A DNA stretch of 64,000 bases from Escherichia coli (GTDB lineage: Bacteria; Pseudomonadota; Gammaproteobacteria; Enterobacterales; Enterobacteriaceae), in the NCBI RefSeq assembly GCF_016026235.1, contig NZ_CP065613.1. One strand, given 5' to 3'. Positions within the stretch are counted from its first letter, which is position 1, and the number at the start of each line of letters is the position of its first letter. The notes below the pieces were generated by a model. The model was not told the origin of the DNA and ran no database searches. It was given only the letters and a program-made list of their open reading frames with translations. This document shows, one piece after another, positions 1 to 64,000 of the stretch. The translations under genes and the position numbers were made by a program.

Positions 1-9306: not shown

Positions 9307-9594
9307 ATGCCATCCAGACTGTATAAACAGTTCATCCGTCATCTCGGTGAATCTGAATACATACGAATCCGCATATGGGAAGTGGAGCCTGCTGTATTGG
9401 GTAGCCAGCACAACTACAAATACAGCATGGCTTATGTCGTTGATGGCATGTGTGTGATGCGTTACGACAACGAACGGGGTAAAGGCGATCACAAACACAT
9501 TGGTAGTCAGGAAGTCAGCACCAGCTTTGTCACCATTGAACAACTGCTCGCTGATTTTCTGGCTGACGTTGAATCCATCCGCAGAGGTATCTGA
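9307..9594 (+). CDS. Hypothetical 95-aa protein, first gene of inverted two-gene cassette
   Basis: ORF on plus strand embedded in minus-strand phage operon; stop TGA 9592-9594 one nt before start of next gene. Confidence 0.5.
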   Translation: MPSRLYKQFIRHLGESEYIRIRIWEVEPAVLGSQHNYKYSMAYVVDGMCVMRYDNERGKGDHKHIGSQEVSTSFVTIEQLLADFLADVESIRRGI

Positions 9595-9595
9595 C

Positions 9596-9955
9596 ATGAG
9601 AACCGTAACAATCCGAATCGAGTCAATGGATAATTTCACGGCTGATGTGCTGTCTGCGTTCCAGGAAGCAGCTACCGGAGCAAAAGCAACCAGAGAAAAC
9701 GTTATTTCATTTCCTGACTGGCAAATGATGCATAAGGTACTGACACCAAAACGCATGGACATTCTGATGGCAATGACTGGTGCCGGAGAAATGTCCATCC
9801 GAAAAATTGCAGCCCTGGTTGGACGTGATGTAAAAAGCGTGCATACTGACGTGACCGCACTCATCAGCAACGGTTTACTGGAAAAAAGCGAGCGCGGAAC
9901 GTCATTCCCGTATGACGACATCCACTTTGATTTTACGCTGGGCAAGGCGGCGTAA
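9596..9955 (+). CDS. Putative HTH DNA-binding protein (119 aa), second gene of inverted cassette
   Basis: ATG at 9596; helix-turn-helix-like segment MSIRKIAALVGRDVKSVHTDVTALISNGLL. Confidence 0.5.
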   Translation: MRTVTIRIESMDNFTADVLSAFQEAATGAKATRENVISFPDWQMMHKVLTPKRMDILMAMTGAGEMSIRKIAALVGRDVKSVHTDVTALISNGLLEKSERGTSFPYDDIHFDFTLGKAA

Positions 9956-10172
9956 TTTTTCGTATATACCGTGCCGTCATTCCGGCGGCGCTTCACACTC
10001 CACAAAATCACGCCTGAACAACCACAACGGGCTGAAACATTCGTACGGATAGCCGTCACGCAGGTAAATGACTCGCTGCGTTTCAGACTCCCAGCGTATA
10101 ACGTGGACACGACGCCCCCTTCCGTCACGGAACCAGCGATTGAGGACTTGCATAAATTACCCGTAAACATTG

Positions 10173-10886
10173 TCACACCTTCCAGCCAGTAGCCTGAAAC
10201 AGGCCCATTCTCGGGTGATACCAGCGGGTACCACGCTGAACGGCACCACACATCATGTGATGAAACGCCTTCAGAAACGGTTCCACAGCAACAATTTCAC
10301 GACGTGCCAGTAATCCATCTGGCGTCAAAAATTCATGAGTGTCTGTCGGGATGTTGTATGCATTTACAAGCGTGCGACATTTCGCATCTGACATACCGGT
10401 TTTTGCTTTCAGCTGGCGATATCCGGCATAGCCCTCTCGAATGGTACCCTTTTTGATTTGCTCAACTGTTTCGGCTACGTGGCTGATTTTTTCTTCCACC
10501 TGAGTGATCCGTTTCTGCTGACGAACAGCCTCGAGCGCCATTGCGGCCACCATTTCGATTTCGCTCATTGGTTTGCGGATCTGTTCTTCCAGTTCGCGCC
10601 AGCGATCTACCAGGCGAGCAGTGAATTCAGGACAGAGCTGTGCGACGACAATGATGCTGTCGCGCTTACCTTGTTCTCCTTCAAACAGGTAATGCTCATA
10701 TTGAACTTTAAAACCTAAGTTATTGATTCTTTCGGAAACCTCAATTTGAGGAGACCGGACAACGCCACCTTTGGCTAATGTTTCAATAGTGCGTTTCACA
10801 TTGTCATGACGCTTACCCACCAGTTCTGCGATCTCAACGCTGGTCATGGATGCTTTGTCGTTAAAAATTGCGGTGTTCACTGCCAT
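10173..10886 (-). CDS. Phage antirepressor/regulatory protein (Rha/KilA-type N-domain with C-terminal domain)
   Basis: Start MAVNTAIFNDKASMTSVEIAELVGKRHDNVKRTIETL preceded by AAGGAG; N-terminal pRha-like motif. Confidence 0.6.
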   Translation of the reverse strand: MAVNTAIFNDKASMTSVEIAELVGKRHDNVKRTIETLAKGGVVRSPQIEVSERINNLGFKVQYEHYLFEGEQGKRDSIIVVAQLCPEFTARLVDRWRELEEQIRKPMSEIEMVAAMALEAVRQQKRITQVEEKISHVAETVEQIKKGTIREGYAGYRQLKAKTGMSDAKCRTLVNAYNIPTDTHEFLTPDGLLARREIVAVEPFLKAFHHMMCGAVQRGTRWYHPRMGLFQATGWKV

Positions 10887-10999
10887 CTCCTTACGGATAA
10901 ATTCTTTTAAGATTCCGCACATTCGTACTTGTTGGTGCCGAACCTTCCTTCAGTTATCCTTTTGATCCCTATAAACAAAAGAACCAAAGGAGGTTCGAC

Positions 11000-11293
11000 A
11001 TGAAAGTTCAGGCCGTTGGTTTATTCTGGTTTCGCGATGCGATTCAGTATCATGAGCTCAAAAATATTTTTACTGATGCTGATGTGCTCTCCGACAGTTA
11101 CACCGAGTGGAAACACGACGCTGAAAAATTGATTAAGCGTGTCGAAAGAAGCGGGCAACGAGTTATTAAAGTTGAAGCGGATACAGCCGAGTTCATCACC
11201 TGGTGTACAAGCGAAGGCATTGGACTCAATGCCGAAGGTAGAATGCAGTTCGCATCCTTTAAGGCTTACCAACAACTTCTCAGCGAACGCTAA
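11000..11293 (+). CDS. Hypothetical prophage protein (97 aa)
   Basis: ATG at 11000 preceded by AAAGGAGG at optimal spacing; protein-like composition; opposite strand to surrounding operon. Confidence 0.45.
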   Translation: MKVQAVGLFWFRDAIQYHELKNIFTDADVLSDSYTEWKHDAEKLIKRVERSGQRVIKVEADTAEFITWCTSEGIGLNAEGRMQFASFKAYQQLLSER

Positions 11294-11363
11294 TGTGATT
11301 GGGGCAATCGAAATTGTTGCCCCATCGTATTTAATAGTTATTTTTTCGCTCATATCACCACCA

Positions 11364-11573
11364 TCACTTCTCATCCTCTGTGTGCGCTAAGCTTGGATGT
11401 GTATATGGAATGTTCGGATCCAGATGGCAGAGAATGGCAACATCCTCCGGAACGCCCCGCGTTTTCCACTTTCCAACTCCCTGACTACCACGAGGCTTTC
11501 CTTTCTTTGGGAACCTGCGGCCAATAGCGGCATTGGTTTTAAATTGAGTTTTTAATATTTCATAAAGGGTCAT
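11364..11573 (-). CDS. Putative Cro-like early regulator (divergent from repressor gene)
   Basis: 69-aa basic ORF transcribed divergently from the cI-like gene across a 110-bp repeat-containing spacer. Confidence 0.4.
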   Translation of the reverse strand: MTLYEILKTQFKTNAAIGRRFPKKGKPRGSQGVGKWKTRGVPEDVAILCHLDPNIPYTHPSLAHTEDEK

Positions 11574-11684
11574 TCTTTAGCCTCACACCGGATACTCTGT
11601 TATCCAAGAATGTTAAACATGAGAATCCAAAGTATCAAGATATTCTGTTACTTTAGTATCAGCAGCCATGAAAGGAGAAGAAAA
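11574..11684. promoter_or_regulatory. Divergent promoter/operator region of prophage immunity switch
   Basis: Spacer between cro-like and cI-like genes containing repeated TCCAAGAAT / TCCAAAGTAT and AGTATCA motifs and AT-rich -10-like hexamers. Confidence 0.4.
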
Positions 11685-12341
11685 ATGAAATCTTTAGGTG
11701 AACGGCTAATCAACGCACGACAAAAAGCTGGGTTAACGCAAGATGCGTTGGCTAAAAAAGCAGGGGTCACCAGAGTTGCAATCAGTAAAGCCGAGCAAGG
11801 CCTTACAAAAAGTTTCAACGGTGACACCCTTTTTAAAGTCGCAGCTGCACTGCAGTGTTCACCGCAGTGGCTTCAGAACGGAGATGAGAAAGGTAAGCAT
11901 TGGGAAAATAATGTTAAGAGTTGCCCCCAGAGGGACACAGCACACTCTTACCCTGTAATTAACTGGGTTCAGGCAGGATTATTCACAACTGCAGGTGATG
12001 ACTACAACATGTATGATCAGGATAACTGGAGGCATTCTGTAAAATACGCTGGTGAGAGGGGGTTCTGGCTGGAAGTGCACGGAGACTCAATGACTTCGCC
12101 TATAGGAATAACATTTCCTGAAGGAATGTCGATCCTTGTCAACCCAGATAAAGAAGTTTTTTCAGGGTGTTACGTCATTGCCAGAAAAAAATCCACCAAT
12201 GAAGCAACATTCAAAAAATATATTTCTGAAATGGGAAAGGCGTTTCTAAAGCCCCTTAATCCACAATACCCAATCATAGAAATGGACAATGATTGCGAAA
12301 TAGTAGGCGTTGTGGTTGATGCCAGATGGGATATTTTCTGA
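11685..12341 (+). CDS. Prophage repressor, cI/LexA-like (N-terminal HTH_XRE + C-terminal S24 peptidase domain)
   Basis: MKSLGERLINARQKAGLTQDALAKKAGVTRVAISKAEQG (HTH) and ...HGDSMTSP...ATFKKY... (Ser/Lys autocleavage dyad); SD AAAGGAG upstream. Confidence 0.8.
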   Translation: MKSLGERLINARQKAGLTQDALAKKAGVTRVAISKAEQGLTKSFNGDTLFKVAAALQCSPQWLQNGDEKGKHWENNVKSCPQRDTAHSYPVINWVQAGLFTTAGDDYNMYDQDNWRHSVKYAGERGFWLEVHGDSMTSPIGITFPEGMSILVNPDKEVFSGCYVIARKKSTNEATFKKYISEMGKAFLKPLNPQYPIIEMDNDCEIVGVVVDARWDIF

Positions 12342-12443
12342 CCAGATACAAAATACAAAAAGAAACCTAAGTATCAAAAACACTTGCAACACCTTGATAC
12401 CTTAGTTACCATAAAACAAAGTTCGTAACTGAGGTATCATCTC

Positions 12444-12893
12444 ATGATCAATAAAGCTACAACTCTTGACTGTCTCGAAGAACTGAAAAACCTCGGCAGC
12501 CTCATTACACTAATAGCAAAAGCAACGGCAGATGCTACGCTCTCTAGCGATATAGAGTCATGCGCAGGACTGGCATGGGATATGACAAATAGCATATCCA
12601 GAAAGCTATCGTCAGCAATGCTTTTACAGAACAAAAATTCTGCAATCAACAACCGCCTTCGCACCCAACGCGAAGCCTGCGGCTTAACAACAGCCGAACT
12701 CGCCAGGCTGCTCGATCTCGATGAAGAAATTATCATCCAGTGGGAGAGCGGAGAGTATGAACCAACTATCAGTATGCTTATCCCACTGGCAAATATTCTT
12801 GGCTGCGATCCGATGTGGCTGTTAACTGGTGAGGTTACTCCTCCGGAGCAACCAAAAAGTGAGGAGCAGCAACACCATGACGCATCTCAATAA
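12444..12893 (+). CDS. Second HTH_XRE-domain regulator (149 aa)
   Basis: C-terminal segment INNRLRTQREACGLTTAELARLLDLDEEIIIQWESGEYEPTISMLIPLANILGCDPMWLLTGE is a typical XRE helix-turn-helix. Confidence 0.6.
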   Translation: MINKATTLDCLEELKNLGSLITLIAKATADATLSSDIESCAGLAWDMTNSISRKLSSAMLLQNKNSAINNRLRTQREACGLTTAELARLLDLDEEIIIQWESGEYEPTISMLIPLANILGCDPMWLLTGEVTPPEQPKSEEQQHHDASQ

Positions 12894-13075
12894 GTTTGCC
12901 CCTTATCTCGCGAAGCTCTTCTACGGAAGAACCAATACCAATGGTGACATAATCGCCGCTTCGCCCCTCAAGGTACATGCGAACATTTTTATCAATCATT
13001 GCGGAAACAGTCTCAATATGAAAACACTTCTGAGACTCGCTATATAGCAGAACATATAAGTCAGCTGAGGAAGCC

Positions 13076-13288
13076 ATGAAAAAGTTCGAAAACATAACTG
13101 TTCTCCATGTTGATGACTTTGATTATACAAACCCGGAACTTCTCCCGGAGGTTGTAAAGGCAATAGATGTTGCCGATATAGTGATTAGAGGAAAGAGAAT
13201 TGTCAAAAACAGGCTCGCATGTACTTCAGGAGCAATGACAGAAACAACCTCACAGCAAGATGATTGGAGCCTGATTCATTTGCGGTAA
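13076..13288 (+). CDS. Hypothetical prophage protein (70 aa)
   Basis: ORF in prophage left operon. Confidence 0.35.
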   Translation: MKKFENITVLHVDDFDYTNPELLPEVVKAIDVADIVIRGKRIVKNRLACTSGAMTETTSQQDDWSLIHLR

Positions 13289-13620
13289 ATGTTTATCATT
13301 TATTGCATGCAACACAGGTGTTACATACGTCCAGTAATAACGAAACAAAAACACTTGGCAGTGAAATTCTGAATTTTGCATGTGAATATGCAAAAACCGC
13401 TGTTGAAAAAGAATTAGCGCAATAACAACAAATATGCCCTGAACGTTTATTGCGGTTTTATCGCCGGGGATTGTTACAACCTTAATCCACAGGAGGCTTT
13501 ATTATGACTTTTATAAAGAATATGGCATCACACAAGACCGCCAGCCTTATTGCACAATACGGTGAAAATTACATGCATATTGCCTGCTTATTTCTGCGTA
13601 AAGCATACGGGAAATAACAA

Positions 13621-13980
13621 ATGACACATGAACCCATTAATACATATCGTCGCCGTATAGCTGTTGCGGCACTCCATCGAATAAAACGTAAAACAGGTAG
13701 TGATCTGCTTATTGTTGACCTTCTGGATGGGAACATTACGACCATAGAAATAACAGAACAGTTTATAAACCAGTTGCTGTTGCGCTTTGAAGGTATTACC
13801 CGTGGTGAATTGGGTCGAGTGGAGGGTGAAACAGAAATCCGAACTGCATACCAGAATGCTATCGGGATTAATCAACATACTGAATACCAGGCTGAAACCG
13901 GAAAGTTAATTATAGACAACCTTTTACAAGAGGTTATTGATTACGCGAAAGAAAAATATATCAGCGGAGGAATTAACTGA
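13621..13980 (+). CDS. Hypothetical prophage protein (119 aa)
   Basis: ORF in prophage left operon, stop overlaps next start (ATGA). Confidence 0.45.
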   Translation: MTHEPINTYRRRIAVAALHRIKRKTGSDLLIVDLLDGNITTIEITEQFINQLLLRFEGITRGELGRVEGETEIRTAYQNAIGINQHTEYQAETGKLIIDNLLQEVIDYAKEKYISGGIN

Positions 13981-14195
13981 TGGCTAATTTATCCCCTGTA
14001 TCTGTTGTGCACGAAAAAGTGCAGATCGTTATGACAATTGAAAATGGCCAGGTAACAGATGTCTGCAAAGTCCGCGATGGAGAGCTGATTGCCAGCATGG
14101 ATACATTCATACGGCTGGCAGAAAGAGCGGGGTATCAGATAACAGCACCTGCTCAGGAGGAAACCAGTGACATTAACAGCAACACGAATTCCTGA
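13980..14195 (+). CDS. Hypothetical prophage protein (71 aa)
   Basis: ORF coupled to upstream gene. Confidence 0.4.
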   Translation: MANLSPVSVVHEKVQIVMTIENGQVTDVCKVRDGELIASMDTFIRLAERAGYQITAPAQEETSDINSNTNS

Positions 14196-14385
14196 GTGGG
14201 TCCACCAGCAGGCGTTGCTGGTCCTGCGGCGGTACAGATGCCGACGTATATTCCCGCATCGGATACAGCGCAACGGATATCTCAGTCTGAAGGTTAACCG
14301 TCGCTGGCGGCTGTTATCGAAAGACGACGGCCGGAACTGGGAAGTAATGAGTCATGAACGTTATTCGGGGGAAATAAAGAAATGA
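14167..14385 (+). CDS. Hypothetical basic prophage protein (72 aa)
   Basis: ORF overlapping previous gene end by 29 nt. Confidence 0.35.
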   Translation: MTLTATRIPEWVHQQALLVLRRYRCRRIFPHRIQRNGYLSLKVNRRWRLLSKDDGRNWEVMSHERYSGEIKK

Positions 14386-14527
14386 TCGACAACCGCACCG
14401 CCAGCGCCATTGACCAGGCATTACAGAAACATGATACACCCGTCGGCCCGTTATTTTTTGTAACACGCCACGAAAGAACAAAAAATGCCTCACCCGAAAA
14501 ACGGCAATTCGTTACCTGGCATTCTTT

Positions 14528-14773
14528 ATGACCACCCGCGCTTTTGAACGTTCAGGATTCCGACAACGCCATCCTGACAAGCGTTTTATCTTCAACGGGA
14601 ATGAGATATGGAAACGTGGAGAATCAACCACAGAGTATACCCGCGCACACCAGCGAACAATCAGACGACTGCGCAGACTCATCGCCAGGAAACAGTATAC
14701 AGAAAAATGGTTCAGAAAATATGACACATGGAGCGCCGGATATTACGAACTGATGGCAACAAAACCATTCTGA
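14528..14773 (+). CDS. Hypothetical basic prophage protein (81 aa)
   Basis: ORF in prophage left operon. Confidence 0.35.
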   Translation: MTTRAFERSGFRQRHPDKRFIFNGNEIWKRGESTTEYTRAHQRTIRRLRRLIARKQYTEKWFRKYDTWSAGYYELMATKPF

Positions 14774-14833
14774 CGTAAACGAAATTAACCATGACGCAAT
14801 TAAATAAGGCAAGCCGAATACATCAGGAGGACC

Positions 14834-15022
14834 ATGAACATTTATTTCAGAATAGTTATATCACTGGCAATTATCGCATGTATTTACGGATTAATCGTTC
14901 CGGCCCTCATATCAATGAAGGATACGGTAGCAGTGATTTCTGGCTTTGCTCTGGCGTGTCTGACCCCGCCCTGCATTTATGCCATTTATAAGGGTCTTTC
15001 TTTCCCCAGGAGGGAAAAATGA
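14834..15022 (+). CDS. Small two-TM membrane protein (62 aa), translationally coupled to SPFH gene
   Basis: MNIYFRIVISLAIIACIYGLIVPALISMKDTVAVISGFALACLTPPCIYAIYKGL; stop overlaps start of next gene (ATGA at 15019-15022). Confidence 0.55.
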   Translation: MNIYFRIVISLAIIACIYGLIVPALISMKDTVAVISGFALACLTPPCIYAIYKGLSFPRREK

Positions 15023-15828
15023 AAAAAACAATTGCGCTTGTTTTCGCGGTCAGTCTGGCTGTCTTCGGACTTGTAGGTTGCGATCGCGTTGAACCAGGTA
15101 ATGTGGGTATCAAAGTCAACAAACTGGGCGACGACAAAGGTGTCGGTGAAGTGGTCGGTGTTGGTCGCTACTGGACTGGCTGGAATACTGAAGTTTACAT
15201 TTTCCCGACCTTCAAGCAAATGAAGACCTACGATGAACCGTTCAGTTTCCAGATGAGTGACGGCACAACCATCGGCTATCACATCGGCGTGGCCTACAAA
15301 GTTGATCCATCCAAAGTTACCACGGTGTTTCAGACTTACCGCAAAGGCGTGGATGACATTACCAACACCGACCTGCGCCAGAAGATCGCCGACGCACTCA
15401 ATCGGCTGGCCAGCAAAATGACCACCGACAAATTTATTGACGGCGGCAAGTCTGAACTACTGGATGCCGCACTTAAAGACATTCAGGAAGAGATGACACC
15501 CATCGGCATTCAGGTAATGAGCCTCTCTTATGTAGGTAAACCGGAATACCCTCCAACCGTTATCGACAGCATTAACGCCAAAGTCACGGCAAACCAGAAA
15601 ACCCTGCAGCGCGAACAGGAAGTCAAGCAACGTGAAGCGGAGGCCAACATGCTACGTGCGGAAGCTGCCGGACAGGCTGATGCCATTCGAACAAAAGCCC
15701 AGGCAGAAGCCGATGCCATTCGTTTACGCGGCGAAGCTCTACGCCAGAACCCAGGCGTCATGGAGCTGGAAGCCATCAACAAGTGGAACGGTACACTGCC
15801 GCAATACATGACCAGTGGTGTGAGGTAG
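15019..15828 (+). CDS. SPFH/band-7 (prohibitin-like) lipoprotein; extreme C-terminus replaced by IS600 copy 2
   Basis: Lipoprotein signal MKKTIALVFAVSLAVFGLVGC; SPFH-like body with coiled-coil tail (QREAEANMLRAEAAGQADAIRTKAQAEADAIRLRGEA); IS inserted about 10 codons before predicted natural stop (original frame resumes at 17085 and stops at 17116). Confidence 0.65.
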   Translation: MKKTIALVFAVSLAVFGLVGCDRVEPGNVGIKVNKLGDDKGVGEVVGVGRYWTGWNTEVYIFPTFKQMKTYDEPFSFQMSDGTTIGYHIGVAYKVDPSKVTTVFQTYRKGVDDITNTDLRQKIADALNRLASKMTTDKFIDGGKSELLDAALKDIQEEMTPIGIQVMSLSYVGKPEYPPTVIDSINAKVTANQKTLQREQEVKQREAEANMLRAEAAGQADAIRTKAQAEADAIRLRGEALRQNPGVMELEAINKWNGTLPQYMTSGVR

Positions 15829-15884
15829 CCTGAGTTTAACGGACACTCCTTCCTGAAATAGAATGGCATCAGAAGGAGCTAATA

Positions 15885-16187
15885 ATGAGCAGAAAAACCC
15901 AACGTTACTCTAAAGAGTTCAAAGCCGAAGCTGTCAGAACGGTTCTTGAAAATCAACTTTCGATCAGTGAAGGCGCTTCCCGATTATCTCTTCCTGAAGG
16001 CACTTTAGGACAATGGGTTACCGCCGCCAGAAAAGGGCTCGGTACTCCTGGTTCCCGCACGGTGGCTGAACTGGAATCTGAAATTCTGCAACTGCGTAAG
16101 GCGTTAAATGAAGCTCGCCTTGAGCGAGATATATTAAAAAAAGCAACAGCGTATTTTGCACAGGAGTCGCTGAAAAATACGCGTTAA
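15885..16187 (+). CDS. IS600 OrfA
   Basis: 100-aa ORF, differs from copy 1 at residue 5 (T vs N). Confidence 0.85.
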   Translation: MSRKTQRYSKEFKAEAVRTVLENQLSISEGASRLSLPEGTLGQWVTAARKGLGTPGSRTVAELESEILQLRKALNEARLERDILKKATAYFAQESLKNTR

Positions 16188-16222
16188 TCGAACAATGGCG
16201 ACAACAATTTCCCATTGAAGCG

Positions 16223-17041
16223 ATGTGTCAGGTATTTGGTGTATCCAGGAGCGGTTATTACAACTGGGTACAGCATGAACCCTCAGACAGAAAACAAAGT
16301 GATGAGCGGCTAAAACTGGAGATTAAGGTGGCACATATCCGCACTCGCGAAACATATGGAACCCGGCGGCTCCAGACGGAGCTGGCAGAGAATGGCATCA
16401 TCGTTGGTCGTGACCGACTGGCACGTCTTCGTAAGGAGCTAAGGCTACGCTGTAAGCAGAAACGCAAGTTCAGAGCGACTACGAACCCGAACCACAATCT
16501 GCCAGTTGCGCCAAATCTGCTGAACCAGACGTTCGCTCCTACAGCACCAAATCAGGTCTGGGTGGCGGACCTGACGTATGTTGCCACACAGGAGGGATGG
16601 TTGTACCTCGCTGGCATCAAAGATGTTTATACGTGCGAAATTGTCGGCTACGCCATGGGAGAGCGCATGACAAAAGAGCTGACAGGTAAAGCCCTGTTTA
16701 TGGCGCTCAGGAGCCAGCGCCCACCTGCCGGGCTAATCCACCACTCTGATCGAGGTTCACAGTACTGCGCATACGATTACCGGGTCATACAGGAGCAGTC
16801 TGGTCTGAAAACATCAATGTCGCGTAAAGGTAACTGTTACGACAACGCTCCGATGGAAAGCTTCTGGGGAACGCTGAAAAATGAGAGCCTGAGCCACTAT
16901 CGTTTTAATAACCGGGATGAAGCCATCTCAGTAATACGGGAATACATTGAGATTTTCTACAATCGTCAGCGTCGTCACTCTCGTCTGGGGAATATCTCCC
17001 CGGCAGCCTTCAGGGAAAAATATCATCAGATGGCTGCTTAA
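16223..17041 (+). CDS. IS600 OrfB
   Basis: 272-aa DDE transposase component, identical to copy 1. Confidence 0.85.
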   Translation: MCQVFGVSRSGYYNWVQHEPSDRKQSDERLKLEIKVAHIRTRETYGTRRLQTELAENGIIVGRDRLARLRKELRLRCKQKRKFRATTNPNHNLPVAPNLLNQTFAPTAPNQVWVADLTYVATQEGWLYLAGIKDVYTCEIVGYAMGERMTKELTGKALFMALRSQRPPAGLIHHSDRGSQYCAYDYRVIQEQSGLKTSMSRKGNCYDNAPMESFWGTLKNESLSHYRFNNRDEAISVIREYIEIFYNRQRRHSRLGNISPAAFREKYHQMAA

Positions 17042-17150
17042 AAAAAGAACAAATGGTAGTGTCCGCTATTGCCAGTACACCTCAGTGCCAATACACCATT
17101 TATCCAGATTAAATAACTTATATGCCCGGCAGGCCGCCGGGCTAAGGGAA

Positions 17151-17528
17151 ATGCAGATGAACACCCAGAATACTCAACCGCAAATAATGAACTATGACCC
17201 GAATCTGACGTCATGCGGACGCATGGCAAAACAAACCGTTCGATTAACTTTCGGACTATGGGAATACCGCGAAACATTCGAAGTTACTGTCGGCGGCAAT
17301 CTGACCGGACTGGATGTTATCAGTTGCGCTATTGAAAGCCTGTACGCAACGCTGCCTTATGAAGAAGTCGAGGATGAGCGAACAGGGGAAACAGATATCA
17401 TGGCCACCATTAATATTGGCGAACTGATATGTCAGGATGAAGACCTGTCCGGAGAGCTCTGGCTTGCCGGGATGCTTATCTCAGCAGAAATTATCAGTAT
17501 TGAACCCGCTACAAACATACGGCTCTGA
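17151..17528 (+). CDS. Hypothetical prophage protein (125 aa)
   Basis: ATG at 17151 preceded by AAGGGAA; acidic protein. Confidence 0.45.
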   Translation: MQMNTQNTQPQIMNYDPNLTSCGRMAKQTVRLTFGLWEYRETFEVTVGGNLTGLDVISCAIESLYATLPYEEVEDERTGETDIMATINIGELICQDEDLSGELWLAGMLISAEIISIEPATNIRL

Positions 17529-17559
17529 AGTTCTCACTATTCAGAGAGCAGGAGAAAAA

Positions 17560-17802
17560 ATGTTCGCTTTGATTAATCAGGGACAACTGTATACCGACAG
17601 TGCCGGTTACCCGGTAAAAATTATTCGCTGCATAAACAACACTGTGTTGTACAGAAGAATGGATGGGCGAACACAGTCAGTAAAAATAAACGATTTCAAT
17701 GAACTGTTTGAACGGATCGATCACCAGGAATACCGACAAATTCTGGCAGAAACAGAGCAGGAAGCTCATCTGAAAAAATTACGGGCCATGAAAAGGAAGT
17801 AA
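17560..17802 (+). CDS. Hypothetical prophage protein (80 aa)
   Basis: ATG at 17560 preceded by GGAG. Confidence 0.4.
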   Translation: MFALINQGQLYTDSAGYPVKIIRCINNTVLYRRMDGRTQSVKINDFNELFERIDHQEYRQILAETEQEAHLKKLRAMKRK

Positions 17803-17960
17803 AGAATGAATAAAGCGTTTGAGCTATGGGTACGCCAGCGTTACGGCAATCGCTATGACCTGACGCGAGATGTTGACGGTTTCTACTGTCGTGAAATTGT
17901 GAAACGAATGTTTGAAGTGTGGTGCCACTGCCGTGGGCTGAGTGTTGTGTGAGGTAATGC

Positions 17961-18197
17961 ATGGGCAATGTGATTCAACTGGCTCCCAATGAATGGGTTT
18001 GTGAAAGCGTTCTTATCGCAATTACCGGGCTCAAACCAGGCACAATTCTCCGAGCCCGGAAAGAATGCTGGATGGTAGGAAGAGAGTATATTCACGTATC
18101 ACCAGACGGTAATCCAAAGCCATCCAGCGAATGTATGTATAACAGAAAAGCAATAGATGCCTGGGTCTCTTCAATGAAAAACAAACAACCTGGGTGA
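17961..18197 (+). CDS. Excisionase-like protein (Xis, Rac-type)
   Basis: 78-aa ORF immediately upstream of integrase; resembles small excisionase-like proteins of Rac-type prophages. Confidence 0.5.
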   Translation: MGNVIQLAPNEWVCESVLIAITGLKPGTILRARKECWMVGREYIHVSPDGNPKPSSECMYNRKAIDAWVSSMKNKQPG

Positions 18198-32342: not shown

Positions 32343-34420
32343 TATTTGCCGCCAATTGTCGCCGTCATGCGGATATGTCGGTTATCAGACAGTTCCAGAT
32401 TCGACAGGACCACTAACTGCGGCAAGCTGCGGCGCAGGAAGCGAGACAATAATGGTCGCAGCGCGTGGTTCACCAACAATACTGGCGGCGCACCCAGCAT
32501 CTCCTGACGGGATAGCGCTTCCTGAGTTTGCGCCAGTAAACGATCCGCCAGCCCTGGCTCCAGTCCTCCCCCGCCCTGCAGCGCCTGTAGTAACAAACGT
32601 TCCAGCGGTGTATCGAGGCCAATAACATGGACTTCATCTTTGCCAGGAAACCACTGCTGGGTAATCGCCCGTCCCAACGCCACGCGCACGACGGCGGTTA
32701 ATTCATGTGGATCGCTTTGGATGGGCGCATGTTCCGCCAGCGTTTCGAGAATGGTGCGCATATCGCGAATCGGTACTTTTTCATCGAGGAGATTTTGCAG
32801 CACTTTATGCAGTGTGGTGAGCGTGACGACGCCAGGAACGAGATCTTCCGTCAGCTTTGGCATCTCCTGGGCGACGCGATCCAACAGCTGTTGCGCCTCC
32901 TGACGACCAAACAGCTCTGCGGCATGCTGGCTAATGAGGTGGTTAAGATGCGTTGCTACCACCGTGCTGGCCTCAACCACTGTGTACCCCTGAATCTGCG
33001 CCTGTTCTTTTAGCGCACTTTCAATCCAGATAGCATTCAGGCCAAATGCCGGATCGACGGTCGCCTCACCAGGTAACGTCCCGGCAGCGGTACCAGGGTT
33101 AATTGCCAGCCAGCGCCCCGGATAAGCATCACCACTGCCAATCTCTACGCCTTTCATCAAAATACGATAACGTGCCGGTTGCAGATCCATATTGTCGCGA
33201 ATGTGCACCACCGGCGGCAAGAAGCCCATTTCCTGAGCAAATTTCTTACGAATACTACGAATACGGCCCAGCAACTCGCCATCTTGTTGGAAATCAACCA
33301 TCGGGATCAGTCGATAACCCACTTCCATTCCCAGAGAATCTTCCAGTTGTACATCGTTCCACGTCGCTTCTACAACGGTATTATTCTCTGCCATTTTTAC
33401 CGGTTTGGGTTCGGCAGGCGCTTTTTGTTCGCGTCCGCGTATCCACCAGGCCAGCCCGAGCAATCCGGCAGTGAACAGCAAAAATACCAGGTTCGGCATT
33501 CCAGGCACCAGGCCGAGTAAACCGAGCACGGCGGCGCTTAACAACATAACGCTTGGGTTACTGAAAAGCTGATTCACCATCTGCTCGCCAACATCCTGAT
33601 CGGTGCTGACACGCGTAACGATGACCCCCGCGGCGGTAGAAATCACCAGCGCCGGAATTTGTGCCACCAGACCGTCGCCAATGGTCAATAGCGTATAACT
33701 TTCCGCCGCGTGTCCCATGCTCATGCCATGTTGCAGCACGCCGACCAGCAACCCGCCGACAACGTTAATGACCATGATGAGGATCCCGGCGATGGCATCG
33801 CCGCGAACAAACTTACTTGCCCCGTCCATTGAGCCGTAAAAATCGGCTTCCTGAGTGACTTCGGAGCGGCGTTTTTTCGCCTCATCTTCACCAATCAATC
33901 CGGCGTTAAGGTCGGCGTCAATCGCCATCTGCTTACCCGGCATACCATCGAGAACAAAGCGCGCACCCACTTCTGCGATACGCCCGGCACCTTTGGTAAT
34001 GACCATAAAGTTGATGATCACGAGAATGACAAACACCACGATACCGATAGCGAAATTGCCACCAACGAGGAAGTGACCGAACGCTTCGACCACCTTCCCT
34101 GCCGCCGCTGCGCCGGTATGCCCTTCCATCAAAATGATACGGGTTGAAGCCACGTTAAGTGCCAGACGCAACAGCGTGGTAAACAACAGAATGGTCGGAA
34201 ACGCAGCAAACTCGAGCGTGCGCTGGGTAAACATCGCCACCAGCAACACCATGATCGACAAGGCAATATTGAAGGTAAACAACAGGTCGAGTATGAATGC
34301 GGGCAGTGGCAGCACCATCATCGACAAGATCAACAGGATCAAAATCGGTCCGGCAAGGATCTGCCATTGTGTCGATTTCAGGTTTGCGGGCAGGCGCAGC
34401 ATCGCGGCCAGATTACTCAT
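32342..34420 (-). CDS. flhA: Flagellar export apparatus protein FlhA
   Basis: 692 aa from MSNLAAMLRLPANLKSTQWQILAGPILILLIL...; the 25 extra N-terminal codons in the ORF track come from read-through of the flhB 3' end. Confidence 0.93.
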   Translation of the reverse strand: MSNLAAMLRLPANLKSTQWQILAGPILILLILSMMVLPLPAFILDLLFTFNIALSIMVLLVAMFTQRTLEFAAFPTILLFTTLLRLALNVASTRIILMEGHTGAAAAGKVVEAFGHFLVGGNFAIGIVVFVILVIINFMVITKGAGRIAEVGARFVLDGMPGKQMAIDADLNAGLIGEDEAKKRRSEVTQEADFYGSMDGASKFVRGDAIAGILIMVINVVGGLLVGVLQHGMSMGHAAESYTLLTIGDGLVAQIPALVISTAAGVIVTRVSTDQDVGEQMVNQLFSNPSVMLLSAAVLGLLGLVPGMPNLVFLLFTAGLLGLAWWIRGREQKAPAEPKPVKMAENNTVVEATWNDVQLEDSLGMEVGYRLIPMVDFQQDGELLGRIRSIRKKFAQEMGFLPPVVHIRDNMDLQPARYRILMKGVEIGSGDAYPGRWLAINPGTAAGTLPGEATVDPAFGLNAIWIESALKEQAQIQGYTVVEASTVVATHLNHLISQHAAELFGRQEAQQLLDRVAQEMPKLTEDLVPGVVTLTTLHKVLQNLLDEKVPIRDMRTILETLAEHAPIQSDPHELTAVVRVALGRAITQQWFPGKDEVHVIGLDTPLERLLLQALQGGGGLEPGLADRLLAQTQEALSRQEMLGAPPVLLVNHALRPLLSRFLRRSLPQLVVLSNLELSDNRHIRMTATIGGK

Positions 34421-35561
34421 GGGTCGGTTTCTCGTTAATAAAATCCAGGGCTTCCGGCACCGGAAGATGAGTAGGTTGTACAGGGCGCTGTCCACCAGCC
34501 AGACGCCAGCGTTTCAGTTGCCAGACCTAGGCCAGCACTTCCGCCACCGCGGCGTACAGTTGACCCGGGATTTGTTGACCAATCTCCGCATGTCGATACA
34601 GCGCTCGCGCCAGCGGCGGCGCTTCAAGCGTCGGGACGTTATTTTCAGCGCCAATTTCACGAATGCGCAGCGCGACCAGCCCTGCACCTTTAGCGACCAC
34701 TTTCGGTGCGCTCATTTTGTTTTCGTCATACTGCAACGCTACCGAATAGTGGGTCGGGTTATTGACAATGACATCCGCTTTCGGCACATCGGCCATCATC
34801 CGACGCCGTGCAGCCGCTCGCTGCATCTGACGGATCCGCCCTTTAACATGGGGGTCGCCTTCGCTTTGTTTGAACTCATCACGAATATCCTGCCGCGACA
34901 TACGCAGCTTTTTCAGGTGGCTGAAGATTTGGAAAAAGACGTCAAATCCCACCATTGGAATGACACCAAGCACCACCAGCAGTGCGCATAGCCCTACCAG
35001 ATCCATCGCATTACCCATGGCGGTAATCGGAGACTCGGCCATTAAGCGCATCATCTGCGGCCAGTGATGCCAGAGAAAAAACCCCGTCACGCTGCCAACC
35101 AGGATGGTTTTCAAAATTGCTTTAAGTAACTCCGCGCCAGTCTGTGCCGAGAACATCCGTTTAATGCCCGGTAGCGGGTTGAGTTTGGAAAACTTCGGCT
35201 GCAAGGATTTGCCGCTAAATACCAGCCCTCCCAGCATGACCGGAGAAATGAGCGCCACCAGCACCACGCAGCTAATCAGCGGTAGCAGCGCCAGCATGGC
35301 TTCTCTGATCAGCAGAATAAACTGCCCGAGGATCAGATTCGGGTCATTGATAATACTGTGATCAAAATGCAGCCCAGCGGAGAGCATGCCCGACAATCGA
35401 CGGGCCAGGGACACACCGCCAAACCAGATAACACACACGCCCACCAGCAAAATCAGCAGTGAAGTCAGTTCACGGGAACGTGGGATTTGCCCCTCTTCCC
35501 GCGCTTTTTCTAGTCGGTGAGGTGTGGGGGCTTCTGTTTTGTCGTCGCTCTCGTCAGACAC
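34413..35561 (-). pseudogene. flhB: Flagellar export switch protein FlhB with premature amber codon (truncated about 38 codons before natural stop)
   Basis: ORF stops at TAG (34527-34529, inside CCTAGG) after ...LYAAVAEVLA; same frame continues VWQLKRWRLAGGQR...DFINEKPTHE to TAA at 34413-34415, which overlaps the flhA start as in intact operons. Confidence 0.8.
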
Positions 35562-35711
35562 GTCGCCAATCCTGGAAAGAGTATTAAGCGTAAATGATGC
35601 CAGAGCGCAAAGCGTTCAATGGTTTGAGTAAGGGGCAAAACCGGCGGGATTTAGGACGTTTATGCAAAAATAGGTTCAGTTGCAGAACGTTTTGCGAACC
35701 ATTTTCCAGTT

Positions 35712-35740
35712 CTGATATTTAGCCATTTAGCCTATAGAAT
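35712..35740 (+). promoter_or_regulatory. Candidate sigma70 promoter for the inserted dGTPase-NTase operon
   Basis: CTGATA (35712-35717), 17-nt spacer, TAGAAT (35735-35740); RBS AAAGGTGA before ATG at 35797. Confidence 0.35.
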
Positions 35741-35796
35741 CGCCCACCGCCTCTCTGTTAGTTTGCTAATAATTAAATTATTACAAAGGTGATCAA

Positions 35797-37305
35797 ATGG
35801 AATGGCAACAATTGCTTAACTGCAACCGTCGGAAAGATAATCTAAAAAAAACCAACATAGCATTTTTACATCCCCTTGCTAGCGGAAGACAAGAGATCGA
35901 ACGGGATTACGACCGATTACTTTTTGCTGCGCCAACTCGTCGCCTTGCGGATAAAACACAAGTTTTCCCGTTAGATCAAAATGACAGCATACGGACGAGA
36001 CTGACTCATTCTCACGAAGTAGCAAACTTTGCTCGCGGAATAGGAATGAGACTCGCTTTCGAGATGAAGGAGCACATCTTTGGCGAAATACCCACGGGGA
36101 TTGTCGTTGAACGCGACGTTCCTGCTCTGTTAGCAGCGATCGGACTGGCACACGATCTCGGTAATCCACCATTTGGGCATCAAGGTGAAGCAGCGATGCG
36201 CGCATGGTTTAATAAAAATCTTCCAGGTCTTCTTGATAAAGAAGTAAACAGCGAAATATATAACGACTTTCTGCAATTTGATGGAAACTCACAAACCCTG
36301 CGCCTGGTTACCAAATTACAAATTATTAACGATAACTTTGGTCTGAATTTGACCTATGCCACGCTGGCTGCACTGATCAAATATCCCCGAGCTTCATATT
36401 CATCGGACAAACATTGGAAAAAGCACGGTTTTTTCTATTCTGAGCATGAGGTTGTCATGGATGTCTGGCAGCAAACGGGCCTTGGCGTACCAGGTAATGA
36501 TGCCGGTTGCCGCCACCCATTTACCTGGATAATGGAAGCTTGCGACGATATTGCCTACTCTGTGCTTGACGCAGAAGATACCATCAAGAAAGGATTTGCC
36601 TCATACCAGGATTTGCGTGATTTTTTGATGTCACAATCCGGGGCGAACGATGTAATTGAAAATGTTATTAAAGCTGTAGAGGCCAAAAATGACGCCTGGA
36701 AAGAGCAAAGAAATGCACTTTCACCGGCAGAAATTAATGAACTCAGTATGCAAATGTTCAGAGTGTATGCCACCAGTGCATTGATTAATGCCGTAGTAGA
36801 AGCCTTTCGCGAACAATTACCCACGCTGATGCAGCGTGACTGCCCGTTCAAAGATTTAATCTCGCAAAGCAAAGGTCACGCCCTCTGCACTGCCCTGAAA
36901 ATGTTCGACCGAACACGAGGCTACCTTCATCGTTCAGTCTTGCAACTGGAACTTAGGGGGTCTAATTACATTACTAACTTGATGGATATGCTCTGGATTG
37001 GCATCCATGGACACAAAACAAAGAAAGAACGAGACGGAGAACGCGAGTCCGCGTCTGCAGATAACCTTTTTGTTTCTCGTGAAGAATACCTGTCGGATAC
37101 TCCCTTTGGTCGCTATGCTTACGGGACAATATCTGAAAATTATCGCCGTGTGTTTGAAGATCCCGCCAATACACTCCCTGTTCTTTATAAAGAAGCGCAG
37201 TTGCTTACCGACGCAATCTCAGGCATGACGGATAGTTATTTAATGCGCCTTCACGATGAGCTAAAATCACTGTATGAATGTGGTCTCAAACACCCAACAG
37301 CTTGA
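35797..37305 (+). CDS. Dgt-family deoxyguanosinetriphosphate triphosphohydrolase-like protein (HD domain), divergent paralog
   Basis: 502-aa ORF with Dgt signature blocks KTQVFPL, RTRLTHSHEV, AHDLGNPPFGHQGE, FDGNSQ, HPFTWIMEACDDIAYSVLDAEDTIKKG, LLTDAISGMTDSY; lies between flhB and cheZ on the opposite strand. Confidence 0.85.
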   Translation: MEWQQLLNCNRRKDNLKKTNIAFLHPLASGRQEIERDYDRLLFAAPTRRLADKTQVFPLDQNDSIRTRLTHSHEVANFARGIGMRLAFEMKEHIFGEIPTGIVVERDVPALLAAIGLAHDLGNPPFGHQGEAAMRAWFNKNLPGLLDKEVNSEIYNDFLQFDGNSQTLRLVTKLQIINDNFGLNLTYATLAALIKYPRASYSSDKHWKKHGFFYSEHEVVMDVWQQTGLGVPGNDAGCRHPFTWIMEACDDIAYSVLDAEDTIKKGFASYQDLRDFLMSQSGANDVIENVIKAVEAKNDAWKEQRNALSPAEINELSMQMFRVYATSALINAVVEAFREQLPTLMQRDCPFKDLISQSKGHALCTALKMFDRTRGYLHRSVLQLELRGSNYITNLMDMLWIGIHGHKTKKERDGERESASADNLFVSREEYLSDTPFGRYAYGTISENYRRVFEDPANTLPVLYKEAQLLTDAISGMTDSYLMRLHDELKSLYECGLKHPTA

Positions 37306-38026
37306 ACAGCGTATCGCCGATTTTTTTACGCTTAGTGATGAGCATAAGAAAGCCAGAGTATTACTTGATACTCTGGCCTGTTCCTGTCCGGCCTGGATTT
37401 TTGGCGGGATGGTGCGTGACTTAGGCTTGTTTGGCGTCGAAGGATTCTCTTCAGACCTTGATATCGTCATCGGTCGCTCGCGTGAGGAACTCTTCCAGAC
37501 ATTGGCTGAACTGCCCGTCAAACAACTGCGTTTTAATAAGTTTGGTGGGATCCGTTTTCGTTATCACGACTTCGAATTTGATATCTGGAACCTCAATGAG
37601 ACATGGGCATTTCGGGAAAAACTTATATTTTGTGAGGATGAATCAAGTCTGTTAAACACTACGCTAATGAGTTGGGATGCCGTGCTCTATGATCTACGTA
37701 GTGAAAAAATTATCAGTAAAGATAATTATTTGACCGATTTAAATCGCAGACATCTTGAACTTGTTCTTCATACTAACCCCAATCCAAGCGGTTCGGTAAC
37801 GAAGATTTTACGCACTATTTTTACTAAGCAGGTAAAGAGTTTAGGGCCGGAACTCTGTCATTTCTTGCACCATGAACTGACGAAAAAACGTTATGAAGTA
37901 TGGCATCACTACGATGTACTGCACTACCAATCATCGTCATTTTCTCGTTCACAATTTAATGCATTGATAAATTTACTGGCGCAACAATCACGCTTCGCTG
38001 ATCTAAAATTATCAAACTACAAATAA
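37274..38026 (+). CDS. Pol-beta superfamily nucleotidyltransferase (CCA-adding/poly(A) polymerase head-domain-like), 250 aa
   Basis: Motif WIFGGMVRDLGLFGVEGFSSDLDIVIG matches GGxVRD...DxD head-domain signature of CCA-adding enzymes; start overlaps 3' end of dGTPase gene by 32 nt. Confidence 0.7.
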   Translation: MNVVSNTQQLEQRIADFFTLSDEHKKARVLLDTLACSCPAWIFGGMVRDLGLFGVEGFSSDLDIVIGRSREELFQTLAELPVKQLRFNKFGGIRFRYHDFEFDIWNLNETWAFREKLIFCEDESSLLNTTLMSWDAVLYDLRSEKIISKDNYLTDLNRRHLELVLHTNPNPSGSVTKILRTIFTKQVKSLGPELCHFLHHELTKKRYEVWHHYDVLHYQSSSFSRSQFNALINLLAQQSRFADLKLSNYK

Positions 38027-38113
38027 CCATCCTCCACGTACTCCCTGAACGAAACCCGCCACCCTGCTATCGGCCTGGCATCATCGCGCAGGCCGAAGTT
38101 CAGGCAATACAAA

Positions 38114-38758
38114 TCAAAATCCAAGACTATCCAACAAATCGTCCACCTGATCCTGACTGGCTACCACACCGGCTTTGCTGGTATCGACCTGAGGTCCATT
38201 AAGCAAACTCTGGTTTTCACGTTTTGGACGCGACTCCTGTTCCGGGATGTTTTCCAACAGCACCATCAGCAACTGGCGTTCGATCTCCTGAATGACATCC
38301 ATCATCCGCTTAATGACCTGCCCGGTGAGATCCTGAAAATCCTGCGCCATCATGATTTCCAGCAGTTGCGCGTTAGTAAAGCTGGTATGCGCGGGTACAT
38401 CTGCCAGAAATTGTCGTGTATCTGTTACCAGTTCACGGGCGTCGGCAAGGTCAATCGGATCGGCAAACCAGTCATCCCAACGTTGGGTTAACGCTTTTGC
38501 TGATTTCTCCATTTGATCCTGATGCGGTTGTGACGCCTCAACACTGTTCAGCGCCCGCTCCGCAGCCTGGGCGGTCATCTGCACAACATAGTACAAACGA
38601 TCGCGCGCATCGGGGATGGCTTCCGCCGCTTCGGCAATGGCCTGATCCAGCCCCAGTTCCCGCAAACTGTCGCGCAGCATACGCGTCAGGCTGCCGATGC
38701 GCGCAATGATATCGCCAGCTGAATGCTCGTCAGCAGGTTTGATTGATGGTTGCATCAT
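38114..38758 (-). CDS. cheZ: Chemotaxis phosphatase CheZ
   Basis: 214 aa from [36 protein letters not shown]... Confidence 0.93.
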
Positions 38759-38768
38759 AGTCGCATCC

Positions 38769-40222
<1,454 letters not shown>

Positions 40223-40224
40223 CG

Positions 40225-41085
40225 TTAATCCTTACTTAGCGCATACACCGTCTGACCACGCAGCGTGAAGCGGCGCTCAAGGTGGCTAAAGTTTTCAGAG
40301 TGACCCGCAAACAGCAATCCGTCGGGTTTAAGGAGCGGAACAAAGCGGCGCAAAATCTCCTGCTGGGTATTTTGATCGAAGTAGATCATGACGTTACGAC
40401 AGAAGATCGCATCAAACGGCCCCGGCACGGTGTACTGTTTCGCCAGTAAATTCAGCGGGGCAAAATCAACATAGTTCGCCAGCTCCTGACGCACGCGTAC
40501 CAGCCCTTCATGCGGTCCCGTCCCTCGCATGAAATACCGTTGCAGTTGCTGCGGCGTCAGGTTTTTCAACTCTTCATGGCGATAAATACCGCTTCTGGCT
40601 TTTTCCAGCACTTCGGTGTCGATATCGCTGGCAAACACTTTCCAGCGTCCGGGCGCGGTGCCCAATGTGTCAGCCAGCGTCATCGCAATGCTGTATGGCT
40701 CTTCGCCGGTTGAAGCCGCCGCGCTCCATACGCGATACTCGCCAGAACGGCGACGTGCGTGATCCGCGAGCAGAGGGAAATGATGTGCCTCACGGAAAAA
40801 TGCCGTCAGATTCGTGGTCAGCGAATTGATAAACGCCTGCCACTCACCGCTGTGCTGATTAGATTCCAGCAAGTTCAGATAATGACCGAAATCCGTCAGT
40901 CCCAGCGAACGCAAACGACGAACCAGTCGGTTGTAAACCATGTCGCGTTTATGATCGGCCAGGACGATCCCGGCTCGTTGATAGATCAATTGACTTATCC
41001 GCCGAAAATGCGCGTCGGAAAGCGCCAGGCGCTCGGTCATCTGTAACAATAAAGACGTTTGCCCACAGGGCAGAGATGAAGTCAT
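40225..41085 (-). CDS. cheR: Chemotaxis methyltransferase CheR
   Basis: 286-aa ORF. Confidence 0.95.
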
Positions 41086-41103
41086 AGCGCCTTCTCAATC
41101 ACT

Positions 41104-42705
41104 TCAGGATACCACTGGCGCAATTTGTAACTGCGCCGACTCATGTCGTGCTACTTCATGTTCTTCAAGGGTAAATACCGCCACACGCGACGAAAGATGG
41201 TCGGCCTGATTCGCCAGTTGTTCCGTTGCCACCGCCGCTTCTTCTACCAGCGAGGCGTTCTGCTGAGTCACCTGATCCATCTGGCTGACAGCCTGTGCAA
41301 CCTGCTCAATCCCCCGCTGTTGTTCTTCCGACGCAGAGGCAATTTCTCCCATAATGTCGTTCACGCGGGTCACCGAACTGACAATATCGATCATGGTCGC
41401 GGCGGCGTTATTCACCAGTTTCGAACCCTGCTGGACACGATTGACTGACTCTTCGATCAGCCCTTTGATCTCTTTTGCTGCCTGCGCGCTACGGCTGGCA
41501 AGATTGCGCACTTCACCTGCCACTACCGCAAAACCACGCCCCTGCTCTCCGGCGCGAGCCGCTTCCACTGCCGCATTCAGGGCCAGAATATTGGTCTGGA
41601 AAGCAATTCCGTCGATAACGCTGATAATGTCGCCAATTTTTTGCGAGCTGGTGGCGATCTCCTGCATGGTGTGAGTCATGGTACTGACCTGAACACCGCC
41701 CGCCTGCGCCGTTGTCGCGGCATTTTTTGCCAGTTCCGACGCCTGTCGTGCGTTATCGGCGTTTTGCCCTACCGTGGCGGTTAATTGCTCCATACTGGCG
41801 GCCGTTTGTGCCAGCGATGCCGCCTGCTGTTCGGTACGACTTGAGAGATCGTTATTGCCTGCGACAATCTCCGCGATACCAATGTGCATCTCCTGGCTTC
41901 CCTTACGCACATCACTTACCGTCCCACGCAAAGCCTGCTGCATGGTCTTCAGACTGGCAAAAATGGCGGTGATCTCATTACGACCATATACCGCAATCGG
42001 ACGCGCCAGATTACCCGCAGCAATGCTGTCAAAATGGCTACCAATAATGGCCAGTGGTTGAACAATCATCTTGCGCGTCCACCACAGCGCACTGCTGATG
42101 TAGATTGCCGCAACAATAATCATGCTGATAAACACCAGCGCCGAAATCTGATAGTTACGCTGACTTTGCGCACTGGCGGCTTCCAGCACATGGTTGATCT
42201 CCAGCTGCCAGGCCTCAAAGTTAACGTCAAACGCATTCTGTGATCCCTGCACCGGCGCAGTGAGGAAATCCGAAAGTTGATTACTTTCAAGCCAGGTCGC
42301 CTGATGTTCGAGATCGTTGTGCCAGCGGGCAAAACTTTTCTCCGTCTCTTTTTGCAATGCCCTGACGTGCTCGTTGCCCGCAGTCATCGCCATAAAACTT
42401 TTAAACAGCGTGGTGGATTGCGTCAGACTGGCGCGCACCGTCGTCATCAACGTTTTAATGTCATCCGCCGGATAGCTAAGTGCCGTCAGAGTGCCCGCTT
42501 TGTTCAGCGCGGTACTGGCCTGTAACATTACCGCCCGAGTTTGCGCTAATGCCGCACGTTGCTGATTGCTCTGCTCGACCTGATTCAGTCGTTGCAAATC
42601 GTCGCGAAATGCCCAAAAAGACATGCCGTTACTGCCAATCTGCAAGATCCCGCAGAGAATCAAAATTAAAAACAGCGTGGTCGAAATTCGAATACGATTA
42701 AACAT
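41104..42705 (-). CDS. tap: Methyl-accepting chemotaxis protein IV (dipeptide/pyrimidine receptor) Tap
   Basis: 533 aa from MFNRIRISTTLFLILILCGILQ...; MCP signalling domain. Confidence 0.93.
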   Translation of the reverse strand: MFNRIRISTTLFLILILCGILQIGSNGMSFWAFRDDLQRLNQVEQSNQQRAALAQTRAVMLQASTALNKAGTLTALSYPADDIKTLMTTVRASLTQSTTLFKSFMAMTAGNEHVRALQKETEKSFARWHNDLEHQATWLESNQLSDFLTAPVQGSQNAFDVNFEAWQLEINHVLEAASAQSQRNYQISALVFISMIIVAAIYISSALWWTRKMIVQPLAIIGSHFDSIAAGNLARPIAVYGRNEITAIFASLKTMQQALRGTVSDVRKGSQEMHIGIAEIVAGNNDLSSRTEQQAASLAQTAASMEQLTATVGQNADNARQASELAKNAATTAQAGGVQVSTMTHTMQEIATSSQKIGDIISVIDGIAFQTNILALNAAVEAARAGEQGRGFAVVAGEVRNLASRSAQAAKEIKGLIEESVNRVQQGSKLVNNAAATMIDIVSSVTRVNDIMGEIASASEEQQRGIEQVAQAVSQMDQVTQQNASLVEEAAVATEQLANQADHLSSRVAVFTLEEHEVARHESAQLQIAPVVS

Positions 42706-42750
42706 CAACGCTCCCCATCAGGCGGCAATGACCGCGTTAGTAAATACTCG

Positions 42751-44412
42751 TCAAAATGTTTCCCAGTTTGGATCTTGTTCAGCAATTCGCAGTCGTGGCT
42801 GTGCCGGTGGTTGCTCACTGGCAGGACGGGATGGTGTTTGCGGTTTATTGGTGAGTGGGCTGGCTGCCAGACGGAACGCGGAAACCGCTTGCGTTAAACG
42901 ACTCGCCTGTTCTTCCAGCGCAGCGGCGGCGGCAGCTGATTCCTGCACCAGCGATGCGTTCTGTTGCGTGACGCGATCCATTTCCGAAACCGCCAATGCG
43001 ACTTGATCGATGCCACGGCTCTGTTCATCCGATGCCGATGCAATCTCGCCCATAATGTCAGTCACGCGAGTGACAGCATTGACGATATTGTTCATTGTTT
43101 CCCCGGCGCTTTCGACCAGCACCGAACCGGTATCAACGCGTGCGACGGAGTCTTCAATGAGGGCTTTGATCTCTTTTGCCGCTTGGGCGCTGCGACTGGC
43201 AAGATTACGCACTTCACCCGCCACCACGGCAAAACCACGGCCCTGTTCACCCGCACGCGCGGCTTCAACCGCGGCATTCAGCGCGAGGATATTAGTCTGG
43301 AAGGCAATACCGTCGATAACGCTGATAATGTCGGCAATTTTCTTCGAACTATCGGCGATCTCATGCATCGTTTTCACTACGCCATCCACCACTTTGCCGC
43401 CGTGCTGGGCGGTGTCGGAGGCACTTTGCGCCAGTTGCGAGGCCTGGCGGGCGTTATCGGCGTTTTGCTTCACTGTCGCGGTGAGCTGCTCCATGCTGGC
43501 GGCAGTTTCTTCCAGCGCGGATGCCTGCTGTTCAGTACGGGAGGAAAGATCGGTGTTGCCCGCCGCAATTTCACGGGTACCGGCATAGATGGCATCTGAA
43601 CCTTCGCGGACATGAGTGACGGTGTCAGTCAAAGAGCGTTGCATATGTGAAACGCTCTGCGCCAGGTCGCCCATTTCACTGCGCCCGTCAATGGTCAGGG
43701 TATTCGCCAGGTTACCACCGGCGATTTCGCGAATGTGAGCAATAATTTTTGCCAGCGGAGTAAGCAACATACGGCGAATGCCGTACCACGCCACCAGCAG
43801 AATCAATACCACCACCAGCGCGATAACCGCCAGTTGCCACTGGGCAAATCGGTAATCATCTGCGTTGTCAGTGACGATATCGCGATACAGTTTTTCACTG
43901 CTGAGGGCGTACTGAGCAAACGCTTCGCCCATTGCATTTTGCATTCCCTGGGTTGGCTGAGCGAAATAAGCTCCAGTATTGCCATAATCTAGATAATCAA
44001 TCAGTTCAGTTAACGCTGTGTAATAGTTTTTATATTTTTCATCAATATTACGACTGGTAGCGACCATTTCAGGTAACGGTGCCATGCTTTTGAATTTTTT
44101 ATAATGCGTCGCTGCCTGCGCCAATGTTTTCCTGGCGCTATCGAGCAATTCAACTTTGGCGTTACTTTGTTGATTGGAGGAATCCATCATCATCCGCACC
44201 GCTGAACGACTCAGGTTAATGCGCGTTTGCAGCATTAAATCCCAGGTTGACGTCAGCTCGCCCTGCTGTTCCCGTAATTGATTGGAAACCACAAAGCTCT
44301 TCTGGCTATGGTGAAGGGAAGAAAAAAACAGACTGCCGGAAATAAGCTGTAACAGTGCGAATACCCCCAGCACCATTACCAACAGCGTGACTACGCGGAT
44401 ACGGTTAATCAT
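42751..44412 (-). CDS. tar: Methyl-accepting chemotaxis protein II (aspartate receptor) Tar
   Basis: 553 aa from [22 protein letters not shown]...; C-terminal NWETF pentapeptide. Confidence 0.93.
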
Positions 44413-44556
44413 AAGGCACCTTCCTGAAAACAAGTTGATCTCGTTATCGGCAAGAAGGGGGGAAACTTTATTGCTGATGCCACCCGCCGCGAAATTGAAA
44501 TAAAAAACCCGATGCGCAGATCATCGGGTTCATTTCAATTGAGGAAATCGGGAGAA

Positions 44557-63197: not shown

Positions 63198-63863
63198 TTA
63201 ATGCAGGCAGCACTGCTTAAATTTCTTACCACTACCGCACGGGCAAGGATCGTTACGCCCCGGTTTCTCTTCTGCTTTGATCGGTTGCTGAACAGCTTTT
63301 TCCTGCGGATGCGCCATCCAGTACGCATGTAGATCAAGCGCCGCCAGTCGAATGGCATCTACGCTCTCTTCAAACGCTTCTGGCGACATTTTCTCTACCC
63401 GCTCGAAGTTTTCCTCAGTACCGTGCAGCGCAATCGCCTCCAGCGCTGGTTTTAACGAATCGGGCAACGTTGACCAGTCAGAAAGTGCCACGCCCCGCAT
63501 ATAGCCAAAGCACCACTCCTCAACAATCGTCAGCTCGCTGCCATCAACTTCTCGCAAGCCGAATAACGGCTCAAACTGCTCCGGGAATTCGTTCAGACGC
63601 TCTGCGGTATCGGCCATATGTTGAAAAGCCAGGTTCATAAAGCGCGTCATCTCTTTCTCTGACGCCCAGCGCGGCACATAGTCAGCCCCACCCCACACGG
63701 CAACCAGCCACTGTGCCGGTTCAATCTCTTGCGGAGAACTCAACACCGCCGTCAATAAACCGTCCAGCTCCGCCACATCAAGGATGGCGTGGTCAGTGTT
63801 GTATTTGGTCAGAATATCGTCCAGCCATTCCAACTCACTTTCGTTTAACGGTCCCGTTTTCAT
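63198..63863 (-). CDS. yecA: YecA (UPF0149 with C-terminal SEC-C zinc motif)
   Basis: 221-aa ORF ending ...[20 protein letters not shown]. Confidence 0.9.
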
Positions 63864-64000
63864 ACGCTTTTCCTTGTGGATCTCAACTCGCCAGCACCTA
63901 TCTTACATGCCGGTCCGTATCAGAGATACTTTTTGAGTGGCTTTGCCGGTGATTAAAAATTAAGGAGGGTGTAACGACAAGTTGCAGGCACAAAAAAACC

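Follow-up and report, generated by a model that had tools for sequence, protein, structure and literature searches.

What are two short plus-strand genes doing inside a prophage operon that runs on the minus strand, and what does their reversed insertion imply for the strand they interrupt? The locus lies in the window analysed here, a stretch of 64,000 nucleotides of Escherichia coli DNA (contig NZ_CP065613.1), where the pair is placed backwards between a DUF4222 gene and the isrK promoter in the early operon of a lambdoid prophage. Two plus-strand genes with a 1-nt gap had been read at 9307–9594 and 9596–9955 within this minus-strand operon, and these coordinates were confirmed: ORF1, encoding 95 amino acids, starts with ATG and stops at TGA 9592–9594, which is followed by C9595 and the ATG of the 119-aa ORF2 at 9596. 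The ORF listing offers an alternative longer form of ORF2 starting at TTG 9500; ATG 9596 is preferred because the N-termini of ORF2 homologues align at MRTVTI, which corresponds to this ATG, and the RefSeq start is identical. The original prediction further placed the pair between two Rha-family genes. Both flanking genes are indeed there, but the DUF4222 gene and two sRNA genes also lie between them. On the left, the neighbour is a minus-strand Rha-domain antirepressor ORF (8952→8389; phrog_821, E 2.5e-104); on the right, also on the minus strand, the 58-aa DUF4222 gene (10153→9977) is followed by an Ant/Rha-like gene (10922→10173), and O-like and DnaC-like replication genes lie downstream in the operon. 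Judging from family matches, dN/dS and homologue counts, ORF1 and ORF2 are real genes, hereafter tumE and tumA, and both are under purifying selection (dN/dS 0.07–0.14 in the plus-strand frames, compared with two diverged copies at dS 1.4–2.0). The features of the locus are collected in Table 1.

Table 1. Features of the tumE-tumA locus, in window coordinates.
Feature	Position	Strand	Basis or remark
Stop-free minus-strand frame, 620-aa ORF	8389..10251	-	ORF listing; antisense through tumA and tumE
C4-type antisense RNA	9008..9094	-	Rfam RF01695, 83.4 bits vs gathering score 45; directly upstream of Rha-domain start 8952
isrK-type Hfq-binding sRNA, divergent from tumE	9119..9195	-	Rfam RF01394, 63.6 bits vs gathering score 50
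Whole cassette, 750-bp (3 x 250) insert	9234..9983	+	comparison with collinear cassette-less phage
Candidate TumA operator O1, TGTTGT-N8-ACAACG	9239..9258	+	overlaps -35
Sigma-70-type promoter (predicted)	9250..9278	+	consensus scan; -35 TGGACA 9250-9255, 17-nt spacer, TG-extended -10 TATTGT 9273-9278
Candidate TumA operator O2, CTTGTTGT-N8-ACAACAAG	9265..9288	+	encloses -10; perfect 8-nt inverted repeat
Shine-Dalgarno of tumE, AGAGGAA	9293..9299	+	read from sequence
tumE, 95-aa TumE/DUF6516 toxin-family protein	9307..9594	+	PF20126, phrog_16135, AF2, motif YDNERGKGDHKHI
Shine-Dalgarno of tumA, AGAGG	9583..9587	+	within tumE 3' end; read from sequence
tumA, 119-aa candidate antitoxin/repressor	9596..9955	+	PF25212; N-terminal beta-alpha-beta unit and HVO_A0114 winged helix-turn-helix
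Intrinsic-terminator-like hairpin 9933-9955, then TTTTTCGTAT	9933..9965	+	overlaps tumA stop
Second GC-rich hairpin, cassette right edge	9971..9991	.	kept in phiSTEC1589-Stx1c; holds DUF4222 stop codon

The first protein had gone unrecognised when the sequence was first read, and a profile search and structure prediction had been proposed for it. The profile search identifies it as a member of the TumE (PF20126/DUF6516) toxin family. Residues 16–89 match positions 6–81 of the 81-position Pfam model (i-E 2.4e-15, 56.7 bits), the phrog_16135 match has an E value of 2e-58, and PF20126 is present in all 114 clusters of close TumE homologues; the wider search matched 1,993 clusters at 50% identity (E ≤ 1e-3). 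The motif YDNERGKGDHKHI is conserved among homologues, with G60, D61, H62 and H64 invariant and H35, K38, Y39, D54, N55, E56, K59 and E69 nearly so. The invariant Asp/His cluster suggests, from conservation, a catalytic function. The AF2 model (pLDDT 94) contains six strands and a C-terminal helix, compared with seven strands and two helices in the published TumE fold. No match was found among PDB sequences or NCBIfam models, hits in AFDB50 were confined to small proteins without a name or of DUF6516 type, and no likeness to RelE, HigB or MqsR appeared in the Pfam, NCBIfam and PDB searches.

The second protein matches the HVO_A0114 family PF25212 (i-E 9.3e-25, residues 34–109 covering positions 5–84 of the 84-position model). 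Profile searches also gave weak ArsR/Csa3-type winged-helix matches, and the PDB sequence search a weak ArsR match only. Its secondary structure, an N-terminal β-α-β unit followed by the winged helix, was read off an AF2 model in which TumE and TumA were fused into one chain, calculated from a 40-row paired alignment. This model reached a pTM of 0.83 despite a disordered 25-residue linker, with both domains at a pLDDT of about 90 or higher; as evidence for a complex it is indirect. RefSeq already names near-identical E. coli proteins 'toxin-antitoxin system TumE family protein' (WP_001141117.1) and 'HVO_A0114 family putative DNA-binding protein' (WP_001300492.1). At the level of the gene family, the TumE identity is settled. 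The copy described here is a new member of a known family, and its nested architecture is the interesting part.

The pairing of the two genes is conserved. An HVO_A0114 partner lies directly downstream of tumE in 75 of 80 loci, with an intergenic gap of −31 to +7 nt in 52 of 54 unique pairs, and the pair recurs in unrelated contexts such as Rhizobium and Thiothrix. Pairwise identities of TumE and TumA are correlated (r = 0.71, Mantel 0 of 2000), the toxin being more conserved than its partner (46% vs 35%) and the N-terminus of the partner the most variable part (25%). The cassette is very probably a toxin-antitoxin module of type II and, within the TumE-TumA superfamily, belongs to a subclass in which a short TumE (~93–98 aa) precedes a winged-helix HVO_A0114 partner. 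The subclass is large, with approximately 2,000 clusters at 50% identity, and the E. coli prophage copy would offer a convenient native model for it.

The superfamily was described by Durairaj et al., Nature 2023 (PMC10584680), who found that six gammaproteobacterial TumE proteins, from Allochromatium, Thiothrix, Thioploca, Crenothrix, Methylotuvimicrobium and Ectothiorhodospiraceae, are toxic in E. coli and are each neutralised by the cognate TumA; all six belong to subcluster 1a. One of them, from Allochromatium tepidum, lowered 35S-Met incorporation, and an RNase activity was proposed but is unproven (PMC10584680). The cassette shares with these systems the family HMM match, a two-gene unit with a DNA-binding partner and carriage on mobile elements; a co-fold is predicted for it as well, and its TumE fold may likewise lack a solved relative. 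In contrast, the validated pairs are longer, to judge from constructs of 398–461 bp, and have small antitoxins, and DUF6516 lies mostly downstream of its partner (PMC10584680), whereas here the 95-aa toxin comes first and the partner has 119 aa; this comparison is drawn from the published description and construct size. PMC10584680 does not mention the arrangement of operators, the antisense open frame presented below or the leaderless layout seen in most relatives, and our literature search on DUF6516 and HVO_A0114 returned nothing beyond that paper and a Halococcus genome note.

In the toxin-first type II modules HigB-HigA and MqsR-MqsA, the antitoxin is expected to repress through promoter palindromes and the toxin acts on translation. 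The cassette shares with them the order of a toxin gene followed by a tightly coupled helix-turn-helix antitoxin gene. However, no sequence or fold relation was found in the Pfam, NCBIfam and PDB searches, and TumA is an ArsR/MarR-like winged helix rather than an XRE helix-turn-helix protein.

The expected palindromes are present. The predicted promoter of the cassette, with a transcription start near A9286, has a counterpart at the same place in the cassette of phage phiSTEC1589-Stx1c (TTGACA-17-TATCCT), and in relatives the same promoter geometry puts the ATG at the predicted transcription start. O1 and O2 are the only two places in the 64 kb with the pattern TGTTGTN8ACAAC, for which 0.03 occurrences are expected; both half-sites are kept in phiSTEC1589-Stx1c while the spacers have diverged. 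Of 54 unique cassettes, 52 have an equivalent inverted repeat, compared with 26% of random windows, and in 34 its position is fixed. The operator half-site changes together with residue 79 of TumA, which lies where the recognition helix begins (TGTTG for V, TGATG for F, (T)ATGG for Y), a correlation that is partly confounded by phylogeny. Two palindromic candidate operators over the cassette's own predicted promoter, combined with a winged-helix partner, are what a type II toxin-antitoxin module should possess. They also provide a predicted operator code, in which V, F or Y at position 79 is matched to TGTTG, TGATG or TATGG, to be set beside the candidate catalytic residues D61, H62 and H64.

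From these features we infer toxicity, neutralisation and autoregulation, as well as a biological role. In the lysogen, the sigma-70 promoter would drive a bicistronic tumE-tumA mRNA, and TumA would be translated from the Shine-Dalgarno sequence within the end of tumE. TumA would bind TumE directly and neutralise it, and a TumA dimer on the two TGTTGT-N8-ACAAC operators, covering the −35 and −10 elements, would repress the operon. When the supply of TumA falls, free TumE would inhibit translation, which by family homology may involve a nuclease activity at the D61/H62/H64 cluster.

An alternative is that the pair is regulatory and non-toxic, with TumA acting as a phage transcription factor, for example on the promoter of the isrK-C4-antirepressor unit, and TumE as a small cofactor or sensor tuning TumA. 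The isrK promoter can be read from the sequence, with −35 TTGATT (9230–9225) and −10 TACACT (9207–9202), and its −35 element lies 9 nt from O1. The isrK/C4 unit is immediately upstream and divergent in seven of the nine enteric cassette types examined (TumE identity 52–100%), and the validated TumE-TumA pairs belong to another subclass with mostly the opposite gene order. These observations would suit a regulatory pair. However, the distance between O1 and the isrK −35 element varies from 1 to 20 nt among relatives and is not conserved, which argues against a fixed co-regulation geometry, and tumE-tumA is found without an isrK/C4 neighbour in Rhizobium, Thiothrix, chromosomal sites and many non-enteric viral contigs. 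Considering also the confident Pfam match to a family in which six of six tested members are toxic, and the invariant Asp/His cluster, a purely regulatory pair is improbable. The repeated back-to-back position of the cassette and the isrK-C4-antirepressor switch nevertheless raises the question of cross-talk with prophage induction. It is this minus-strand neighbour (isrK, the C4-type RNA and the Rha-domain antirepressor), and not the cassette, that resembles P1 immI (c4-icd-ant) and Gifsy-1 isrK-orf45-anrP. The Gifsy-1 layout is isrK promoter-isrK-orf45-anrP, with antQ as the gene upstream of isrK (PMC4825925), and no toxin-antitoxin pair divergent from the isrK promoter is described in the published immI/isrK loci.

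Phage morons are autonomous accessory transcription units in prophages, and the cassette is one: a discrete, autonomous 750-bp unit with its own predicted promoter, operators, Shine-Dalgarno sites and terminator, presumably expressed in the lysogen. Its boundaries follow from the cassette-less Stx1a phage Stx1_14040, which aligns to 8400–9233 and 9984–10882 with 3 nt between the blocks, and from phiSTEC1589-Stx1c, which carries a 77%-identical cassette (equivalent to window 9238–9996) between unrelated flanks. Presence and absence of the cassette are cleanly polymorphic among related, collinear phages. The original prediction, that the pair is a prophage accessory cassette with a toxin-antitoxin or immunity function, has held up, considering the PF20126-PF25212 pair, its recurrence across loci, the predicted expression signals and the clean 750-bp insertion.

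A role in abortive-infection defence and/or element stabilisation is likely. It is possible, although somewhat doubtful, that the module has no anti-phage function and serves chiefly for addiction or stabilisation in the manner of plasmid-borne systems, or is simply a selfish hitch-hiker. No PADLOC-DB v2 model matched TumE or TumA as a catalogued defence system: the sole hit of TumE, HEC-01B at E 0.045, is noise, and TumA matched only the winged-helix part of CasR/Csa3 models, the CARF domain being absent. Our literature search found no paper tying DUF6516/TumE to phage defence, and some copies occupy chromosomal sites outside mobile elements, namely the dnaB/alr interval in Rhizobium and a position near rpoD/mug in an enteric genome. 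On the other hand, the cassette is strongly enriched on prophages and P4-like satellites (73 IMG/VR loci), where it adjoins integrases and takes moron positions typical of defence cargo, which is circumstantial evidence for defence. It is also rare, with most of the cassette carried by 17 of 5,426 complete E. coli genomes, a frequency that fits the turnover of accessory defence genes; in a tblastn search of TumE against 50,697 phage records, only phiSTEC1589-Stx1c was found.

The cassette differs from usual phage morons in that it lies backwards inside a translationally coupled operon, preserves the frame (750 bp) and is stop-free on the antisense strand. The 620-aa minus-strand ORF passes over the DUF4222 gene (in another frame), tumA, tumE, isrK and C4, and then runs on, in frame, into the Rha domain. 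An ATG of this frame, coupled to the upstream Ant gene, lies at 10172–10170, 2 nt past the stop of that gene. The same openness recurs wherever the cassette is embedded, defined as lying backwards within an operon: the antisense frame contains no stops in nine of nine diverged embedded lineages, compared with two to five, close to expectation, in all six non-embedded ones.

Codon-aligned antisense frames are generally stop-poor, a stop-free frame also occurs in some high-GC relatives, and the antisense translation is junk-like without a conserved start; hence the open frame could be an accident of codon usage or shared ancestry, devoid of function. The data make this very improbable. For each of eight lineages with saturated dS, the probability of zero stops was 0.001–0.055 when based on neighbour codon usage and 0.002–0.09 when codons were permuted within the cassette. 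In tumA, TTA, CTA and TCA occur one to seven times in frame, yet are absent from the phase through which the open frame continues. An embedded Yersinia copy without stops is approximately 80% identical (by eye) to the non-embedded L022/L027 group, which has five. Finally, the ends of the frame are coupled to the neighbouring genes, as its beginning coincides with the stop of the upstream gene, or lies no more than 14 nt from it, in seven of the eight cases that could be assessed, and its end falls where the next gene starts.

Together, the data point to selection that keeps a frame open, probably so that ribosomes can translate through it, and not to selection for the encoded protein. Specifically, there is about an even chance that the antisense strand is translated and that cassettes embedded in translationally coupled phage or satellite operons are selected for one stop-free frame running from the upstream stop to the next start, a 'bridge' ORF, whose amino-acid sequence looks unconstrained. 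Such an ORF would keep ribosomes on the early transcript across the inverted moron, so that the antirepressor and replication genes further downstream would be spared Rho-dependent polarity or translational uncoupling. Less probably, the frame encodes a long isoform of the antirepressor, with an insert of 250 residues specified by the strand opposite the toxin-antitoxin genes. A genuine antisense protein gene within the cassette was considered and is unlikely, given saturated dS and the lack of a conserved start. The idea that the mRNA protects itself from a codon-specific RNase was likewise rejected as the origin of the avoided triplets, the avoided phase being in frame in tumE and out of frame in tumA. 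In the literature on bridge or antisense ORFs across morons, only general work on Rho was found.

Taken to the extreme, the long minus-strand ORF might be the sole real gene, a long antirepressor, with tumE and tumA as spurious shadow ORFs. PGAP annotation leans this way, calling a 317-aa 'Rha family' or 'ash family' CDS from window 9342 and leaving out tumE in three RefSeq genomes. The conservation data already refute this reading, leaving it next to no probability: the tumE and tumA families occur in dozens of contexts without such an ORF, both genes show low plus-strand dN/dS and high-confidence AF2 models, and related phages lacking the clean 750-bp insertion keep the Rha gene intact.

The preferred reading, selection for a bridge ORF, provides a clear and falsifiable case in the debate on long antisense ORFs. 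If general, it would amount to a design rule for nesting accessory genes backwards in operons. A second inverted gene in the window (11000–11293), tested for the same property, has one stop compared with 2.45 expected, which is not significant (P(0) = 0.06). Gene callers miss tumE in some genomes because the antisense frame is open, and bridge ORFs, if general, would be a source of mis-annotation, exemplified by the long 'ash/Rha family' CDSs, whose annotation suppresses that of tumE.

Two plus-strand ORFs of 95 and 119 amino acids separated by a 1-nt gap had been described in the original prediction, and they are present exactly as claimed: gene 1 ends with TGA at 9592-9594, followed by C9595 and the ATG of gene 2 at 9596. 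AGAGGAA lies 8-14 nt 5' of the gene 1 ATG, and AGAGG 9-13 nt 5' of that of gene 2. A longer, TTG-start version of gene 2 from the ORF finder (9500..9955) is not supported, as homologues align from MRTVTI and the RefSeq start is ATG 9596. Both genes are real, because they match PHROG families end to end (E = 2e-58 and 3e-54 for the two genes), show low dN/dS (0.07-0.14 at dS 1.4-2.0, both genes against two diverged copies) and have many homologue clusters, the gene 1 protein having 114 close ones and 1,993 at 50% identity with E ≤ 1e-3. The profile search proposed for the 95-aa protein returned Pfam PF20126 "Toxin TumE" (i-E 2.4e-15), and gene 2 matched PF25212 "HVO_A0114" (i-E 9.3e-25), with weak winged-helix similarity of the ArsR/MarR/Csa3 type. 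RefSeq names the near-identical E. coli proteins "toxin-antitoxin system TumE family protein" (WP_001141117.1) and "HVO_A0114 family putative DNA-binding protein" (WP_001300492.1). The toxin-antitoxin reading put forward earlier is borne out by these matches, by conserved pairing and by the architecture of an autonomous unit, and identification of the cassette as a TumE-TumA type II toxin-antitoxin module is supported; its toxicity, neutralisation and any defence role are predictions from homology and architecture.

TumE-TumA was defined by Durairaj et al. (Nature 2023, PMC10584680). In that study, the predicted fold of DUF6516 proteins had no PDB match, six gammaproteobacterial TumE proteins were toxic in E. 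coli, each being neutralised by the product of the neighbouring gene, the Allochromatium toxin reduced 35S-methionine incorporation, and RNase activity of TumE was a proposal only. The assayed pairs came from "subcluster 1a", with longer toxins and small antitoxins as judged by construct size, and DUF6516 was found predominantly downstream of its partner (PMC10584680). In contrast to the validated pairs, in the window a short toxin precedes a winged-helix partner. Because gene order, toxin length and partner type all differ from subcluster 1a, the pair belongs to a different subclass, and the cassette is a new, uncharacterised member of the family described in 2023.

Across 80 loci (73 from IMG/VR, plus others), the HVO_A0114 partner lies directly downstream on the same strand in 75, and the gene gap is -31 to +7 nt in 52 of 54 unique pairs. 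The same order, with a 4-nt overlap, occurs in Rhizobium sullae, flanked by dnaB and alr, and in Thiothrix adjoining an integrase in a P2/P4-like element. Pairwise identities of TumE and its partner are correlated (r = 0.71, a value reached in 0 of 2000 permutations), and conservation is higher in the toxin (46%) than in the partner (35%), whose first 40 residues vary most (25%); toxin-antitoxin pairs usually show such a pattern. The cassette is rare: 17 of 5,426 complete E. coli genomes contain most of it, as does one of 50,697 phage records. Further TA-like genes were observed close to tumEA copies: BrnT/BrnA (Salmonella island, L089 5647-6163), a Gp49/HTH (HigBA-like) pair (enteric chromosome, L081 4015-4606) and a ParE-like gene (E. 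coli O121 prophage remnant, L001 10962-11156).

In TumE, residues G60, D61, H62, H64, F74, L80 and F84 are invariant and H35, K38, Y39, G47, D54, N55, E56, G58, K59 and E69 nearly so; the conserved residues form the motif YDNERGKGDHKHI in the strand 4-strand 5 hairpin, and the Asp/His cluster is a putative catalytic or metal-binding site. A fused-chain AF2 model, for which a paired alignment of 40 rows was used, reaches pTM 0.83 despite a disordered 25-residue linker; this is indirect evidence suggesting a confidently placed TumE-TumA complex. In the model, TumA begins with a beta-alpha-beta unit, and a winged helix with residues 79-91 as the recognition helix comes after it.

Features of the tumE-tumA cassette, its surroundings and the remainder of the window
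Feature	Coordinates	Strand	Details
Gene 1 (tumE)	9307..9594	+	ATG start, 95 aa
Gene 2 (tumA)	9596..9955	+	ATG start, 119 aa
Cassette	9234-9983		750-bp insert, by comparison with Stx1_14040
Cassette promoter			TGGACA-17-TATTGT, TG upstream; within insert
Inverted repeat 1	9239-9258		TGTTGT-N8-ACAAC(G/A), over -35
Inverted repeat 2	9265-9288		TGTTGT-N8-ACAAC(G/A), around -10
Terminator-like hairpin	9933-9955		followed by T-run
Second hairpin	9971-9991		right end of cassette
Antisense ORF	8389..10251	-	620 aa, antisense to both genes (ORF list)
isrK promoter, as read	9230-9225, 9207-9202	-	TTGATT, 17-nt spacer, TACACT; start near 9195
isrK RNA	9195->9119	-	Rfam RF01394
C4 antisense RNA	9094->9008	-	Rfam RF01695
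Rha-domain antirepressor ORF	8952->8389	-	directly downstream of isrK and C4
STnc100 sRNA	1705-1894	-	
tRNA	2058-2130	-	
ES036 sRNA	23832-23874	+	
MicL sRNA	27811-28118	-	
C0465 sRNA	44460-44537	+	

The cassette can be delimited as an insert because the cassette-less Stx1a phage Stx1_14040 (L006) is collinear with the window at 8400-9233 and 9984-10882, with merely 3 nt between the blocks. Phage phiSTEC1589-Stx1c (L007) carries a 77%-identical cassette (equivalent to window 9238-9996) between different flanks; its half-sites are kept while the spacers have diverged. The two TGTTGT-N8-ACAAC repeats are the sole occurrences of this pattern in 64 kb (0.03 expected). We regard the cassette as an autonomous moron that is probably self-repressed.

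Similar signals recur across the family. A perfect 5+5 inverted repeat lies within 60 nt upstream in 52 of 54 unique cassettes, compared with 26% of random windows, and its right arm ends no more than 2 nt from the ATG in 34 of those 52. A sigma-70-like promoter with a -10 ending 6-8 nt 5' of the ATG is found in 24 of 54 cassettes versus 1% of random ATGs, and a -10 box this close would make the tumE mRNA leaderless in most relatives. In the majority of non-enteric copies (L038, L045, L053, L036, L037, L050 and others), the operator palindrome reaches as far as the tumE ATG. A leader of 16-26 nt carrying a Shine-Dalgarno sequence has been acquired in the enteric clade, to which the window belongs; the window has AAG at the position of the relatives' leaderless ATG. 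Half-sites vary by lineage (TGTTG, TGATG, TATGG, GTATT and others) in step with TumA residue 79, where the recognition helix begins: Val79 occurs with TGTTG/GTTGG, Phe79 with TGATG, and Tyr79 (plus Asn81) with (T)ATGG/ATATG/GTAT. This covariation, partly confounded by phylogeny, supports the view that TumA would autoregulate its own operon.

The left edge of the cassette lies 3 nt upstream of the isrK -35. The isrK-C4-Rha layout matches that of Gifsy-1, isrK promoter-isrK-orf45-anrP, where anrP is the antirepressor (PMC4825925), and also that of P1 immI. The isrK/C4 unit is directly upstream and divergent in seven of nine enteric cassette types (52-100% TumE identity) and absent beside the non-enteric and chromosomal copies examined; the enteric adjacency may reflect a recombination hot spot or functional cross-talk. 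A Serratia-type viral contig (L019 1145-3902) has four tandem isrK-C4 units upstream of tumEA, some with c4-a1b1 target matches.

The notable aspect of this nested arrangement is a stop-free antisense frame that is apparently selected. The antisense frame codon-aligned with tumE has zero stops across tumE-tumA in the window type and likewise in the diverged enteric variants L007, L019, L021, L028, L029, L030 and L031; stops number 7-18 in the remaining two antisense frames. Two null models, both holding the protein sequences fixed, gave these probabilities of zero stops: 0.001-0.055 per lineage, with 2.4-4.9 stops expected, when codons were resampled from neighbouring genes, and 0.002-0.09 when synonymous codons were permuted within each cassette. 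Stop avoidance is frame-specific. The codons TTA/CTA/TCA never occur in frame in tumE; tumA uses them 1-7 times in its own frame, but they are missing from the phase in which the open frame carries on.

The open frame comprises 535-724 codons in most variants: it begins past the tumA stop, crosses the cassette, isrK and C4, and enters the Rha domain without a change of frame. In six of the seven variants that could be assessed, its ATG or GTG overlaps the stop of the preceding minus-strand gene or is no more than 2 nt away from it (TGA-CA-ATG at 10172 in the window, preceded by GGAAGG). At the other end, its stop overlaps or adjoins the beginning of the gene that follows.

Non-embedded cassettes contain stops, as expected. 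Two such copies beside a P4-type integrase (L022 and L027) have five each. In a prospective test on five further lineages, the four whose cassettes point the same way as their neighbours or lie in wide intergenic spaces had 2, 5, 3 and 4 stops, and the fifth, backwards in a minus-strand operon of a Yersinia P4-like island between AntA and downstream genes, had zero. The Yersinia open frame spans 1.6 kb and takes in the promoter region along with a second inverted gene; its ATG overlaps the last AntA codons and its stop lies 15 nt before the next gene's ATG. Because this TumE is ~80% identical (by eye) to the five-stop L022/L027 group, the contrast is more than phylogenetic. Overall, the frame is stop-free in 9/9 embedded versus 0/6 non-embedded lineages (Fisher p about 2e-4, our calculation).

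The antisense frame thus appears to be under selection to stay stop-free. Less probably, it could encode a real long antirepressor isoform; in Stx1_14040 the equivalent 340-aa ORF is annotated as Ant. The translated sequence looks junk-like and lacks a conserved start. Untranslated and antisense transcription is an established target of Rho termination, and in P1 immI c4 controls ant through translation-dependent Rho termination. We favour the reading in which ribosomes translate early-operon transcripts through the inverted insert, with selection acting on the open frame and not on protein sequence; we infer that the frame may serve as a "bridge ORF". A practical consequence is that annotation yields long "Rha family" or "ash family" calls, the PGAP CDSs starting at window 9342, and misses tumE in some genomes. 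The gene is unlisted in the annotation of three of eight near-identical (≥99.6%) RefSeq copies (NZ_CP011416.1, NZ_CM177020.1 and NZ_CM177010.1); in NZ_CP011416.1 (H1; tumE at L002 6108-6395), a long Rha-family CDS overlaps the tumE start by 36 nt.

In PGAP annotation the isrK-C4-Rha stretch appears as an "ash family protein", or else as one long "Rha family" CDS, so such names partly cover RNA genes. The long ORF from ATG 10172 covers the whole of the DUF4222 gene (10153->9977, -) in a different frame; Stx1_14040 leaves DUF4222 unannotated. The early operon holds a second inverted gene of unknown function (11000-11293, +; phrog_4753), almost all of which is covered by a 117-aa minus-strand ORF (11021-11374) with an ATG overlapping the end of the cro-like gene; the stop-free tendency opposite 11000-11293 has the same direction and is not statistically significant. 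MicL and C0465 suggest that some of the E. coli core chromosome next to the prophage may lie within the window as well.

What the first reader, a model, noticed from the sequence alone, without database searches (positions are those of the whole stretch)
10995..11380. Fully overlapping antisense ORF pair next to the cro-like gene
A 97-aa plus-strand ORF with an excellent SD (AAAGGAGG) is almost completely overlapped by a 117-aa minus-strand ORF that begins at the cro-like stop codon. I favour the plus-strand gene on composition and RBS, but the minus-strand ORF occupies the position where a cII-like gene would be expected.
Basis: seen in the sequence. Interest (0 to 1): 0.25.

Follow-up and report, generated by a model that had tools for sequence, protein, structure and literature searches.

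The report
Two-strand ORF cassette behind cro
A small, widely conserved accessory gene sits backwards inside a prophage's early (cro) operon, and the opposite strand across it is kept open as a reading frame far more than chance allows, probably so that ribosomes of the cro operon can cross the inverted insert.

Summary
The ORF pair exists as described. The plus ORF (11000..11293, 97 aa) is certainly a gene. It matches phrog_4753 over its full length and belongs to a family of about 2,350 clusters at 50% identity. Substitutions fall 53:17:8 on its codon positions 3:1:2, and AlphaFold gives pLDDT 91. The minus ORF is not cII: it has no family, its structure model is poor, and a relative carries a true CII gene further downstream. 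It is not a chance shadow ORF either. Across deeply diverged lineages the plus gene uses A-ending codons normally (20%) from codon 31 on. The three codons that read as stops on the other strand (TTA, CTA, TCA) occur 0 times in 57 there, against 26% in neighbouring genes. A start codon with a gene-like Shine-Dalgarno follows the upstream gene's stop in nearly all lineages. The plus gene's 3'UTR evolves with minus-frame codon periodicity. Related Stx phages have an empty slot in which cro overlaps the next gene by 4 nt. Two unrelated inverted cassettes (phiP27 L13; the window's TumE pair) show the same open antisense frame. My reading is an inverted moron overprinted by a translated bridging ORF of the cro operon. 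No expression data were available.

The parts
11000..11293 (+). 97-aa conserved accessory gene (phrog_4753; PGAP WP_000867913-type 'hypothetical protein'). It is the protein-coding gene of the cassette.
10986..10993 (+). Shine-Dalgarno AAAGGAGG of the 97-aa gene, 6 nt before the ATG
   Evidence: conserved in relatives
11021..11353 (-). Antisense ORF of 110 aa counted from ATG 11353 (117 aa from ATG 11374). It lies codon-on-codon with the plus gene. It is kept open across lineages, and its N-terminal ~25 codons lie in the plus gene's 3'UTR.
11354..11362 (-). SD-like GGTGGTGAT, 4 nt before the minus ATG at 11353 and just after the cro stop (anti-SD duplex -6.2 kcal/mol)
11300..11324 (.). Conserved hairpin (conserved core 23 nt, GGGGCAA..TTGCCCC, ~11301..11323) directly after the plus stop codon. 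Relatives carry compensatory variants (GGGGAAA/TTTCCCC, GGGGAG/CTCCCC). It is terminator-like on the plus strand, with an imperfect U-tract. On the minus strand it is translated as G-A-T-I-S-I-A-P.
10936..11000 (-). Long conserved hairpin covering the plus gene's SD and start. It is more stable and better paired as minus-strand (cro-operon) RNA: -29.3 kcal/mol and 92% canonical pairs, against 77% on the plus RNA.
10906..11363 (.). Approximate extent of the inverted cassette. This stretch is absent from Stx-phage relatives, in which cro overlaps the Rha-like gene by 4 nt.
11364..11573 (-). cro-like gene (phrog_4749, no Pfam hit). It is called cro by its position, divergent from the repressor gene.
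10173..10880 (-). Rha-family regulator gene, the next gene of the cro operon after the cassette
11685..12341 (+). CI/LexA-type repressor (HTH_3 + Peptidase_S24), divergent from cro

Best explanation
The stretch ~10906..11363 is an inverted accessory cassette (a 'moron') inserted between cro and the next early gene. It consists of a conserved leader, a 97-aa gene and a hairpin. The plus ORF is the conserved protein-coding gene. Its product is a small alpha/beta protein of unknown function whose fold resembles the non-DNA-binding C-terminal domain of the Aca2-like protein SO3848. The cro-operon transcript has to cross the cassette in antisense. The antisense frame has been shaped into a translatable ORF, with an SD and ATG right behind the cro stop and all stop codons purged over at least two-thirds of the cassette. 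In several relatives this ORF runs to the start codon of the next gene. I infer that ribosomes initiating behind cro translate this ORF. That would keep transcription and translation coupled across the insert, avoiding Rho-dependent polarity and preserving the coupling to downstream early genes that exists in insert-free relatives. The minus product is not cII and is not a conserved folded protein family, although its N-terminal ~25 residues are under amino-acid-level constraint. Shown here: the plus gene is real, the antisense frame is under selection, and the cassette is an insertion. Inferred: the antisense ORF is translated, and its purpose is to prevent polarity.
For: The plus gene is real. 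tblastn finds ~30%-identical homologues in unrelated phages, while the minus ORF finds none. The ORF matches phrog_4753 over its full length at E=4e-49. A profile search finds 2,352 clusters at 50% identity. Substitutions between the window and L003 fall 53:17:8 on plus codon positions 3:1:2. AlphaFold gives pLDDT 91.3.

The antisense frame is under selection. In 13 lineages, from plus codon 31 to the end, A-ending codons make up 62/315 (20%) in Val/Pro/Thr/Ala/Gly/Arg. TTA, CTA and TCA make up 0/57, against 26% in 80 neighbouring genes (Fisher 6.5e-8) and 8/42 in codons 1-30 (p=7e-4). Eight deeply diverged lineages give a joint probability of 1.1e-6. Every antisense stop seen in cro-side lineages lies at plus codon 32 or earlier.

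In-frame minus starts have gene-like SD strength: median -6.2 kcal/mol, against -6.8 for annotated genes and -1.9 for all ATG/GTG. In L080 the minus start overlaps the upstream gene's stop as ATGA, and the ORF ends 3 nt before the next gene. In L003 and L007 it starts 1 nt after the cro stop and its stop overlaps the next gene's start.

The plus gene's 3'UTR varies with minus-frame periodicity: 248:160:348 on minus positions 1:2:3, permutation p=0.002-0.004. One Ile codon occurs as ATT, ATA and ATC with invariant first and second positions. The sense/antisense codon-usage asymmetry of embedded members lies in the lowest ~10-15% of genes.

The cassette is an insertion. In the empty slot of Stx phages, cro and the Rha-like gene overlap by 4 nt. 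There are independent replicates. phiP27 L13, in the same slot, is covered by a 248-codon antisense ORF that starts 1 nt after the cro stop. The inverted TumE cassette has 0 antisense stops in one frame, against 7-12 in the other two, both in the window and in a 79%-identical copy.
Against: There are no transcript, ribosome-profiling or peptide data. Inside the overlap the minus protein evolves almost freely, at 41-52% identity where the plus protein keeps 75-80%. AlphaFold gives only pLDDT 57 and pTM 0.49. The only minus-ORF homologues are 32 Enterobacterales clusters, and I did not check that they lie antisense to plus-family genes.

In the window itself the minus ORF stops at plus codon 8, leaving about 100-140 untranslated nt before Rha. 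L083 has a ~220-nt gap after the upstream gene. L091 lacks a minus start. I chose the minus start codons from 1-3 candidates per lineage. The boundary between codons 1-30 and 31-end was set after seeing the data, and the lineages are not fully independent.

Amino-acid conservation of the minus N-terminus is not predicted by a pure 'bridge'. Whether this phage has N-type antitermination, which would make polarity irrelevant, is unknown. The contrast with members that sit in other contexts rests on only 2-3 loci (L081, L085, L094).
Confidence: 0.6

Rival explanations
1. The minus ORF is an ordinary untranslated shadow ORF. It stays open only because the codon-on-codon antisense frame of an RNY-biased gene is poor in stops. 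Only the plus gene has any function.
For: The register is the one known to be poorest in stops, and 17% of 97-codon windows in neighbouring genes are open. The plus gene has 65% purine at position 1 and 59% pyrimidine at position 3. There is no protein family and the fold prediction is poor. PGAP annotates only the plus ORF.
Against: Stop-generating codons are depleted specifically (0/57) while other A-ending codons are used normally. The joint probability for 8 deep lineages is 1e-6. Starts with gene-like SD are conserved. The plus 3'UTR shows minus-frame periodicity. Unrelated cassettes replicate the pattern.
Confidence: 0.15
2. The minus ORF encodes a functional protein in its own right, for example a small regulator taking a cII-like role in the cro operon. 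Its active part would be the conserved N-terminal beta-beta-alpha segment (I-x-I-x-Y-D-G-A-T-I-x-I-A-P-I-T-L...). The pair would then be a true dual-coding antisense gene pair.
For: Amino-acid-level constraint is seen in the part outside the plus CDS. The N-terminal motif recurs in all subfamilies, including the 31%-identical Klebsiella clade. AlphaFold gives its best confidence (65-76) for residues 1-40. The ORF has operon-like spacing to its neighbours. By eye the motif recalls the AbrB/MazE beta-beta-alpha pattern (from memory only).
Against: No member matches Pfam, including SpoVT_AbrB/MazE. A profile search of the PDB finds nothing. The C-terminal two-thirds evolves without amino-acid constraint and ends at variable points. 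A relative keeps a separate CII gene. The phiP27 and TumE replicates point to a property of the position rather than of one protein.
Confidence: 0.2
3. The minus ORF is the only real gene and the plus ORF is the artefact.
For: The minus ORF has the operon orientation. The annotators of phage EKP1 called the minus ORF and not the plus one.
Against: The substitution pattern, 2,352 homologous clusters, family members in other contexts whose antisense frame is broken (L081, stops at codons 39, 71, 78, 94), and pLDDT 91 all support the plus frame.
Confidence: 0.01

Closest known systems
Morons of lambdoid phages (extra genes inserted between conserved neighbours; Hendrix/Juhala concept, from my own knowledge)
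   Same: The cassette is present in some relatives and cleanly absent in others. The same slot holds a different gene in phiP27. The cassette carries its own leader and a terminator-like hairpin.
   Different: It is inverted inside an operon that must be read through. No consensus sigma-70 promoter was found. The opposite strand carries a conserved ORF.
Antisense embedded overlapping genes reported in E. coli (PMC9927249; bioRxiv 10.1101/2020.11.18.388249)
   Same: A long ORF lies fully antisense to an annotated gene. It has its own SD and start, and there is evidence of selection.
   Different: Those cases rest on Ribo-seq and phenotypes of single loci. Here the evidence is comparative: stop avoidance across lineages and three unrelated cassettes. 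The ORF is an integral part of a phage operon, and the proposed benefit is translatability rather than the protein.
Rho-dependent polarity, and the tR1/nutR region between cro and cII of phage lambda (textbook knowledge; Rho review PMC12360218)
   Same: The same genomic position, just after cro, and the same problem: untranslated RNA behind cro invites Rho termination before the replication genes.
   Different: Lambda solves it with N antitermination at nutR. Here the proposed solution is a translated ORF. No nut- or put-like element was identified, and Rfam finds nothing.
SO3848 (PDB 2OX6), an Aca2-like regulator (PMC8434428)
   Different: It has no HTH domain and no sequence similarity. Aca2 and YdiL themselves were not among the hits. 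Function cannot be transferred.
Lambda CII / Phage_CP76 (PF06892)
   Same: Only the position, as the first ORF after cro on the cro strand.
   Different: No sequence match. The relative L010/L011 has a true CP76 gene after the cassette.

Membership tests
phrog_4753 (plus ORF) | Significant full-length match to the family profile | tested here: met
   E=3.8e-49, residues 1-97 on profile positions 1-97 of 97
CII-type activator (Phage_CP76 PF06892 / lambda CII) for the minus ORF | Sequence match to a CII family profile | tested here: not met
   No Pfam hit for the 117-aa ORF or for any of 19 orthologous minus ORFs. No PHROG or NCBIfam hit.
CII-type activator for the minus ORF | Occupies the single regulator slot after cro, with no other cII present | tested here: not met
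   L010/L011 carry a CP76 gene downstream of the cassette in addition to the minus ORF
Moron (inserted accessory cassette) | Present or absent between the same flanking genes in related phages | tested here: met
   Empty slot with a 4-nt cro/Rha overlap in Stx phages; a different gene in phiP27
Moron (inserted accessory cassette) | Own promoter | tested here: inconclusive
   No consensus sigma-70 site on the plus strand. A ~75-nt conserved upstream block exists.
Moron (inserted accessory cassette) | Own terminator | tested here: inconclusive
   A conserved hairpin (-15 kcal/mol) with compensatory changes is present, but the U-tract is imperfect and not conserved
Functional antisense overlapping gene pair | Purifying selection on both reading frames | tested here: inconclusive
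   Plus frame: clear. Minus frame: stop avoidance and codon periodicity only outside the plus CDS, with no amino-acid constraint inside the overlap.
Functional antisense overlapping gene pair | Both ORFs transcribed and translated | not testable with these tools
   No RNA-seq, Ribo-seq or proteomics available. SD strength of minus starts is gene-like.
Chance shadow ORF | Openness no greater than expected from codon usage, and lost in diverged homologues | tested here: not met
   0/57 stop-generating codons against 26% background; joint P=1e-6 in 8 deep lineages
Aca2/YdiL/SO3848 regulators (plus protein) | N-terminal HTH DNA-binding domain plus C-terminal dimerisation domain | tested here: not met

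The most novel reading that the evidence does not exclude
A general rule for temperate-phage operons. When an accessory cassette is inserted backwards into an early operon that must be read through, selection overprints its antisense strand with a translatable 'bridging' ORF. Start and SD signals appear behind the upstream gene, stops are purged, and the ORF often ends at the next gene's start, so that ribosomes can escort RNA polymerase across the insert. Three unrelated cassettes seen here fit this rule: the phrog_4753 gene, phiP27 L13 and the TumE/HVO_A0114 pair. If the rule holds, many long antisense ORFs in prophages are neither noise nor new proteins. They would be structural parts of operons.
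Probability: 0.4. Interest if true: 0.8.

Novelty: new variant of a known kind. Interest (0 to 1): 0.6.

Why it matters
Whether long antisense ORFs in bacteria and phages mean anything is a long-running dispute, and annotation pipelines discard them by default. This locus offers a comparative signal that is hard to explain by chance. The stop-generating codons are missing specifically, with an internal control, across lineages that are saturated at synonymous sites. It also suggests a concrete, testable reason that does not require a new protein: keeping an operon translatable across an inverted insert. If correct, it explains how phages tolerate backward-facing cargo genes, such as defence or toxin-antitoxin modules, inside essential operons. 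It links the placement of mobile cargo to Rho-dependent polarity. It also gives gene finders a rule for when an antisense ORF should be kept. Separately, the 97-aa gene represents a large protein family of about 2,350 clusters with a confident fold and no Pfam entry.

Tried and rejected
- **Minus ORF as cII.** No Pfam, PHROG, NCBIfam or PADLOC hit, and a relative has a separate CP76 gene. Rejected.
- **Minus ORF as an AbrB/MazE-type domain.** This was a by-eye resemblance of the N-terminal motif. There is no Pfam hit in any of 19 members and no PDB hit with the profile; the only near-hit is a chance match to factor VIII at E~1. Unsupported.
- **Known RNA families in 10000..12600.** None at E<=1.
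- **Defence-system assignment of either ORF.** No PADLOC hit.
- **Single-sequence composition or GC3 as a discriminator.** Nearly useless here. Both frames have ~65% purine at position 1. The codon-usage log-likelihood ratio favours the plus frame only mildly, +12 to +16 nats.
- **Coding periodicity of the minus frame in the plus gene's 5' leader.** Absent: 19/18/19 variable columns on the three codon positions.
- **Deciding which strand of phiP27 L13 is coding.** Impossible. The region is an orphan, all copies are 99.9% identical, and the log-likelihood ratio is 0.013 per codon.
- **A sigma-70 promoter for the plus gene.** None found by consensus scan.
- **Searches that could not be run.** The afdb50 fold library was unavailable.

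Full report
**Observation**

The sequence shows a 97-aa plus ORF at 11000..11293, with AAAGGAGG 6 nt upstream of the ATG. A 117-aa minus ORF lies at 11021..11374. The two are in exact codon-on-codon register, so the minus frame can acquire a stop only where the plus gene uses TTA, CTA or TCA. The minus ORF ends at plus codon 8 (TTA).

The surroundings are those of a lambdoid immunity region:
- a CI/LexA-type repressor at 11685..12341 (+), with HTH_3 and Peptidase_S24 domains;
- a divergent 69-aa cro-like gene at 11364..11573 (-);
- the ORF pair;
- a Rha-family gene at 10173..10880 (-).

The listed minus start overlaps the last 11 nt of cro. A second in-frame ATG at 11353 follows the cro stop by 10 nt and carries an SD-like GGTGGTGAT.

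**Which strand encodes a conserved protein**

- RefSeq annotates only the plus ORF, as a hypothetical protein.
- tblastn of the plus product finds ~30%-identical homologues in Klebsiella phage Kp4865-4, phage EKP1 and Burkholderia phage Bcep176. The minus product finds nothing.
- The plus product matches phrog_4753 over its full length at E=4e-49.
- It has 73-97%-identical relatives, mostly 97 aa long, in Serratia, Pectobacterium, Klebsiella and Salmonella.
- A profile search recovers 2,352 clusters at 50% identity, mostly 95-105 aa. None has a Pfam domain or a solved relative by sequence.
- Between the window and a Klebsiella-type copy (L003), the 78 differences fall 53:17:8 on plus codon positions 3:1:2. 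The plus protein keeps 70-91% identity where the antisense translation keeps 41-70%.
- AlphaFold gives pLDDT 91.3 with a beta-alpha-alpha-beta-alpha-alpha fold.
- The 97-aa protein has no HTH.

The plus ORF is therefore a real gene. Its function remains unknown.

**The minus ORF is not cII**

It has no hit in Pfam, PHROG, NCBIfam, PADLOC or the PDB. Its only homologues are 32 Enterobacterales clusters. I did not check whether these lie antisense to plus-family genes. AlphaFold gives pLDDT 57. In L010 and L011 a genuine Phage_CP76 (CII) gene follows the cassette.

**The minus ORF is not a chance shadow either**

Every homologue that sits behind a cro-type gene keeps the antisense frame open. 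It runs 172-199 codons in L003, L006, L007, L009 and L010, from inside or just after cro to the start codon of the next gene.

In 80 neighbouring phage genes (89 in the first tally), TTA, CTA and TCA make up about 3.5% of codons. They account for 21% of Leu codons and 23% of Ser codons. Only 3 of 86 genes of at least 60 codons have a fully open antisense frame.

In 13 lineage representatives, from plus codon 31 to the end:
- Val, Pro, Thr, Ala, Gly and Arg four-fold families use A-ending codons in 62 of 315 cases (20%; background 23%).
- Stop-generating codons (CTA/TCA among CTN/TCN codons, TTA among TTR) occur in 0 of 57 cases (background 26%, Fisher 6.5e-8).
- In codons 1-30 the same class occurs in 8 of 42 cases (p=7e-4).

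Eight lineages whose third positions differ by 38-80% give a joint probability of 1.1e-6. In a second subfamily, with 12 more loci, antisense stops again occur only at plus codon 32 or earlier. A family member next to an integrase module (L081) has antisense stops at codons 39, 71, 78 and 94.

The boundary at codon 30 was chosen after seeing the data, and the lineages are related. The depletion is nevertheless clear for the whole gene: pooling both zones gives 8 of 99 such codons, against 26% in neighbouring genes. The internal control also argues against a general codon-usage effect.

**Translation signals**

In 19 of 20 lineages I could name an in-frame ATG or GTG 7-12 codons upstream of the conserved hairpin. 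The motifs GAGG, AGGAG, AAGGGG or GGTGG lie 4-9 nt before it. The start regions fall into about eleven different sequence types.

| Set of starts | Median anti-SD duplex energy (kcal/mol) |
|---|---|
| Candidate minus-ORF starts | -6.2 |
| Annotated gene starts | -6.8 |
| All ATG/GTG in the same loci | -1.9 |

I picked each start from 1-3 candidates per lineage.

Spacing to the neighbouring genes is operon-like:
- L080: the minus start overlaps the upstream gene's stop as ATGA, and the ORF ends 3 nt before the next gene.
- L003 and L007: the ORF starts 1 nt after the cro stop, and its stop overlaps the next gene's start.

There are exceptions. L083 has a ~220-nt gap after the upstream gene, and L091 has no start. 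In the window the ORF stops about 100-140 nt before Rha.

**Constraint outside the plus CDS**

The first ~25 minus codons lie in the plus gene's 3'UTR. Outside the hairpin arms, pairwise differences fall 248:160:348 on minus positions 1:2:3 (permutation p=0.002-0.004). Several codons are ATN with invariant first and second positions, and one of them uses all three Ile codons.

The motif I-x-I-x-Y-D-G-A-T-I-x-I-A-P-[IV]-T-L recurs in all subfamilies. The 23-nt hairpin inside it shows compensatory changes: GGGGCAA/TTGCCCC, GGGGAAA/TTTCCCC and GGGGAG/CTCCCC. Both an RNA structure and a peptide therefore seem to be constrained there.

In the plus gene's 5' leader there is no minus-frame periodicity.

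**The cassette is an insertion**

In Stx phages with an 86%-identical cro, the slot is empty, and cro overlaps the Rha-like gene by 4 nt. In phiP27 the same slot holds an unrelated inverted gene, L13 (223 aa). It is covered by a 248-codon minus ORF that starts 1 nt after the cro stop. None of its 37 Leu and Ser codons is TTA, CTA or TCA. That locus is an orphan, so I could not tell which strand is coding.

In the window itself, the inverted TumE/HVO_A0114 pair (9307..9955, +) has 0 stops in one minus frame, against 7 and 12 in the other two. A 78.7%-identical copy in another prophage again has 0, against 10 and 11, with a 229-codon ORF. Its plus genes show 13:8:38 and 14:12:56 substitutions on codon positions 1:2:3.

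**Mechanism (inference)**

Untranslated, and especially antisense, RNA is the classical substrate of Rho. Lambda protects the stretch behind cro with N and nutR. Both statements are textbook knowledge.

An inverted 450-nt insert would put untranslated RNA between cro and the replication genes. A translated ORF would restore coupling. This explains four observations:
- why openness is selected while the peptide is free inside the overlap;
- why the end point varies;
- why the starts hug the upstream stop;
- why unrelated cassettes behave alike.

It does not explain the conserved N-terminal peptide. A functional small protein therefore remains a live rival. The plus gene's own expression is unresolved. 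No consensus promoter was found, and its SD can be sequestered in a conserved hairpin.

**Verdict**

The pair is more interesting than a shadow ORF. It is a candidate two-strand locus in which the second strand is kept translatable. All evidence is comparative, and no expression data were available.

Noticed in passing
window 8389..10296 (-) over 9307..9955 (+): A 620-aa minus ORF runs antisense through the inverted TumE toxin / HVO_A0114 regulator pair and ends as an ash/Rha-family protein. It has 0 stops in the cassette, against 7 and 12 in the other minus frames. A 78.7%-identical cassette in another prophage (L101 2001..2649) again has a 229-codon antisense ORF.
   Followed up: partly
L098 (phage phiP27) 1022..1768 (-) over 1085..1756 (+): The same cro/Rha slot holds an unrelated inverted gene, L13. 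It is fully covered by a 248-codon antisense ORF that starts 1 nt after the cro stop. Codon usage cannot tell which strand is coding (LLR 0.013 per codon), and the region is an orphan.
   Followed up: partly
window 10936..11000: A conserved long hairpin lies over the plus gene's SD and start codon. RNAalifold finds 21 pairs, 3 of them with compensatory changes. G-U pairs make it valid mainly on the minus-strand (cro-operon) RNA: 92% canonical pairs against 77%. In the window it folds at -29.3 kcal/mol. This ~40-nt block is more conserved than the coding sequence, even in L083 where the protein is only 44% identical. Its function is unknown.
   Followed up: partly
L041 and L044 (IMG/VR E. coli prophages), gene at 3001..3294: Two independent nonsense mutations truncate the 97-aa gene: W37 to stop (G110A) and E36 to stop (G106T). 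The antisense ORF stays intact in both.
   Followed up: partly
L015 (phage EKP1) 3064..3396 (-): The depositors of EKP1 annotated the minus ORF ('hypothetical protein 21') and not the plus-strand family member at 3001..3279. This phage, deposited as an Elizabethkingia phage, has an immunity region that looks enterobacterial.
   Followed up: no
proteins P0018 (506 aa) and P0021 (206 aa): Some members of the 97-aa family occur as two or three tandem copies of the domain in one polypeptide, separated by coiled-coil-like linkers. The family (about 2,350 clusters at 50% identity) has no Pfam entry. Its invariant residues are Y17, D26, W37 and C69.
   Followed up: no
protein P0168 (194 aa): This predicted protein joins the C-terminal half of the minus ORF (98% identical) to a Rha domain (PF09669). 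It suggests that in some E. coli variants the antisense frame reads on into the Rha gene.
   Followed up: no
window 12444..12893 (+): A second HTH protein gene lies directly after the CI-type repressor on the same strand. A counterpart is present in the relatives examined (L001, L002, L012). Its role is not examined.
   Followed up: no

Follow-up and report, generated by a model that had tools for sequence, protein, structure and literature searches.

The region at 11574-12893 carries the gene of a phage repressor followed, in the same orientation, by a second gene for an HTH protein, and the question is whether this second product is a regulator in its own right or a gene placed under the control of the first. 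The initial annotation had proposed an immunity region in which the second regulator might act independently of SOS induction. We consider it likely that the region serves as the lysis-lysogeny switch in a lambdoid E. coli prophage of the phiP27 type, and that the second gene, designated HTH2, is the first leftward gene and is repressed by cI. The switch is of the ordinary, textbook lambdoid type; the adjoining HTH2 gene is mildly interesting. The 'window' is the whole stretch of DNA that was analysed, 64 kb long. It contains, at about 95% nucleotide identity and in the same gene order, the L12-L11-L10 module of phage phiP27 (NC_003356 / AJ298298), where L11 was already annotated as 'putative lambda repressor'. 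The genes concerned are the following:

11364-11573, minus strand: cro-position gene (69 aa), divergent from cI across the operators, 111 bp apart
11685-12341, plus strand: cI repressor gene (218 aa), with an HTH_3 N-domain and a lambda-type S24 C-domain
12444-12893, plus strand: HTH2 gene (149 aa), in the same orientation as cI

A cI/LexA-like autocleavable repressor had been suggested for the first of the two tandem genes, and the domain content bears this out. The N-domain matched HTH_3 over residues 10-63 (Pfam, E = 1e-14, 54.7 bits against a cut-off of 23), with GVTRVAISKAEQG, residues 27-39, as recognition helix; it also matched 434 Cro and P22 c2 at E = 1e-9. The C-domain matched Peptidase_S24 over residues 90-211 (E = 1e-22) and lambda cI (3bdn) at E = 4e-33; this likeness to lambda makes cooperative binding plausible. 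The cleavage site A97-G98 (VQAG) aligned with VQAG of lambda, and the dyad formed by S135 (GDSM) and K177/K178 (TFKK) with GNSM and TFKK. RecA-stimulated self-cleavage and operator binding are predicted properties of the protein. Compared with its orthologues in Stx phages, cI has a dN/dS of 0.05. The RefSeq start at 11685 is preceded by a Shine-Dalgarno sequence, AGGAG, at 11674-11678; a 243-aa form starting at 11610 was rejected, as its reading frame would cross the operators. A maintenance promoter for cI was sought, and no convincing candidate could be placed.

The divergent gene had been called 'cro-like', a name suggested by its position, its size and its charge: the protein is basic (net +5, pI 9.7), and its ATG follows a GAGG Shine-Dalgarno sequence 8 nt upstream. 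The protein belongs to phrog_4749, of unknown function, had no match in Pfam (E up to 10) or, by profile search, in the PDB, and gave an AF2 model of three short helices with a pLDDT of 48, which shows no fold. When it was aligned by hhalign to the YdaS-type cro genes of other immunity types, the C-terminal tail alone aligned, with PSLAHTED in common. Orthologues 65 to 70% identical adjoin the cI of type A, the immunity type concerned, in distant relatives.

The spacer of about 110 bp between these two genes, in which repeats had been noticed, measures 111 bp and contains AGTATCA twice. This motif forms the conserved half of an imperfect palindrome of 14 bp, GATAC-N4-GTATC, which occurs six times around cI: each of the two flanking spacers, cro-cI and cI-HTH2, has three copies. 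The left cluster had been overlooked at first. In order of position, the two spacers contain:

11574-11684: O_R-like spacer (111 bp) between the cro-position gene and cI
11591-11604: operator site R1, GATACTCTGTTATC, one mismatch to GATAC-N4-GTATC, around the predicted rightward transcription start
11610-11638, minus strand: P_R-like promoter of the cro-position gene, TTGATA (11638-11633), 17 nt, TAACAT (11615-11610); 9/12
11623-11636: operator site R2, GAATCCAAAGTATC, overlapping the -35 of the rightward promoter
11647-11660: operator site R3, GTTACTTTAGTATC, closest to cI, 38 nt before its ATG
12342-12443: O_L/P_L-like spacer (102 bp) between cI and HTH2
12362-12375: operator site L1, GAAACCTAAGTATC, just upstream of the leftward -35
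12384-12412, plus strand: candidate leftward early promoter, TTGCAA, 17 nt, TACCAT; 8/12, read from the sequence
12396-12409: operator site L2, GATACCTTAGTTAC, inside the -35/-10 spacer of the leftward promoter
12425-12438: operator site L3, GTAACTGAGGTATC, over the HTH2 leader and its GAGG Shine-Dalgarno sequence

Allowing up to two mismatches, the window holds 23 such sites, six of which lie within the 213 bp of the two cI-flanking spacers (Poisson P of about 4e-11); the strict pattern occurs nowhere else. The six positions are all conserved in phiP27 and two Stx phages (about 84% identical DNA in the region), and at the R1 position the Stx2 phage L003 has a perfect palindrome, GATACTTAAGTATC. 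The GTATC half-sites are also kept in relatives whose cI is 66 to 74% identical, with an identical recognition helix. The palindrome, its clustering and its conservation support the reading of the AGTATCA repeats as predicted operator half-sites. The other repeat noticed earlier, TCCAA(G/A), is indeed present twice (11603 and 11626), but it is not conserved in relatives, and just one of the two copies falls within an operator. We infer that the six sites belong to cI. They do not appear to be those of HTH2: distant relatives keep sites in both spacers though their downstream gene has no HTH at all. Cro may act at the same six sites instead of cI, or besides it.

Both promoters are recognisable in relatives. 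At the P_R position, L003 has TTGATA-17-TAATAT. The leftward pattern TTG-N20-TAnnnT is kept across all type-A relatives; it reads TTGCCA-17-TACCAT (9/12) in L003, and its elements are TTGCCC/TACGCT in L094 and TTGCGT/TACCTT in L095. The left operator cluster brackets this promoter ahead of HTH2, the overlaps of operators with promoters being consensus-level predictions. A promoter-like match on the minus strand of the left spacer (12377-12350) was rejected as a by-product of the TTGATAC inside L1. The five other immunity types have type-specific palindromes at the left spacer: in types B and C there is a terminator after cI, a 10/12 promoter, and each type's own palindromes in both spacers, and types C4 to C6 have type-specific palindromes too. 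No terminator was found between cI and HTH2 in the window, so that some HTH2 could be made in the lysogen by transcription running on from the cI promoter. No LexA box was seen by eye in the two spacers, an Rfam scan of 10-15 kb returned no RNA family, such as a put-like or nut-like element, and no homologue of lambda cII or cIII was recognised.

The arrangement thus resembles lambda in its homologous S24 repressor domain with aligned cleavage site and Ser/Lys dyad, in the small (here basic) protein encoded divergently from cI, and in the three imperfect palindromes on each side of cI, which overlap the outward promoters. Two of the right-hand sites are 24 bp apart from centre to centre, which is also the spacing of O_R1 and O_R2 in lambda. 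It differs from lambda by operators of 14 bp with GATAC half-sites, by a DNA-binding domain of the 434/P22 type (HTH_3), by the absence of rexAB, and by a first leftward gene that is a hairpin-HTH chimera, where lambda has N. O_L begins 20 bp after the cI stop, and O_L and O_R are therefore only about 0.77 kb apart.

HTH2 is a chimera, in which an immunity-linked helical hairpin is joined to a conserved acidic XRE fold:

12444-12647, plus strand: residues 1-68, helical hairpin of type 'N1' (helices 7-27 and 31-78; AF2)
12648-12833, plus strand: residues 69-130, XRE/HTH_3 fold (net charge -7, recognition helix DEEIIIQWESG)
12834-12893, plus strand: acidic, disordered tail, with TAA at 12891-12893

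A second XRE-family protein in tandem with cI had been correctly recognised (HTH_3 at residues 72-126, E = 3e-11). The unrelated N-terminal domain described with it indeed has no family match, but about 70 residues, not 80, precede the HTH. The hairpin was modelled with pLDDT values of 84 to 93 over residues 11-60 (10-residue block means). A fold search with the HTH2 model in the PDB and BFVD returned HTH domains alone, and the hairpin was without match. In structure as in sequence, the HTH came closest to the repressor and Cro DNA-binding domains of P22 c2 and 434, with which it has the motif ...IxQWExxExEP in common; the closest fold was the DNA-binding domain of P22 c2 (Foldseek TM 0.89, rmsd 0.9 A, 32% identity). 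In Pfam, NCBIfam, PADLOC and PHROGs, HTH2 and its neighbours gave generic HTH matches below curated cut-offs or families of 'unknown function'. HTH2 also matched phrog_4836 (E = 1e-40), whose label 'CII-like regulator' is an annotation carried over from deposited records. A CII-like activator was rejected, as the gene lies left of cI and not right of cro, and there is no Pfam or NCBIfam match to CII; so was DicA (NCBIfam NF007257), at 48.8 bits for a cut-off of 101.

The family to which the hairpin belongs consists of small, uncharacterised early proteins. Hairpin type and cI type corresponded strictly 1:1 in 90 loci of six types, many of these loci being near-identical prophages and not independent samples. 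The N1 hairpin stays beside the type-A cI at 38% identity and without an HTH, and in relatives the hairpin is found as a free-standing first gene of the leftward operon, 67 to 72 aa long. The immunity module has its boundary exactly where hairpin and HTH meet. The various hairpin types, paralogues of one another, coexist in some phages as separate genes within one operon; tandem arrays of three to five very divergent, small acidic hairpin paralogues follow a strong early promoter. An exhaustive search with the hairpin alone among 1.8e9 proteins gave five cluster representatives only, none of them annotated. The window contains a further copy:

13264-13425, plus strand: second hairpin-family copy (phrog_4587 type), making up the C-terminal half of a phrog_5451 gene (13076-13425) that is frameshifted

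DNA binding by HTH2 is doubtful, for several reasons. Its HTH domain has a net charge of -7 and a pI of 4.2, compared with +3 to +6 for the DNA-binding domains of cI, and, on alignment to P22 c2, its recognition helix starts with D-E-E where c2 has S-N-V, at base-contact positions. Moreover, the HTH hardly varies among six immunity types with differing operators, and a search for a motif common to the promoter regions of the HTH2 genes in these six types gave nothing beyond shuffled controls. The negative charge and the D-E-E argue against DNA binding, without excluding it. As to its own expression, HTH2 is most likely controlled by cI, and hence coupled to SOS, because three operators of the kind present in the cro-cI spacer lie on its promoter and leader (12342-12443), and because in types B and C cI is followed by a terminator and the homologous gene is preceded by a 10/12 promoter with type-specific palindromes. 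These three operators speak against the proposal that the second regulator controls left-operon genes independently of SOS. HTH2 is probably the first early gene under cI control, and not an independent repressor.

The switch would then work much as it does in lambda. In the lysogen, cI, with its 434/P22-like HTH and its self-cleaving C-domain of lambda type, would occupy the six GATAC-N4-GTATC sites. The right-hand three, just upstream of cI, would cover the rightward promoter; the three on the left, directly after cI, would bracket and overlap the leftward early promoter. HTH2, as the first gene of the leftward operon, would be silent until RecA-stimulated cleavage of cI switched it on. It would most likely act early in lytic growth through protein contacts (self-association or a partner) and not through operator binding. 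The present copy has lost a second HTH by in-frame deletion, and part of its tail by a nonsense change.

Other explanations of HTH2 were weighed against this one. It could be a second DNA-binding repressor, present in the lysogen and controlling accessory left-operon genes independently of cI and SOS. Such a role would suit a well-formed HTH_3 domain whose best structural match is that of P22 c2 (TM 0.89), co-transcription with cI would be possible given that no terminator separates the two genes in the window, and there are weak DicA-like matches in NCBIfam. We nevertheless find it quite improbable, in view of the three cI-type operators on the HTH2 promoter and leader, the terminator after cI in other immunity types, the charge of -7 with D-E-E where c2 contacts bases, the lack of a conserved site in the HTH2 promoter across types, and a DicA score of 49 bits for a cut-off of 101. 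That this copy is a decaying remnant without function appears very unlikely as well. In favour of it, a C-D-P junction at 12804-12812 marks the in-frame deletion of the second HTH, the TAA at 12891-12893 is CAA in most alleles, which run 18 codons further, and the neighbouring phrog_5451 gene is frameshifted. However, single-HTH forms are found in 51 of 53 type-A loci and arose at least three separate times. In addition, dN/dS relative to long-form orthologues is 0.2 for the hairpin and 0.08 for the HTH portion (dS 1.3-1.7), which indicates purifying selection, and phiP27, an Stx2e phage that has been isolated and whose complete genome is deposited, also has a short form. Its L10 (138 aa) is a different deletion derivative whose tail matches that of the long form P0059, whereas the allele in the window has the tail PPEQPKSEEQ, cut short by the nonsense codon. 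A literature search, which had the 2002 phiP27 genome paper outside its scope, found no publication on phiP27 operators or L10.

The hairpin, fused or free-standing, might itself be an immunity-specific modulator, made from the cI-controlled left promoter, that binds the cognate cI or Cro and locks the lytic state. This would accord with the strict pairing of hairpin and cI types, with the persistence of N1 beside the type-A cI even at 38% identity and without an HTH, with the module boundary at the hairpin/HTH junction and with the acidity of the hairpin proteins. Precedents exist in P1 Coi, which forms a 1:1 complex with C1 and whose promoter, adjacent to c1, is repressed by C1 (PMC8546580), and in lambda RexA, which is encoded next to cI and biases the switch toward lysis (PMC11077077). 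The likeness is one of context (adjacency to the repressor gene, a repressor-controlled promoter in the case of the small Coi, 1:1 linkage). The partner repressors are, moreover, of differing families (S24 types, a 128-aa HTH-only protein, a 130-aa HTH protein), which would require a single fold to bind many different ones; different hairpin types, being paralogues, occur together in one operon; and the 1:1 pairing could be mere physical linkage. Unlike HTH2, which appears to have a predicted, repressed promoter of its own, rexA is transcribed together with cI in the lysogen. Altogether we regard such a modulator as unlikely. We give equally little credit to its broader version, in which the hairpin would found a family of switch modulators specific to each immunity type, carried here on an acidic XRE scaffold that does not bind DNA. 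Such modulators would be produced only once cI falls and would make the lytic decision irreversible by binding cognate cI or Cro; if true, a Coi/RexA-like layer would be present in many Stx-converting and phiP27-like prophages. The hairpins could, finally, be host-takeover or anti-defence cargo of the early-left operon, with the conserved HTH, joined to the first hairpin, as an Aca-like autoregulator. The tandem arrays of divergent acidic paralogues after a strong early promoter would fit, as would the joining of a conserved HTH to hypervariable partners, which resembles acr-aca loci. Yet this HTH is acidic and without a conserved promoter site, and no named family was matched, which makes the idea hardly probable.

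An HTH2 gene repressed by cI and heading the leftward operon is the reading that we retain. Early regions of the phiP27 type were found in Stx1-, Stx2a- and Stx2e-converting phages, and induction of phiP27-type Stx prophages leads to toxin release. For induction studies, the six predicted sites and the two predicted promoters are concrete reagents. Conserved early genes encode the hairpin-HTH protein and its paralogues, and if these proteins tune the switch, they would alter the ease with which Stx phages are induced. Among 5,426 complete E. coli genomes, 341 had at least a partial match to the 2.1-kb region, 153 of them with 80% or more.

The window carries a cI-type repressor gene followed by a second HTH gene, as the initial annotation had described, and this reading proved correct from the ORFs and from Pfam-type domain matches. 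The features are as follows.

11364-11573, minus strand: cro-position gene, encoding a 69-aa basic protein (net charge +5)
11591-11604, 11623-11636 and 11647-11660: predicted operator sites R1 to R3, in the cro-cI spacer
11685-12341, plus strand: cI, encoding a 218-aa repressor (HTH_3, E = 1e-14; Peptidase_S24, E = 1e-22)
12362-12375, 12396-12409 and 12425-12438: predicted operator sites L1 to L3, in the cI-HTH2 spacer
12444-12893, plus strand: HTH2, encoding a 149-aa protein (HTH_3 at residues 72-126, E = 3e-11)

The C-terminal domain of cI is a close homologue of that of lambda cI (3bdn, E = 4e-33), and its VQAG (A97-G98), GDSM (S135) and TFKK (K177/178) motifs align with the lambda cleavage site and catalytic residues. 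Relative to Stx-phage orthologues, its dN/dS is 0.05. Over the 2.1 kb surrounding the feature, phiP27 genes L12, L11 and L10 (cro-position protein, cI and HTH2 homologue) are about 95% identical to the window, and prophages of complete E. coli genomes 95 to 97.5%; 341 of 5,426 genomes match this region, and 153 contain most of it. Stx1a and Stx2a phages share about 84% identity across cro, cI and most of the following gene. L11 has been annotated 'putative lambda repressor' ever since deposition; a literature search, which left aside the original phiP27 paper, returned no description of phiP27-type operators or of L10. The switch is of a textbook type, and its conserved neighbour HTH2 is uncharacterised and mildly unusual. 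The prophage of the closest genome is inserted next to yecE/DUF72 and has a Q-family antiterminator; no N was found among its annotated genes. The sole tRNA gene that ARAGORN found in the entire window is a tRNA-Met (2055-2130, minus strand); four different ones (Gly, Thr, Arg, Ile) occupy the corresponding late-region position of the closest genome.

Two repeats near cI, AGTATCA and TCCAA(G/A), had been proposed as operator half-sites. The former was borne out: it corresponds to the conserved half-site of an imperfect 14-bp palindrome (GATAC-N4-GTATC), for which the window has 23 sites at up to 2 mismatches; the two spacers flanking cI, 213 bp in all, contain 6 of these (Poisson probability about 4e-11). 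A stricter 15-nt pattern matches only these places in the 64 kb, a result that is partly circular since the pattern derives from the sites. All six positions are retained in phiP27 and two Stx phages, one of these Stx phages having a perfect palindrome, GATACTTAAGTATC, at the first site. In metagenomic relatives whose cI is just 66 to 74% identical, the recognition helix GVTRVAISKAEQG is identical and GTATC half-sites are retained in both spacers. In distant relatives of type A, the immunity (cI) type of the window and phiP27, the operators are still present next to a downstream gene devoid of any HTH. This argues that the six predicted operators belong to cI, and probably also to Cro, and not to HTH2. 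The TCCAA(G/A) motif did not hold: its two copies in the cro-cI spacer are absent from relatives. Across the whole window, TCCAAR is markedly under-represented, with 30 occurrences where dinucleotide-preserving shuffles predict about 79.

The predicted rightward promoter, TTGATA-17-TAACAT (TTGATA-17-TAATAT in an Stx phage), is overlapped by R2, and R1 lies at the start region. In the left spacer, L1 is immediately upstream of a candidate promoter, TTGCAA-17-TACCAT, L2 is inside the promoter spacer, and L3 covers the HTH2 leader together with its GAGG ribosome-binding site. This leftward promoter scores just 8/12; its TTG...TAnnnT core is retained in all type-A relatives (the Stx2 phage locus L003, with 9/12, and the distant L094 and L095). 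No convincing candidate promoter for cI itself could be placed in the window. At type B (L006) and type C (L009) loci, an intrinsic terminator follows cI and a 10/12 promoter precedes the HTH2 homologue, while both spacers contain type-specific palindromes (ATCAA-N7-TTGAT and ATCGG-N4-CCGAT, respectively); three more immunity types have their own palindromes in the spacer after cI. This pattern suggests that the post-cI spacer is the equivalent of O_L/P_L and that the leftward early operon begins with HTH2, and the predicted switch pattern is general across immunity types.

The motif PSLAHTED is common to the cro C-terminal tails of all types; as PSLAHTED(E/D/G)K (window 11364-11393), the tail occurs in otherwise unrelated cro genes of three types. 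The right module boundary therefore lies inside the cro-position gene, and the immunity module, which includes most of cro, extends as far as the point where the hairpin and HTH of HTH2 meet.

The AlphaFold model of HTH2 (32-sequence alignment, mean pLDDT 77, pTM 0.44) predicts a helical hairpin (helices 7-27 and 31-78), then a five-helix XRE fold and a disordered tail. Fold searches returned HTH domains alone, P22 c2 being the best (TM 0.89, 32% identity), and the approximately 70 residues ahead of the HTH had no family match in Pfam, PHROGs or NCBIfam. Among 90 loci, gathered via the conserved HTH (at least 93% identical), six cI types corresponded strictly one to one with six hairpin types. 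An exhaustive search of 1.8e9 proteins with the hairpin only yielded just five cluster representatives, two of which are free-standing proteins of 67-72 aa. The genes of both come immediately behind a type-A cI with its operators and are followed by those of three to four more small acidic paralogues. Small acidic helical-hairpin proteins of about 63-72 aa were seen in relatives as tandem arrays of three to five paralogues directly after cI/O_L. Arrays and copies are located at:

L093, 3501-4313: hairpin array
L095, 3501-4690: hairpin array
window, 13264-13425: second hairpin copy, within a frameshifted phrog_5451 gene

Array members correspond to phrog_4587, 6882, 8959 and the N-terminal part of 4739, all labelled as of unknown function. 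The E. coli hairpin types resemble different members: the type-A hairpin, N1, the first gene; N2, N3 and N6 phrog_4587; and another type phrog_6882. By these similarities, the N-terminal domains of E. coli HTH2 proteins are fused copies of different array members, which weakens the one-to-one linkage as a functional lock; adjacency of N1 and type-A cI is still conserved across deep divergence. The phrog_5451 homologue, likewise labelled as of unknown function, is intact in L009 (4648-5013, 121 aa) and split in the window into overlapping frames (13076-13288 and 13264-13425), likely by a frameshift.

Most HTH2 homologues have 215-247 aa and a second HTH. In the window, HTH2 has the first HTH as far as G-C-D-P, followed directly by the final part of the second HTH and the tail behind it, which match those of the long forms P0038 and P0039. 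Tails of phiP27 L10 and other short forms match other long forms, and the collapse therefore occurred at least three times. At 12801-12830 (alignments A2 and A6), the tandem pair is reduced to one hybrid HTH at repeated G/H-C-D-P codons. Short forms occupy 51 of 53 type-A loci. At 12891-12893 the window has TAA, against CAA in most alleles, so that 18 tail residues are lost (167 to 149 aa), a length found at only 2 of the 53. The Salmonella homologues P0037 and P0040 have the N1 hairpin and an extra HTH-like segment within the first HTH, P0037 having up to three HTH units.

We consider a lambda-like switch the probable mechanism. cI would bind the six operators, three on either flank of its gene, and shut the rightward and leftward early promoters, until RecA-stimulated self-cleavage removed it. 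HTH2 would then appear as the first product of leftward early expression and may work through protein contacts and not as a repressor in its own right; we are less confident of this part. That HTH2 is instead a second repressor, expressed in the lysogen, seems very unlikely. Its HTH has a net charge of -7 (pI 4.2), compared with +3 to +6 for the DNA-binding domains of cI in every one of the six types (a value of +12, outside this range, comes from an over-extended P27 ORF). In our own alignment, D-E-E of HTH2 faces S-N-V of P22 c2. No motif common to the HTH2 promoter regions of the six types was found beyond shuffled controls. Together these points make a conventional operator-binding role doubtful.

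Decay of HTH2 into a remnant, as its shortened alleles might suggest, is improbable to a similar degree: compared with Stx-phage orthologues, the hairpin has a dN/dS of 0.2 and the HTH one of 0.08 (HTH dS 1.3-1.7), and both are under purifying selection. We give equally little credence to a reading as cargo for host takeover or anti-defence, in which the HTH would be Aca-like. By analogy, HTH2 or its hairpin might be a cognate modulator of the switch, like Coi or RexA, for which there are precedents (PMC8546580, PMC11077077); strict pairing with cI type would fit such a role, which the array mapping leaves unlikely, if conceivable.

Further genes were noted nearby. A plus-strand 97-aa ORF of unknown function (phrog_4753, 11000-11324), with a terminator-like hairpin at its end (11300-11324), lies between the cro-position and Rha genes, opposite to the early-right operon; by position and orientation it therefore resembles a moron. 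Two plus-strand genes (9307-9955) are likewise embedded against this operon; in close relatives they carry the annotations TumE-family toxin-antitoxin protein and HVO_A0114-family DNA-binding protein. For a small left-operon ORF (14167-14385), the annotation in relatives is ParE-family toxin-like protein.

What the first reader, a model, noticed from the sequence alone, without database searches (positions are those of the whole stretch)
14834..15850. Prophage-encoded small membrane protein plus SPFH/band-7 lipoprotein pair at the end of the left operon
A 62-aa two-TM protein is translationally coupled (ATGA overlap) to a lipoprotein with an SPFH domain and coiled-coil tail, reminiscent of stomatin-like/NfeD-like pairs but much reduced. 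It is in the early-left operon where lambdoid phages usually carry recombination or exclusion functions, so a membrane-associated superinfection-exclusion or abortive-infection role is plausible. IS600 copy 2 replaces only the last about 10 codons, so it may still be functional.
Basis: inference. Interest (0 to 1): 0.45.

Follow-up and report, generated by a model that had tools for sequence, protein, structure and literature searches.

The report
Phage SPFH lipoprotein with membrane partner
This is an IS-truncated copy, in a decaying prophage, of a two-gene module carried by hundreds of virulent and temperate phages: a small inner-membrane hairpin protein plus an exported, lipid-anchored HflK/C-like protein whose function nobody has tested.

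Summary
A 62-aa two-helix membrane protein (14834-15022) overlaps by ATGA a 269-aa lipoprotein (15019-15828) that has a Band_7/SPFH domain (Pfam E 5.8e-31). Its predicted fold is a complete cage-type SPFH subunit, closest to HflK/HflC.

IS600 (15821-17084) replaces the last 9 codons. Those codons encode a C-terminal motif present in 103 of 106 homologues, so this copy is probably impaired. The prophage is also decaying: the upstream gene is frameshifted and the integrase is split by another IS600.

The small protein is not NfeD. It is nevertheless a real, deeply conserved partner:
- it is adjacent in 78 of 79 close viral loci;
- it is present in distant phages;
- it is fused in frame to the SPFH protein in about 18 of 142 distant family representatives;
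- a Pro and a Ser at the outer end of helix 1 are conserved.

The family occurs in 414 phage records. These include virulent N4-type, Vequintavirinae, phiCbK-like and crAss-like phages, always among early or middle genes. That argues for a lytic-cycle membrane function rather than a prophage-specific defence gene.

I infer a cage on the periplasmic face of the inner membrane. Superinfection exclusion is the leading guess and FtsH modulation the main rival; neither is tested. No defence-system model matches, and I found no functional study.

The parts
14825..14830 (+). Shine-Dalgarno AGGAGG of the small membrane-protein gene
   Evidence: Read directly from the sequence, 4 nt before the ATG at 14834.
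14834..15022 (+). 62-aa two-TM hairpin partner. Predicted topology is N-in/C-in, with the periplasmic loop at S27-M-K-D30 and conserved Pro23 and Ser27.
   Evidence: ORF. PHROG 1130 at E 7e-24. No Pfam match. Helices 2-26 and 31-53 in the AF2 model. P23 and S27 are at least 90% conserved across 26 pairs and fusions. 28 database homologues.
15008..15013 (+). Shine-Dalgarno AGGAGG of the SPFH gene, lying inside the end of the partner gene
   Evidence: Read directly from the sequence.
15019..15828 (+). SPFH lipoprotein ORF as it now stands: 269 aa. Codons 1-267 (15019-15819) are native; codons 268-269 and the stop TAG at 15826-15828 come from the junction and the IS.
   Evidence: This exact 269-aa sequence is already in NCBI as 'SPFH domain-containing protein [Escherichia coli]'.
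15019..15081 (+). Lipoprotein signal peptide with lipobox L-V-G-C. The Cys21 codon is 15079-15081 and Asp is at +2.
   Evidence: Read from the sequence. Cys21 is at least 90% conserved in 106 homologues and invariant in A2 and A3.
15085..15645 (+). Band_7/SPFH domain (residues 23-209)
   Evidence: Pfam PF01145 at E 5.8e-31. Beta-rich SPFH fold in residues 21-176 of the AF2 model. Foldseek top hits are HflK, prohibitin, HflC, erlin and stomatin at E 4e-14 to 1e-11.
15553..15783 (+). Wall helix (residues 179-243) and cap helix (residues 245-255), as in cage-forming SPFH proteins
   Evidence: AF2 secondary structure. The architecture is compared with flotillin in PMC11260169.
15818..15820 (.). 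Left copy of the 3-bp target duplication GTG
   Evidence: Window compared with uninterrupted phiP27.
15821..17084 (+). IS600 (IS3 family), 1264 bp. orfA is 15885-16187 and orfB is 16223-17041.
   Evidence: Self-BLAST finds three copies of at least 99.7% identity. NCBIfam IS3 transposase scores 334 bits against a cut-off of 160.
17085..17087 (.). Right copy of the target duplication GTG
17087..17116 (+). Displaced 3' end of the SPFH gene: codons for A-N-T-P-F-I-Q-I-K plus the stop
   Evidence: Read. Colinear with phiP27 L05.

Best explanation
**What it is (shown).** This is a conserved two-gene phage module.
- Gene 1 encodes a roughly 60-aa inner-membrane hairpin.
- Gene 2 is translationally coupled to it and encodes a lipoprotein. 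Its mature part, from Cys21, is a complete HflK/C-type SPFH subunit: SPFH domain, a 65-residue wall helix, a cap helix and a short conserved C-terminal segment.

**How it most likely works (inferred).**
- The lipoprotein is exported and lipidated and stays on the periplasmic face of the inner membrane.
- There, like every full-length SPFH protein solved so far, it assembles into a closed multimeric cage.
- The cage is held to the membrane by its N-terminal lipid and by the hairpin partner, through that partner's conserved Pro/Ser periplasmic turn. It fences off a patch of inner membrane.

**When and why (inferred).**
- The pair is expressed with early or middle genes during lytic growth, not as a lysogen-expressed moron.
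- My leading guess for the pay-off is protection of the infected cell's inner membrane at the place where incoming phages insert their DNA-delivery machinery. That would be superinfection exclusion during the lytic cycle.

**This copy.** It is a remnant. IS600 has removed the conserved C-terminal segment that should help close the cage, and the prophage around it is decaying.
For: **Domain and fold**
- Pfam Band_7 at E 5.8e-31.
- AF2 mean pLDDT 93.6, with SPFH 21-176, helix 179-243 and helix 245-255.
- Foldseek top hits are full-length cage subunits: HflK 7vhq_E at 4e-14, then prohibitin, HflC, erlin, stomatin, QmcA, flotillin and major vault protein.
- The best sequence match among solved structures is HflK.

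**Export**
- Signal peptide plus lipobox, with a near-invariant Cys.
- Some homologues have an uncleaved N-terminal TM helix in place of the lipobox.

**The partner is real**
- The pair overlaps in the EIEC prophage, phiP27, P2-like P88, a P1-like phage and HK97-like Fraca.
- 78 of 79 IMG/VR loci carry it.
- Distant pairs, with the SPFH protein only 36-48% identical, are L007, L010, L012, phi1026b and 4MG.
- About 18 of 142 family representatives are in-frame fusions of partner and SPFH; L006 is one continuous ORF.
- P23 and S27 are at least 90% conserved.

**Lytic-cycle role**
- 414 phage records carry the family, including virulent Schitoviridae, Vequintavirinae, phiCbK-like and crAss-like phages.
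- In a phage of the species Enquatrovirus N4 the pair directly follows RNAP2, the decoration protein and an ORF annotated as a superinfection exclusion protein.
- In P88 it lies between cox and the replication gene. In lambdoid phages it lies in the left operon.
- No promoter-like or terminator-like site flanks it here.

**Selection and damage**
- dN/dS is 0.012-0.017.
- The C-terminal motif is present in 103 of 106 homologues.
- The neighbouring gene is frameshifted and the integrase is split by IS600.
Against: - No experiment on any member was found.
- Oligomerisation, membrane location and contact with the partner are all inferred. The tools give no multimer model and no coordinates.
- The +2 residue after the Cys is Asp only in the enterobacterial temperate-phage copies. 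It is Glu in 4MG, Tyr in N4-type phages and Ser or Thr in many others. Inner-membrane retention is therefore not secure for the whole family.
- Fusions that keep the lipobox could be cleaved, which would free the lipoprotein to go elsewhere.
- Exclusion proteins in arms races usually vary. This mature protein is almost invariant across unrelated phages, which fits binding to a conserved host component at least as well.
- Bruynoghevirus U47 has the SPFH gene without this partner.
- Early timing is inferred from gene position, not measured.
Confidence: 0.5

Rival explanations
1. HflK/C mimic that acts on FtsH. The phage cage competes with, or replaces, host HflK/C around the periplasmic domain of FtsH and re-tunes FtsH proteolysis. 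In temperate phages that would affect CII/CIII-type lysis-lysogeny factors. In any phage it would affect membrane-protein turnover or LpxC.
For: - HflK and HflC are the closest cellular relatives by NCBIfam, by PDB sequence search and by fold.
- They share the periplasmic orientation.
- The near-invariance of the mature protein fits a conserved host target.
- In lambda, the FtsH inhibitor cIII lies in the same leftward early operon (my own knowledge).
- The HflK/C-lysogeny link has been raised for the Bruynoghevirus homologues (PMC8540360).
Against: - Scores against the HflK and HflC models are far below the curated cut-offs: 22.9 against 159.4 and 25.6 against 134.4. Identity to HflK in the fold alignment is only 17%.
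- The family is common in virulent phages that make no lysogeny decision.
- It has its own dedicated membrane partner, which suggests the cage is built around that partner rather than around FtsH.
- Nothing here tests FtsH binding.
Confidence: 0.2
2. One reading: a prophage-expressed defence gene pair that protects the lysogen from other phages, by superinfection exclusion or abortive infection.
For: - It is membrane-located, it sits in a prophage, and about 9% of complete E. coli genomes carry it (509 of 5426).
- Lipoprotein and small-membrane-protein exclusion factors are known: T5 Llp, phi80 Cor, TP-J34 Ltp, T4 Imm and Sp, and P22 SieA (PMC3952083 and PMC10461980 appeared; the others are my own knowledge).
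- The SPFH gene has a somewhat higher G+C (0.50-0.53) than its neighbours (0.39-0.46).
Against: - No match to any of the 5027 PADLOC models.
- No promoter-like or terminator-like sites bracket the pair. It lies inside the early-left operon, which a repressor would normally silence.
- The same pair occurs in strictly virulent phages.
- Purifying selection is very strong rather than diversifying.
Confidence: 0.12
3. Lysogenic-conversion or virulence lipoprotein. The protein would be released on vesicles and sensed by host TLR1/2, as reported for the prophage-encoded HflK/C-like PM0222 of Pasteurella multocida.
For: - PMC9872710 reports that a prophage HflK/C-like protein is secreted in outer-membrane vesicles, activates TLR1/2 and contributes to virulence in mice.
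- The present gene occurs in Shigella/EIEC and STEC prophages.
Against: - Homology between PM0222 and this family was not tested.
- The family is widespread in phages of plant, soil, aquatic and gut bacteria, and in virulent phages.
- Any triacylated lipoprotein stimulates TLR2, so that activity need not be the selected function.
Confidence: 0.05
4. Lysis-timing or membrane-stabilising device. The cage would sequester the hairpin, which has the size and topology of a class II holin or antiholin, or would reinforce the inner membrane until programmed lysis. This links to lysis inhibition in N4-type phages.
For: - The partner is a 60-70-aa N-in/C-in two-TM protein with a charged C-terminus, which is the general shape of class II holins (my own knowledge).
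- N4 shows lysis inhibition, and both its trigger and its exclusion system are unidentified (PMC12642591).
Against: - The pair is never in the lysis cassette in the loci examined. It sits with early or middle genes.
- The N4 rapid-lysis mutant hunt does not mention gp18, gp19 or gp20.
- There is no sequence match to holin families in Pfam or PHROGs.
Confidence: 0.1

Closest known systems
HflK/HflC of E. coli (24-subunit SPFH cage around FtsH; PDB 7vhq, 7wi3, 9cz2)
   Same: - It is the best match by sequence among solved structures and by fold.
- It shares the SPFH domain, long wall helix and cap helix.
- In both, the SPFH domain is on the periplasmic side of the inner membrane.
   Different: - The phage protein is anchored by a lipid, not by an N-terminal TM helix.
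- There is one SPFH gene rather than a K/C heteromer.
- It has a dedicated 2-TM partner.
- Only 17% identity to HflK in the fold alignment, and scores far below the NCBIfam cut-offs.
- FtsH binding is unknown.
SPFH-NfeD operons (QmcA-YbbJ, PDB 8z5g; YqiK-YqiJ; archaeal stomatin-STOPP)
   Same: - A small membrane-protein gene lies immediately upstream of, and is coupled to, an SPFH gene.
- QmcA is among the fold hits at E 2.4e-8.
   Different: - The partner has no NfeD/OB-fold domain and no Pfam match at all.
- The SPFH domain is exported here, but is cytoplasmic in QmcA and YqiK.
Flotillin cage (PDB 9bq2)
   Same: - Attachment to the membrane is through covalent lipid rather than a TM helix.
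- The wall helix is Ala/Glu-rich.
- The order cap helix then C-terminal strand is the same (PMC11260169).
   Different: - Flotillin is eukaryotic, cytoplasmic and a heteromer, with a much longer wall helix.
- It ranks lower among the fold hits, at E 2.4e-9.
Phage membrane exclusion proteins (T4 Imm and Sp, P22 SieA, TP-J34 Ltp, T5 Llp)
   Same: - Small membrane or lipoprotein products.
- T4 Imm/Sp and T5 Llp are made early.
- Imm, Sp, SieA and Ltp act at the cytoplasmic membrane, where DNA enters.
   Different: - No sequence or domain relationship was detected.
- Exclusion by the SPFH pair has not been tested.
PM0222 of Pasteurella multocida (prophage HflK/C-like virulence factor, PMC9872710)
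   Same: It is encoded by a lambda-like prophage and described as an SPFH/HflK/C-like protein.
   Different: - Its sequence relationship to this family was not checked here.
- Its reported role, TLR1/2 activation, concerns the animal host and not the phage cycle.

Membership tests
SPFH / Band 7 superfamily (Pfam PF01145) | Significant match to the Band_7 profile | tested here: met
   E 5.8e-31, residues 23-209, covering the whole model 2-176 of 176.
SPFH / Band 7 superfamily (Pfam PF01145) | SPFH alpha/beta fold followed by a long wall helix and a cap helix | tested here: met
   AF2 pLDDT 93.6 with the elements listed. There are 64 PDB matches at E <= 0.001, and the 50 listed are all SPFH-family proteins or major vault protein.
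SPFH / Band 7 superfamily (Pfam PF01145) | Assembly into a ring or cage on a membrane | not testable with these tools
   Only monomer prediction is available. Needs native PAGE or cryo-EM, or a multimer prediction.
HflK / HflC (NCBIfam TIGR01933, TIGR01932) | Score above the curated family cut-off | tested here: not met
   HflK 22.9 bits against 159.4; HflC 25.6 bits against 134.4.
HflK / HflC (NCBIfam TIGR01933, TIGR01932) | N-terminal transmembrane anchor | tested here: not met
   The N-terminus is a cleavable lipoprotein signal peptide with the lipobox LVGC. The Cys is near-invariant.
HflK / HflC (NCBIfam TIGR01933, TIGR01932) | Binds and encloses FtsH | not testable with these tools
   No interaction data. 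Needs pull-down or cryo-EM.
SPFH-NfeD operon pair | Partner carries an NfeD domain (PF01957, C-terminal OB-fold) | tested here: not met
   No Pfam family matches the 62-aa protein even at E <= 10. Its 62 residues are taken up by two TM helices.
SPFH-NfeD operon pair | Small membrane-protein gene immediately upstream of, and coupled to, the SPFH gene | tested here: met
   ATGA overlap here. A 4-nt overlap in 52 and a 20-nt overlap in 25 of 78 viral loci.
Bacterial lipoprotein (Lgt/LspA substrate) | Signal peptide ending in a lipobox [LVI][ASTVI][GAS]C | tested here: met
   The N-terminus reads MKK, then a hydrophobic stretch, then L-V-G-C21. Actual lipidation is not testable here.
Bacterial lipoprotein (Lgt/LspA substrate) | Inner-membrane retention signal (Asp at +2 in E. 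coli) | tested here: inconclusive
   Asp22 is present in this copy and in the other temperate enterobacterial copies. The residue is Glu in 4MG, Tyr in N4-type phages and variable elsewhere.
Known anti-phage defence systems (PADLOC-DB v2) | Match to any component model | tested here: not met
   No family matched either protein at E <= 0.1.
IS3 family / IS600 | IS3 transposase above cut-off, orfA and orfB, TG...CA ends, 3-bp target duplication | tested here: met
   334 bits against a cut-off of 160. 1264 bp, three near-identical copies. GTG duplication. The name IS600 rests on my own knowledge.

The most novel reading that the evidence does not exclude
The hairpin plus SPFH lipoprotein is a widespread, so far unrecognised phage organelle: a periplasm-facing SPFH cage built on the infected cell's inner membrane. 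It would block or trap the DNA-delivery machinery of later-arriving phages. On this reading it would be the uncharacterised superinfection-exclusion system of N4-type phages, and possibly the input to their lysis inhibition. The in-frame fusions that keep the lipobox would be precursors cut by signal peptidase II into the two partners.
Probability: 0.2. Interest if true: 0.75.

Novelty: new variant of a known kind. Interest (0 to 1): 0.42.

Why it matters
SPFH proteins (HflK/C, stomatin, prohibitin, flotillin) are now known to form membrane cages, but what bacterial ones are for is mostly unclear.

Phages carry their own version in at least 414 sequenced genomes. These include a phage assigned to the model species N4 and about 9% of complete E. 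coli genomes. It has a lipid anchor, an outward-facing orientation and a dedicated two-helix partner unlike the known NfeD partners. No function has been assigned.

A gene pair kept almost unchanged across P1-like, P2-like, lambdoid and HK97-like phages must do something important during infection.

If it proves to be an exclusion device or an FtsH modulator, it would give a simple genetic handle on what an SPFH cage does. It might also fill the gap noted for N4, whose exclusion system has not been characterised.

For this particular window the practical message is smaller. The copy is an IS-damaged remnant in a degraded prophage and is already annotated in public databases.

Tried and rejected
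- **NfeD identity of the partner.** Rejected: no Pfam match.
- **Membership of a known defence system.** Rejected for PADLOC. Newer catalogues could not be searched.
- **Own promoter and terminator (moron signature).** None found by the consensus scan. G+C is only mildly higher than in the neighbours.
- **Alternative reading frame.** The 66-aa ORF at 14791-14991 in another frame has no TM helices. The 62-aa frame is preferred because it matches PHROG 1130 and has many database homologues.
- **Spanin-like pair (inner-membrane protein plus lipoprotein from overlapping genes).** Considered and rejected. The lipoprotein has an SPFH fold and no C-terminal TM, and the pair is never in a lysis cassette.
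- **Virion component.** Only 3 peptides were found in a Vi01-like phage proteome (PMC10892097), so this was not pursued.
- **Literature.** Seven full-text searches found no functional study of a phage SPFH lipoprotein. The hits for 'prohibitin' in PMC11879866 and 'band 7' in PMC3556154 were false.
- **Locus search with the 106-sequence alignment.** It failed for lack of a conserved stretch. The 11-sequence alignment worked but returned only close relatives of 91-100% identity, so the 78-of-79 count is not independent evidence.
- **AF2 on the concatenated pair.** It gave helices at pLDDT of about 80 but no contact information, so it neither proves nor disproves a direct interface.
- **Homology to P. 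multocida PM0222.** Not tested.
Full report
**1. The observation**

The two ORFs are as described.
- A 62-aa ORF at 14834-15022 ends in TGA.
- That TGA overlaps the ATG of a 269-aa ORF at 15019-15828, giving ATGA.
- Both are preceded by AGGAGG, at 14825-14830 and 15008-15013.

The large protein begins with a lipoprotein signal peptide, MKKTIALVFAVSLAVFGLVGC. Pfam Band_7 matches residues 23-209 at E 5.8e-31. PHROGs files it under phrog_200 'lipoprotein' (E 1.7e-112) and files the small protein under phrog_1130 'membrane protein' (E 7e-24).

The ORF ends inside an IS3-family element.
- The element is 1264 bp, at 15821-17084.
- Two further copies of at least 99.7% identity lie at 4754-6017 and 19413-20676.
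- I call it IS600 from my own knowledge of that element.

Comparison with uninterrupted phiP27 shows a clean insertion, with a GTG target duplication at 15818-15820 and 17085-17087. The native C-terminus ...TSGANTPFIQVK is replaced by ...TSGVR*. The displaced last codons survive at 17087-17116.

**2. What the large protein is**

An AlphaFold2 model built on 106 homologues has mean pLDDT 93.6. It contains:
- an SPFH domain, residues 21-176;
- one 65-residue helix, 179-243;
- a short helix, 245-255;
- a low-confidence tail, 256-276.

Foldseek against the PDB returns full-length cage-forming SPFH subunits. HflK is first (7vhq_E, E 4e-14), followed by prohibitin, HflC, erlin, stomatin, QmcA, flotillin and the major vault protein. 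By sequence, HflK is also the best solved relative (E 5e-4).

NCBIfam gives only sub-threshold HflC and HflK matches: 25.6 and 22.9 bits against cut-offs of 134 and 159. So the protein is a member of the SPFH superfamily with the complete cage-subunit architecture. It is HflK/C-like, but it is not HflK or HflC.

Because it carries a signal peptide and a lipobox, the SPFH domain must be outside the cytoplasm. That is the HflK/C orientation and the opposite of QmcA and YqiK.
- Asp at +2 predicts retention in the inner membrane in E. coli. That rule comes from established knowledge of Lol sorting.
- This residue is not conserved across the family.
- Some homologues replace the lipobox with a plain N-terminal TM helix, which supports an inner-membrane location.

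**3. The small protein is a genuine partner, but not NfeD**

It has no Pfam match, even at E <= 10. It consists of two helices, 2-26 and 31-53. The positive charges on its two ends suggest both lie in the cytoplasm, leaving a four-residue periplasmic turn.

The same kind of ORF abuts or overlaps the SPFH gene in the following:
- an EIEC prophage, phiP27 (where it is unannotated), P2-like P88, a P1-like phage and HK97-like Fraca;
- 78 of 79 close IMG/VR loci;
- distant metagenomic phages whose SPFH proteins are only 36-43% identical: L007, L010 and L012;
- Burkholderia phi1026b, Erwinia N4-like Fifi011, phage Cyrano and a phage of the species Enquatrovirus N4;
- phage 4MG, where one gene intervenes.

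Among 142 full-length representatives of 50%-identity clusters, about 18 carry the hairpin fused in frame to the N-terminus of the SPFH protein. One was confirmed as a single ORF on its contig (L006).

In an alignment of 8 concatenated pairs and 18 fusions, Pro23 and Ser27 of the hairpin are at least 90% conserved. These sit at the outer end of helix 1, in the motif P-x-[LM]-[IVM]-S. The lipobox Cys is invariant even in the fusions.

Pseudomonas Bruynoghevirus U47 lacks this partner.

**4. Selection**

The mature SPFH part is almost invariant across unrelated phage types.
- dN/dS is 0.012-0.017, with dS from 0.44 to saturation.
- The window copy has no amino-acid difference from its closest intact relative over 247 codons, despite pS of 0.23.
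- The signal peptide and the hairpin vary much more; the hairpin's dN/dS is about 0.2.

**5. Distribution and timing**

Of 5426 complete E. coli genomes, 509 have the locus, and 172 of the 595 matches are on plasmids. Some of those plasmid copies may sit on P1-like phage-plasmids (my inference), since P1-like phages carry the pair.

tblastn finds the family in 414 of 50,697 phage records. These include:
- virulent Schitoviridae (N4-type);
- Vequintavirinae (4MG);
- phiCbK-like, crAss-like, Lak and jumbo phages;
- even a Halorubrum virus.

Wherever I looked, the pair sits among early or middle genes:
- in lambdoids, in the leftward operon between the repressor region and xis-int;
- in P88, between cox and the replication gene;
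- in a P1-like phage, between the methyltransferase and ban;
- in the N4-species phage, just after RNA polymerase 2, the decoration protein and an ORF annotated as a superinfection exclusion protein;
- in 4MG, Fifi011 and the metagenomic contigs, next to nucleotide-metabolism genes and RtcB or NADAR genes.

No promoter-like or terminator-like site brackets the pair in the window. This pattern points to a function in the lytic cycle common to virulent and temperate phages. It does not point to a gene expressed from the prophage for the benefit of the lysogen.

**6. Mechanism**

*Shown:*
- the SPFH cage-subunit fold;
- the export signal and lipobox;
- a co-inherited, sometimes fused, two-helix partner;
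- very strong purifying selection;
- early or middle gene context.

*Inferred:*
- The protein forms a closed oligomeric cage on the periplasmic face of the inner membrane. It is tethered by its lipid, as flotillin is by acylation (PMC11260169), and by the hairpin.
- What the fenced-off membrane patch is for is not known.

I rank exclusion of superinfecting phages during lytic growth first. The cage sits where incoming phages must cross the inner membrane, it is made early, and there is precedent in T4 Imm and Sp, P22 SieA and the Ltp lipoprotein. A recent preprint states that the N4 exclusion system has not been characterised (PMC12642591).

Modulation of FtsH as an HflK/C mimic is the main rival. 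It fits the extreme conservation better. It has also been suggested for the Pseudomonas homologues, whose authors note that the role 'is still not clear' (PMC8540360).

Three further readings are less likely, for the reasons given under each rival:
- a lysis-timing role;
- a lysogen-defence role;
- a virulence role like that of P. multocida PM0222 (PMC9872710).

**7. State of this copy**

The 9 residues removed by IS600 include a motif aligned in 103 of 106 homologues: Pro271 in 63, hydrophobic residues at 272, 273 and 275 in roughly 85-95% of sequences, and Lys or Arg at 276 in 74.

The motif follows the cap helix. That is the position of the strand that forms the beta-barrel closing the flotillin cage. 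Loss of it probably weakens or abolishes assembly; this is an inference.

The surrounding prophage is degenerating.
- The 130-aa gene just upstream has a 1-nt deletion in an A-run near 14480.
- The integrase is split by the third IS600 copy.

The exact truncated protein is already in NCBI as 'SPFH domain-containing protein [Escherichia coli]'.

**8. Verdict**

The element is a member of a known superfamily, in a variant that has not been characterised: phage-encoded, lipid-anchored, periplasm-facing and paired with a non-NfeD hairpin partner.

The window's copy is an ordinary IS-damaged remnant. The family behind it is a worthwhile experimental target.

Noticed in passing
window 14382-14773: The gene just upstream of the pair is a single 130-aa ORF in the EIEC prophage (L001 5983-6375). 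Here a 1-nt deletion in an A-run near 14480 splits it into 49-aa and 81-aa ORFs. It is a second inactivating lesion in the same operon.
   Followed up: yes
window 18253-20862: The phiP27-type integrase gene is interrupted near its 3' end by the third IS600 copy (19413-20676). The rest of the gene and the att-proximal sequence resume at 20677-20862. The prophage is probably unable to excise.
   Followed up: partly
window 4754-6017, 15821-17084, 19413-20676: Three IS600 copies of at least 99.7% identity, all in the same orientation, lie within 16 kb of one prophage. Recombination between them could delete the segments in between, including the SPFH pair.
   Followed up: no
L006 8001-9149; proteins P0152, P0158, P0160, P0163, P0167, P0173, P0174, P0180, P0195, P0197, P0200 and others: In natural in-frame fusions of the hairpin and the SPFH protein, the lipobox Cys is still invariant. 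This suggests a precursor that is lipidated and cut internally by signal peptidase II into the two partners.
   Followed up: partly
L006 6701-7924, L007 52-1224 and 5425-5862, L096 3160-4392, L093 3658-4164: RtcB RNA ligase and NADAR genes recur near the SPFH gene in unrelated virulent or metagenomic phages. The pair may travel with early host-takeover or counter-defence gene clusters.
   Followed up: no
L094 492-1241 (Erwinia phage Fifi011 gp59): An ORF annotated 'CLP protease' lies three genes upstream of the hairpin-SPFH pair. This recalls the ClpP-like protease domain of long NfeD/STOPP partners of archaeal stomatins. I did not check whether the association recurs.
   Followed up: no
L098 1913-2227 (phage of species Enquatrovirus N4, locus tag AC3HA13_180): The ORF directly upstream of the pair is annotated, by similarity to phage OLB145, as a superinfection exclusion protein. 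It is soluble-looking and acidic. I did not trace the basis of that annotation.
   Followed up: no
L004 and 25 IMG/VR loci (for example L022, L040): In P1-like phages the hairpin ORF is unannotated and overlaps the SPFH start by 20 nt rather than 4. In phiP27 (L002) it is likewise unannotated.
   Followed up: yes
window 11610-12893: Two consecutive HTH genes lie on the same strand as the left operon. The first is a cI-like repressor with a LexA/S24 autoprotease half (11610-12341). The second is a DicA-like 149-aa protein (12444-12893). The position of the early-left promoter relative to them is unresolved.
   Followed up: partly

What the first reader, a model, noticed from the sequence alone, without database searches (positions are those of the whole stretch)
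34526..34531. flhB amber codon sits in CCTAGG, the footprint of 5-methylcytosine deamination at a Dcm site
The flhB frame stops at TAG after ...AEVLA, yet the next 37 codons in the same frame (VWQLKRWRLAGGQR...DFINEKPTHE) still read as the FlhB C-terminus and end at the stop that overlaps the flhA start. Intact FlhB has Trp (TGG) here as I recall it, so the ancestral plus-strand sequence would have been CCCAGG, containing a Dcm CCAGG site whose methylated second C gives exactly this C-to-T change. That suggests a recent single-step inactivation by a known mutational hotspot.
Basis: partly seen in the sequence, partly recalled or inferred. Interest (0 to 1): 0.55.

Follow-up and report, generated by a model that had tools for sequence, protein, structure and literature searches.

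The report
Methylation-site stop codon in flhB
One C-to-T change at a cytosine that E. coli normally methylates turned tryptophan 345 of the flagellar export protein FlhB into a stop codon, in a small insertion-sequence-rich clone whose flagellar motor and chemotaxis genes were already broken: a real, textbook-type mutation and ordinary gene decay.

Summary
CCTAGG lies at 34526-34531. flhB (minus strand) stops at TAG after 344 codons. The next 37 codons still read as the FlhB C-terminus, ending at the stop that overlaps the flhA start.

The closest complete genome (FDAARGOS_943) differs at one base in 5.8 kb. It has C at 34528, giving CCCAGG, Trp345 and an intact 382-aa FlhB. The T allele is absent from 5,426 complete E. 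coli genomes; the C allele is in 5,354.

The stop is not a sequencing error. The exact 344-aa protein is on about 20 public contigs, and three fetched loci from different samples match the window.

The mutated base is the inner, Dcm-methylated C of CCAGG. On this branch 4 of 11 G:C>A:T changes hit such positions, against about 1% expected. One of them is a second amber, cheA Q579, also inside CCTAGG.

Close relatives with intact flhB already carry that cheA amber and an IS in motA, so the flhB stop is a late step in the decay of a dead motility system.

Two caveats. Loss of FlhB function is unproven, because Salmonella FlhB truncations nearby still export. In other lineages codon 345 also becomes TGA, which methylation cannot explain.

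The parts
34527..35561 (-). Truncated flhB reading frame: 344 codons plus the TAG stop.
   Evidence: ORF list. Pfam Bac_export_2 is recorded on the identical protein. It aligns 1:1 with intact flhB and carries G1034A = W345*.
34527..34529 (-). Amber codon TAG, replacing TGG (Trp345).
   Evidence: The sister genome has C at 34528, where the window has T.
34526..34531 (.). Palindromic CCTAGG hexamer. The ancestral sequence was CCCAGG, with a Dcm site CCAGG at 34527-34531 whose inner C is 34528.
34413..34526 (-). Orphaned flhB 3' end: 37 sense codons plus the native stop, which overlaps the flhA start by 8 nt. It is identical to the sister genome.
32342..34420 (-). flhA, intact at 692 codons. Ribosomes on flhB now terminate 114 nt before the native flhB stop (107 nt before the flhA start codon), so translational coupling may be lost (inference).
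   Evidence: One search finds only synonymous differences. Gene calls.
45308..45313 (.). Second CCTAGG hexamer: cheA Q579 amber (CAG>TAG at 45311..45309, minus strand), again at the inner C of CCAGG.
46240..46241 (-). Site of a 4-bp deletion in cheA (codon 268), causing a frameshift.
   Evidence: The deletion is absent from relative L033.
48237..49528 (.). A 1.3-kb IS4-family element inserted in motA after nt 631, with an 11-bp target duplication.
   Evidence: split motA alignment; IS4 transposase. The junction is shared with a relative that has intact flhB.
43183..43183 (+). C>T at the inner C of CCTGG (tar Q410, synonymous). This is another change at a Dcm-methylated position on this branch.
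21850..21850 (+). C>T at the inner C of CCTGG (in yecN). This is the fourth change at a Dcm-methylated position on this branch.

Best explanation
The stop is a real, recent, single C-to-T transition at window position 34528. That base is the inner cytosine of a CCAGG site, which Dcm methylates. Deamination of 5-methylcytosine to thymine gave a T:G mispair that escaped very-short-patch (Vsr) repair and was fixed. This changed TGG (Trp345) to TAG on the coding strand and left CCTAGG behind. It happened in a small IS-rich E. coli clone in which chemotaxis (cheA Q579 amber, the same kind of mutation) and the motor (motA::IS4) were already dead, so it is a late and probably neutral step in flagellar gene decay.

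Shown: the base change, its polarity, its sequence context, its restriction to one sub-clade, the order of events, and the excess of changes at Dcm-methylated positions.

Inferred: that this site was methylated and that deamination was the chemistry.

The product, FlhB(1-344), keeps the membrane domain, the NPTH autocleavage motif and almost the whole conserved cytoplasmic core. It lacks roughly the last eight residues of the C-terminal helix and the proline-rich tail. By analogy with Salmonella truncations it may still export with a loosened early/late switch. It may also lower flhA translation. In this strain neither effect can matter for swimming.
For: - Sequence and frame.
- Sister genome FDAARGOS_943 differs at one base in 5,801, which is C at 34528, and has an intact 382-aa FlhB.
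- The 31-mer with T is in 0 of 5,426 complete genomes; the 31-mer with C is in 5,354.
- The exact 344-aa protein is on about 20 contigs. Fetched loci from GCA_001907535.1, SRR3578993 and SRR30892832 match the window at 0-1 mismatch.
- Polarised with three genomes, 13 changes are derived on the window branch. Of these, 11 are G:C>A:T and 4 hit Dcm-methylated positions (about 1% expected; P = 3.7e-6). Other branches show 2 of 98 (Fisher P = 8e-4). Adding private changes of close relatives gives 5 of 19 (P = 0.001).
- In flhB only 1 of 35 possible G:C>A:T nonsense targets is a Dcm-methylated position, and that is the one hit. In cheA it is 4 of 45, and one of those was hit (joint P = 0.0025).
- Order of events: GCA_902503985.1 has the cheA amber and the same motA::IS4 junction but intact flhB.
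- dcm and vsr are annotated as intact in the sister genome and in a sister-group draft.
- Background on Dcm, Vsr and CCWGG hotspots: PMC2715241 and PMC13250602.
Against: - One event cannot be assigned to a chemistry, and ordinary G:C>A:T transitions dominate this branch anyway.
- In other E. coli backgrounds codon 345 is a stop as TGA (5 places) about as often as TAG (5 places, 6 counting the window clone). TGA changes the outer, unmethylated C.
- In laboratory mutation accumulation, CCWGG sites account for only a small share of G:C>A:T changes (PMC13250602).
- Neither methylation of this site nor the state of dcm and vsr in this very genome could be checked.
- The excess rests on four or five events in 36 kb.
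Confidence: 0.8

Rival explanations
1. The C-to-T change is methylation-independent, for example a replication error or other damage in the CCC/GGG run. Alternatively, its presence reflects selection or tolerance for stops at exactly this codon, and the Dcm context is a coincidence.
For: Unrelated backgrounds carry TGA (L038, L039, L040, L043, L049) and TAA (L035) at codon 345 as well as TAG (L034, L036, L037, L046, L047). In the two backgrounds where all three nearby Trp codons were looked up, true stops number 8 at W345, 2 at W347 and 0 at W352. So both G's of this codon are hit more often than those of its neighbours.
Against: It does not explain why 4 of 11 transitions on this branch, including the second amber in cheA, fall on inner cytosines of CCWGG. 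The survey counts are small and confounded by clonal sampling and contig-end truncations.
Confidence: 0.15
2. The stop is a sequencing or assembly artefact, for example methylation-induced miscalls at Dcm motifs in nanopore data.
For: Nanopore variant calls are known to be wrong mainly at CC(A/T)GG sites (PMC6703438). All four unusual substitutions sit in that motif.
Against: The allele is in independent assemblies: a 411,807-bp NCBI contig, two roughly 30-kb IS-bounded draft contigs, and contigs assembled from raw reads of other runs. The four changes are nested across isolates in the way inherited mutations are. As I read PMC6703438, the described nanopore errors are A/G and T/C calls at a base lying between the C and G runs of the motif, which would not create TAG.
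Confidence: 0.02
3. The truncation is not decay but a selected functional allele. Under this reading FlhB(1-344) is an export-gate variant with a relaxed substrate switch or lower flagellar output, and was favoured in this and other lineages.
For: In Salmonella, premature stops in the FlhB C-terminal domain are the main class of mutants that allow late-substrate secretion (PMC13344023, section 6). Truncations 1-350 to 1-360 keep motility and bypass FliK (PMC7771051, discussion). Stops at codon 345 recur in many backgrounds. Alignments to injectisome homologues end near residue 343-347.
Against: In this clone motA and cheA were already dead before the stop arose, so no motility-linked benefit is available. 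No phenotype data exist. Truncation at 344 is shorter than any Salmonella allele cited in the papers I could read.
Confidence: 0.12

Closest known systems
Amber hotspots at CCAGG sites in lacI (5-methylcytosine deamination at Dcm sites, countered by Vsr very-short-patch repair)
   Same: The motif is the same (CCWGG), the mutated base is the same (inner C), and the change is the same (C>T producing TAG inside CTAGG). cheA Q579 here is the literal lacI-type case, CAG>TAG. flhB W345 is the opposite-strand version, TGG>TAG. Background from established knowledge (Coulondre et al. 1978; Lieb 1991) and PMC2715241.
   Different: The lacI hotspots were measured as mutation frequencies in a reporter gene. 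This is a fixed natural allele in a wild clone, and methylation and repair status are inferred rather than measured.
Salmonella flhB C-terminal truncation alleles (fliK suppressors; FlhB lacking its C-terminal tail; stops in the FlhB C-terminal domain)
   Same: A premature stop downstream of the NPTH autocleavage site removes the proline-rich tail and the end of the last helix. E. coli W345 aligns with Salmonella W346.
   Different: According to PMC7771051 the tested Salmonella truncations end at residues 350-380. This one ends five residues earlier, inside the helix. Those alleles were selected in the laboratory for a phenotype; this one arose in a strain that cannot swim.
Flagellar gene decay in non-motile, IS-rich E. 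coli/Shigella-type lineages
   Same: There are multiple independent lesions in one regulon (nonsense, frameshift, IS insertion). The sister genome carries different lesions of its own (cheZ frameshift, fliR::IS1). IS600, IS1 and IS2 are abundant.
   Different: The pathotype of this clone was not established here. The Shigella FlhB entries in the same protein cluster carry a different lesion, an N-terminal truncation.

Membership tests
Mutation at a Dcm 5-methylcytosine hotspot | The ancestral sequence is CCWGG. | tested here: met
   The sister genome and 5,354 complete genomes have CCAGG at 34527-34531.
Mutation at a Dcm 5-methylcytosine hotspot | The change is C>T at the inner cytosine (or G>A opposite it). 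| tested here: met
   34528 C>T, polarised with three genomes.
Mutation at a Dcm 5-methylcytosine hotspot | dcm is present in the lineage. | tested here: inconclusive
   dcm and vsr are annotated as intact in sister FDAARGOS_943 and in a sister-group draft. The carrier genome outside the window could not be read.
Mutation at a Dcm 5-methylcytosine hotspot | Such positions mutate more often than other G:C pairs in the same lineage. | tested here: met
   4 of 11 against about 1% expected, P = 3.7e-6. Other branches show 2 of 98. The numbers are small.
Mutation at a Dcm 5-methylcytosine hotspot | This cytosine is actually methylated, and the mutation rate depends on dcm and vsr. | not testable with these tools
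   This needs methylome data and fluctuation assays.
FlhB/YscU export-gate switch protein | Bac_export_2 domain, four-helix membrane domain, and NPTH autocleavage motif. | tested here: met
   Pfam PF01312 is recorded on the identical protein. The sequence contains ...VIVNNPTHYSV.... E = 3e-232 to the solved Salmonella FlhB structure.
Non-functional pseudogene | The product has lost its function. | not testable with these tools
   Only 38 of 382 residues are lost. Salmonella 1-350 is functional (PMC7771051). No data exist for 1-344.
Switch-relaxed FlhB C-terminal truncations (Salmonella type) | The truncation allows late-substrate export or filament assembly without FliK. | not tested
   The position is compatible (PMC13344023), but no phenotype is available.

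The most novel reading that the evidence does not exclude
This clone is a natural '5-methylcytosine mutator'. On its branch, Dcm-methylated cytosines mutate some 30-50 times faster than other G:C pairs, against about 2-fold on other E. coli branches. In addition, 83% of all its new substitutions are G:C>A:T. That pattern would fit weakened or lost very-short-patch repair (or raised Dcm activity), making CCWGG sites the main source of its new nonsense pseudogenes. Two of two nonsense mutations in this window fit that pattern.
Probability: 0.2. Interest if true: 0.55.

Novelty: new member of a known kind. Interest (0 to 1): 0.3.

Why it matters
It is a clean natural example of a textbook mutational mechanism creating pseudogenes. 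Two amber codons 11 kb apart each sit in the otherwise absent hexamer CCTAGG. The example comes with a datable order of events in the erosion of a flagellar regulon. Practically, it shows that CCTAGG inside an E. coli reading frame is a quick flag for a methylation-site nonsense mutation. Such stops are also expected to revert relatively easily, because Vsr promotes CTAGG>CCAGG (PMC2715241). On either strand of this palindrome that change would restore a sense codon, TGG or CAG (inference). It does not change what is known about FlhB or Dcm.

Tried and rejected
- **Shigella 345-aa FlhB entries.** I first suspected that the 345-aa Shigella entries in the same protein cluster carried the same allele. 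They are N-terminally truncated and keep W345.
- **dcm/vsr by synteny.** I looked for dcm and vsr in the sister genome by position. The first two guesses landed in prophage and defence islands; the genes were found at 595.9-597.8 kb. The Dcm protein is too common for its exact sequence to pick out the carrier's own contig.
- **Age of the cheA amber.** I first took the cheA amber in L010 and L012-L014 as evidence that it is ancestral to a wider clade. One search shows these are divergent backgrounds, so they are independent recurrences or contig ends. The ordering therefore rests only on the close relatives L015, L016 and L033.
- **Recurrence as a hotspot test.** I used recurrence of 344-aa truncations in other FlhB backgrounds to test for a hotspot. 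It did not discriminate, because TGA is as common as TAG. Many apparent truncations, for example 8 of 9 places for W167* and all places for W352*, are contigs that simply end there.
- **Amber suppressor.** The window holds only one tRNA gene, tRNA-Met. The rest of the genome could not be checked.
- **Literature.** The sample accessions and strain identity returned nothing useful. Kutsukake 1994 and Williams 1996 are not in the held library.

Full report
**Observation**

The plus strand reads CCTAGG at 34526-34531. flhB lies on the minus strand. The ORF 34527..35561 gives 344 residues ending AAVAEVLA, followed by TAG. Translating on in the same frame gives 37 more codons, VWQLKRWRLAGGQRPVQPTHLPVPEALDFINEKPTHE, then a stop at 34415..34413. 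That stop overlaps the flhA start at 34420 by 8 nt.

**Ancestral state**

A 5.8-kb query around the site finds one complete genome, E. coli FDAARGOS_943, that differs at a single base. The difference is C instead of T at window 34528, and flhB there is annotated as intact at 382 aa.

A 31-mer centred on the T allele matches none of 5,426 complete E. coli genomes. The same 31-mer with C matches 5,354. Intact FlhB proteins have Trp at 345, which aligns with Salmonella W346.

So the ancestral plus strand was CCCAGG. The Dcm site CCAGG occupies 34527-34531, and the mutated base is its inner cytosine, the one Dcm methylates (PMC2715241).

**Is the stop real?**

The exact 344-aa protein is in public data as STM86623.1. 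It is carried on about 20 contigs, including a 411,807-bp NCBI contig that is probably the source of the window. Loci from GCA_001907535.1, SRR3578993 and SRR30892832 match the window at 1, 0 and 0 mismatches over 21, 11 and 4 kb.

This matters because nanopore data make errors precisely at CC(A/T)GG motifs (PMC6703438). Independent assemblies, IS-bounded contigs of about 30 kb, and a nested distribution of the variants among isolates all argue against an artefact.

**Is the Dcm context more than coincidence?**

I polarised the differences between the window and its sister using two further genomes. Thirteen substitutions are derived on the window branch. Eleven are G:C>A:T, and four of those fall on Dcm-methylated positions: 21850, 34528, 43183 and 45311.

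Such positions make up about 1% of G:C positions in the 36 kb compared, which gives P = 3.7e-6. On the other three branches the share is 2 of 98 (Fisher P = 8e-4). Adding the private mutations of close relatives gives 5 of 19 (P = 0.001).

The fourth event is a second amber codon: cheA Q579, CAG>TAG on the minus strand. It also sits in CCTAGG, at 45308-45313. These are the only two CCTAGG hexamers in the window, and three homologous 45.8-kb loci have none.

Within flhB only 1 of 35 possible G:C>A:T nonsense targets is a Dcm-methylated position, and that is the one hit. In cheA the figure is 4 of 45. dcm and vsr are annotated as intact in the sister genome and in a sister-group draft. They could not be examined in the carrier genome itself.

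**Order of events**

Compared gene by gene with an intact relative, the window's flh/che/mot cluster has four lesions:
- flhB W345*
- cheA Q579*
- a 4-bp deletion at cheA codon 268
- a 1.3-kb IS4-family element in motA (48237-49528)

The other twelve genes are intact.

Isolate GCA_902503985.1 has intact flhB and a 578-aa CheA, meaning the amber without the deletion. It also has the identical motA::IS junction. Another relative (L015) adds the 43183 change but still has intact flhB.

So the motor and chemotaxis were already disabled before flhB was hit. The flhB stop arose on the innermost branch, together with the cheA deletion and 40188. The orphaned 114-nt tail has no further change. The sister genome decays independently, with a cheZ frameshift and fliR::IS1.

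**What the stop does**

FlhB(1-344) keeps the membrane domain, the NPTH autocleavage motif and nearly all of the conserved cytoplasmic core. Alignments to injectisome homologues end around residues 343-347. It loses roughly the last eight residues of the C-terminal helix and the proline-rich tail.

Three published results bear on function:
- Deleting the proline-rich tail in Shewanella reduces flagellation but does not abolish it (PMC7771051).
- Salmonella FlhB 1-350 to 1-360 remain motile and bypass FliK (PMC7771051, citing Inoue 2019 and Kutsukake 1994).
- Premature stops in the FlhB C-terminal domain are the main class of mutants that permit late-substrate secretion (PMC13344023).

'Inactivation' is therefore unproven. 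A weakened, switch-relaxed protein is at least as likely as a null, and early termination may also reduce coupled translation of flhA (inference). In this strain none of this affects swimming.

**A complication from other lineages**

I looked up 344-residue truncations of eight other FlhB alleles, and four exist in public data. At the DNA level the true stops at codon 345 are:
- TAG in L034, L036, L037, L046 and L047
- TGA in L038, L039, L040, L043 and L049
- TAA in L035

These come from backgrounds that differ by 5-400 nt per 7 kb. TGA changes the outer, unmethylated cytosine, so 5mC deamination cannot explain it.

Controls were mixed. In one background W347*, Q348*, Q329*, Q330*, Q334* and Q362* are absent, and W352* and Q358* are seen once each. 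In another background W347* has two true stops and W352* has none. Many apparent truncations are just contigs that end at the site.

Codon 345 thus seems to be hit more often than its neighbours through both G's (8, 2 and 0 true stops). The cause is unexplained. Recurrence alone does not support the Dcm reading. That reading rests on the lineage-specific excess described above.

**Comparison and verdict**

This is the natural counterpart of the classic lacI amber hotspots at CCAGG, occurring twice within 11 kb, inside a decaying flagellar regulon of the kind well known from non-motile IS-rich E. coli and Shigella. The mechanism and the biology are both textbook. The particular allele, its dating relative to the other lesions, and the strong Dcm-site signature of this clone are new details.

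Interest is modest. The most novel reading still open is that the clone has weakened very-short-patch repair. That would fit its rate ratio of about 30-50-fold at methylated cytosines, against about 2-fold on other branches, and its 83% G:C>A:T spectrum.

Noticed in passing
window 45308-45313: A second amber codon, cheA Q579 (CAG>TAG), sits in the only other CCTAGG of the window. It is also at the inner C of an ancestral CCAGG. The same stop is present in two divergent backgrounds (L010, L012), so it too seems to recur.
   Followed up: yes
L034-L050 (other E. coli lineages), flhB codon 345: Stops at flhB codon 345 recur in unrelated E. coli as TAG, TGA and TAA. Several contigs from other samples end exactly at GCC|T|G, which suggests within-sample polymorphism at these bases. 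TGA cannot come from 5mC deamination. The cause (a locally hypermutable GGG/CCC run, or selection for this truncation) is unresolved.
   Followed up: partly
window 35797-38026: A two-gene insert lies between flhB and cheZ: a 502-aa dGTPase-family protein (PADLOC dGTPase, E = 1e-70; below NCBIfam equivalog cut-offs) overlapping a 250-aa protein with no family match. The full 5.8-kb query that includes this insert is covered at 80% or more in only 106 of 5,426 complete E. coli genomes. It is possibly a small anti-phage module.
   Followed up: partly
window 48237-49528: An IS4-family element, whose transposase ORF is incomplete relative to the family model, interrupts motA with an 11-bp target duplication. 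Part of it matches a stretch annotated in the sister genome as an incomplete ISEc60-family transposase.
   Followed up: yes
window 20677-58134 (branch-specific substitutions): Recent substitutions in this clade are 83% G:C>A:T (19 of 23), against 37% on the longer branches of two other genomes (P = 3e-5). This is a deamination-like spectrum.
   Followed up: partly
window 35270 and 35321 (flhB codons 98 and 81): FlhB of this clone and its sister carries G98C and I81F in the membrane domain. Every other allele examined has G98 and I81. This may reflect relaxed constraint before the stop arose.
   Followed up: no
L002 25815-26460; L022 15352-16913 (sister genome FDAARGOS_943): The sister genome keeps flhB, cheA and motA intact but has its own cheZ frameshift and an IS1 in fliR. 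This indicates parallel, independent decay of the flagellar system in the two sub-lineages.
   Followed up: partly
window 1-20677: The left third of the window is mobile-element rich. It holds three near-identical IS600-type copies (about 4754-6017, 15821-17087 and 19413-20677), an integrase and a truncated DnaB-like helicase. The sister genome has extra IS copies absent from the window (IS600 between argS and flhE, IS1 in araF and in ftnB).
   Followed up: no

What the first reader, a model, noticed from the sequence alone, without database searches (positions are those of the whole stretch)
35562..38113. Non-core insertion between flhB and cheZ: divergent dGTPase plus nucleotidyltransferase operon on the opposite strand
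In the conserved enterobacterial order, cheZ is followed directly by the flhBAE operon. Here about 2.5 kb sits between them, carries its own promoter-like hexamers and RBS, is transcribed against both flanking operons, and looks AT-richer than the flanks. It encodes a full-length but highly diverged Dgt-family HD triphosphohydrolase overlapping a small Pol-beta/CCA-head nucleotidyltransferase. Stand-alone Dgt-like dGTPases are known anti-phage effectors that deplete dGTP; coupling to a CCA-head-type NTase is not an arrangement I recognise. It could be a two-component nucleotide-depletion or nucleotide-signalling defence module.
Basis: partly seen in the sequence, partly recalled or inferred. 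Interest (0 to 1): 0.85.

Follow-up and report, generated by a model that had tools for sequence, protein, structure and literature searches.

The report
Clover anti-phage system (CloA dGTPase + CloB)
The 2.4 kb between flhB and cheZ is an intact copy of the recently described Clover anti-phage system, so it is a real accessory defence locus but an untested member of a known kind rather than a new one.

Summary
Two overlapping + strand ORFs (35797-37305, 502 aa; 37274-38026, 250 aa) lie in a 2444 bp AT-richer segment (35656-38099). This segment replaces 93 bp of the K-12-type flhB-cheZ spacer and is present in 106 of 5426 complete E. coli genomes.

ORF1 is 65% identical (E 2.8e-189) to Salmonella CloA, the dGTPase of the Clover system (PDB 9p8s-9p8v; Yamaguchi et al., bioRxiv 2025). 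It keeps 6/6 catalytic residues, 9/9 dTTP-activator-pocket residues and 9/10 p3diT-inhibitor-pocket residues. ORF2 is 35% identical (E 1e-54) to the tested E. coli H5 CloB and keeps the catalytic D61/D63/D103. Its model has a class II CCA-adding-enzyme fold.

The inferred mechanism is that CloB makes p3diT, which holds CloA off, and a phage-driven rise in dTTP activates CloA to deplete dGTP.

What is new here is modest. This lineage is diverged from both tested systems. It is not in a defence island or mobile element. It sits at or beside the flhB-cheZ site in all six relatives whose loci were read; three are named Enterobacter, Cronobacter and Pseudescherichia, and the rest are unnamed.

Novelty: new member of a known kind. 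Interest: low to moderate.

The parts
35656..38099 (.). Accessory segment (2444 bp) carrying cloAB. It replaces a 93 bp REP-like stretch of the K-12-type flhB-cheZ spacer. No flanking direct or inverted repeats and no integrase.
   Evidence: BLAST of the HB101 spacer against the window; annotation of HB101 and SMS-3-5; repeat search; GC 0.39-0.47 against 0.52-0.57 in the flanks; 106 of 5426 E. coli genomes.
35797..37305 (+). cloA: HD-domain dGTP triphosphohydrolase effector (502 aa). Metal ligands are H71, H119, D120, D250 and the catalytic dyad is H128/E131. It has a 20-aa charged loop insertion (residues 414-433) relative to the solved Salmonella CloA.
   Evidence: PDB 9p8s-9p8v (Salmonella CloA) E 2.8e-189; 65.5% identity to Salmonella CloA; 59% (BLASTP) or 63% (MAFFT) to E. 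coli H5 CloA; all catalytic residues, 9/9 dTTP-site and 9/10 p3diT-site residues conserved; PADLOC dGTPase 1.1e-70 and TIGR01353 284.7 bits; dN/dS 0.19 against the SMS-3-5 allele.
37274..38026 (+). cloB: small Pol-beta-superfamily nucleotidyltransferase (250 aa). It has the G44-G45 motif and the catalytic acids D61, D63, D103. By homology it is the synthase of the inhibitory signal p3diT.
   Evidence: 35% identity, E 1e-54, to the experimentally tested E. coli H5 CloB, with D61/D63 aligning to its D71/D73; invariant G44 G45 D61 D63 D103 across 40 homologues; AF2 pLDDT 92.2; Foldseek best hits are class II CCA-adding enzymes, E 5e-9; dN/dS 0.02 against SMS-3-5; an HD-protein gene lies immediately upstream wherever upstream DNA was recovered.
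35786..35791 (+). Shine-Dalgarno AAGGTG, 5 nt upstream of the cloA ATG.
   Evidence: Read directly from the sequence.
35712..35740 (+). Promoter-like hexamers CTGATA-17-TAGAAT upstream of cloA. This is a candidate only.
   Evidence: Consensus scan, 9/12 matches; the number of such sites in the region is below the shuffle expectation.
35618..35660 (.). Context, not part of Clover: an FlhDC-box-like inverted pair belonging to the divergent flhBAE class 2 promoter. The left junction of the insert (35655/35656) falls in its distal half-site.
   Evidence: Half-site scan using a consensus recalled from memory; the same pair is present in HB101; the K-12 FlhDC ChIP peak lies about 54 bp upstream of flhB (PMC4183435, using an flhB coordinate recalled from memory). 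The motif is degenerate, so this is inference.
38038..38110 (.). Stable stem-loop in the 87 nt spacer between the convergent cloB and cheZ genes. The core hairpin is about 38070-38096. There is no T-run. It may act as a transcript-end or insulating structure.
   Evidence: RNA fold gives -28.6 kcal/mol, z = -4.6, with 0 of 200 shuffles folding as well. No canonical terminator was found there.

Best explanation
The segment is a two-gene Clover anti-phage system.

**Components.** cloA encodes an HD-domain dGTPase effector. cloB encodes a small Pol-beta-type nucleotidyltransferase.

**Mechanism, by homology with the characterised Salmonella and E. coli H5 systems.**
- In uninfected cells CloB condenses dTTP into p3diT (5'-triphosphothymidyl-3'5'-thymidine).
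- p3diT binds a pocket at the CloA dimer interface and keeps the enzyme off.
- Phages that inflate the dNTP pool, such as T5-like phages through their Dmp and NrdAB enzymes, raise dTTP.
- dTTP binds an adjacent, mutually exclusive pocket and completes the active site.
- CloA then hydrolyses dGTP and starves phage DNA replication.
- Loss of CloB activity should be toxic.

**What is shown here.** Homology, conserved catalytic and ligand-pocket residues, operon architecture, purifying selection and accessory distribution.

**What is inferred.** Enzymatic activities, ligands, octameric assembly and phage range for this particular allele.
For: **CloA.**
- E 2.8e-189 over the full length to the solved Salmonella CloA. 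Identity is 65.5% to Salmonella CloA and about 60% to the tested E. coli H5 CloA (59% by BLASTP; 63% by MAFFT).
- Every residue the paper names for catalysis is conserved: H69, H117, D118, D242, H126, E129 in Salmonella numbering.
- Every named dTTP-binding residue is conserved: R47, D61, Q172, K256, S418, N420, A444, T449, Y452.
- Nine of ten named p3diT-binding residues are conserved, including the base-reading D37, N75 and Q311. The same holds in six other members of this lineage.

**CloB.**
- E 1e-54 to E. coli H5 CloB. Its mutated catalytic D71/D73 aligns to window D61/D63.
- The catalytic triad is invariant in 40 homologues.
- The model has a Pol-beta / class II NTase fold.

**Gene pairing and selection.**
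- cloA-cloB order and overlap match the published operons.
- An HD-protein gene sits directly upstream of the CloB homologue in all 8 look-ups, including a 32%-identical one.
- dN/dS is 0.19 for cloA and 0.02 for cloB against another E. coli allele.

**Published function.** More than 10,000-fold defence against T5-like phages, dTTP activation, p3diT inhibition and CloB-mutant toxicity are reported in PMC12265719.
Against: - This allele and its lineage have not been tested. CloB is only 35% identical to the tested E. coli H5 protein.
- CloA differs from the solved protein at T25->L27 (a p3diT phosphodiester contact), H263->Q271 (pi-stack at the tetramer interface) and Q427->D455 (partner of N175 in the suppressed state).
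- CloA carries a 20-aa charged loop about 12 residues before the S418/N420 dTTP contacts.
- The locus is not in a defence island. Its neighbours are flagellar and chemotaxis genes.
- A functional promoter was not demonstrated.
Confidence: 0.88

Rival explanations
1. A Clover-like system with altered wiring. In this diverged flhB-cheZ lineage, CloB makes a different nucleotide signal, or CloA responds to a different activator or assembles differently from the Salmonella/H5 type.
For: - CloB is 35% identical to the tested E. coli H5 CloB.
- CloA has substitutions T25L, H263Q and Q427D and a variable 0-20 aa charged loop next to the dTTP-contact segment.
- CloB evolves fast within the lineage, at 45-49% identity between genera against 70% for CloA.
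Against: - All base-specific contacts for p3diT (D37, N75, Q311, R314, F41) and for dTTP (R47, D61, T449, Y452) are conserved across the lineage.
- The paper reports that a distant Xanthomonas CloB also makes p3diT.
Confidence: 0.08
2. A stand-alone anti-phage dGTPase of the Tal et al. 2022 type (constitutive or self-regulated dGTP depletion), with an unrelated neighbouring gene.
For: - The PADLOC 2023 library recognises only a single-gene 'dGTPase' here and has no model for ORF2.
- RefSeq names ORF1 dgt and ORF2 'hypothetical protein'.
Against: - NCBIfam anti-phage dGTPase NF041026 scores 183 bits against a cutoff of 400.
- The Shewanella anti-phage dGTPase (9p8w) matches only residues 31-202 at E 2e-24, against E 2.8e-189 for CloA.
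- ORF2 overlaps ORF1, is under strong purifying selection, and sits next to an HD-protein gene in every relative examined.
Confidence: 0.02
3. Housekeeping paralogues: a second Dgt for dNTP-pool homeostasis plus a fragment or paralogue of the CCA-adding enzyme or poly(A) polymerase acting on RNA 3' ends.
For: - The Dgt-family assignment (TIGR01353) passes its cutoff.
- The CloB model's nearest solved folds are CCA-adding enzymes.
Against: - It is present in only 2% of E. coli genomes.
- The housekeeping equivalog NF003429 scores 271 against a cutoff of 405, and E. coli Dgt (4x9e) matches only at E 2e-38.
- pcnB TIGR01942 scores 11.8 bits against a cutoff of 305.
- CloB is 250 aa with 12-18% identity to CCA enzymes of 340-520 aa, so the matches cover only part of those longer chains.
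Confidence: 0.01

Closest known systems
Clover defence system, CloA/CloB of Salmonella enterica SA20044414 and E. coli H5 (Yamaguchi et al., bioRxiv 2025, PMC12265719; PDB 9p8s-9p8v)
   Same: - Same two genes in the same order, with overlapping reading frames.
- CloA is about 60-65% identical over its full length and keeps all catalytic, dGTP-site and dTTP-site residues and 9/10 p3diT-site residues.
- CloB is homologous (E 1e-54) and has the same catalytic aspartates.
   Different: - It is a separate lineage: Salmonella and H5 CloA are 85% identical to each other but 63-65% to this one, and CloB is only 35% identical.
- CloA has a 20-aa charged loop insertion and the substitutions H263Q, Q427D and T25L.
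- The genomic setting differs. The H5 type sits on an integrase island at tRNA-Sec, or next to DarTG and type I R-M genes. This one sits between flhB and cheZ with no mobility genes.
- It has not been tested experimentally.
Stand-alone anti-phage dGTPases (Tal et al. 2022; Shewanella putrefaciens dGTPase, PDB 9p8w; NCBIfam NF041026)
   Same: An HD-domain dGTP triphosphohydrolase that defends by depleting dGTP. The catalytic residues are shared.
   Different: - Those are single-gene systems, hexameric and active without an activator. They defend mainly against T7 rather than T5, according to the paper.
- The sequence match is weak: E 2e-24 over the N-terminal part only, and NF041026 scores 183 against a cutoff of 400.
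E. coli housekeeping Dgt (PDB 4x9e; NCBIfam NF003429)
   Same: Same enzyme superfamily and the same predicted substrate.
   Different: - The match is E 2e-38 in two stretches and below the equivalog cutoff, 271 against 405.
- Dgt is core, whereas this gene is in 2% of genomes and is paired with an NTase.
Class II CCA-adding enzymes and poly(A) polymerase (Pfam PolyA_pol head)
   Same: Nearest solved fold to the CloB model (Foldseek E 5e-9, TM about 0.5-0.6). It shares the GG...DxD...D catalytic architecture.
   Different: - Identity is 12-18%, and the Pfam and NCBIfam matches are not significant.
- CloB is about half the length of these enzymes.
- In Clover it makes a dinucleotide signal rather than extending RNA.
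Other systems held off by an inhibitory nucleotide signal (Hailong HalB oligo-dA; MISS/Panoptes 2'3'-c-di-AMP)
   Same: Same logic: an NTase product holds an effector off (as stated in the paper).
   Different: They use different effectors and different signals. Sequence and fold relations were not tested here.

Membership tests
Clover (CloA/CloB) | CloA is an HD-domain dNTPase with the HD motif, the metal ligands and the HE catalytic dyad. | tested here: met
   H71, H119, D120, D250, H128 and E131 align to Salmonella H69, H117, D118, D242, H126 and E129. They are invariant in 12 CloA sequences.
Clover (CloA/CloB) | Full-length sequence homology of the effector to an experimentally characterised CloA. 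| tested here: met
   PDB 9p8s E 2.8e-189 over residues 1-495. Identity to Salmonella CloA is 65.5%. Identity to E. coli H5 CloA is 59% by BLASTP and 63% by MAFFT.
Clover (CloA/CloB) | Allosteric dTTP activator pocket: R47, D61, Q172, K256, S418, N420, A444, T449, Y452. | tested here: met
   9/9 residues are identical; the residue list comes from the paper. Binding itself was not tested.
Clover (CloA/CloB) | p3diT inhibitor pocket: T25, R29, R34, D37, R38, F41, N75, N181, Q311, R314. | tested here: met
   9/10 residues are identical. T25 is L27 here and varies (L/I/A) across this lineage.
Clover (CloA/CloB) | The partner CloB is a Pol-beta-superfamily NTase with the [D/E]h[D/E]...h[D/E]h active site and is homologous to a characterised CloB. 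| tested here: met
   D61-L-D63 and F-D103-I are invariant in 40 homologues. E 1e-54 and 35% identity to E. coli H5 CloB. The fold is supported.
Clover (CloA/CloB) | Two-gene operon with cloA upstream of cloA's partner cloB, and the pairing conserved among relatives. | tested here: met
   32 nt overlap. An HD-protein gene lies directly upstream of the CloB homologue in 8 of 8 look-ups.
Clover (CloA/CloB) | Octameric four-leaf-clover assembly of CloA. | not testable with these tools
   Only monomer prediction is available, and that model was poor (pLDDT 66). The interface residue H263 is Q271 here.
Clover (CloA/CloB) | Function: dTTP-activated dGTPase, p3diT synthesis by CloB, defence against T5-like phages, and toxicity of the CloB active-site mutant. 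| not testable with these tools
   These need biochemistry and plaque assays. They have been shown only for the Salmonella, E. coli H5 and (product only) Xanthomonas proteins.
Clover (CloA/CloB) | Location in defence islands or on mobile elements. This is typical of the family rather than strictly defining. | tested here: not met
   The neighbours are argS, flhEAB and cheZYBR-tap-tar. There are no flanking repeats or integrase. No enterobacterial plasmid or phage copies were found.
Stand-alone anti-phage dGTPase (NCBIfam NF041026 / NF003701) | Score above the curated cutoff of the anti-phage dGTPase models. | tested here: not met
   183 bits against 400, and 152.9 against 383.
Housekeeping Dgt (NCBIfam NF003429) | Score above the equivalog cutoff, and core-gene distribution. 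| tested here: not met
   271.2 bits against 405. Present in 106 of 5426 genomes.
Class II CCA-adding enzyme / PcnB | Significant match to the PolyA_pol head and pcnB models, and full head-neck-body-tail length. | tested here: not met
   Pfam E 0.066. TIGR01942 scores 11.8 bits against 305.65. CloB is 250 aa against about 340-520 aa for these enzymes; only fold-level similarity was found.

The most novel reading that the evidence does not exclude
The flhB-cheZ Clover lineage is a long-resident, non-mobile chromosomal defence locus of Enterobacteriaceae. Its divergent promoter shares the FlhDC-bound control region of flhBAE. Nucleotide-depletion immunity would then be co-expressed with the flagellar regulon, for example to guard motile cells against phages met in that state.

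**Support.**
- The site is conserved in all six relatives read, including named Enterobacter, Cronobacter and Pseudescherichia.
- The left junction of the insert lies inside the distal FlhDC half-site.
- A second FlhDC-like inverted pair (35661-35703) lies just upstream of the cloA -35 hexamer. There are 5 half-sites against 0.68 expected in shuffles.

**Against.**
- The second pair is not conserved in the other relatives examined.
- The FlhDC motif is degenerate and known to predict binding poorly.
Probability: 0.08. Interest if true: 0.5.

Novelty: new member of a known kind. Interest (0 to 1): 0.3.

Why it matters
**Annotation.**
- RefSeq labels this locus 'dgt' plus 'hypothetical protein', and the 2023 PADLOC models would count it as a single-gene dGTPase. 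Recognising it as Clover corrects the annotation for about 2% of E. coli and for related Enterobacter, Cronobacter and Pseudescherichia genomes.

**A natural variant for experiments.**
- This CloA/CloB pair is diverged (CloB 35% identical) but keeps all ligand-reading residues.
- It is a useful test of whether dTTP sensing and p3diT restraint hold across the family.
- It also allows a test of what the variable charged loop and the H263Q interface change do to assembly.

**Evolution.**
- The fixed, non-mobile position between flagellar and chemotaxis operons in several genera is unusual for a defence system.
- It offers a tractable case for asking how such loci are kept or lost without mobile-element turnover.

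None of this opens a new class of biology.

Tried and rejected
- **Sequence-only identification of ORF2 failed.** Pfam PolyA_pol gave E 0.066, NCBIfam only pcnB at 11.8 bits, PADLOC no hit, and the PDB sequence search no hit at E <= 1. Identification came from the literature search, pairwise comparison with E. coli H5 CloB and structure prediction.
- **The CloA structure model was not used.** AF2 on a 10-sequence alignment gave mean pLDDT 65.9. It was not used for fold search or to place the 20-aa insertion.
- **Two sources were unavailable.** The paper's Supplementary Table 1 (list of CloB homologues) is not held, so I could not check whether this exact protein is already listed. Nicastro et al. 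2023 (PMC10681802), the earlier bioinformatic mention, is not held either.
- **No mobile-element signature.** There are no flanking direct or inverted repeats and no integrase or transposase next to the insert.
- **Expression signals are unproven.** Promoter-like sites do not exceed chance, and there is no canonical terminator after cloB. A strong hairpin without a T-run does exist there.
- **FlhDC regulation of cloA remains a lead only.** A second FlhDC-like box is present in E. coli but is not conserved in Enterobacter, Cronobacter, L014, L017 or L019.
- **The inter-genus intergenic DNA alignment was too diverged to interpret**.
- **The costly genome contigs and metagenome scans were not run.** The main conclusion did not depend on them.
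Full report
**1. The observation**

- The interval 35562-38113 is the whole spacer between the flhB start (GTG, - strand, 35561) and the cheZ stop (- strand, 38114).
- It holds two + strand ORFs, 35797-37305 (502 aa) and 37274-38026 (250 aa), overlapping by 32 nt.
- GC falls to 0.39-0.47 inside, against 0.52-0.57 in the flanking flagellar and chemotaxis genes.
- In a K-12-type genome (HB101) the same spacer is 201 bp.
- Homology to it ends at window 35655 and resumes at 38100. So 2444 bp (35656-38099) replace a 93 bp REP-like stretch.
- No direct or inverted repeats flank the segment, and no integrase or transposase adjoins it.
- An AAGGTG Shine-Dalgarno lies 5 nt before the first ATG.
- One promoter-like hexamer pair lies at 35712-35740, but such sites are not enriched over shuffles.
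- The 87 nt between cloB and the convergent cheZ fold into a strong stem-loop without a T-run: -28.6 kcal/mol, z = -4.6.

**2. Distribution in E. coli**

- Of 5426 complete E. coli genomes, 5386 carry the flanks and 106 carry the insert. It is always chromosomal and always at this site.
- RefSeq annotates the genes as 'dgt: dGTP triphosphohydrolase' and 'hypothetical protein', for example WP_012311981.1 and WP_001103661.1 in SMS-3-5.
- Against the SMS-3-5 allele, dS is 0.04 for cloA and 0.08 for cloB. That is in the range of the flanking genes (0.04-0.12).
- dN/dS is 0.19 for cloA and 0.02 for cloB, although the counts are small.
- Both genes are therefore intact and under purifying selection.

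**3. What the proteins are**

*ORF1*
- It passes the dGTP triphosphohydrolase subfamily model (TIGR01353, 284.7 bits against a cutoff of 152).
- It fails the housekeeping Dgt equivalog (271 against 405) and the anti-phage dGTPase models (183 against 400).
- PADLOC 2023 calls it 'dGTPase' at 1.1e-70 and has no model for ORF2.

*ORF2*
- It has no significant sequence-family hit. Pfam PolyA_pol gives E 0.066 and the PDB sequence search finds nothing.

*The link to Clover*
- A full-text search for dGTPase + nucleotidyltransferase + anti-phage returned the Clover preprint (Yamaguchi et al., bioRxiv, July 2025, PMC12265719).
- ORF1 matches the deposited Salmonella CloA structures (9p8s-9p8v) at E 2.8e-189 over residues 1-495.
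- E. coli H5, the second strain tested in that paper, is in the genome collection.
- Its CloA/CloB pair lies on an integrase island at tRNA-Sec.
- Window CloA is 59% identical to H5 CloA by BLASTP.
- Window CloB is 35% identical to H5 CloB at E 1e-54. Window D61/D63 align with the D71/D73 that the authors mutated.

**4. Residue-level membership test**

I mapped the residues named in the paper onto a three-way alignment.
- All six catalytic residues are identical: H69, H117, D118, D242 and the dyad H126/E129.
- All eight dGTP-contact positions examined are identical.
- All nine dTTP-activator contacts are identical.
- Nine of ten p3diT-inhibitor contacts are identical, including the base-reading D37, N75 and Q311.

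The differences are:
- T25->L27.
- H263->Q271, a tetramer-interface pi-stack.
- Q427->D455, the partner of N175 in the suppressed state.
- A 20-aa charged insertion (residues 414-433) about 12 residues before S418/N420.

The same pattern holds in six other CloA proteins of this lineage, where the loop varies from 0 to 20 extra residues.

For CloB:
- In a 40-sequence alignment, G44, G45, D61, D63 and D103 are invariant.
- The AF2 model is confident: pLDDT 92.2, pTM 0.88.
- Its nearest solved folds are class II CCA-adding and A-adding enzymes: E 5e-9, TM 0.5-0.6, 12-18% identity.
- A profile of CloB finds 1062 clusters (at 50% identity) with E <= 1e-10 among 1.84 billion representatives. That size is in keeping with the '>650 systems' the paper reports.

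**5. Mechanism**

*Shown in the paper for the Salmonella and E. coli H5 systems*:
- Defence of more than 10,000-fold against T5-like phages requires the CloA HD motif.
- CloA alone is inactive in vitro. It is switched on specifically by dTTP (EC50 about 15 uM) and hydrolyses only dGTP.
- Phage escape mutations map to the T5 Dmp and NrdAB enzymes, which inflate dNTP pools.
- CloB makes p3diT, which binds the CloA dimer interface (IC50 about 7.6 uM) and raises the dTTP threshold.
- Inactivating CloB is highly toxic.

*Inferred for the window locus:* the same cycle. The basis is homology and the complete conservation of the ligand-reading residues. None of it has been measured for this allele.

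**6. How this lineage differs**

- Salmonella and H5 CloA are 85% identical to each other but only 63-65% identical to the window protein. The window therefore represents a separate lineage.
- Its CloB relatives at 45-73% identity all sit immediately next to cheZ. Usually they lie between flhB and cheZ, with the same divergent/convergent orientation.
  - Named examples are Enterobacter cancerogenus, Cronobacter dublinensis and Pseudescherichia.
  - Three further relatives come from unnamed assemblies. In one of them an AraC-family regulator, not flhB, lies upstream.
- By contrast, the H5 type lies in mobile defence islands. These are the tRNA-Sec integrase island in H5 and a position next to DarTG and type I R-M genes in Atlantibacter.
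- Between genera, CloA is about 70% identical and CloB 45-49%. The corresponding figures are 74-85% for FlhB, 85-88% for CheZ and 90-95% for FlhA.
- The Clover distances are star-like rather than following the flank distances. I cannot tell ancient residency with loss from allele exchange through flank recombination.
- CloB relatives are absent from the phage collection. On plasmids they occur only in Phaeobacter and Bacillus.

**7. A lead that stays a lead**

- The left junction lies 94 bp upstream of the flhB start.
- I scanned with the FlhDC half-site consensus, which I recalled from memory. An inverted pair lies at 35618-35660, present in HB101 as well.
- In K-12 the FlhDC ChIP peak lies about 54 bp upstream of flhB. 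That distance uses the peak coordinate in PMC4183435 and an flhB start coordinate recalled from memory.
- A second pair lies inside the insert at 35661-35703, just upstream of the cloA -35-like hexamer.
- There are 5 half-sites against 0.68 expected in shuffles, a count reached by 1 of 300 shuffles.
- The second pair is not conserved in the other genera.
- Co-regulation of this Clover lineage with flagellar class 2 genes is therefore only a low-probability hypothesis.

**8. Verdict**

- The arrangement was published in 2025 as Clover, with structures and mechanism.
- This locus passes every sequence-testable membership criterion. It fails only the non-defining 'defence island' context. The oligomeric state and the biochemical criteria cannot be tested here.
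- I classify it as a new, untested member of a known kind.
- It has modest added interest from its fixed non-mobile position near the flagellar regulon in several genera, and from its divergence from the tested systems.
- Interest is 0.3.

Noticed in passing
window 34527-35561 (- strand): flhB carries an in-frame stop at codon 345 (W345* relative to the 382-aa FlhB of SMS-3-5). This removes the last 38 residues. The closely related FDAARGOS_943 record annotates a full-length flhB.
   Followed up: partly
window ~48236-49529, with ORFs 48268-49035 (+) and 49470-50159 (-): An IS4-family element of about 1.3 kb interrupts motA. The ORF on its far side encodes only MotA residues ~1-210. With the flhB nonsense codon, this suggests a non-motile, Shigella/EIEC-like strain in which cloAB stays intact while the surrounding flagellar genes decay.
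   Followed up: partly
window 4753-6017, 15817-17085, 19408-20677: Three near-identical IS3-family (IS600-like) copies. The window is 99.9% collinear with E. coli FDAARGOS_943 from about 20.7 kb onward but differs from it in IS content and arrangement. That record annotates a degraded lambdoid prophage with integrase and IS1 insertions in araF and ftnB in the equivalent region.
   Followed up: partly
L002:3353-7535 (E. coli H5) and L007/L008:80-4259 (Atlantibacter): The H5-type Clover travels with the same six-gene cluster in two genera. The cluster is: small hypothetical, PfkB kinase fused to nucleoside 2-deoxyribosyltransferase, QueC, hypothetical, Ogg-type glycosylase, Dam-like methyltransferase. 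PADLOC recognises only QueC and the methyltransferase. It may be an undescribed 7-deazaguanine-related modification or defence module.
   Followed up: partly
P0010 (Shigella flexneri, 160 aa): A partial CloB, 91% identical over 55% of the query, is recorded from Shigella flexneri. This suggests the locus is truncated in some Shigella.
   Followed up: no
window 35684-35710 and 35755-35768, aligned with L004 and L012: Short blocks upstream of cloA (about GTTGCGnAC...TTTTCCAnTT and TCTGGTAGTTT) are partly conserved between E. coli, Enterobacter and Cronobacter, although the intergenic DNA is otherwise diverged. They may be promoter or operator elements of cloAB.
   Followed up: no
window 31321-31830 (+): A low-GC (0.39) ORF lies between argS and flhE. 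RefSeq annotates it as an LprI-family lysozyme inhibitor, and it weakly matches the UmoC flagellar biogenesis regulator family (35 bits, below the cutoff of 120).
   Followed up: no

What the first reader, a model, noticed from the sequence alone, without database searches (positions are those of the whole stretch)
37274..38026. Minimal CCA-adding-enzyme-like head domain as partner of the dGTPase
The 250-aa protein keeps the GGxVRD...DLD catalytic head motif of class II CCA-adding enzymes / poly(A) polymerases but is far too short to contain their neck, body and HD domains. Its start overlaps the dGTPase 3' end by 32 nt, implying coupled expression. Possible roles: tRNA 3' end modification as a toxin, nucleotide second-messenger synthesis, or covalent regulation of the dGTPase.
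Basis: inference. Interest (0 to 1): 0.7.

Follow-up and report, generated by a model that had tools for sequence, protein, structure and literature searches.

The report
CloB regulator of Clover phage defence
The 250-residue gene is real and is the CloB enzyme of the already-described two-gene "Clover" anti-phage system, in which a small nucleotide-joining enzyme makes a signal that keeps its partner dGTP-destroying enzyme switched off until a phage infects the cell.

Summary
Window 37274..38026 (+) is an intact 250-aa ORF with GGMVRD…SDLD (G44–D63) plus a third invariant Asp (D103), and it overlaps the upstream dGTPase gene by 32 nt. The AlphaFold2 model (pLDDT 91.7) matches only class II CCA-/A-adding enzymes and poly(A) polymerase.

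The pair is not new. The 502-aa dGTPase is about 65% identical (E 3e-189) to Salmonella CloA (PDB 9P8S–9P8V). It keeps 6/6 catalytic, 9/10 p3diT-pocket and 9/9 dTTP-pocket residues. The NTase aligns over its full length (35% identity, E 4e-55) with Salmonella CloB, and D61/D63 fall on that enzyme's catalytic D71/D73.

Clover (Yamaguchi et al., bioRxiv 2025) works as follows. CloB makes the dinucleotide p3diT, which holds the dGTPase CloA off. A phage-driven rise in dTTP overrides this, and dGTP is depleted.

Here the operon is a low-GC 2.4-kb insert between flhB and cheZ, present in 106 of 5426 complete E. coli genomes and annotated "dgt + hypothetical protein". It is an untested subtype, because the tested Salmonella and E. 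coli H5 systems appear to be the tRNA-Sec-island type.

Already known; low interest.

The parts
35662..38099 (.). Accessory insert in the flhB-cheZ spacer. It replaces 87 bp of the E. coli K-12 spacer.
   Evidence: BLAST of the K-12 spacer against the window gives boundaries at 35661 and 38100. GC is 44% against 53-55% in the flanking genes. The whole insert is present in 106 of 5426 complete E. coli genomes.
35712..35740 (+). Promoter-like site for cloAB (CTGATA-17 nt-TAGAAT), inside a block conserved upstream of cloA in other genera.
   Evidence: Consensus scan (2 sites found against 4.5 expected, so weak on its own). The block TTCCAGTTyTrATA...TAGAA is conserved in Enterobacter and in two metagenome loci that have a different upstream neighbour. 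Function is inferred.
35797..37305 (+). cloA: 502-aa dGTP triphosphohydrolase, the effector of Clover.
   Evidence: E 2.8e-189 to PDB 9P8S-9P8V. About 65% identity to Salmonella CloA, with 6/6 catalytic (H71, H119, D120, H128, E131, D250), 9/10 p3diT-pocket and 9/9 dTTP-pocket residues identical. PADLOC dGTPase model E 1e-70. TIGR01353 scores 285 bits, above its cutoff.
37274..37305 (+). 32-nt overlap between the cloA 3' end and the cloB 5' end.
   Evidence: Overlaps of 32-47 nt are also seen in Enterobacter, Salmonella, E. coli H6 and metagenome loci. Translational coupling is inferred.
37274..38026 (+). cloB: 250-aa Pol-beta-superfamily nucleotidyltransferase with a class II CCA-adding-enzyme-like head plus neck. 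This is the finding.
   Evidence: 35% identity over its full length, E 4e-55, to Salmonella CloB. AF2 pLDDT 91.7. Foldseek matches are class II CCA-/A-adding enzymes. Pfam PolyA_pol reaches only E 0.066, and there is no PADLOC model.
37403..37462 (+). Motif A: G44-G45-M-V-R48-D49 ... S60-D61-L-D63, carrying the two catalytic carboxylates.
   Evidence: Invariant in alignments A1 and A2. D61/D63 align with Salmonella CloB D71/D73, whose D71A/D73A mutant makes no p3diT.
37580..37582 (+). D103, the third invariant acidic residue (h[D/E]h of the Pol-beta motif).
   Evidence: Invariant in A1 and A2.
38038..38110 (.). Stable hairpin between the convergent cloB and cheZ genes. Possibly a bidirectional terminator or REP-like element.
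   Evidence: Minimum free energy -28.6 kcal/mol, z-score -4.3 against shuffles. There is no T-run, and the terminator scan did not call it. Function is inferred.

Best explanation
Window 35797..38026 is a Clover anti-phage operon, and the finding is its second gene, cloB.

CloB is a small Pol-beta-type nucleotidyltransferase built on the head and neck of class II CCA-adding enzymes. By homology, it joins two thymidine nucleotides into p3diT (5'-triphosphothymidyl-3'5'-thymidine). p3diT binds a pocket at the CloA dimer interface and keeps the dGTPase off in uninfected cells.

When a phage such as T5 raises cellular dTTP, dTTP occupies the adjacent, mutually exclusive allosteric site. CloA then switches on and hydrolyses dGTP, which starves phage DNA replication.

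Shown here: homology of both proteins to the characterised ones, conservation of the catalytic and both ligand-pocket residues, conservation of the gene pair, and horizontal acquisition. Inferred from the published work on the Salmonella and E. coli H5 systems: the product, the direction of regulation and the phage range.
For: CloA:
- E 2.8e-189 to PDB 9P8S-V, the Salmonella CloA structures.
- The paper's residue numbering was reproduced exactly.
- 6/6 catalytic residues identical. 9/10 p3diT-contact residues identical, including the thymine-reading D37, N75 and Q311 and the phosphate-binding R29, R34 and R38. 9/9 dTTP-contact residues identical, including Y452.

CloB:
- The gene next to Salmonella CloA (L011:7370-8203) has D71/D73 as in the paper.
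- It aligns with the window protein end to end (35% identity, E 4e-55), with D61/D63 on D71/D73.
- The catalytic triad and GGxxRD are invariant in 44 diverse members.
- Fold: class II NTase head plus neck.

Pairing: an HD dGTPase of 449-492 aa lies immediately upstream of the CloB homologue in Enterobacter, Atlantibacter, Salmonella, E. coli H6 and four metagenome lineages. Several of these lie beside RM, DarTG, BREX-like or integrase genes.

Selection: cloB shows 12 synonymous and 1 non-synonymous change against the SMS-3-5 allele.

Mechanism: taken from PMC12265719.
Against: - No experiment exists on this subtype.
- CloB is only 35% identical to the tested Salmonella enzyme (35% to the E. 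coli H6 copy, which has the operon length reported for E. coli H5).
- CloA carries about 30 extra residues, chiefly a charged ~20-residue insert at about 407-434 in the C-terminal bundle. It also replaces three residues the paper names: T25->L27 (p3diT contact), H263->Q271 (octamer interface) and Q427->D455 (stabilises the suppressed state).
- No curated model recognises CloB: Pfam E 0.066, no PADLOC hit, NCBIfam E 0.077.
- The supplementary table listing the >650 published systems could not be read, so inclusion of this exact locus is inferred, not seen.
Confidence: 0.85

Rival explanations
1. It belongs to the same family but makes a different signal. This diverged CloB subtype would synthesise another di- or oligonucleotide, and its CloA would respond to that rather than to p3diT.
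For: CloB is only 35% identical to the tested enzymes, while CloA is about 65% identical, so CloB evolves much faster. The nucleotide-selecting motifs of CCA enzymes (RRD, EDxxR) are not kept, so specificity cannot be read from the sequence.
Against: The CloA residues that read both thymine bases and the 3'-OH of p3diT (D39, N77, Q319, R322, F43) are identical to those of Salmonella CloA. The paper reports that a distantly related Xanthomonas CloB also makes p3diT.
Confidence: 0.08
2. It regulates by covalent modification. The NTase would nucleotidylylate the dGTPase, as MNT antitoxins AMPylate HEPN toxins.
For: The operon resembles MNT-HEPN pairs: a small Pol-beta NTase next to a toxic effector, with overlapping genes.
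Against: [quoted passage not shown] Synthetic p3diT alone inhibits CloA, with an IC50 of about 7.6 uM. The pocket for that ligand is conserved here.
Confidence: 0.03
3. It is a tRNA-directed NTase toxin (MenT-like, or a minimal CCA-adder), and the dGTPase is its antidote or an unrelated neighbour.
For: The closest solved folds are tRNA CCA-/A-adding enzymes.
Against: There is no body or tail domain to hold a tRNA (250 aa against about 400). Motif B RRD, which reads the ribose 2'-OH in class II enzymes, is replaced by T129-T130-L131. In Clover, inactivating the NTase causes toxicity and the dGTPase alone is toxic, the reverse of this model.
Confidence: 0.02
4. It is not a functional gene: a mis-called or decaying ORF overlapping the end of dgt.
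For: RefSeq annotates it only as 'hypothetical protein'. No curated profile reaches significance.
Against: Large conserved family, invariant active-site residues, a confident fold, and a 12:1 ratio of synonymous to non-synonymous changes.
Confidence: 0.01

Closest known systems
Clover anti-phage system, CloA/CloB (Yamaguchi, Fernandez, Wassarman, Luders, Schwede & Kranzusch, bioRxiv 2025, doi 10.1101/2025.07.09.663793; PDB 9P8S-9P8V)
   Same: Two overlapping genes in the same order. CloA is about 65% identical, with its catalytic, p3diT and dTTP sites conserved. CloB is homologous over its full length, with the catalytic Asp pair aligned. The operon is horizontally acquired and patchy in distribution.
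   Different: The tested systems (Salmonella SA20044414 and E. coli H5) have operons of 2203 and 2200 bp, the exact lengths of the tRNA-Sec-island loci L011 and L012. They encode a 471-aa CloA and a 276-277-aa CloB. The window operon is 2230 bp and lies between flhB and cheZ. Its CloA has about 30 extra residues and its CloB is only 35% identical. This subtype is untested.
Class II CCA-adding enzymes, A-adding enzymes and poly(A) polymerase PcnB (Pfam PF01743)
   Same: The head-domain fold and motif A (GGxVRD...DxD), followed by a neck-like helical part. All of the best 46 Foldseek matches belong to this group.
   Different: There is no body or tail, and no HD domain. Motif B RRD is replaced by TTL. 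Motif D EDxxR is not kept. Pfam reaches only E 0.066. By homology the substrate is dTTP, not tRNA plus CTP/ATP.
Single-gene anti-phage dGTPases (Tal et al. 2022; NCBIfam NF041026; PADLOC 'dGTPase')
   Same: An HD dGTPase effector that depletes dGTP to block phage replication.
   Different: Those enzymes act alone and are constitutively active in vitro. The window CloA scores 183 bits against a cutoff of 400 for NF041026. It belongs to the clade that needs dTTP and carries a partner NTase.
Hailong (HalB NTase) and Panoptes/MISS (mCpol): defence systems with inhibitory nucleotide signals
   Same: The logic is the same. A constitutively made nucleotide signal holds a toxic effector off, and infection relieves the block.
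   Different: The NTase lineages, signals (oligo-dA, 2'3'-c-di-AMP) and effectors (membrane channels) differ. No sequence relationship was found here.
MNT-HEPN (MntA/HepT) and MenT toxin-antitoxin NTases
   Same: A small Pol-beta NTase encoded next to, or acting as, a toxic partner.
   Different: Those act by covalent AMPylation of the toxin or by modifying tRNA 3' ends. They have a different NTase sub-fold, and none appeared among the sequence or fold matches.

Membership tests
Clover system (CloB) | Full-length homology to an experimentally characterised CloB | tested here: met
   Window NTase against Salmonella CloB (L011:7370-8200, D71/D73 as in the paper): 35% identity over residues 2-249, E 4e-55.
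Clover system (CloB) | Pol-beta active site [D/E]h[D/E]...h[D/E]h | tested here: met
   D61-L-D63 and F-D103-I are invariant in 44 diverse members. D61/D63 align with the catalytic D71/D73.
Clover system (operon) | CloA-type HD dGTPase encoded immediately upstream in the same operon | tested here: met
   cloA is 35797..37305 and overlaps cloB by 32 nt. E 2.8e-189 to PDB 9P8S. HD and HE residues H119/D120 and H128/E131 are present.
Clover system (CloA) | p3diT-binding pocket (T25, R29, R34, D37, R38, F41, N75, N181, Q311, R314) | tested here: met
   9 of 10 identical. Only T25 differs (L27).
Clover system (CloA) | dTTP activator pocket (R47, D61, Q172, K256, S418, N420, A444, T449, Y452) | tested here: met
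   9 of 9 identical.
Clover system (CloB) | Synthesises p3diT | not testable with these tools
   Needs LC-MS of the ligand released from CloA. Inferred from pocket conservation and from the paper's Xanthomonas result.
Clover system | Protects against T5-like phages, and loss of CloB activity is toxic | not testable with these tools
   Shown only for the Salmonella and E. coli H5 operons.
Clover system (CloA) | Octameric 'four-leaf clover' assembly | tested here: inconclusive
   The interface residue R46 is kept (R48), but the pi-stacking H263 is Q271. About 30 extra residues lie in the C-terminal bundle that sets the oligomer angle. No multimer model was made.
Class II CCA-adding enzyme / poly(A) polymerase (PF01743) | Head domain with motif A GGxVRD...DxD | tested here: met
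   Foldseek E 4e-8 to 3H39/5HC9.
Class II CCA-adding enzyme / poly(A) polymerase (PF01743) | Significant match to the family profile | tested here: not met
   Pfam PolyA_pol i-Evalue 0.066. TIGR01942 pcnB scores 11.8 bits against a cutoff of 305. A PDB profile search gives E 0.04.
Class II CCA-adding enzyme / poly(A) polymerase (PF01743) | Motif B RRD and motif D EDxxR (ribose and base selection) | tested here: not met
   hhalign against E. coli CCA places RRD opposite T129-T130-L131 and EDPLR opposite P169-N-P-S-G (E 0.0013, probability 18%, so the register is approximate).
Class II CCA-adding enzyme / poly(A) polymerase (PF01743) | Body and tail domains for tRNA/RNA binding | tested here: not met
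   250 aa. Foldseek coverage of the targets (TMt) is only 0.28-0.40.
Single-gene anti-phage dGTPase (NF041026) | Score above the curated cutoff | tested here: not met
   183 bits against a cutoff of 400. The general dGTPase model TIGR01353 is met (285 against 152).

The most novel reading that the evidence does not exclude
The flhB-cheZ Clover is a distinct, untested subtype. Its CloB has diverged to 35% identity. Its CloA has an extra charged insert and altered oligomer-interface and switch residues (H263->Q, Q427->D). It could therefore have a different assembly state, activation threshold or phage range than the published tRNA-Sec-island type. Less likely, it could use a modified signal. 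Its fixed position beside cheZ in several enterobacterial genera could also reflect a recombination hotspot or a functional link to the motility regulon.
Probability: 0.1. Interest if true: 0.4.

Novelty: already known. Interest (0 to 1): 0.15.

Why it matters
It adds little new biology. It shows that about 2% of complete E. coli genomes (106 of 5426, including SMS-3-5) carry a Clover operon between flhB and cheZ. RefSeq labels it 'dgt + hypothetical protein', and the 2023 PADLOC models see only a lone dGTPase.

The practical value is annotation. The 'hypothetical protein' can be renamed CloB. The locus should not be mistaken for the housekeeping dgt gene or for a single-gene dGTPase defence.

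The subtype differs enough from the tested systems to be a reasonable second model for how CloA thresholds evolve, but that is incremental.

Tried and rejected
- **Curated libraries.** PADLOC, NCBIfam and Pfam do not recognise the NTase. The link to Clover came from the dGTPase match to PDB 9P8S-V and from the literature.
- **Supplementary Table 1 of the preprint.** It lists the CloB homologues but is not held as text, so I could not check whether this exact protein is listed. I recovered Salmonella CloB instead, through the CloA cluster and its contig.
- **Nicastro et al. 2023.** This first bioinformatic report of the pair is not in the library.
- **Flagellar co-regulation.** cloA and flhB are divergent, 235 bp apart. 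I rejected this as the main reading because a promoter-like block upstream of cloA travels with the operon into loci with a different upstream neighbour.
- **My first guess at the motif register.** I placed S-W134-D135 opposite RRD. hhalign corrected this and puts RRD opposite T129-T130-L131.
- **Rfam scan of 35400..38300.** Nothing at E<=0.1.
- **Terminator scan.** No terminator was called after cloB, and only a hairpin without a T-run was found.
- **E. coli FDAARGOS_943.** It is 100% identical over the insert but is not the window strain. It has intact motA and flhB and different IS positions.
- **Not done.** I did not run the genome contigs or metagenome scans, or a second structure job. 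They would not change the verdict.
Full report
**Where the window comes from**

The window is an Escherichia coli chromosome segment. The gene order around the finding is argS, yecT, flhE, flhA, flhB, then two extra genes on the opposite strand, then cheZ, cheY, cheB, cheR, tap, tar, cheW. In K-12, flhB and cheZ are separated by 201 bp. In the window, 87 bp of that spacer are replaced by 2438 bp (35662..38099). This insert has 44% GC (cloB 41%), against 53-55% in the flanking flagellar and chemotaxis genes. The complete insert is present in 106 of 5426 complete E. coli genomes, always at this site. It is annotated 'dgt: dGTP triphosphohydrolase' plus 'hypothetical protein'.

**The observation**

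The ORF at 37274..38026 (+) encodes 250 aa and starts 32 nt before the stop codon of the upstream 502-aa HD-domain gene (35797..37305). A third acidic residue, D103, follows.

The ORF is clearly a real gene.
- It has 52 close homologues in Enterobacteriaceae.
- It matches 1033 cluster representatives at E<=1e-3 in an exhaustive search, almost all 230-300 aa long.
- In 44 members that are only 25-42% identical to it, G44, G45, R48, D49, D61, D63, N88, G92, D103, W105 and W111 are invariant.
- Against the allele of E. coli SMS-3-5 it shows 12 synonymous and 1 non-synonymous codon change.

**Fold**

Curated sequence profiles barely detect it. Pfam PolyA_pol gives E 0.066, NCBIfam pcnB gives E 0.077, and PADLOC gives nothing. 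A profile of the family finds the Aquifex A-adding enzyme only at E 0.04.

The AlphaFold2 model built on 33 homologues is confident (pLDDT 91.7, pTM 0.88). Its best 46 Foldseek matches in the PDB are all class II CCA-adding enzymes, A-adding enzymes or poly(A) polymerase. They have E down to 4e-8 and 175-250 aligned columns, but target coverage is only 0.28-0.40. The protein is therefore the head plus a neck-like helical part of that fold, without body or tail.

A profile alignment with E. coli CCA (E 0.0013) aligns motif A. It places the RRD of motif B opposite T129-T130-L131 and the EDPLR of motif D opposite P-N-P-S-G. From established knowledge of class II enzymes, RRD reads the ribose 2'-OH and EDxxR templates CTP/ATP. 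Their absence is consistent with a different, deoxynucleotide substrate. This last step is inference.

**What it is**

The upstream protein matches four PDB entries, 9P8S-9P8V ('dNTP triphosphohydrolase'), at E 2.8e-189. These are the cryo-EM structures of Salmonella enterica CloA from the preprint that defines the Clover defence system (PMC12265719).

I rebuilt the Salmonella sequence from the alignment and confirmed that it reproduces the paper's residue numbering. I then mapped the residues the paper names.
- Overall identity is about 65%.
- All six catalytic residues are identical (H69, H117, D118, H126, E129, D242, corresponding to H71, H119, D120, H128, E131, D250).
- Nine of the ten p3diT contacts are identical. 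Only T25 differs (L27). The thymine-reading D37, N75 and Q311 are kept.
- All nine dTTP contacts are identical, including Y452.

To test the NTase directly, I located Salmonella CloA in the protein collection (P0202, 99% identical) and fetched its contig. The adjacent 277-aa gene has Asp at positions 71 and 73, matching the paper's D71A/D73A mutant. The operon there is 2203 bp, the length the paper gives. The window NTase aligns with this CloB from residue 2 to 249 (35% identity, 60% similarity, E 4e-55), and D61/D63 fall on D71/D73. Both genes therefore meet the sequence-level criteria for Clover.

**Context of relatives**

An HD dGTPase of 449-492 aa lies directly upstream of the CloB homologue in every informative locus.
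- Enterobacter, at the same flhB-cheZ site.
- Two metagenome loci with araC instead of flhB upstream but cheZ downstream.
- Atlantibacter, Salmonella and E. coli H6. Here the pair lies next to a QueC/PfkB/Ogg/Dam cluster, type I RM, DarT-macro or an integrase at tRNA-Sec.
- A 32%-identical pair in an integrase/GmrSD island.
- Two further metagenome lineages, one beside BrxC/PglY-like genes.

One contig was too short to judge. The p3diT and dTTP pockets are conserved across these CloA proteins.

**How it most likely works**

The mechanism is taken from the preprint, read.
- CloA alone is toxic, and in vitro it is inactive until dTTP binds an allosteric site (EC50 about 15 uM).
- T5-like phages raise dTTP through their Dmp and NrdAB enzymes, which triggers dGTP depletion.
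- CloB synthesises p3diT. p3diT binds a neighbouring, mutually exclusive pocket (IC50 about 7.6 uM) and raises the dTTP threshold.
- Mutating the CloB active site gives a >10^4-fold loss of fitness.
- A distantly related Xanthomonas CloB also makes p3diT.

Both ligand pockets of the window CloA are conserved residue for residue, and the CloB catalytic core is intact and under purifying selection. I therefore assign the same mechanism with confidence of about 0.85. The product, the sign of regulation and the phage range are inferred for this locus, not shown.

**How this copy differs from the tested systems**

The two tested operons are 2203 bp (Salmonella) and 2200 bp (E. coli H5). These are exactly the lengths of the tRNA-Sec-island loci in Salmonella (L011) and E. 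coli H6 (L012). Eight complete E. coli genomes carry that type.

The window operon is 2230 bp.
- Its CloA has about 30 extra residues, chiefly a charged ~20-residue insert (about 407-434) in the C-terminal bundle.
- Q271 replaces the octamer-interface H263, and D455 replaces the switch residue Q427.
- Its CloB is 35% identical to both tested-type CloBs, whereas CloA is 63-65% identical.

It is thus an untested subtype of a known system.

A promoter-like block (TTCCAGTTCTGATA-N17-TAGAAT, 35712..35740) is conserved upstream of cloA in other genera, even where the upstream neighbour differs. The operon therefore seems to bring its own promoter, which argues against dependence on the divergent flhB promoter.

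A stable hairpin (z -4.3) lies between cloB and cheZ. No Rfam family matches the region.

**Verdict**

The structural reading is right. Of the three suggested functions, only signal synthesis fits, and the signal is inhibitory. The NTase is the safeguard, not the toxin.

The system was described in 2025, so the finding is already known and of low interest. It is useful mainly for correcting the 'dgt + hypothetical protein' annotation.

Noticed in passing
window 34413..35561 (-), stop at 34527..34529: flhB carries TGG->TAG at codon 345, which truncates FlhB by 38 C-terminal residues relative to K-12. The closest genome over the insert (FDAARGOS_943) has a full-length flhB, so this nonsense mutation appears to be absent from close relatives.
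   Followed up: partly
window 48237..49528: A 1292-bp IS4-family element interrupts motA. It has 21-nt terminal inverted repeats and an 11-bp target duplication, GGAAAGTCCCC. Together with the flhB nonsense codon, this suggests the strain is non-motile.
   Followed up: partly
window 1..20839: This stretch is not collinear with K-12 upstream of yecE. It holds three copies of a 272-aa IS3-family orfB (5156.., 16223.., 19815..), a tyrosine recombinase (18253..19425), a DnaB-type helicase (3720..4802) and a Rha-domain protein (8389..10251). It looks like a degraded, IS-riddled prophage or island.
   Followed up: partly
L012 (E. coli H6, NZ_CP010170.1 232274..234473); also L011 (Salmonella) and L004 (Atlantibacter): A second, Salmonella-type Clover operon (CloA 471 aa, CloB 276 aa, 2200 bp) lies in a tRNA-Sec integrase island in 8 complete E. 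coli genomes. It is always beside the same cluster of a PfkB/nucleoside deoxyribosyltransferase-like gene, QueC, an Ogg-like glycosylase and a Dam-like methylase. That neighbour cluster looks like a 7-deazaguanine-type DNA modification or defence module and was not examined.
   Followed up: no
L001 3365..6038 (Enterobacter, GCA_013731155.1): In one Enterobacter genome, cloA is split by an IS3-family insertion (a 396-aa HD fragment, the transposase, then an 87-aa remnant) while cloB stays intact. Inactivating the toxic partner while keeping the safeguard fits the Clover toxicity logic.
   Followed up: no
window 35562..35661 versus K-12 flhB upstream region: Only 100 bp upstream of the flhB start codon are shared with K-12 before the insert begins. 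I did not determine whether the distal part of the FlhDC-dependent flhB promoter is affected.
   Followed up: no
cloA codons 282-292 (window about 36640..36675): Five of the nine amino-acid differences between the window and SMS-3-5 CloA alleles cluster in residues 282-292, and this segment also differs in length from Salmonella CloA. It is a local hypervariable patch on an otherwise conserved enzyme.
   Followed up: no
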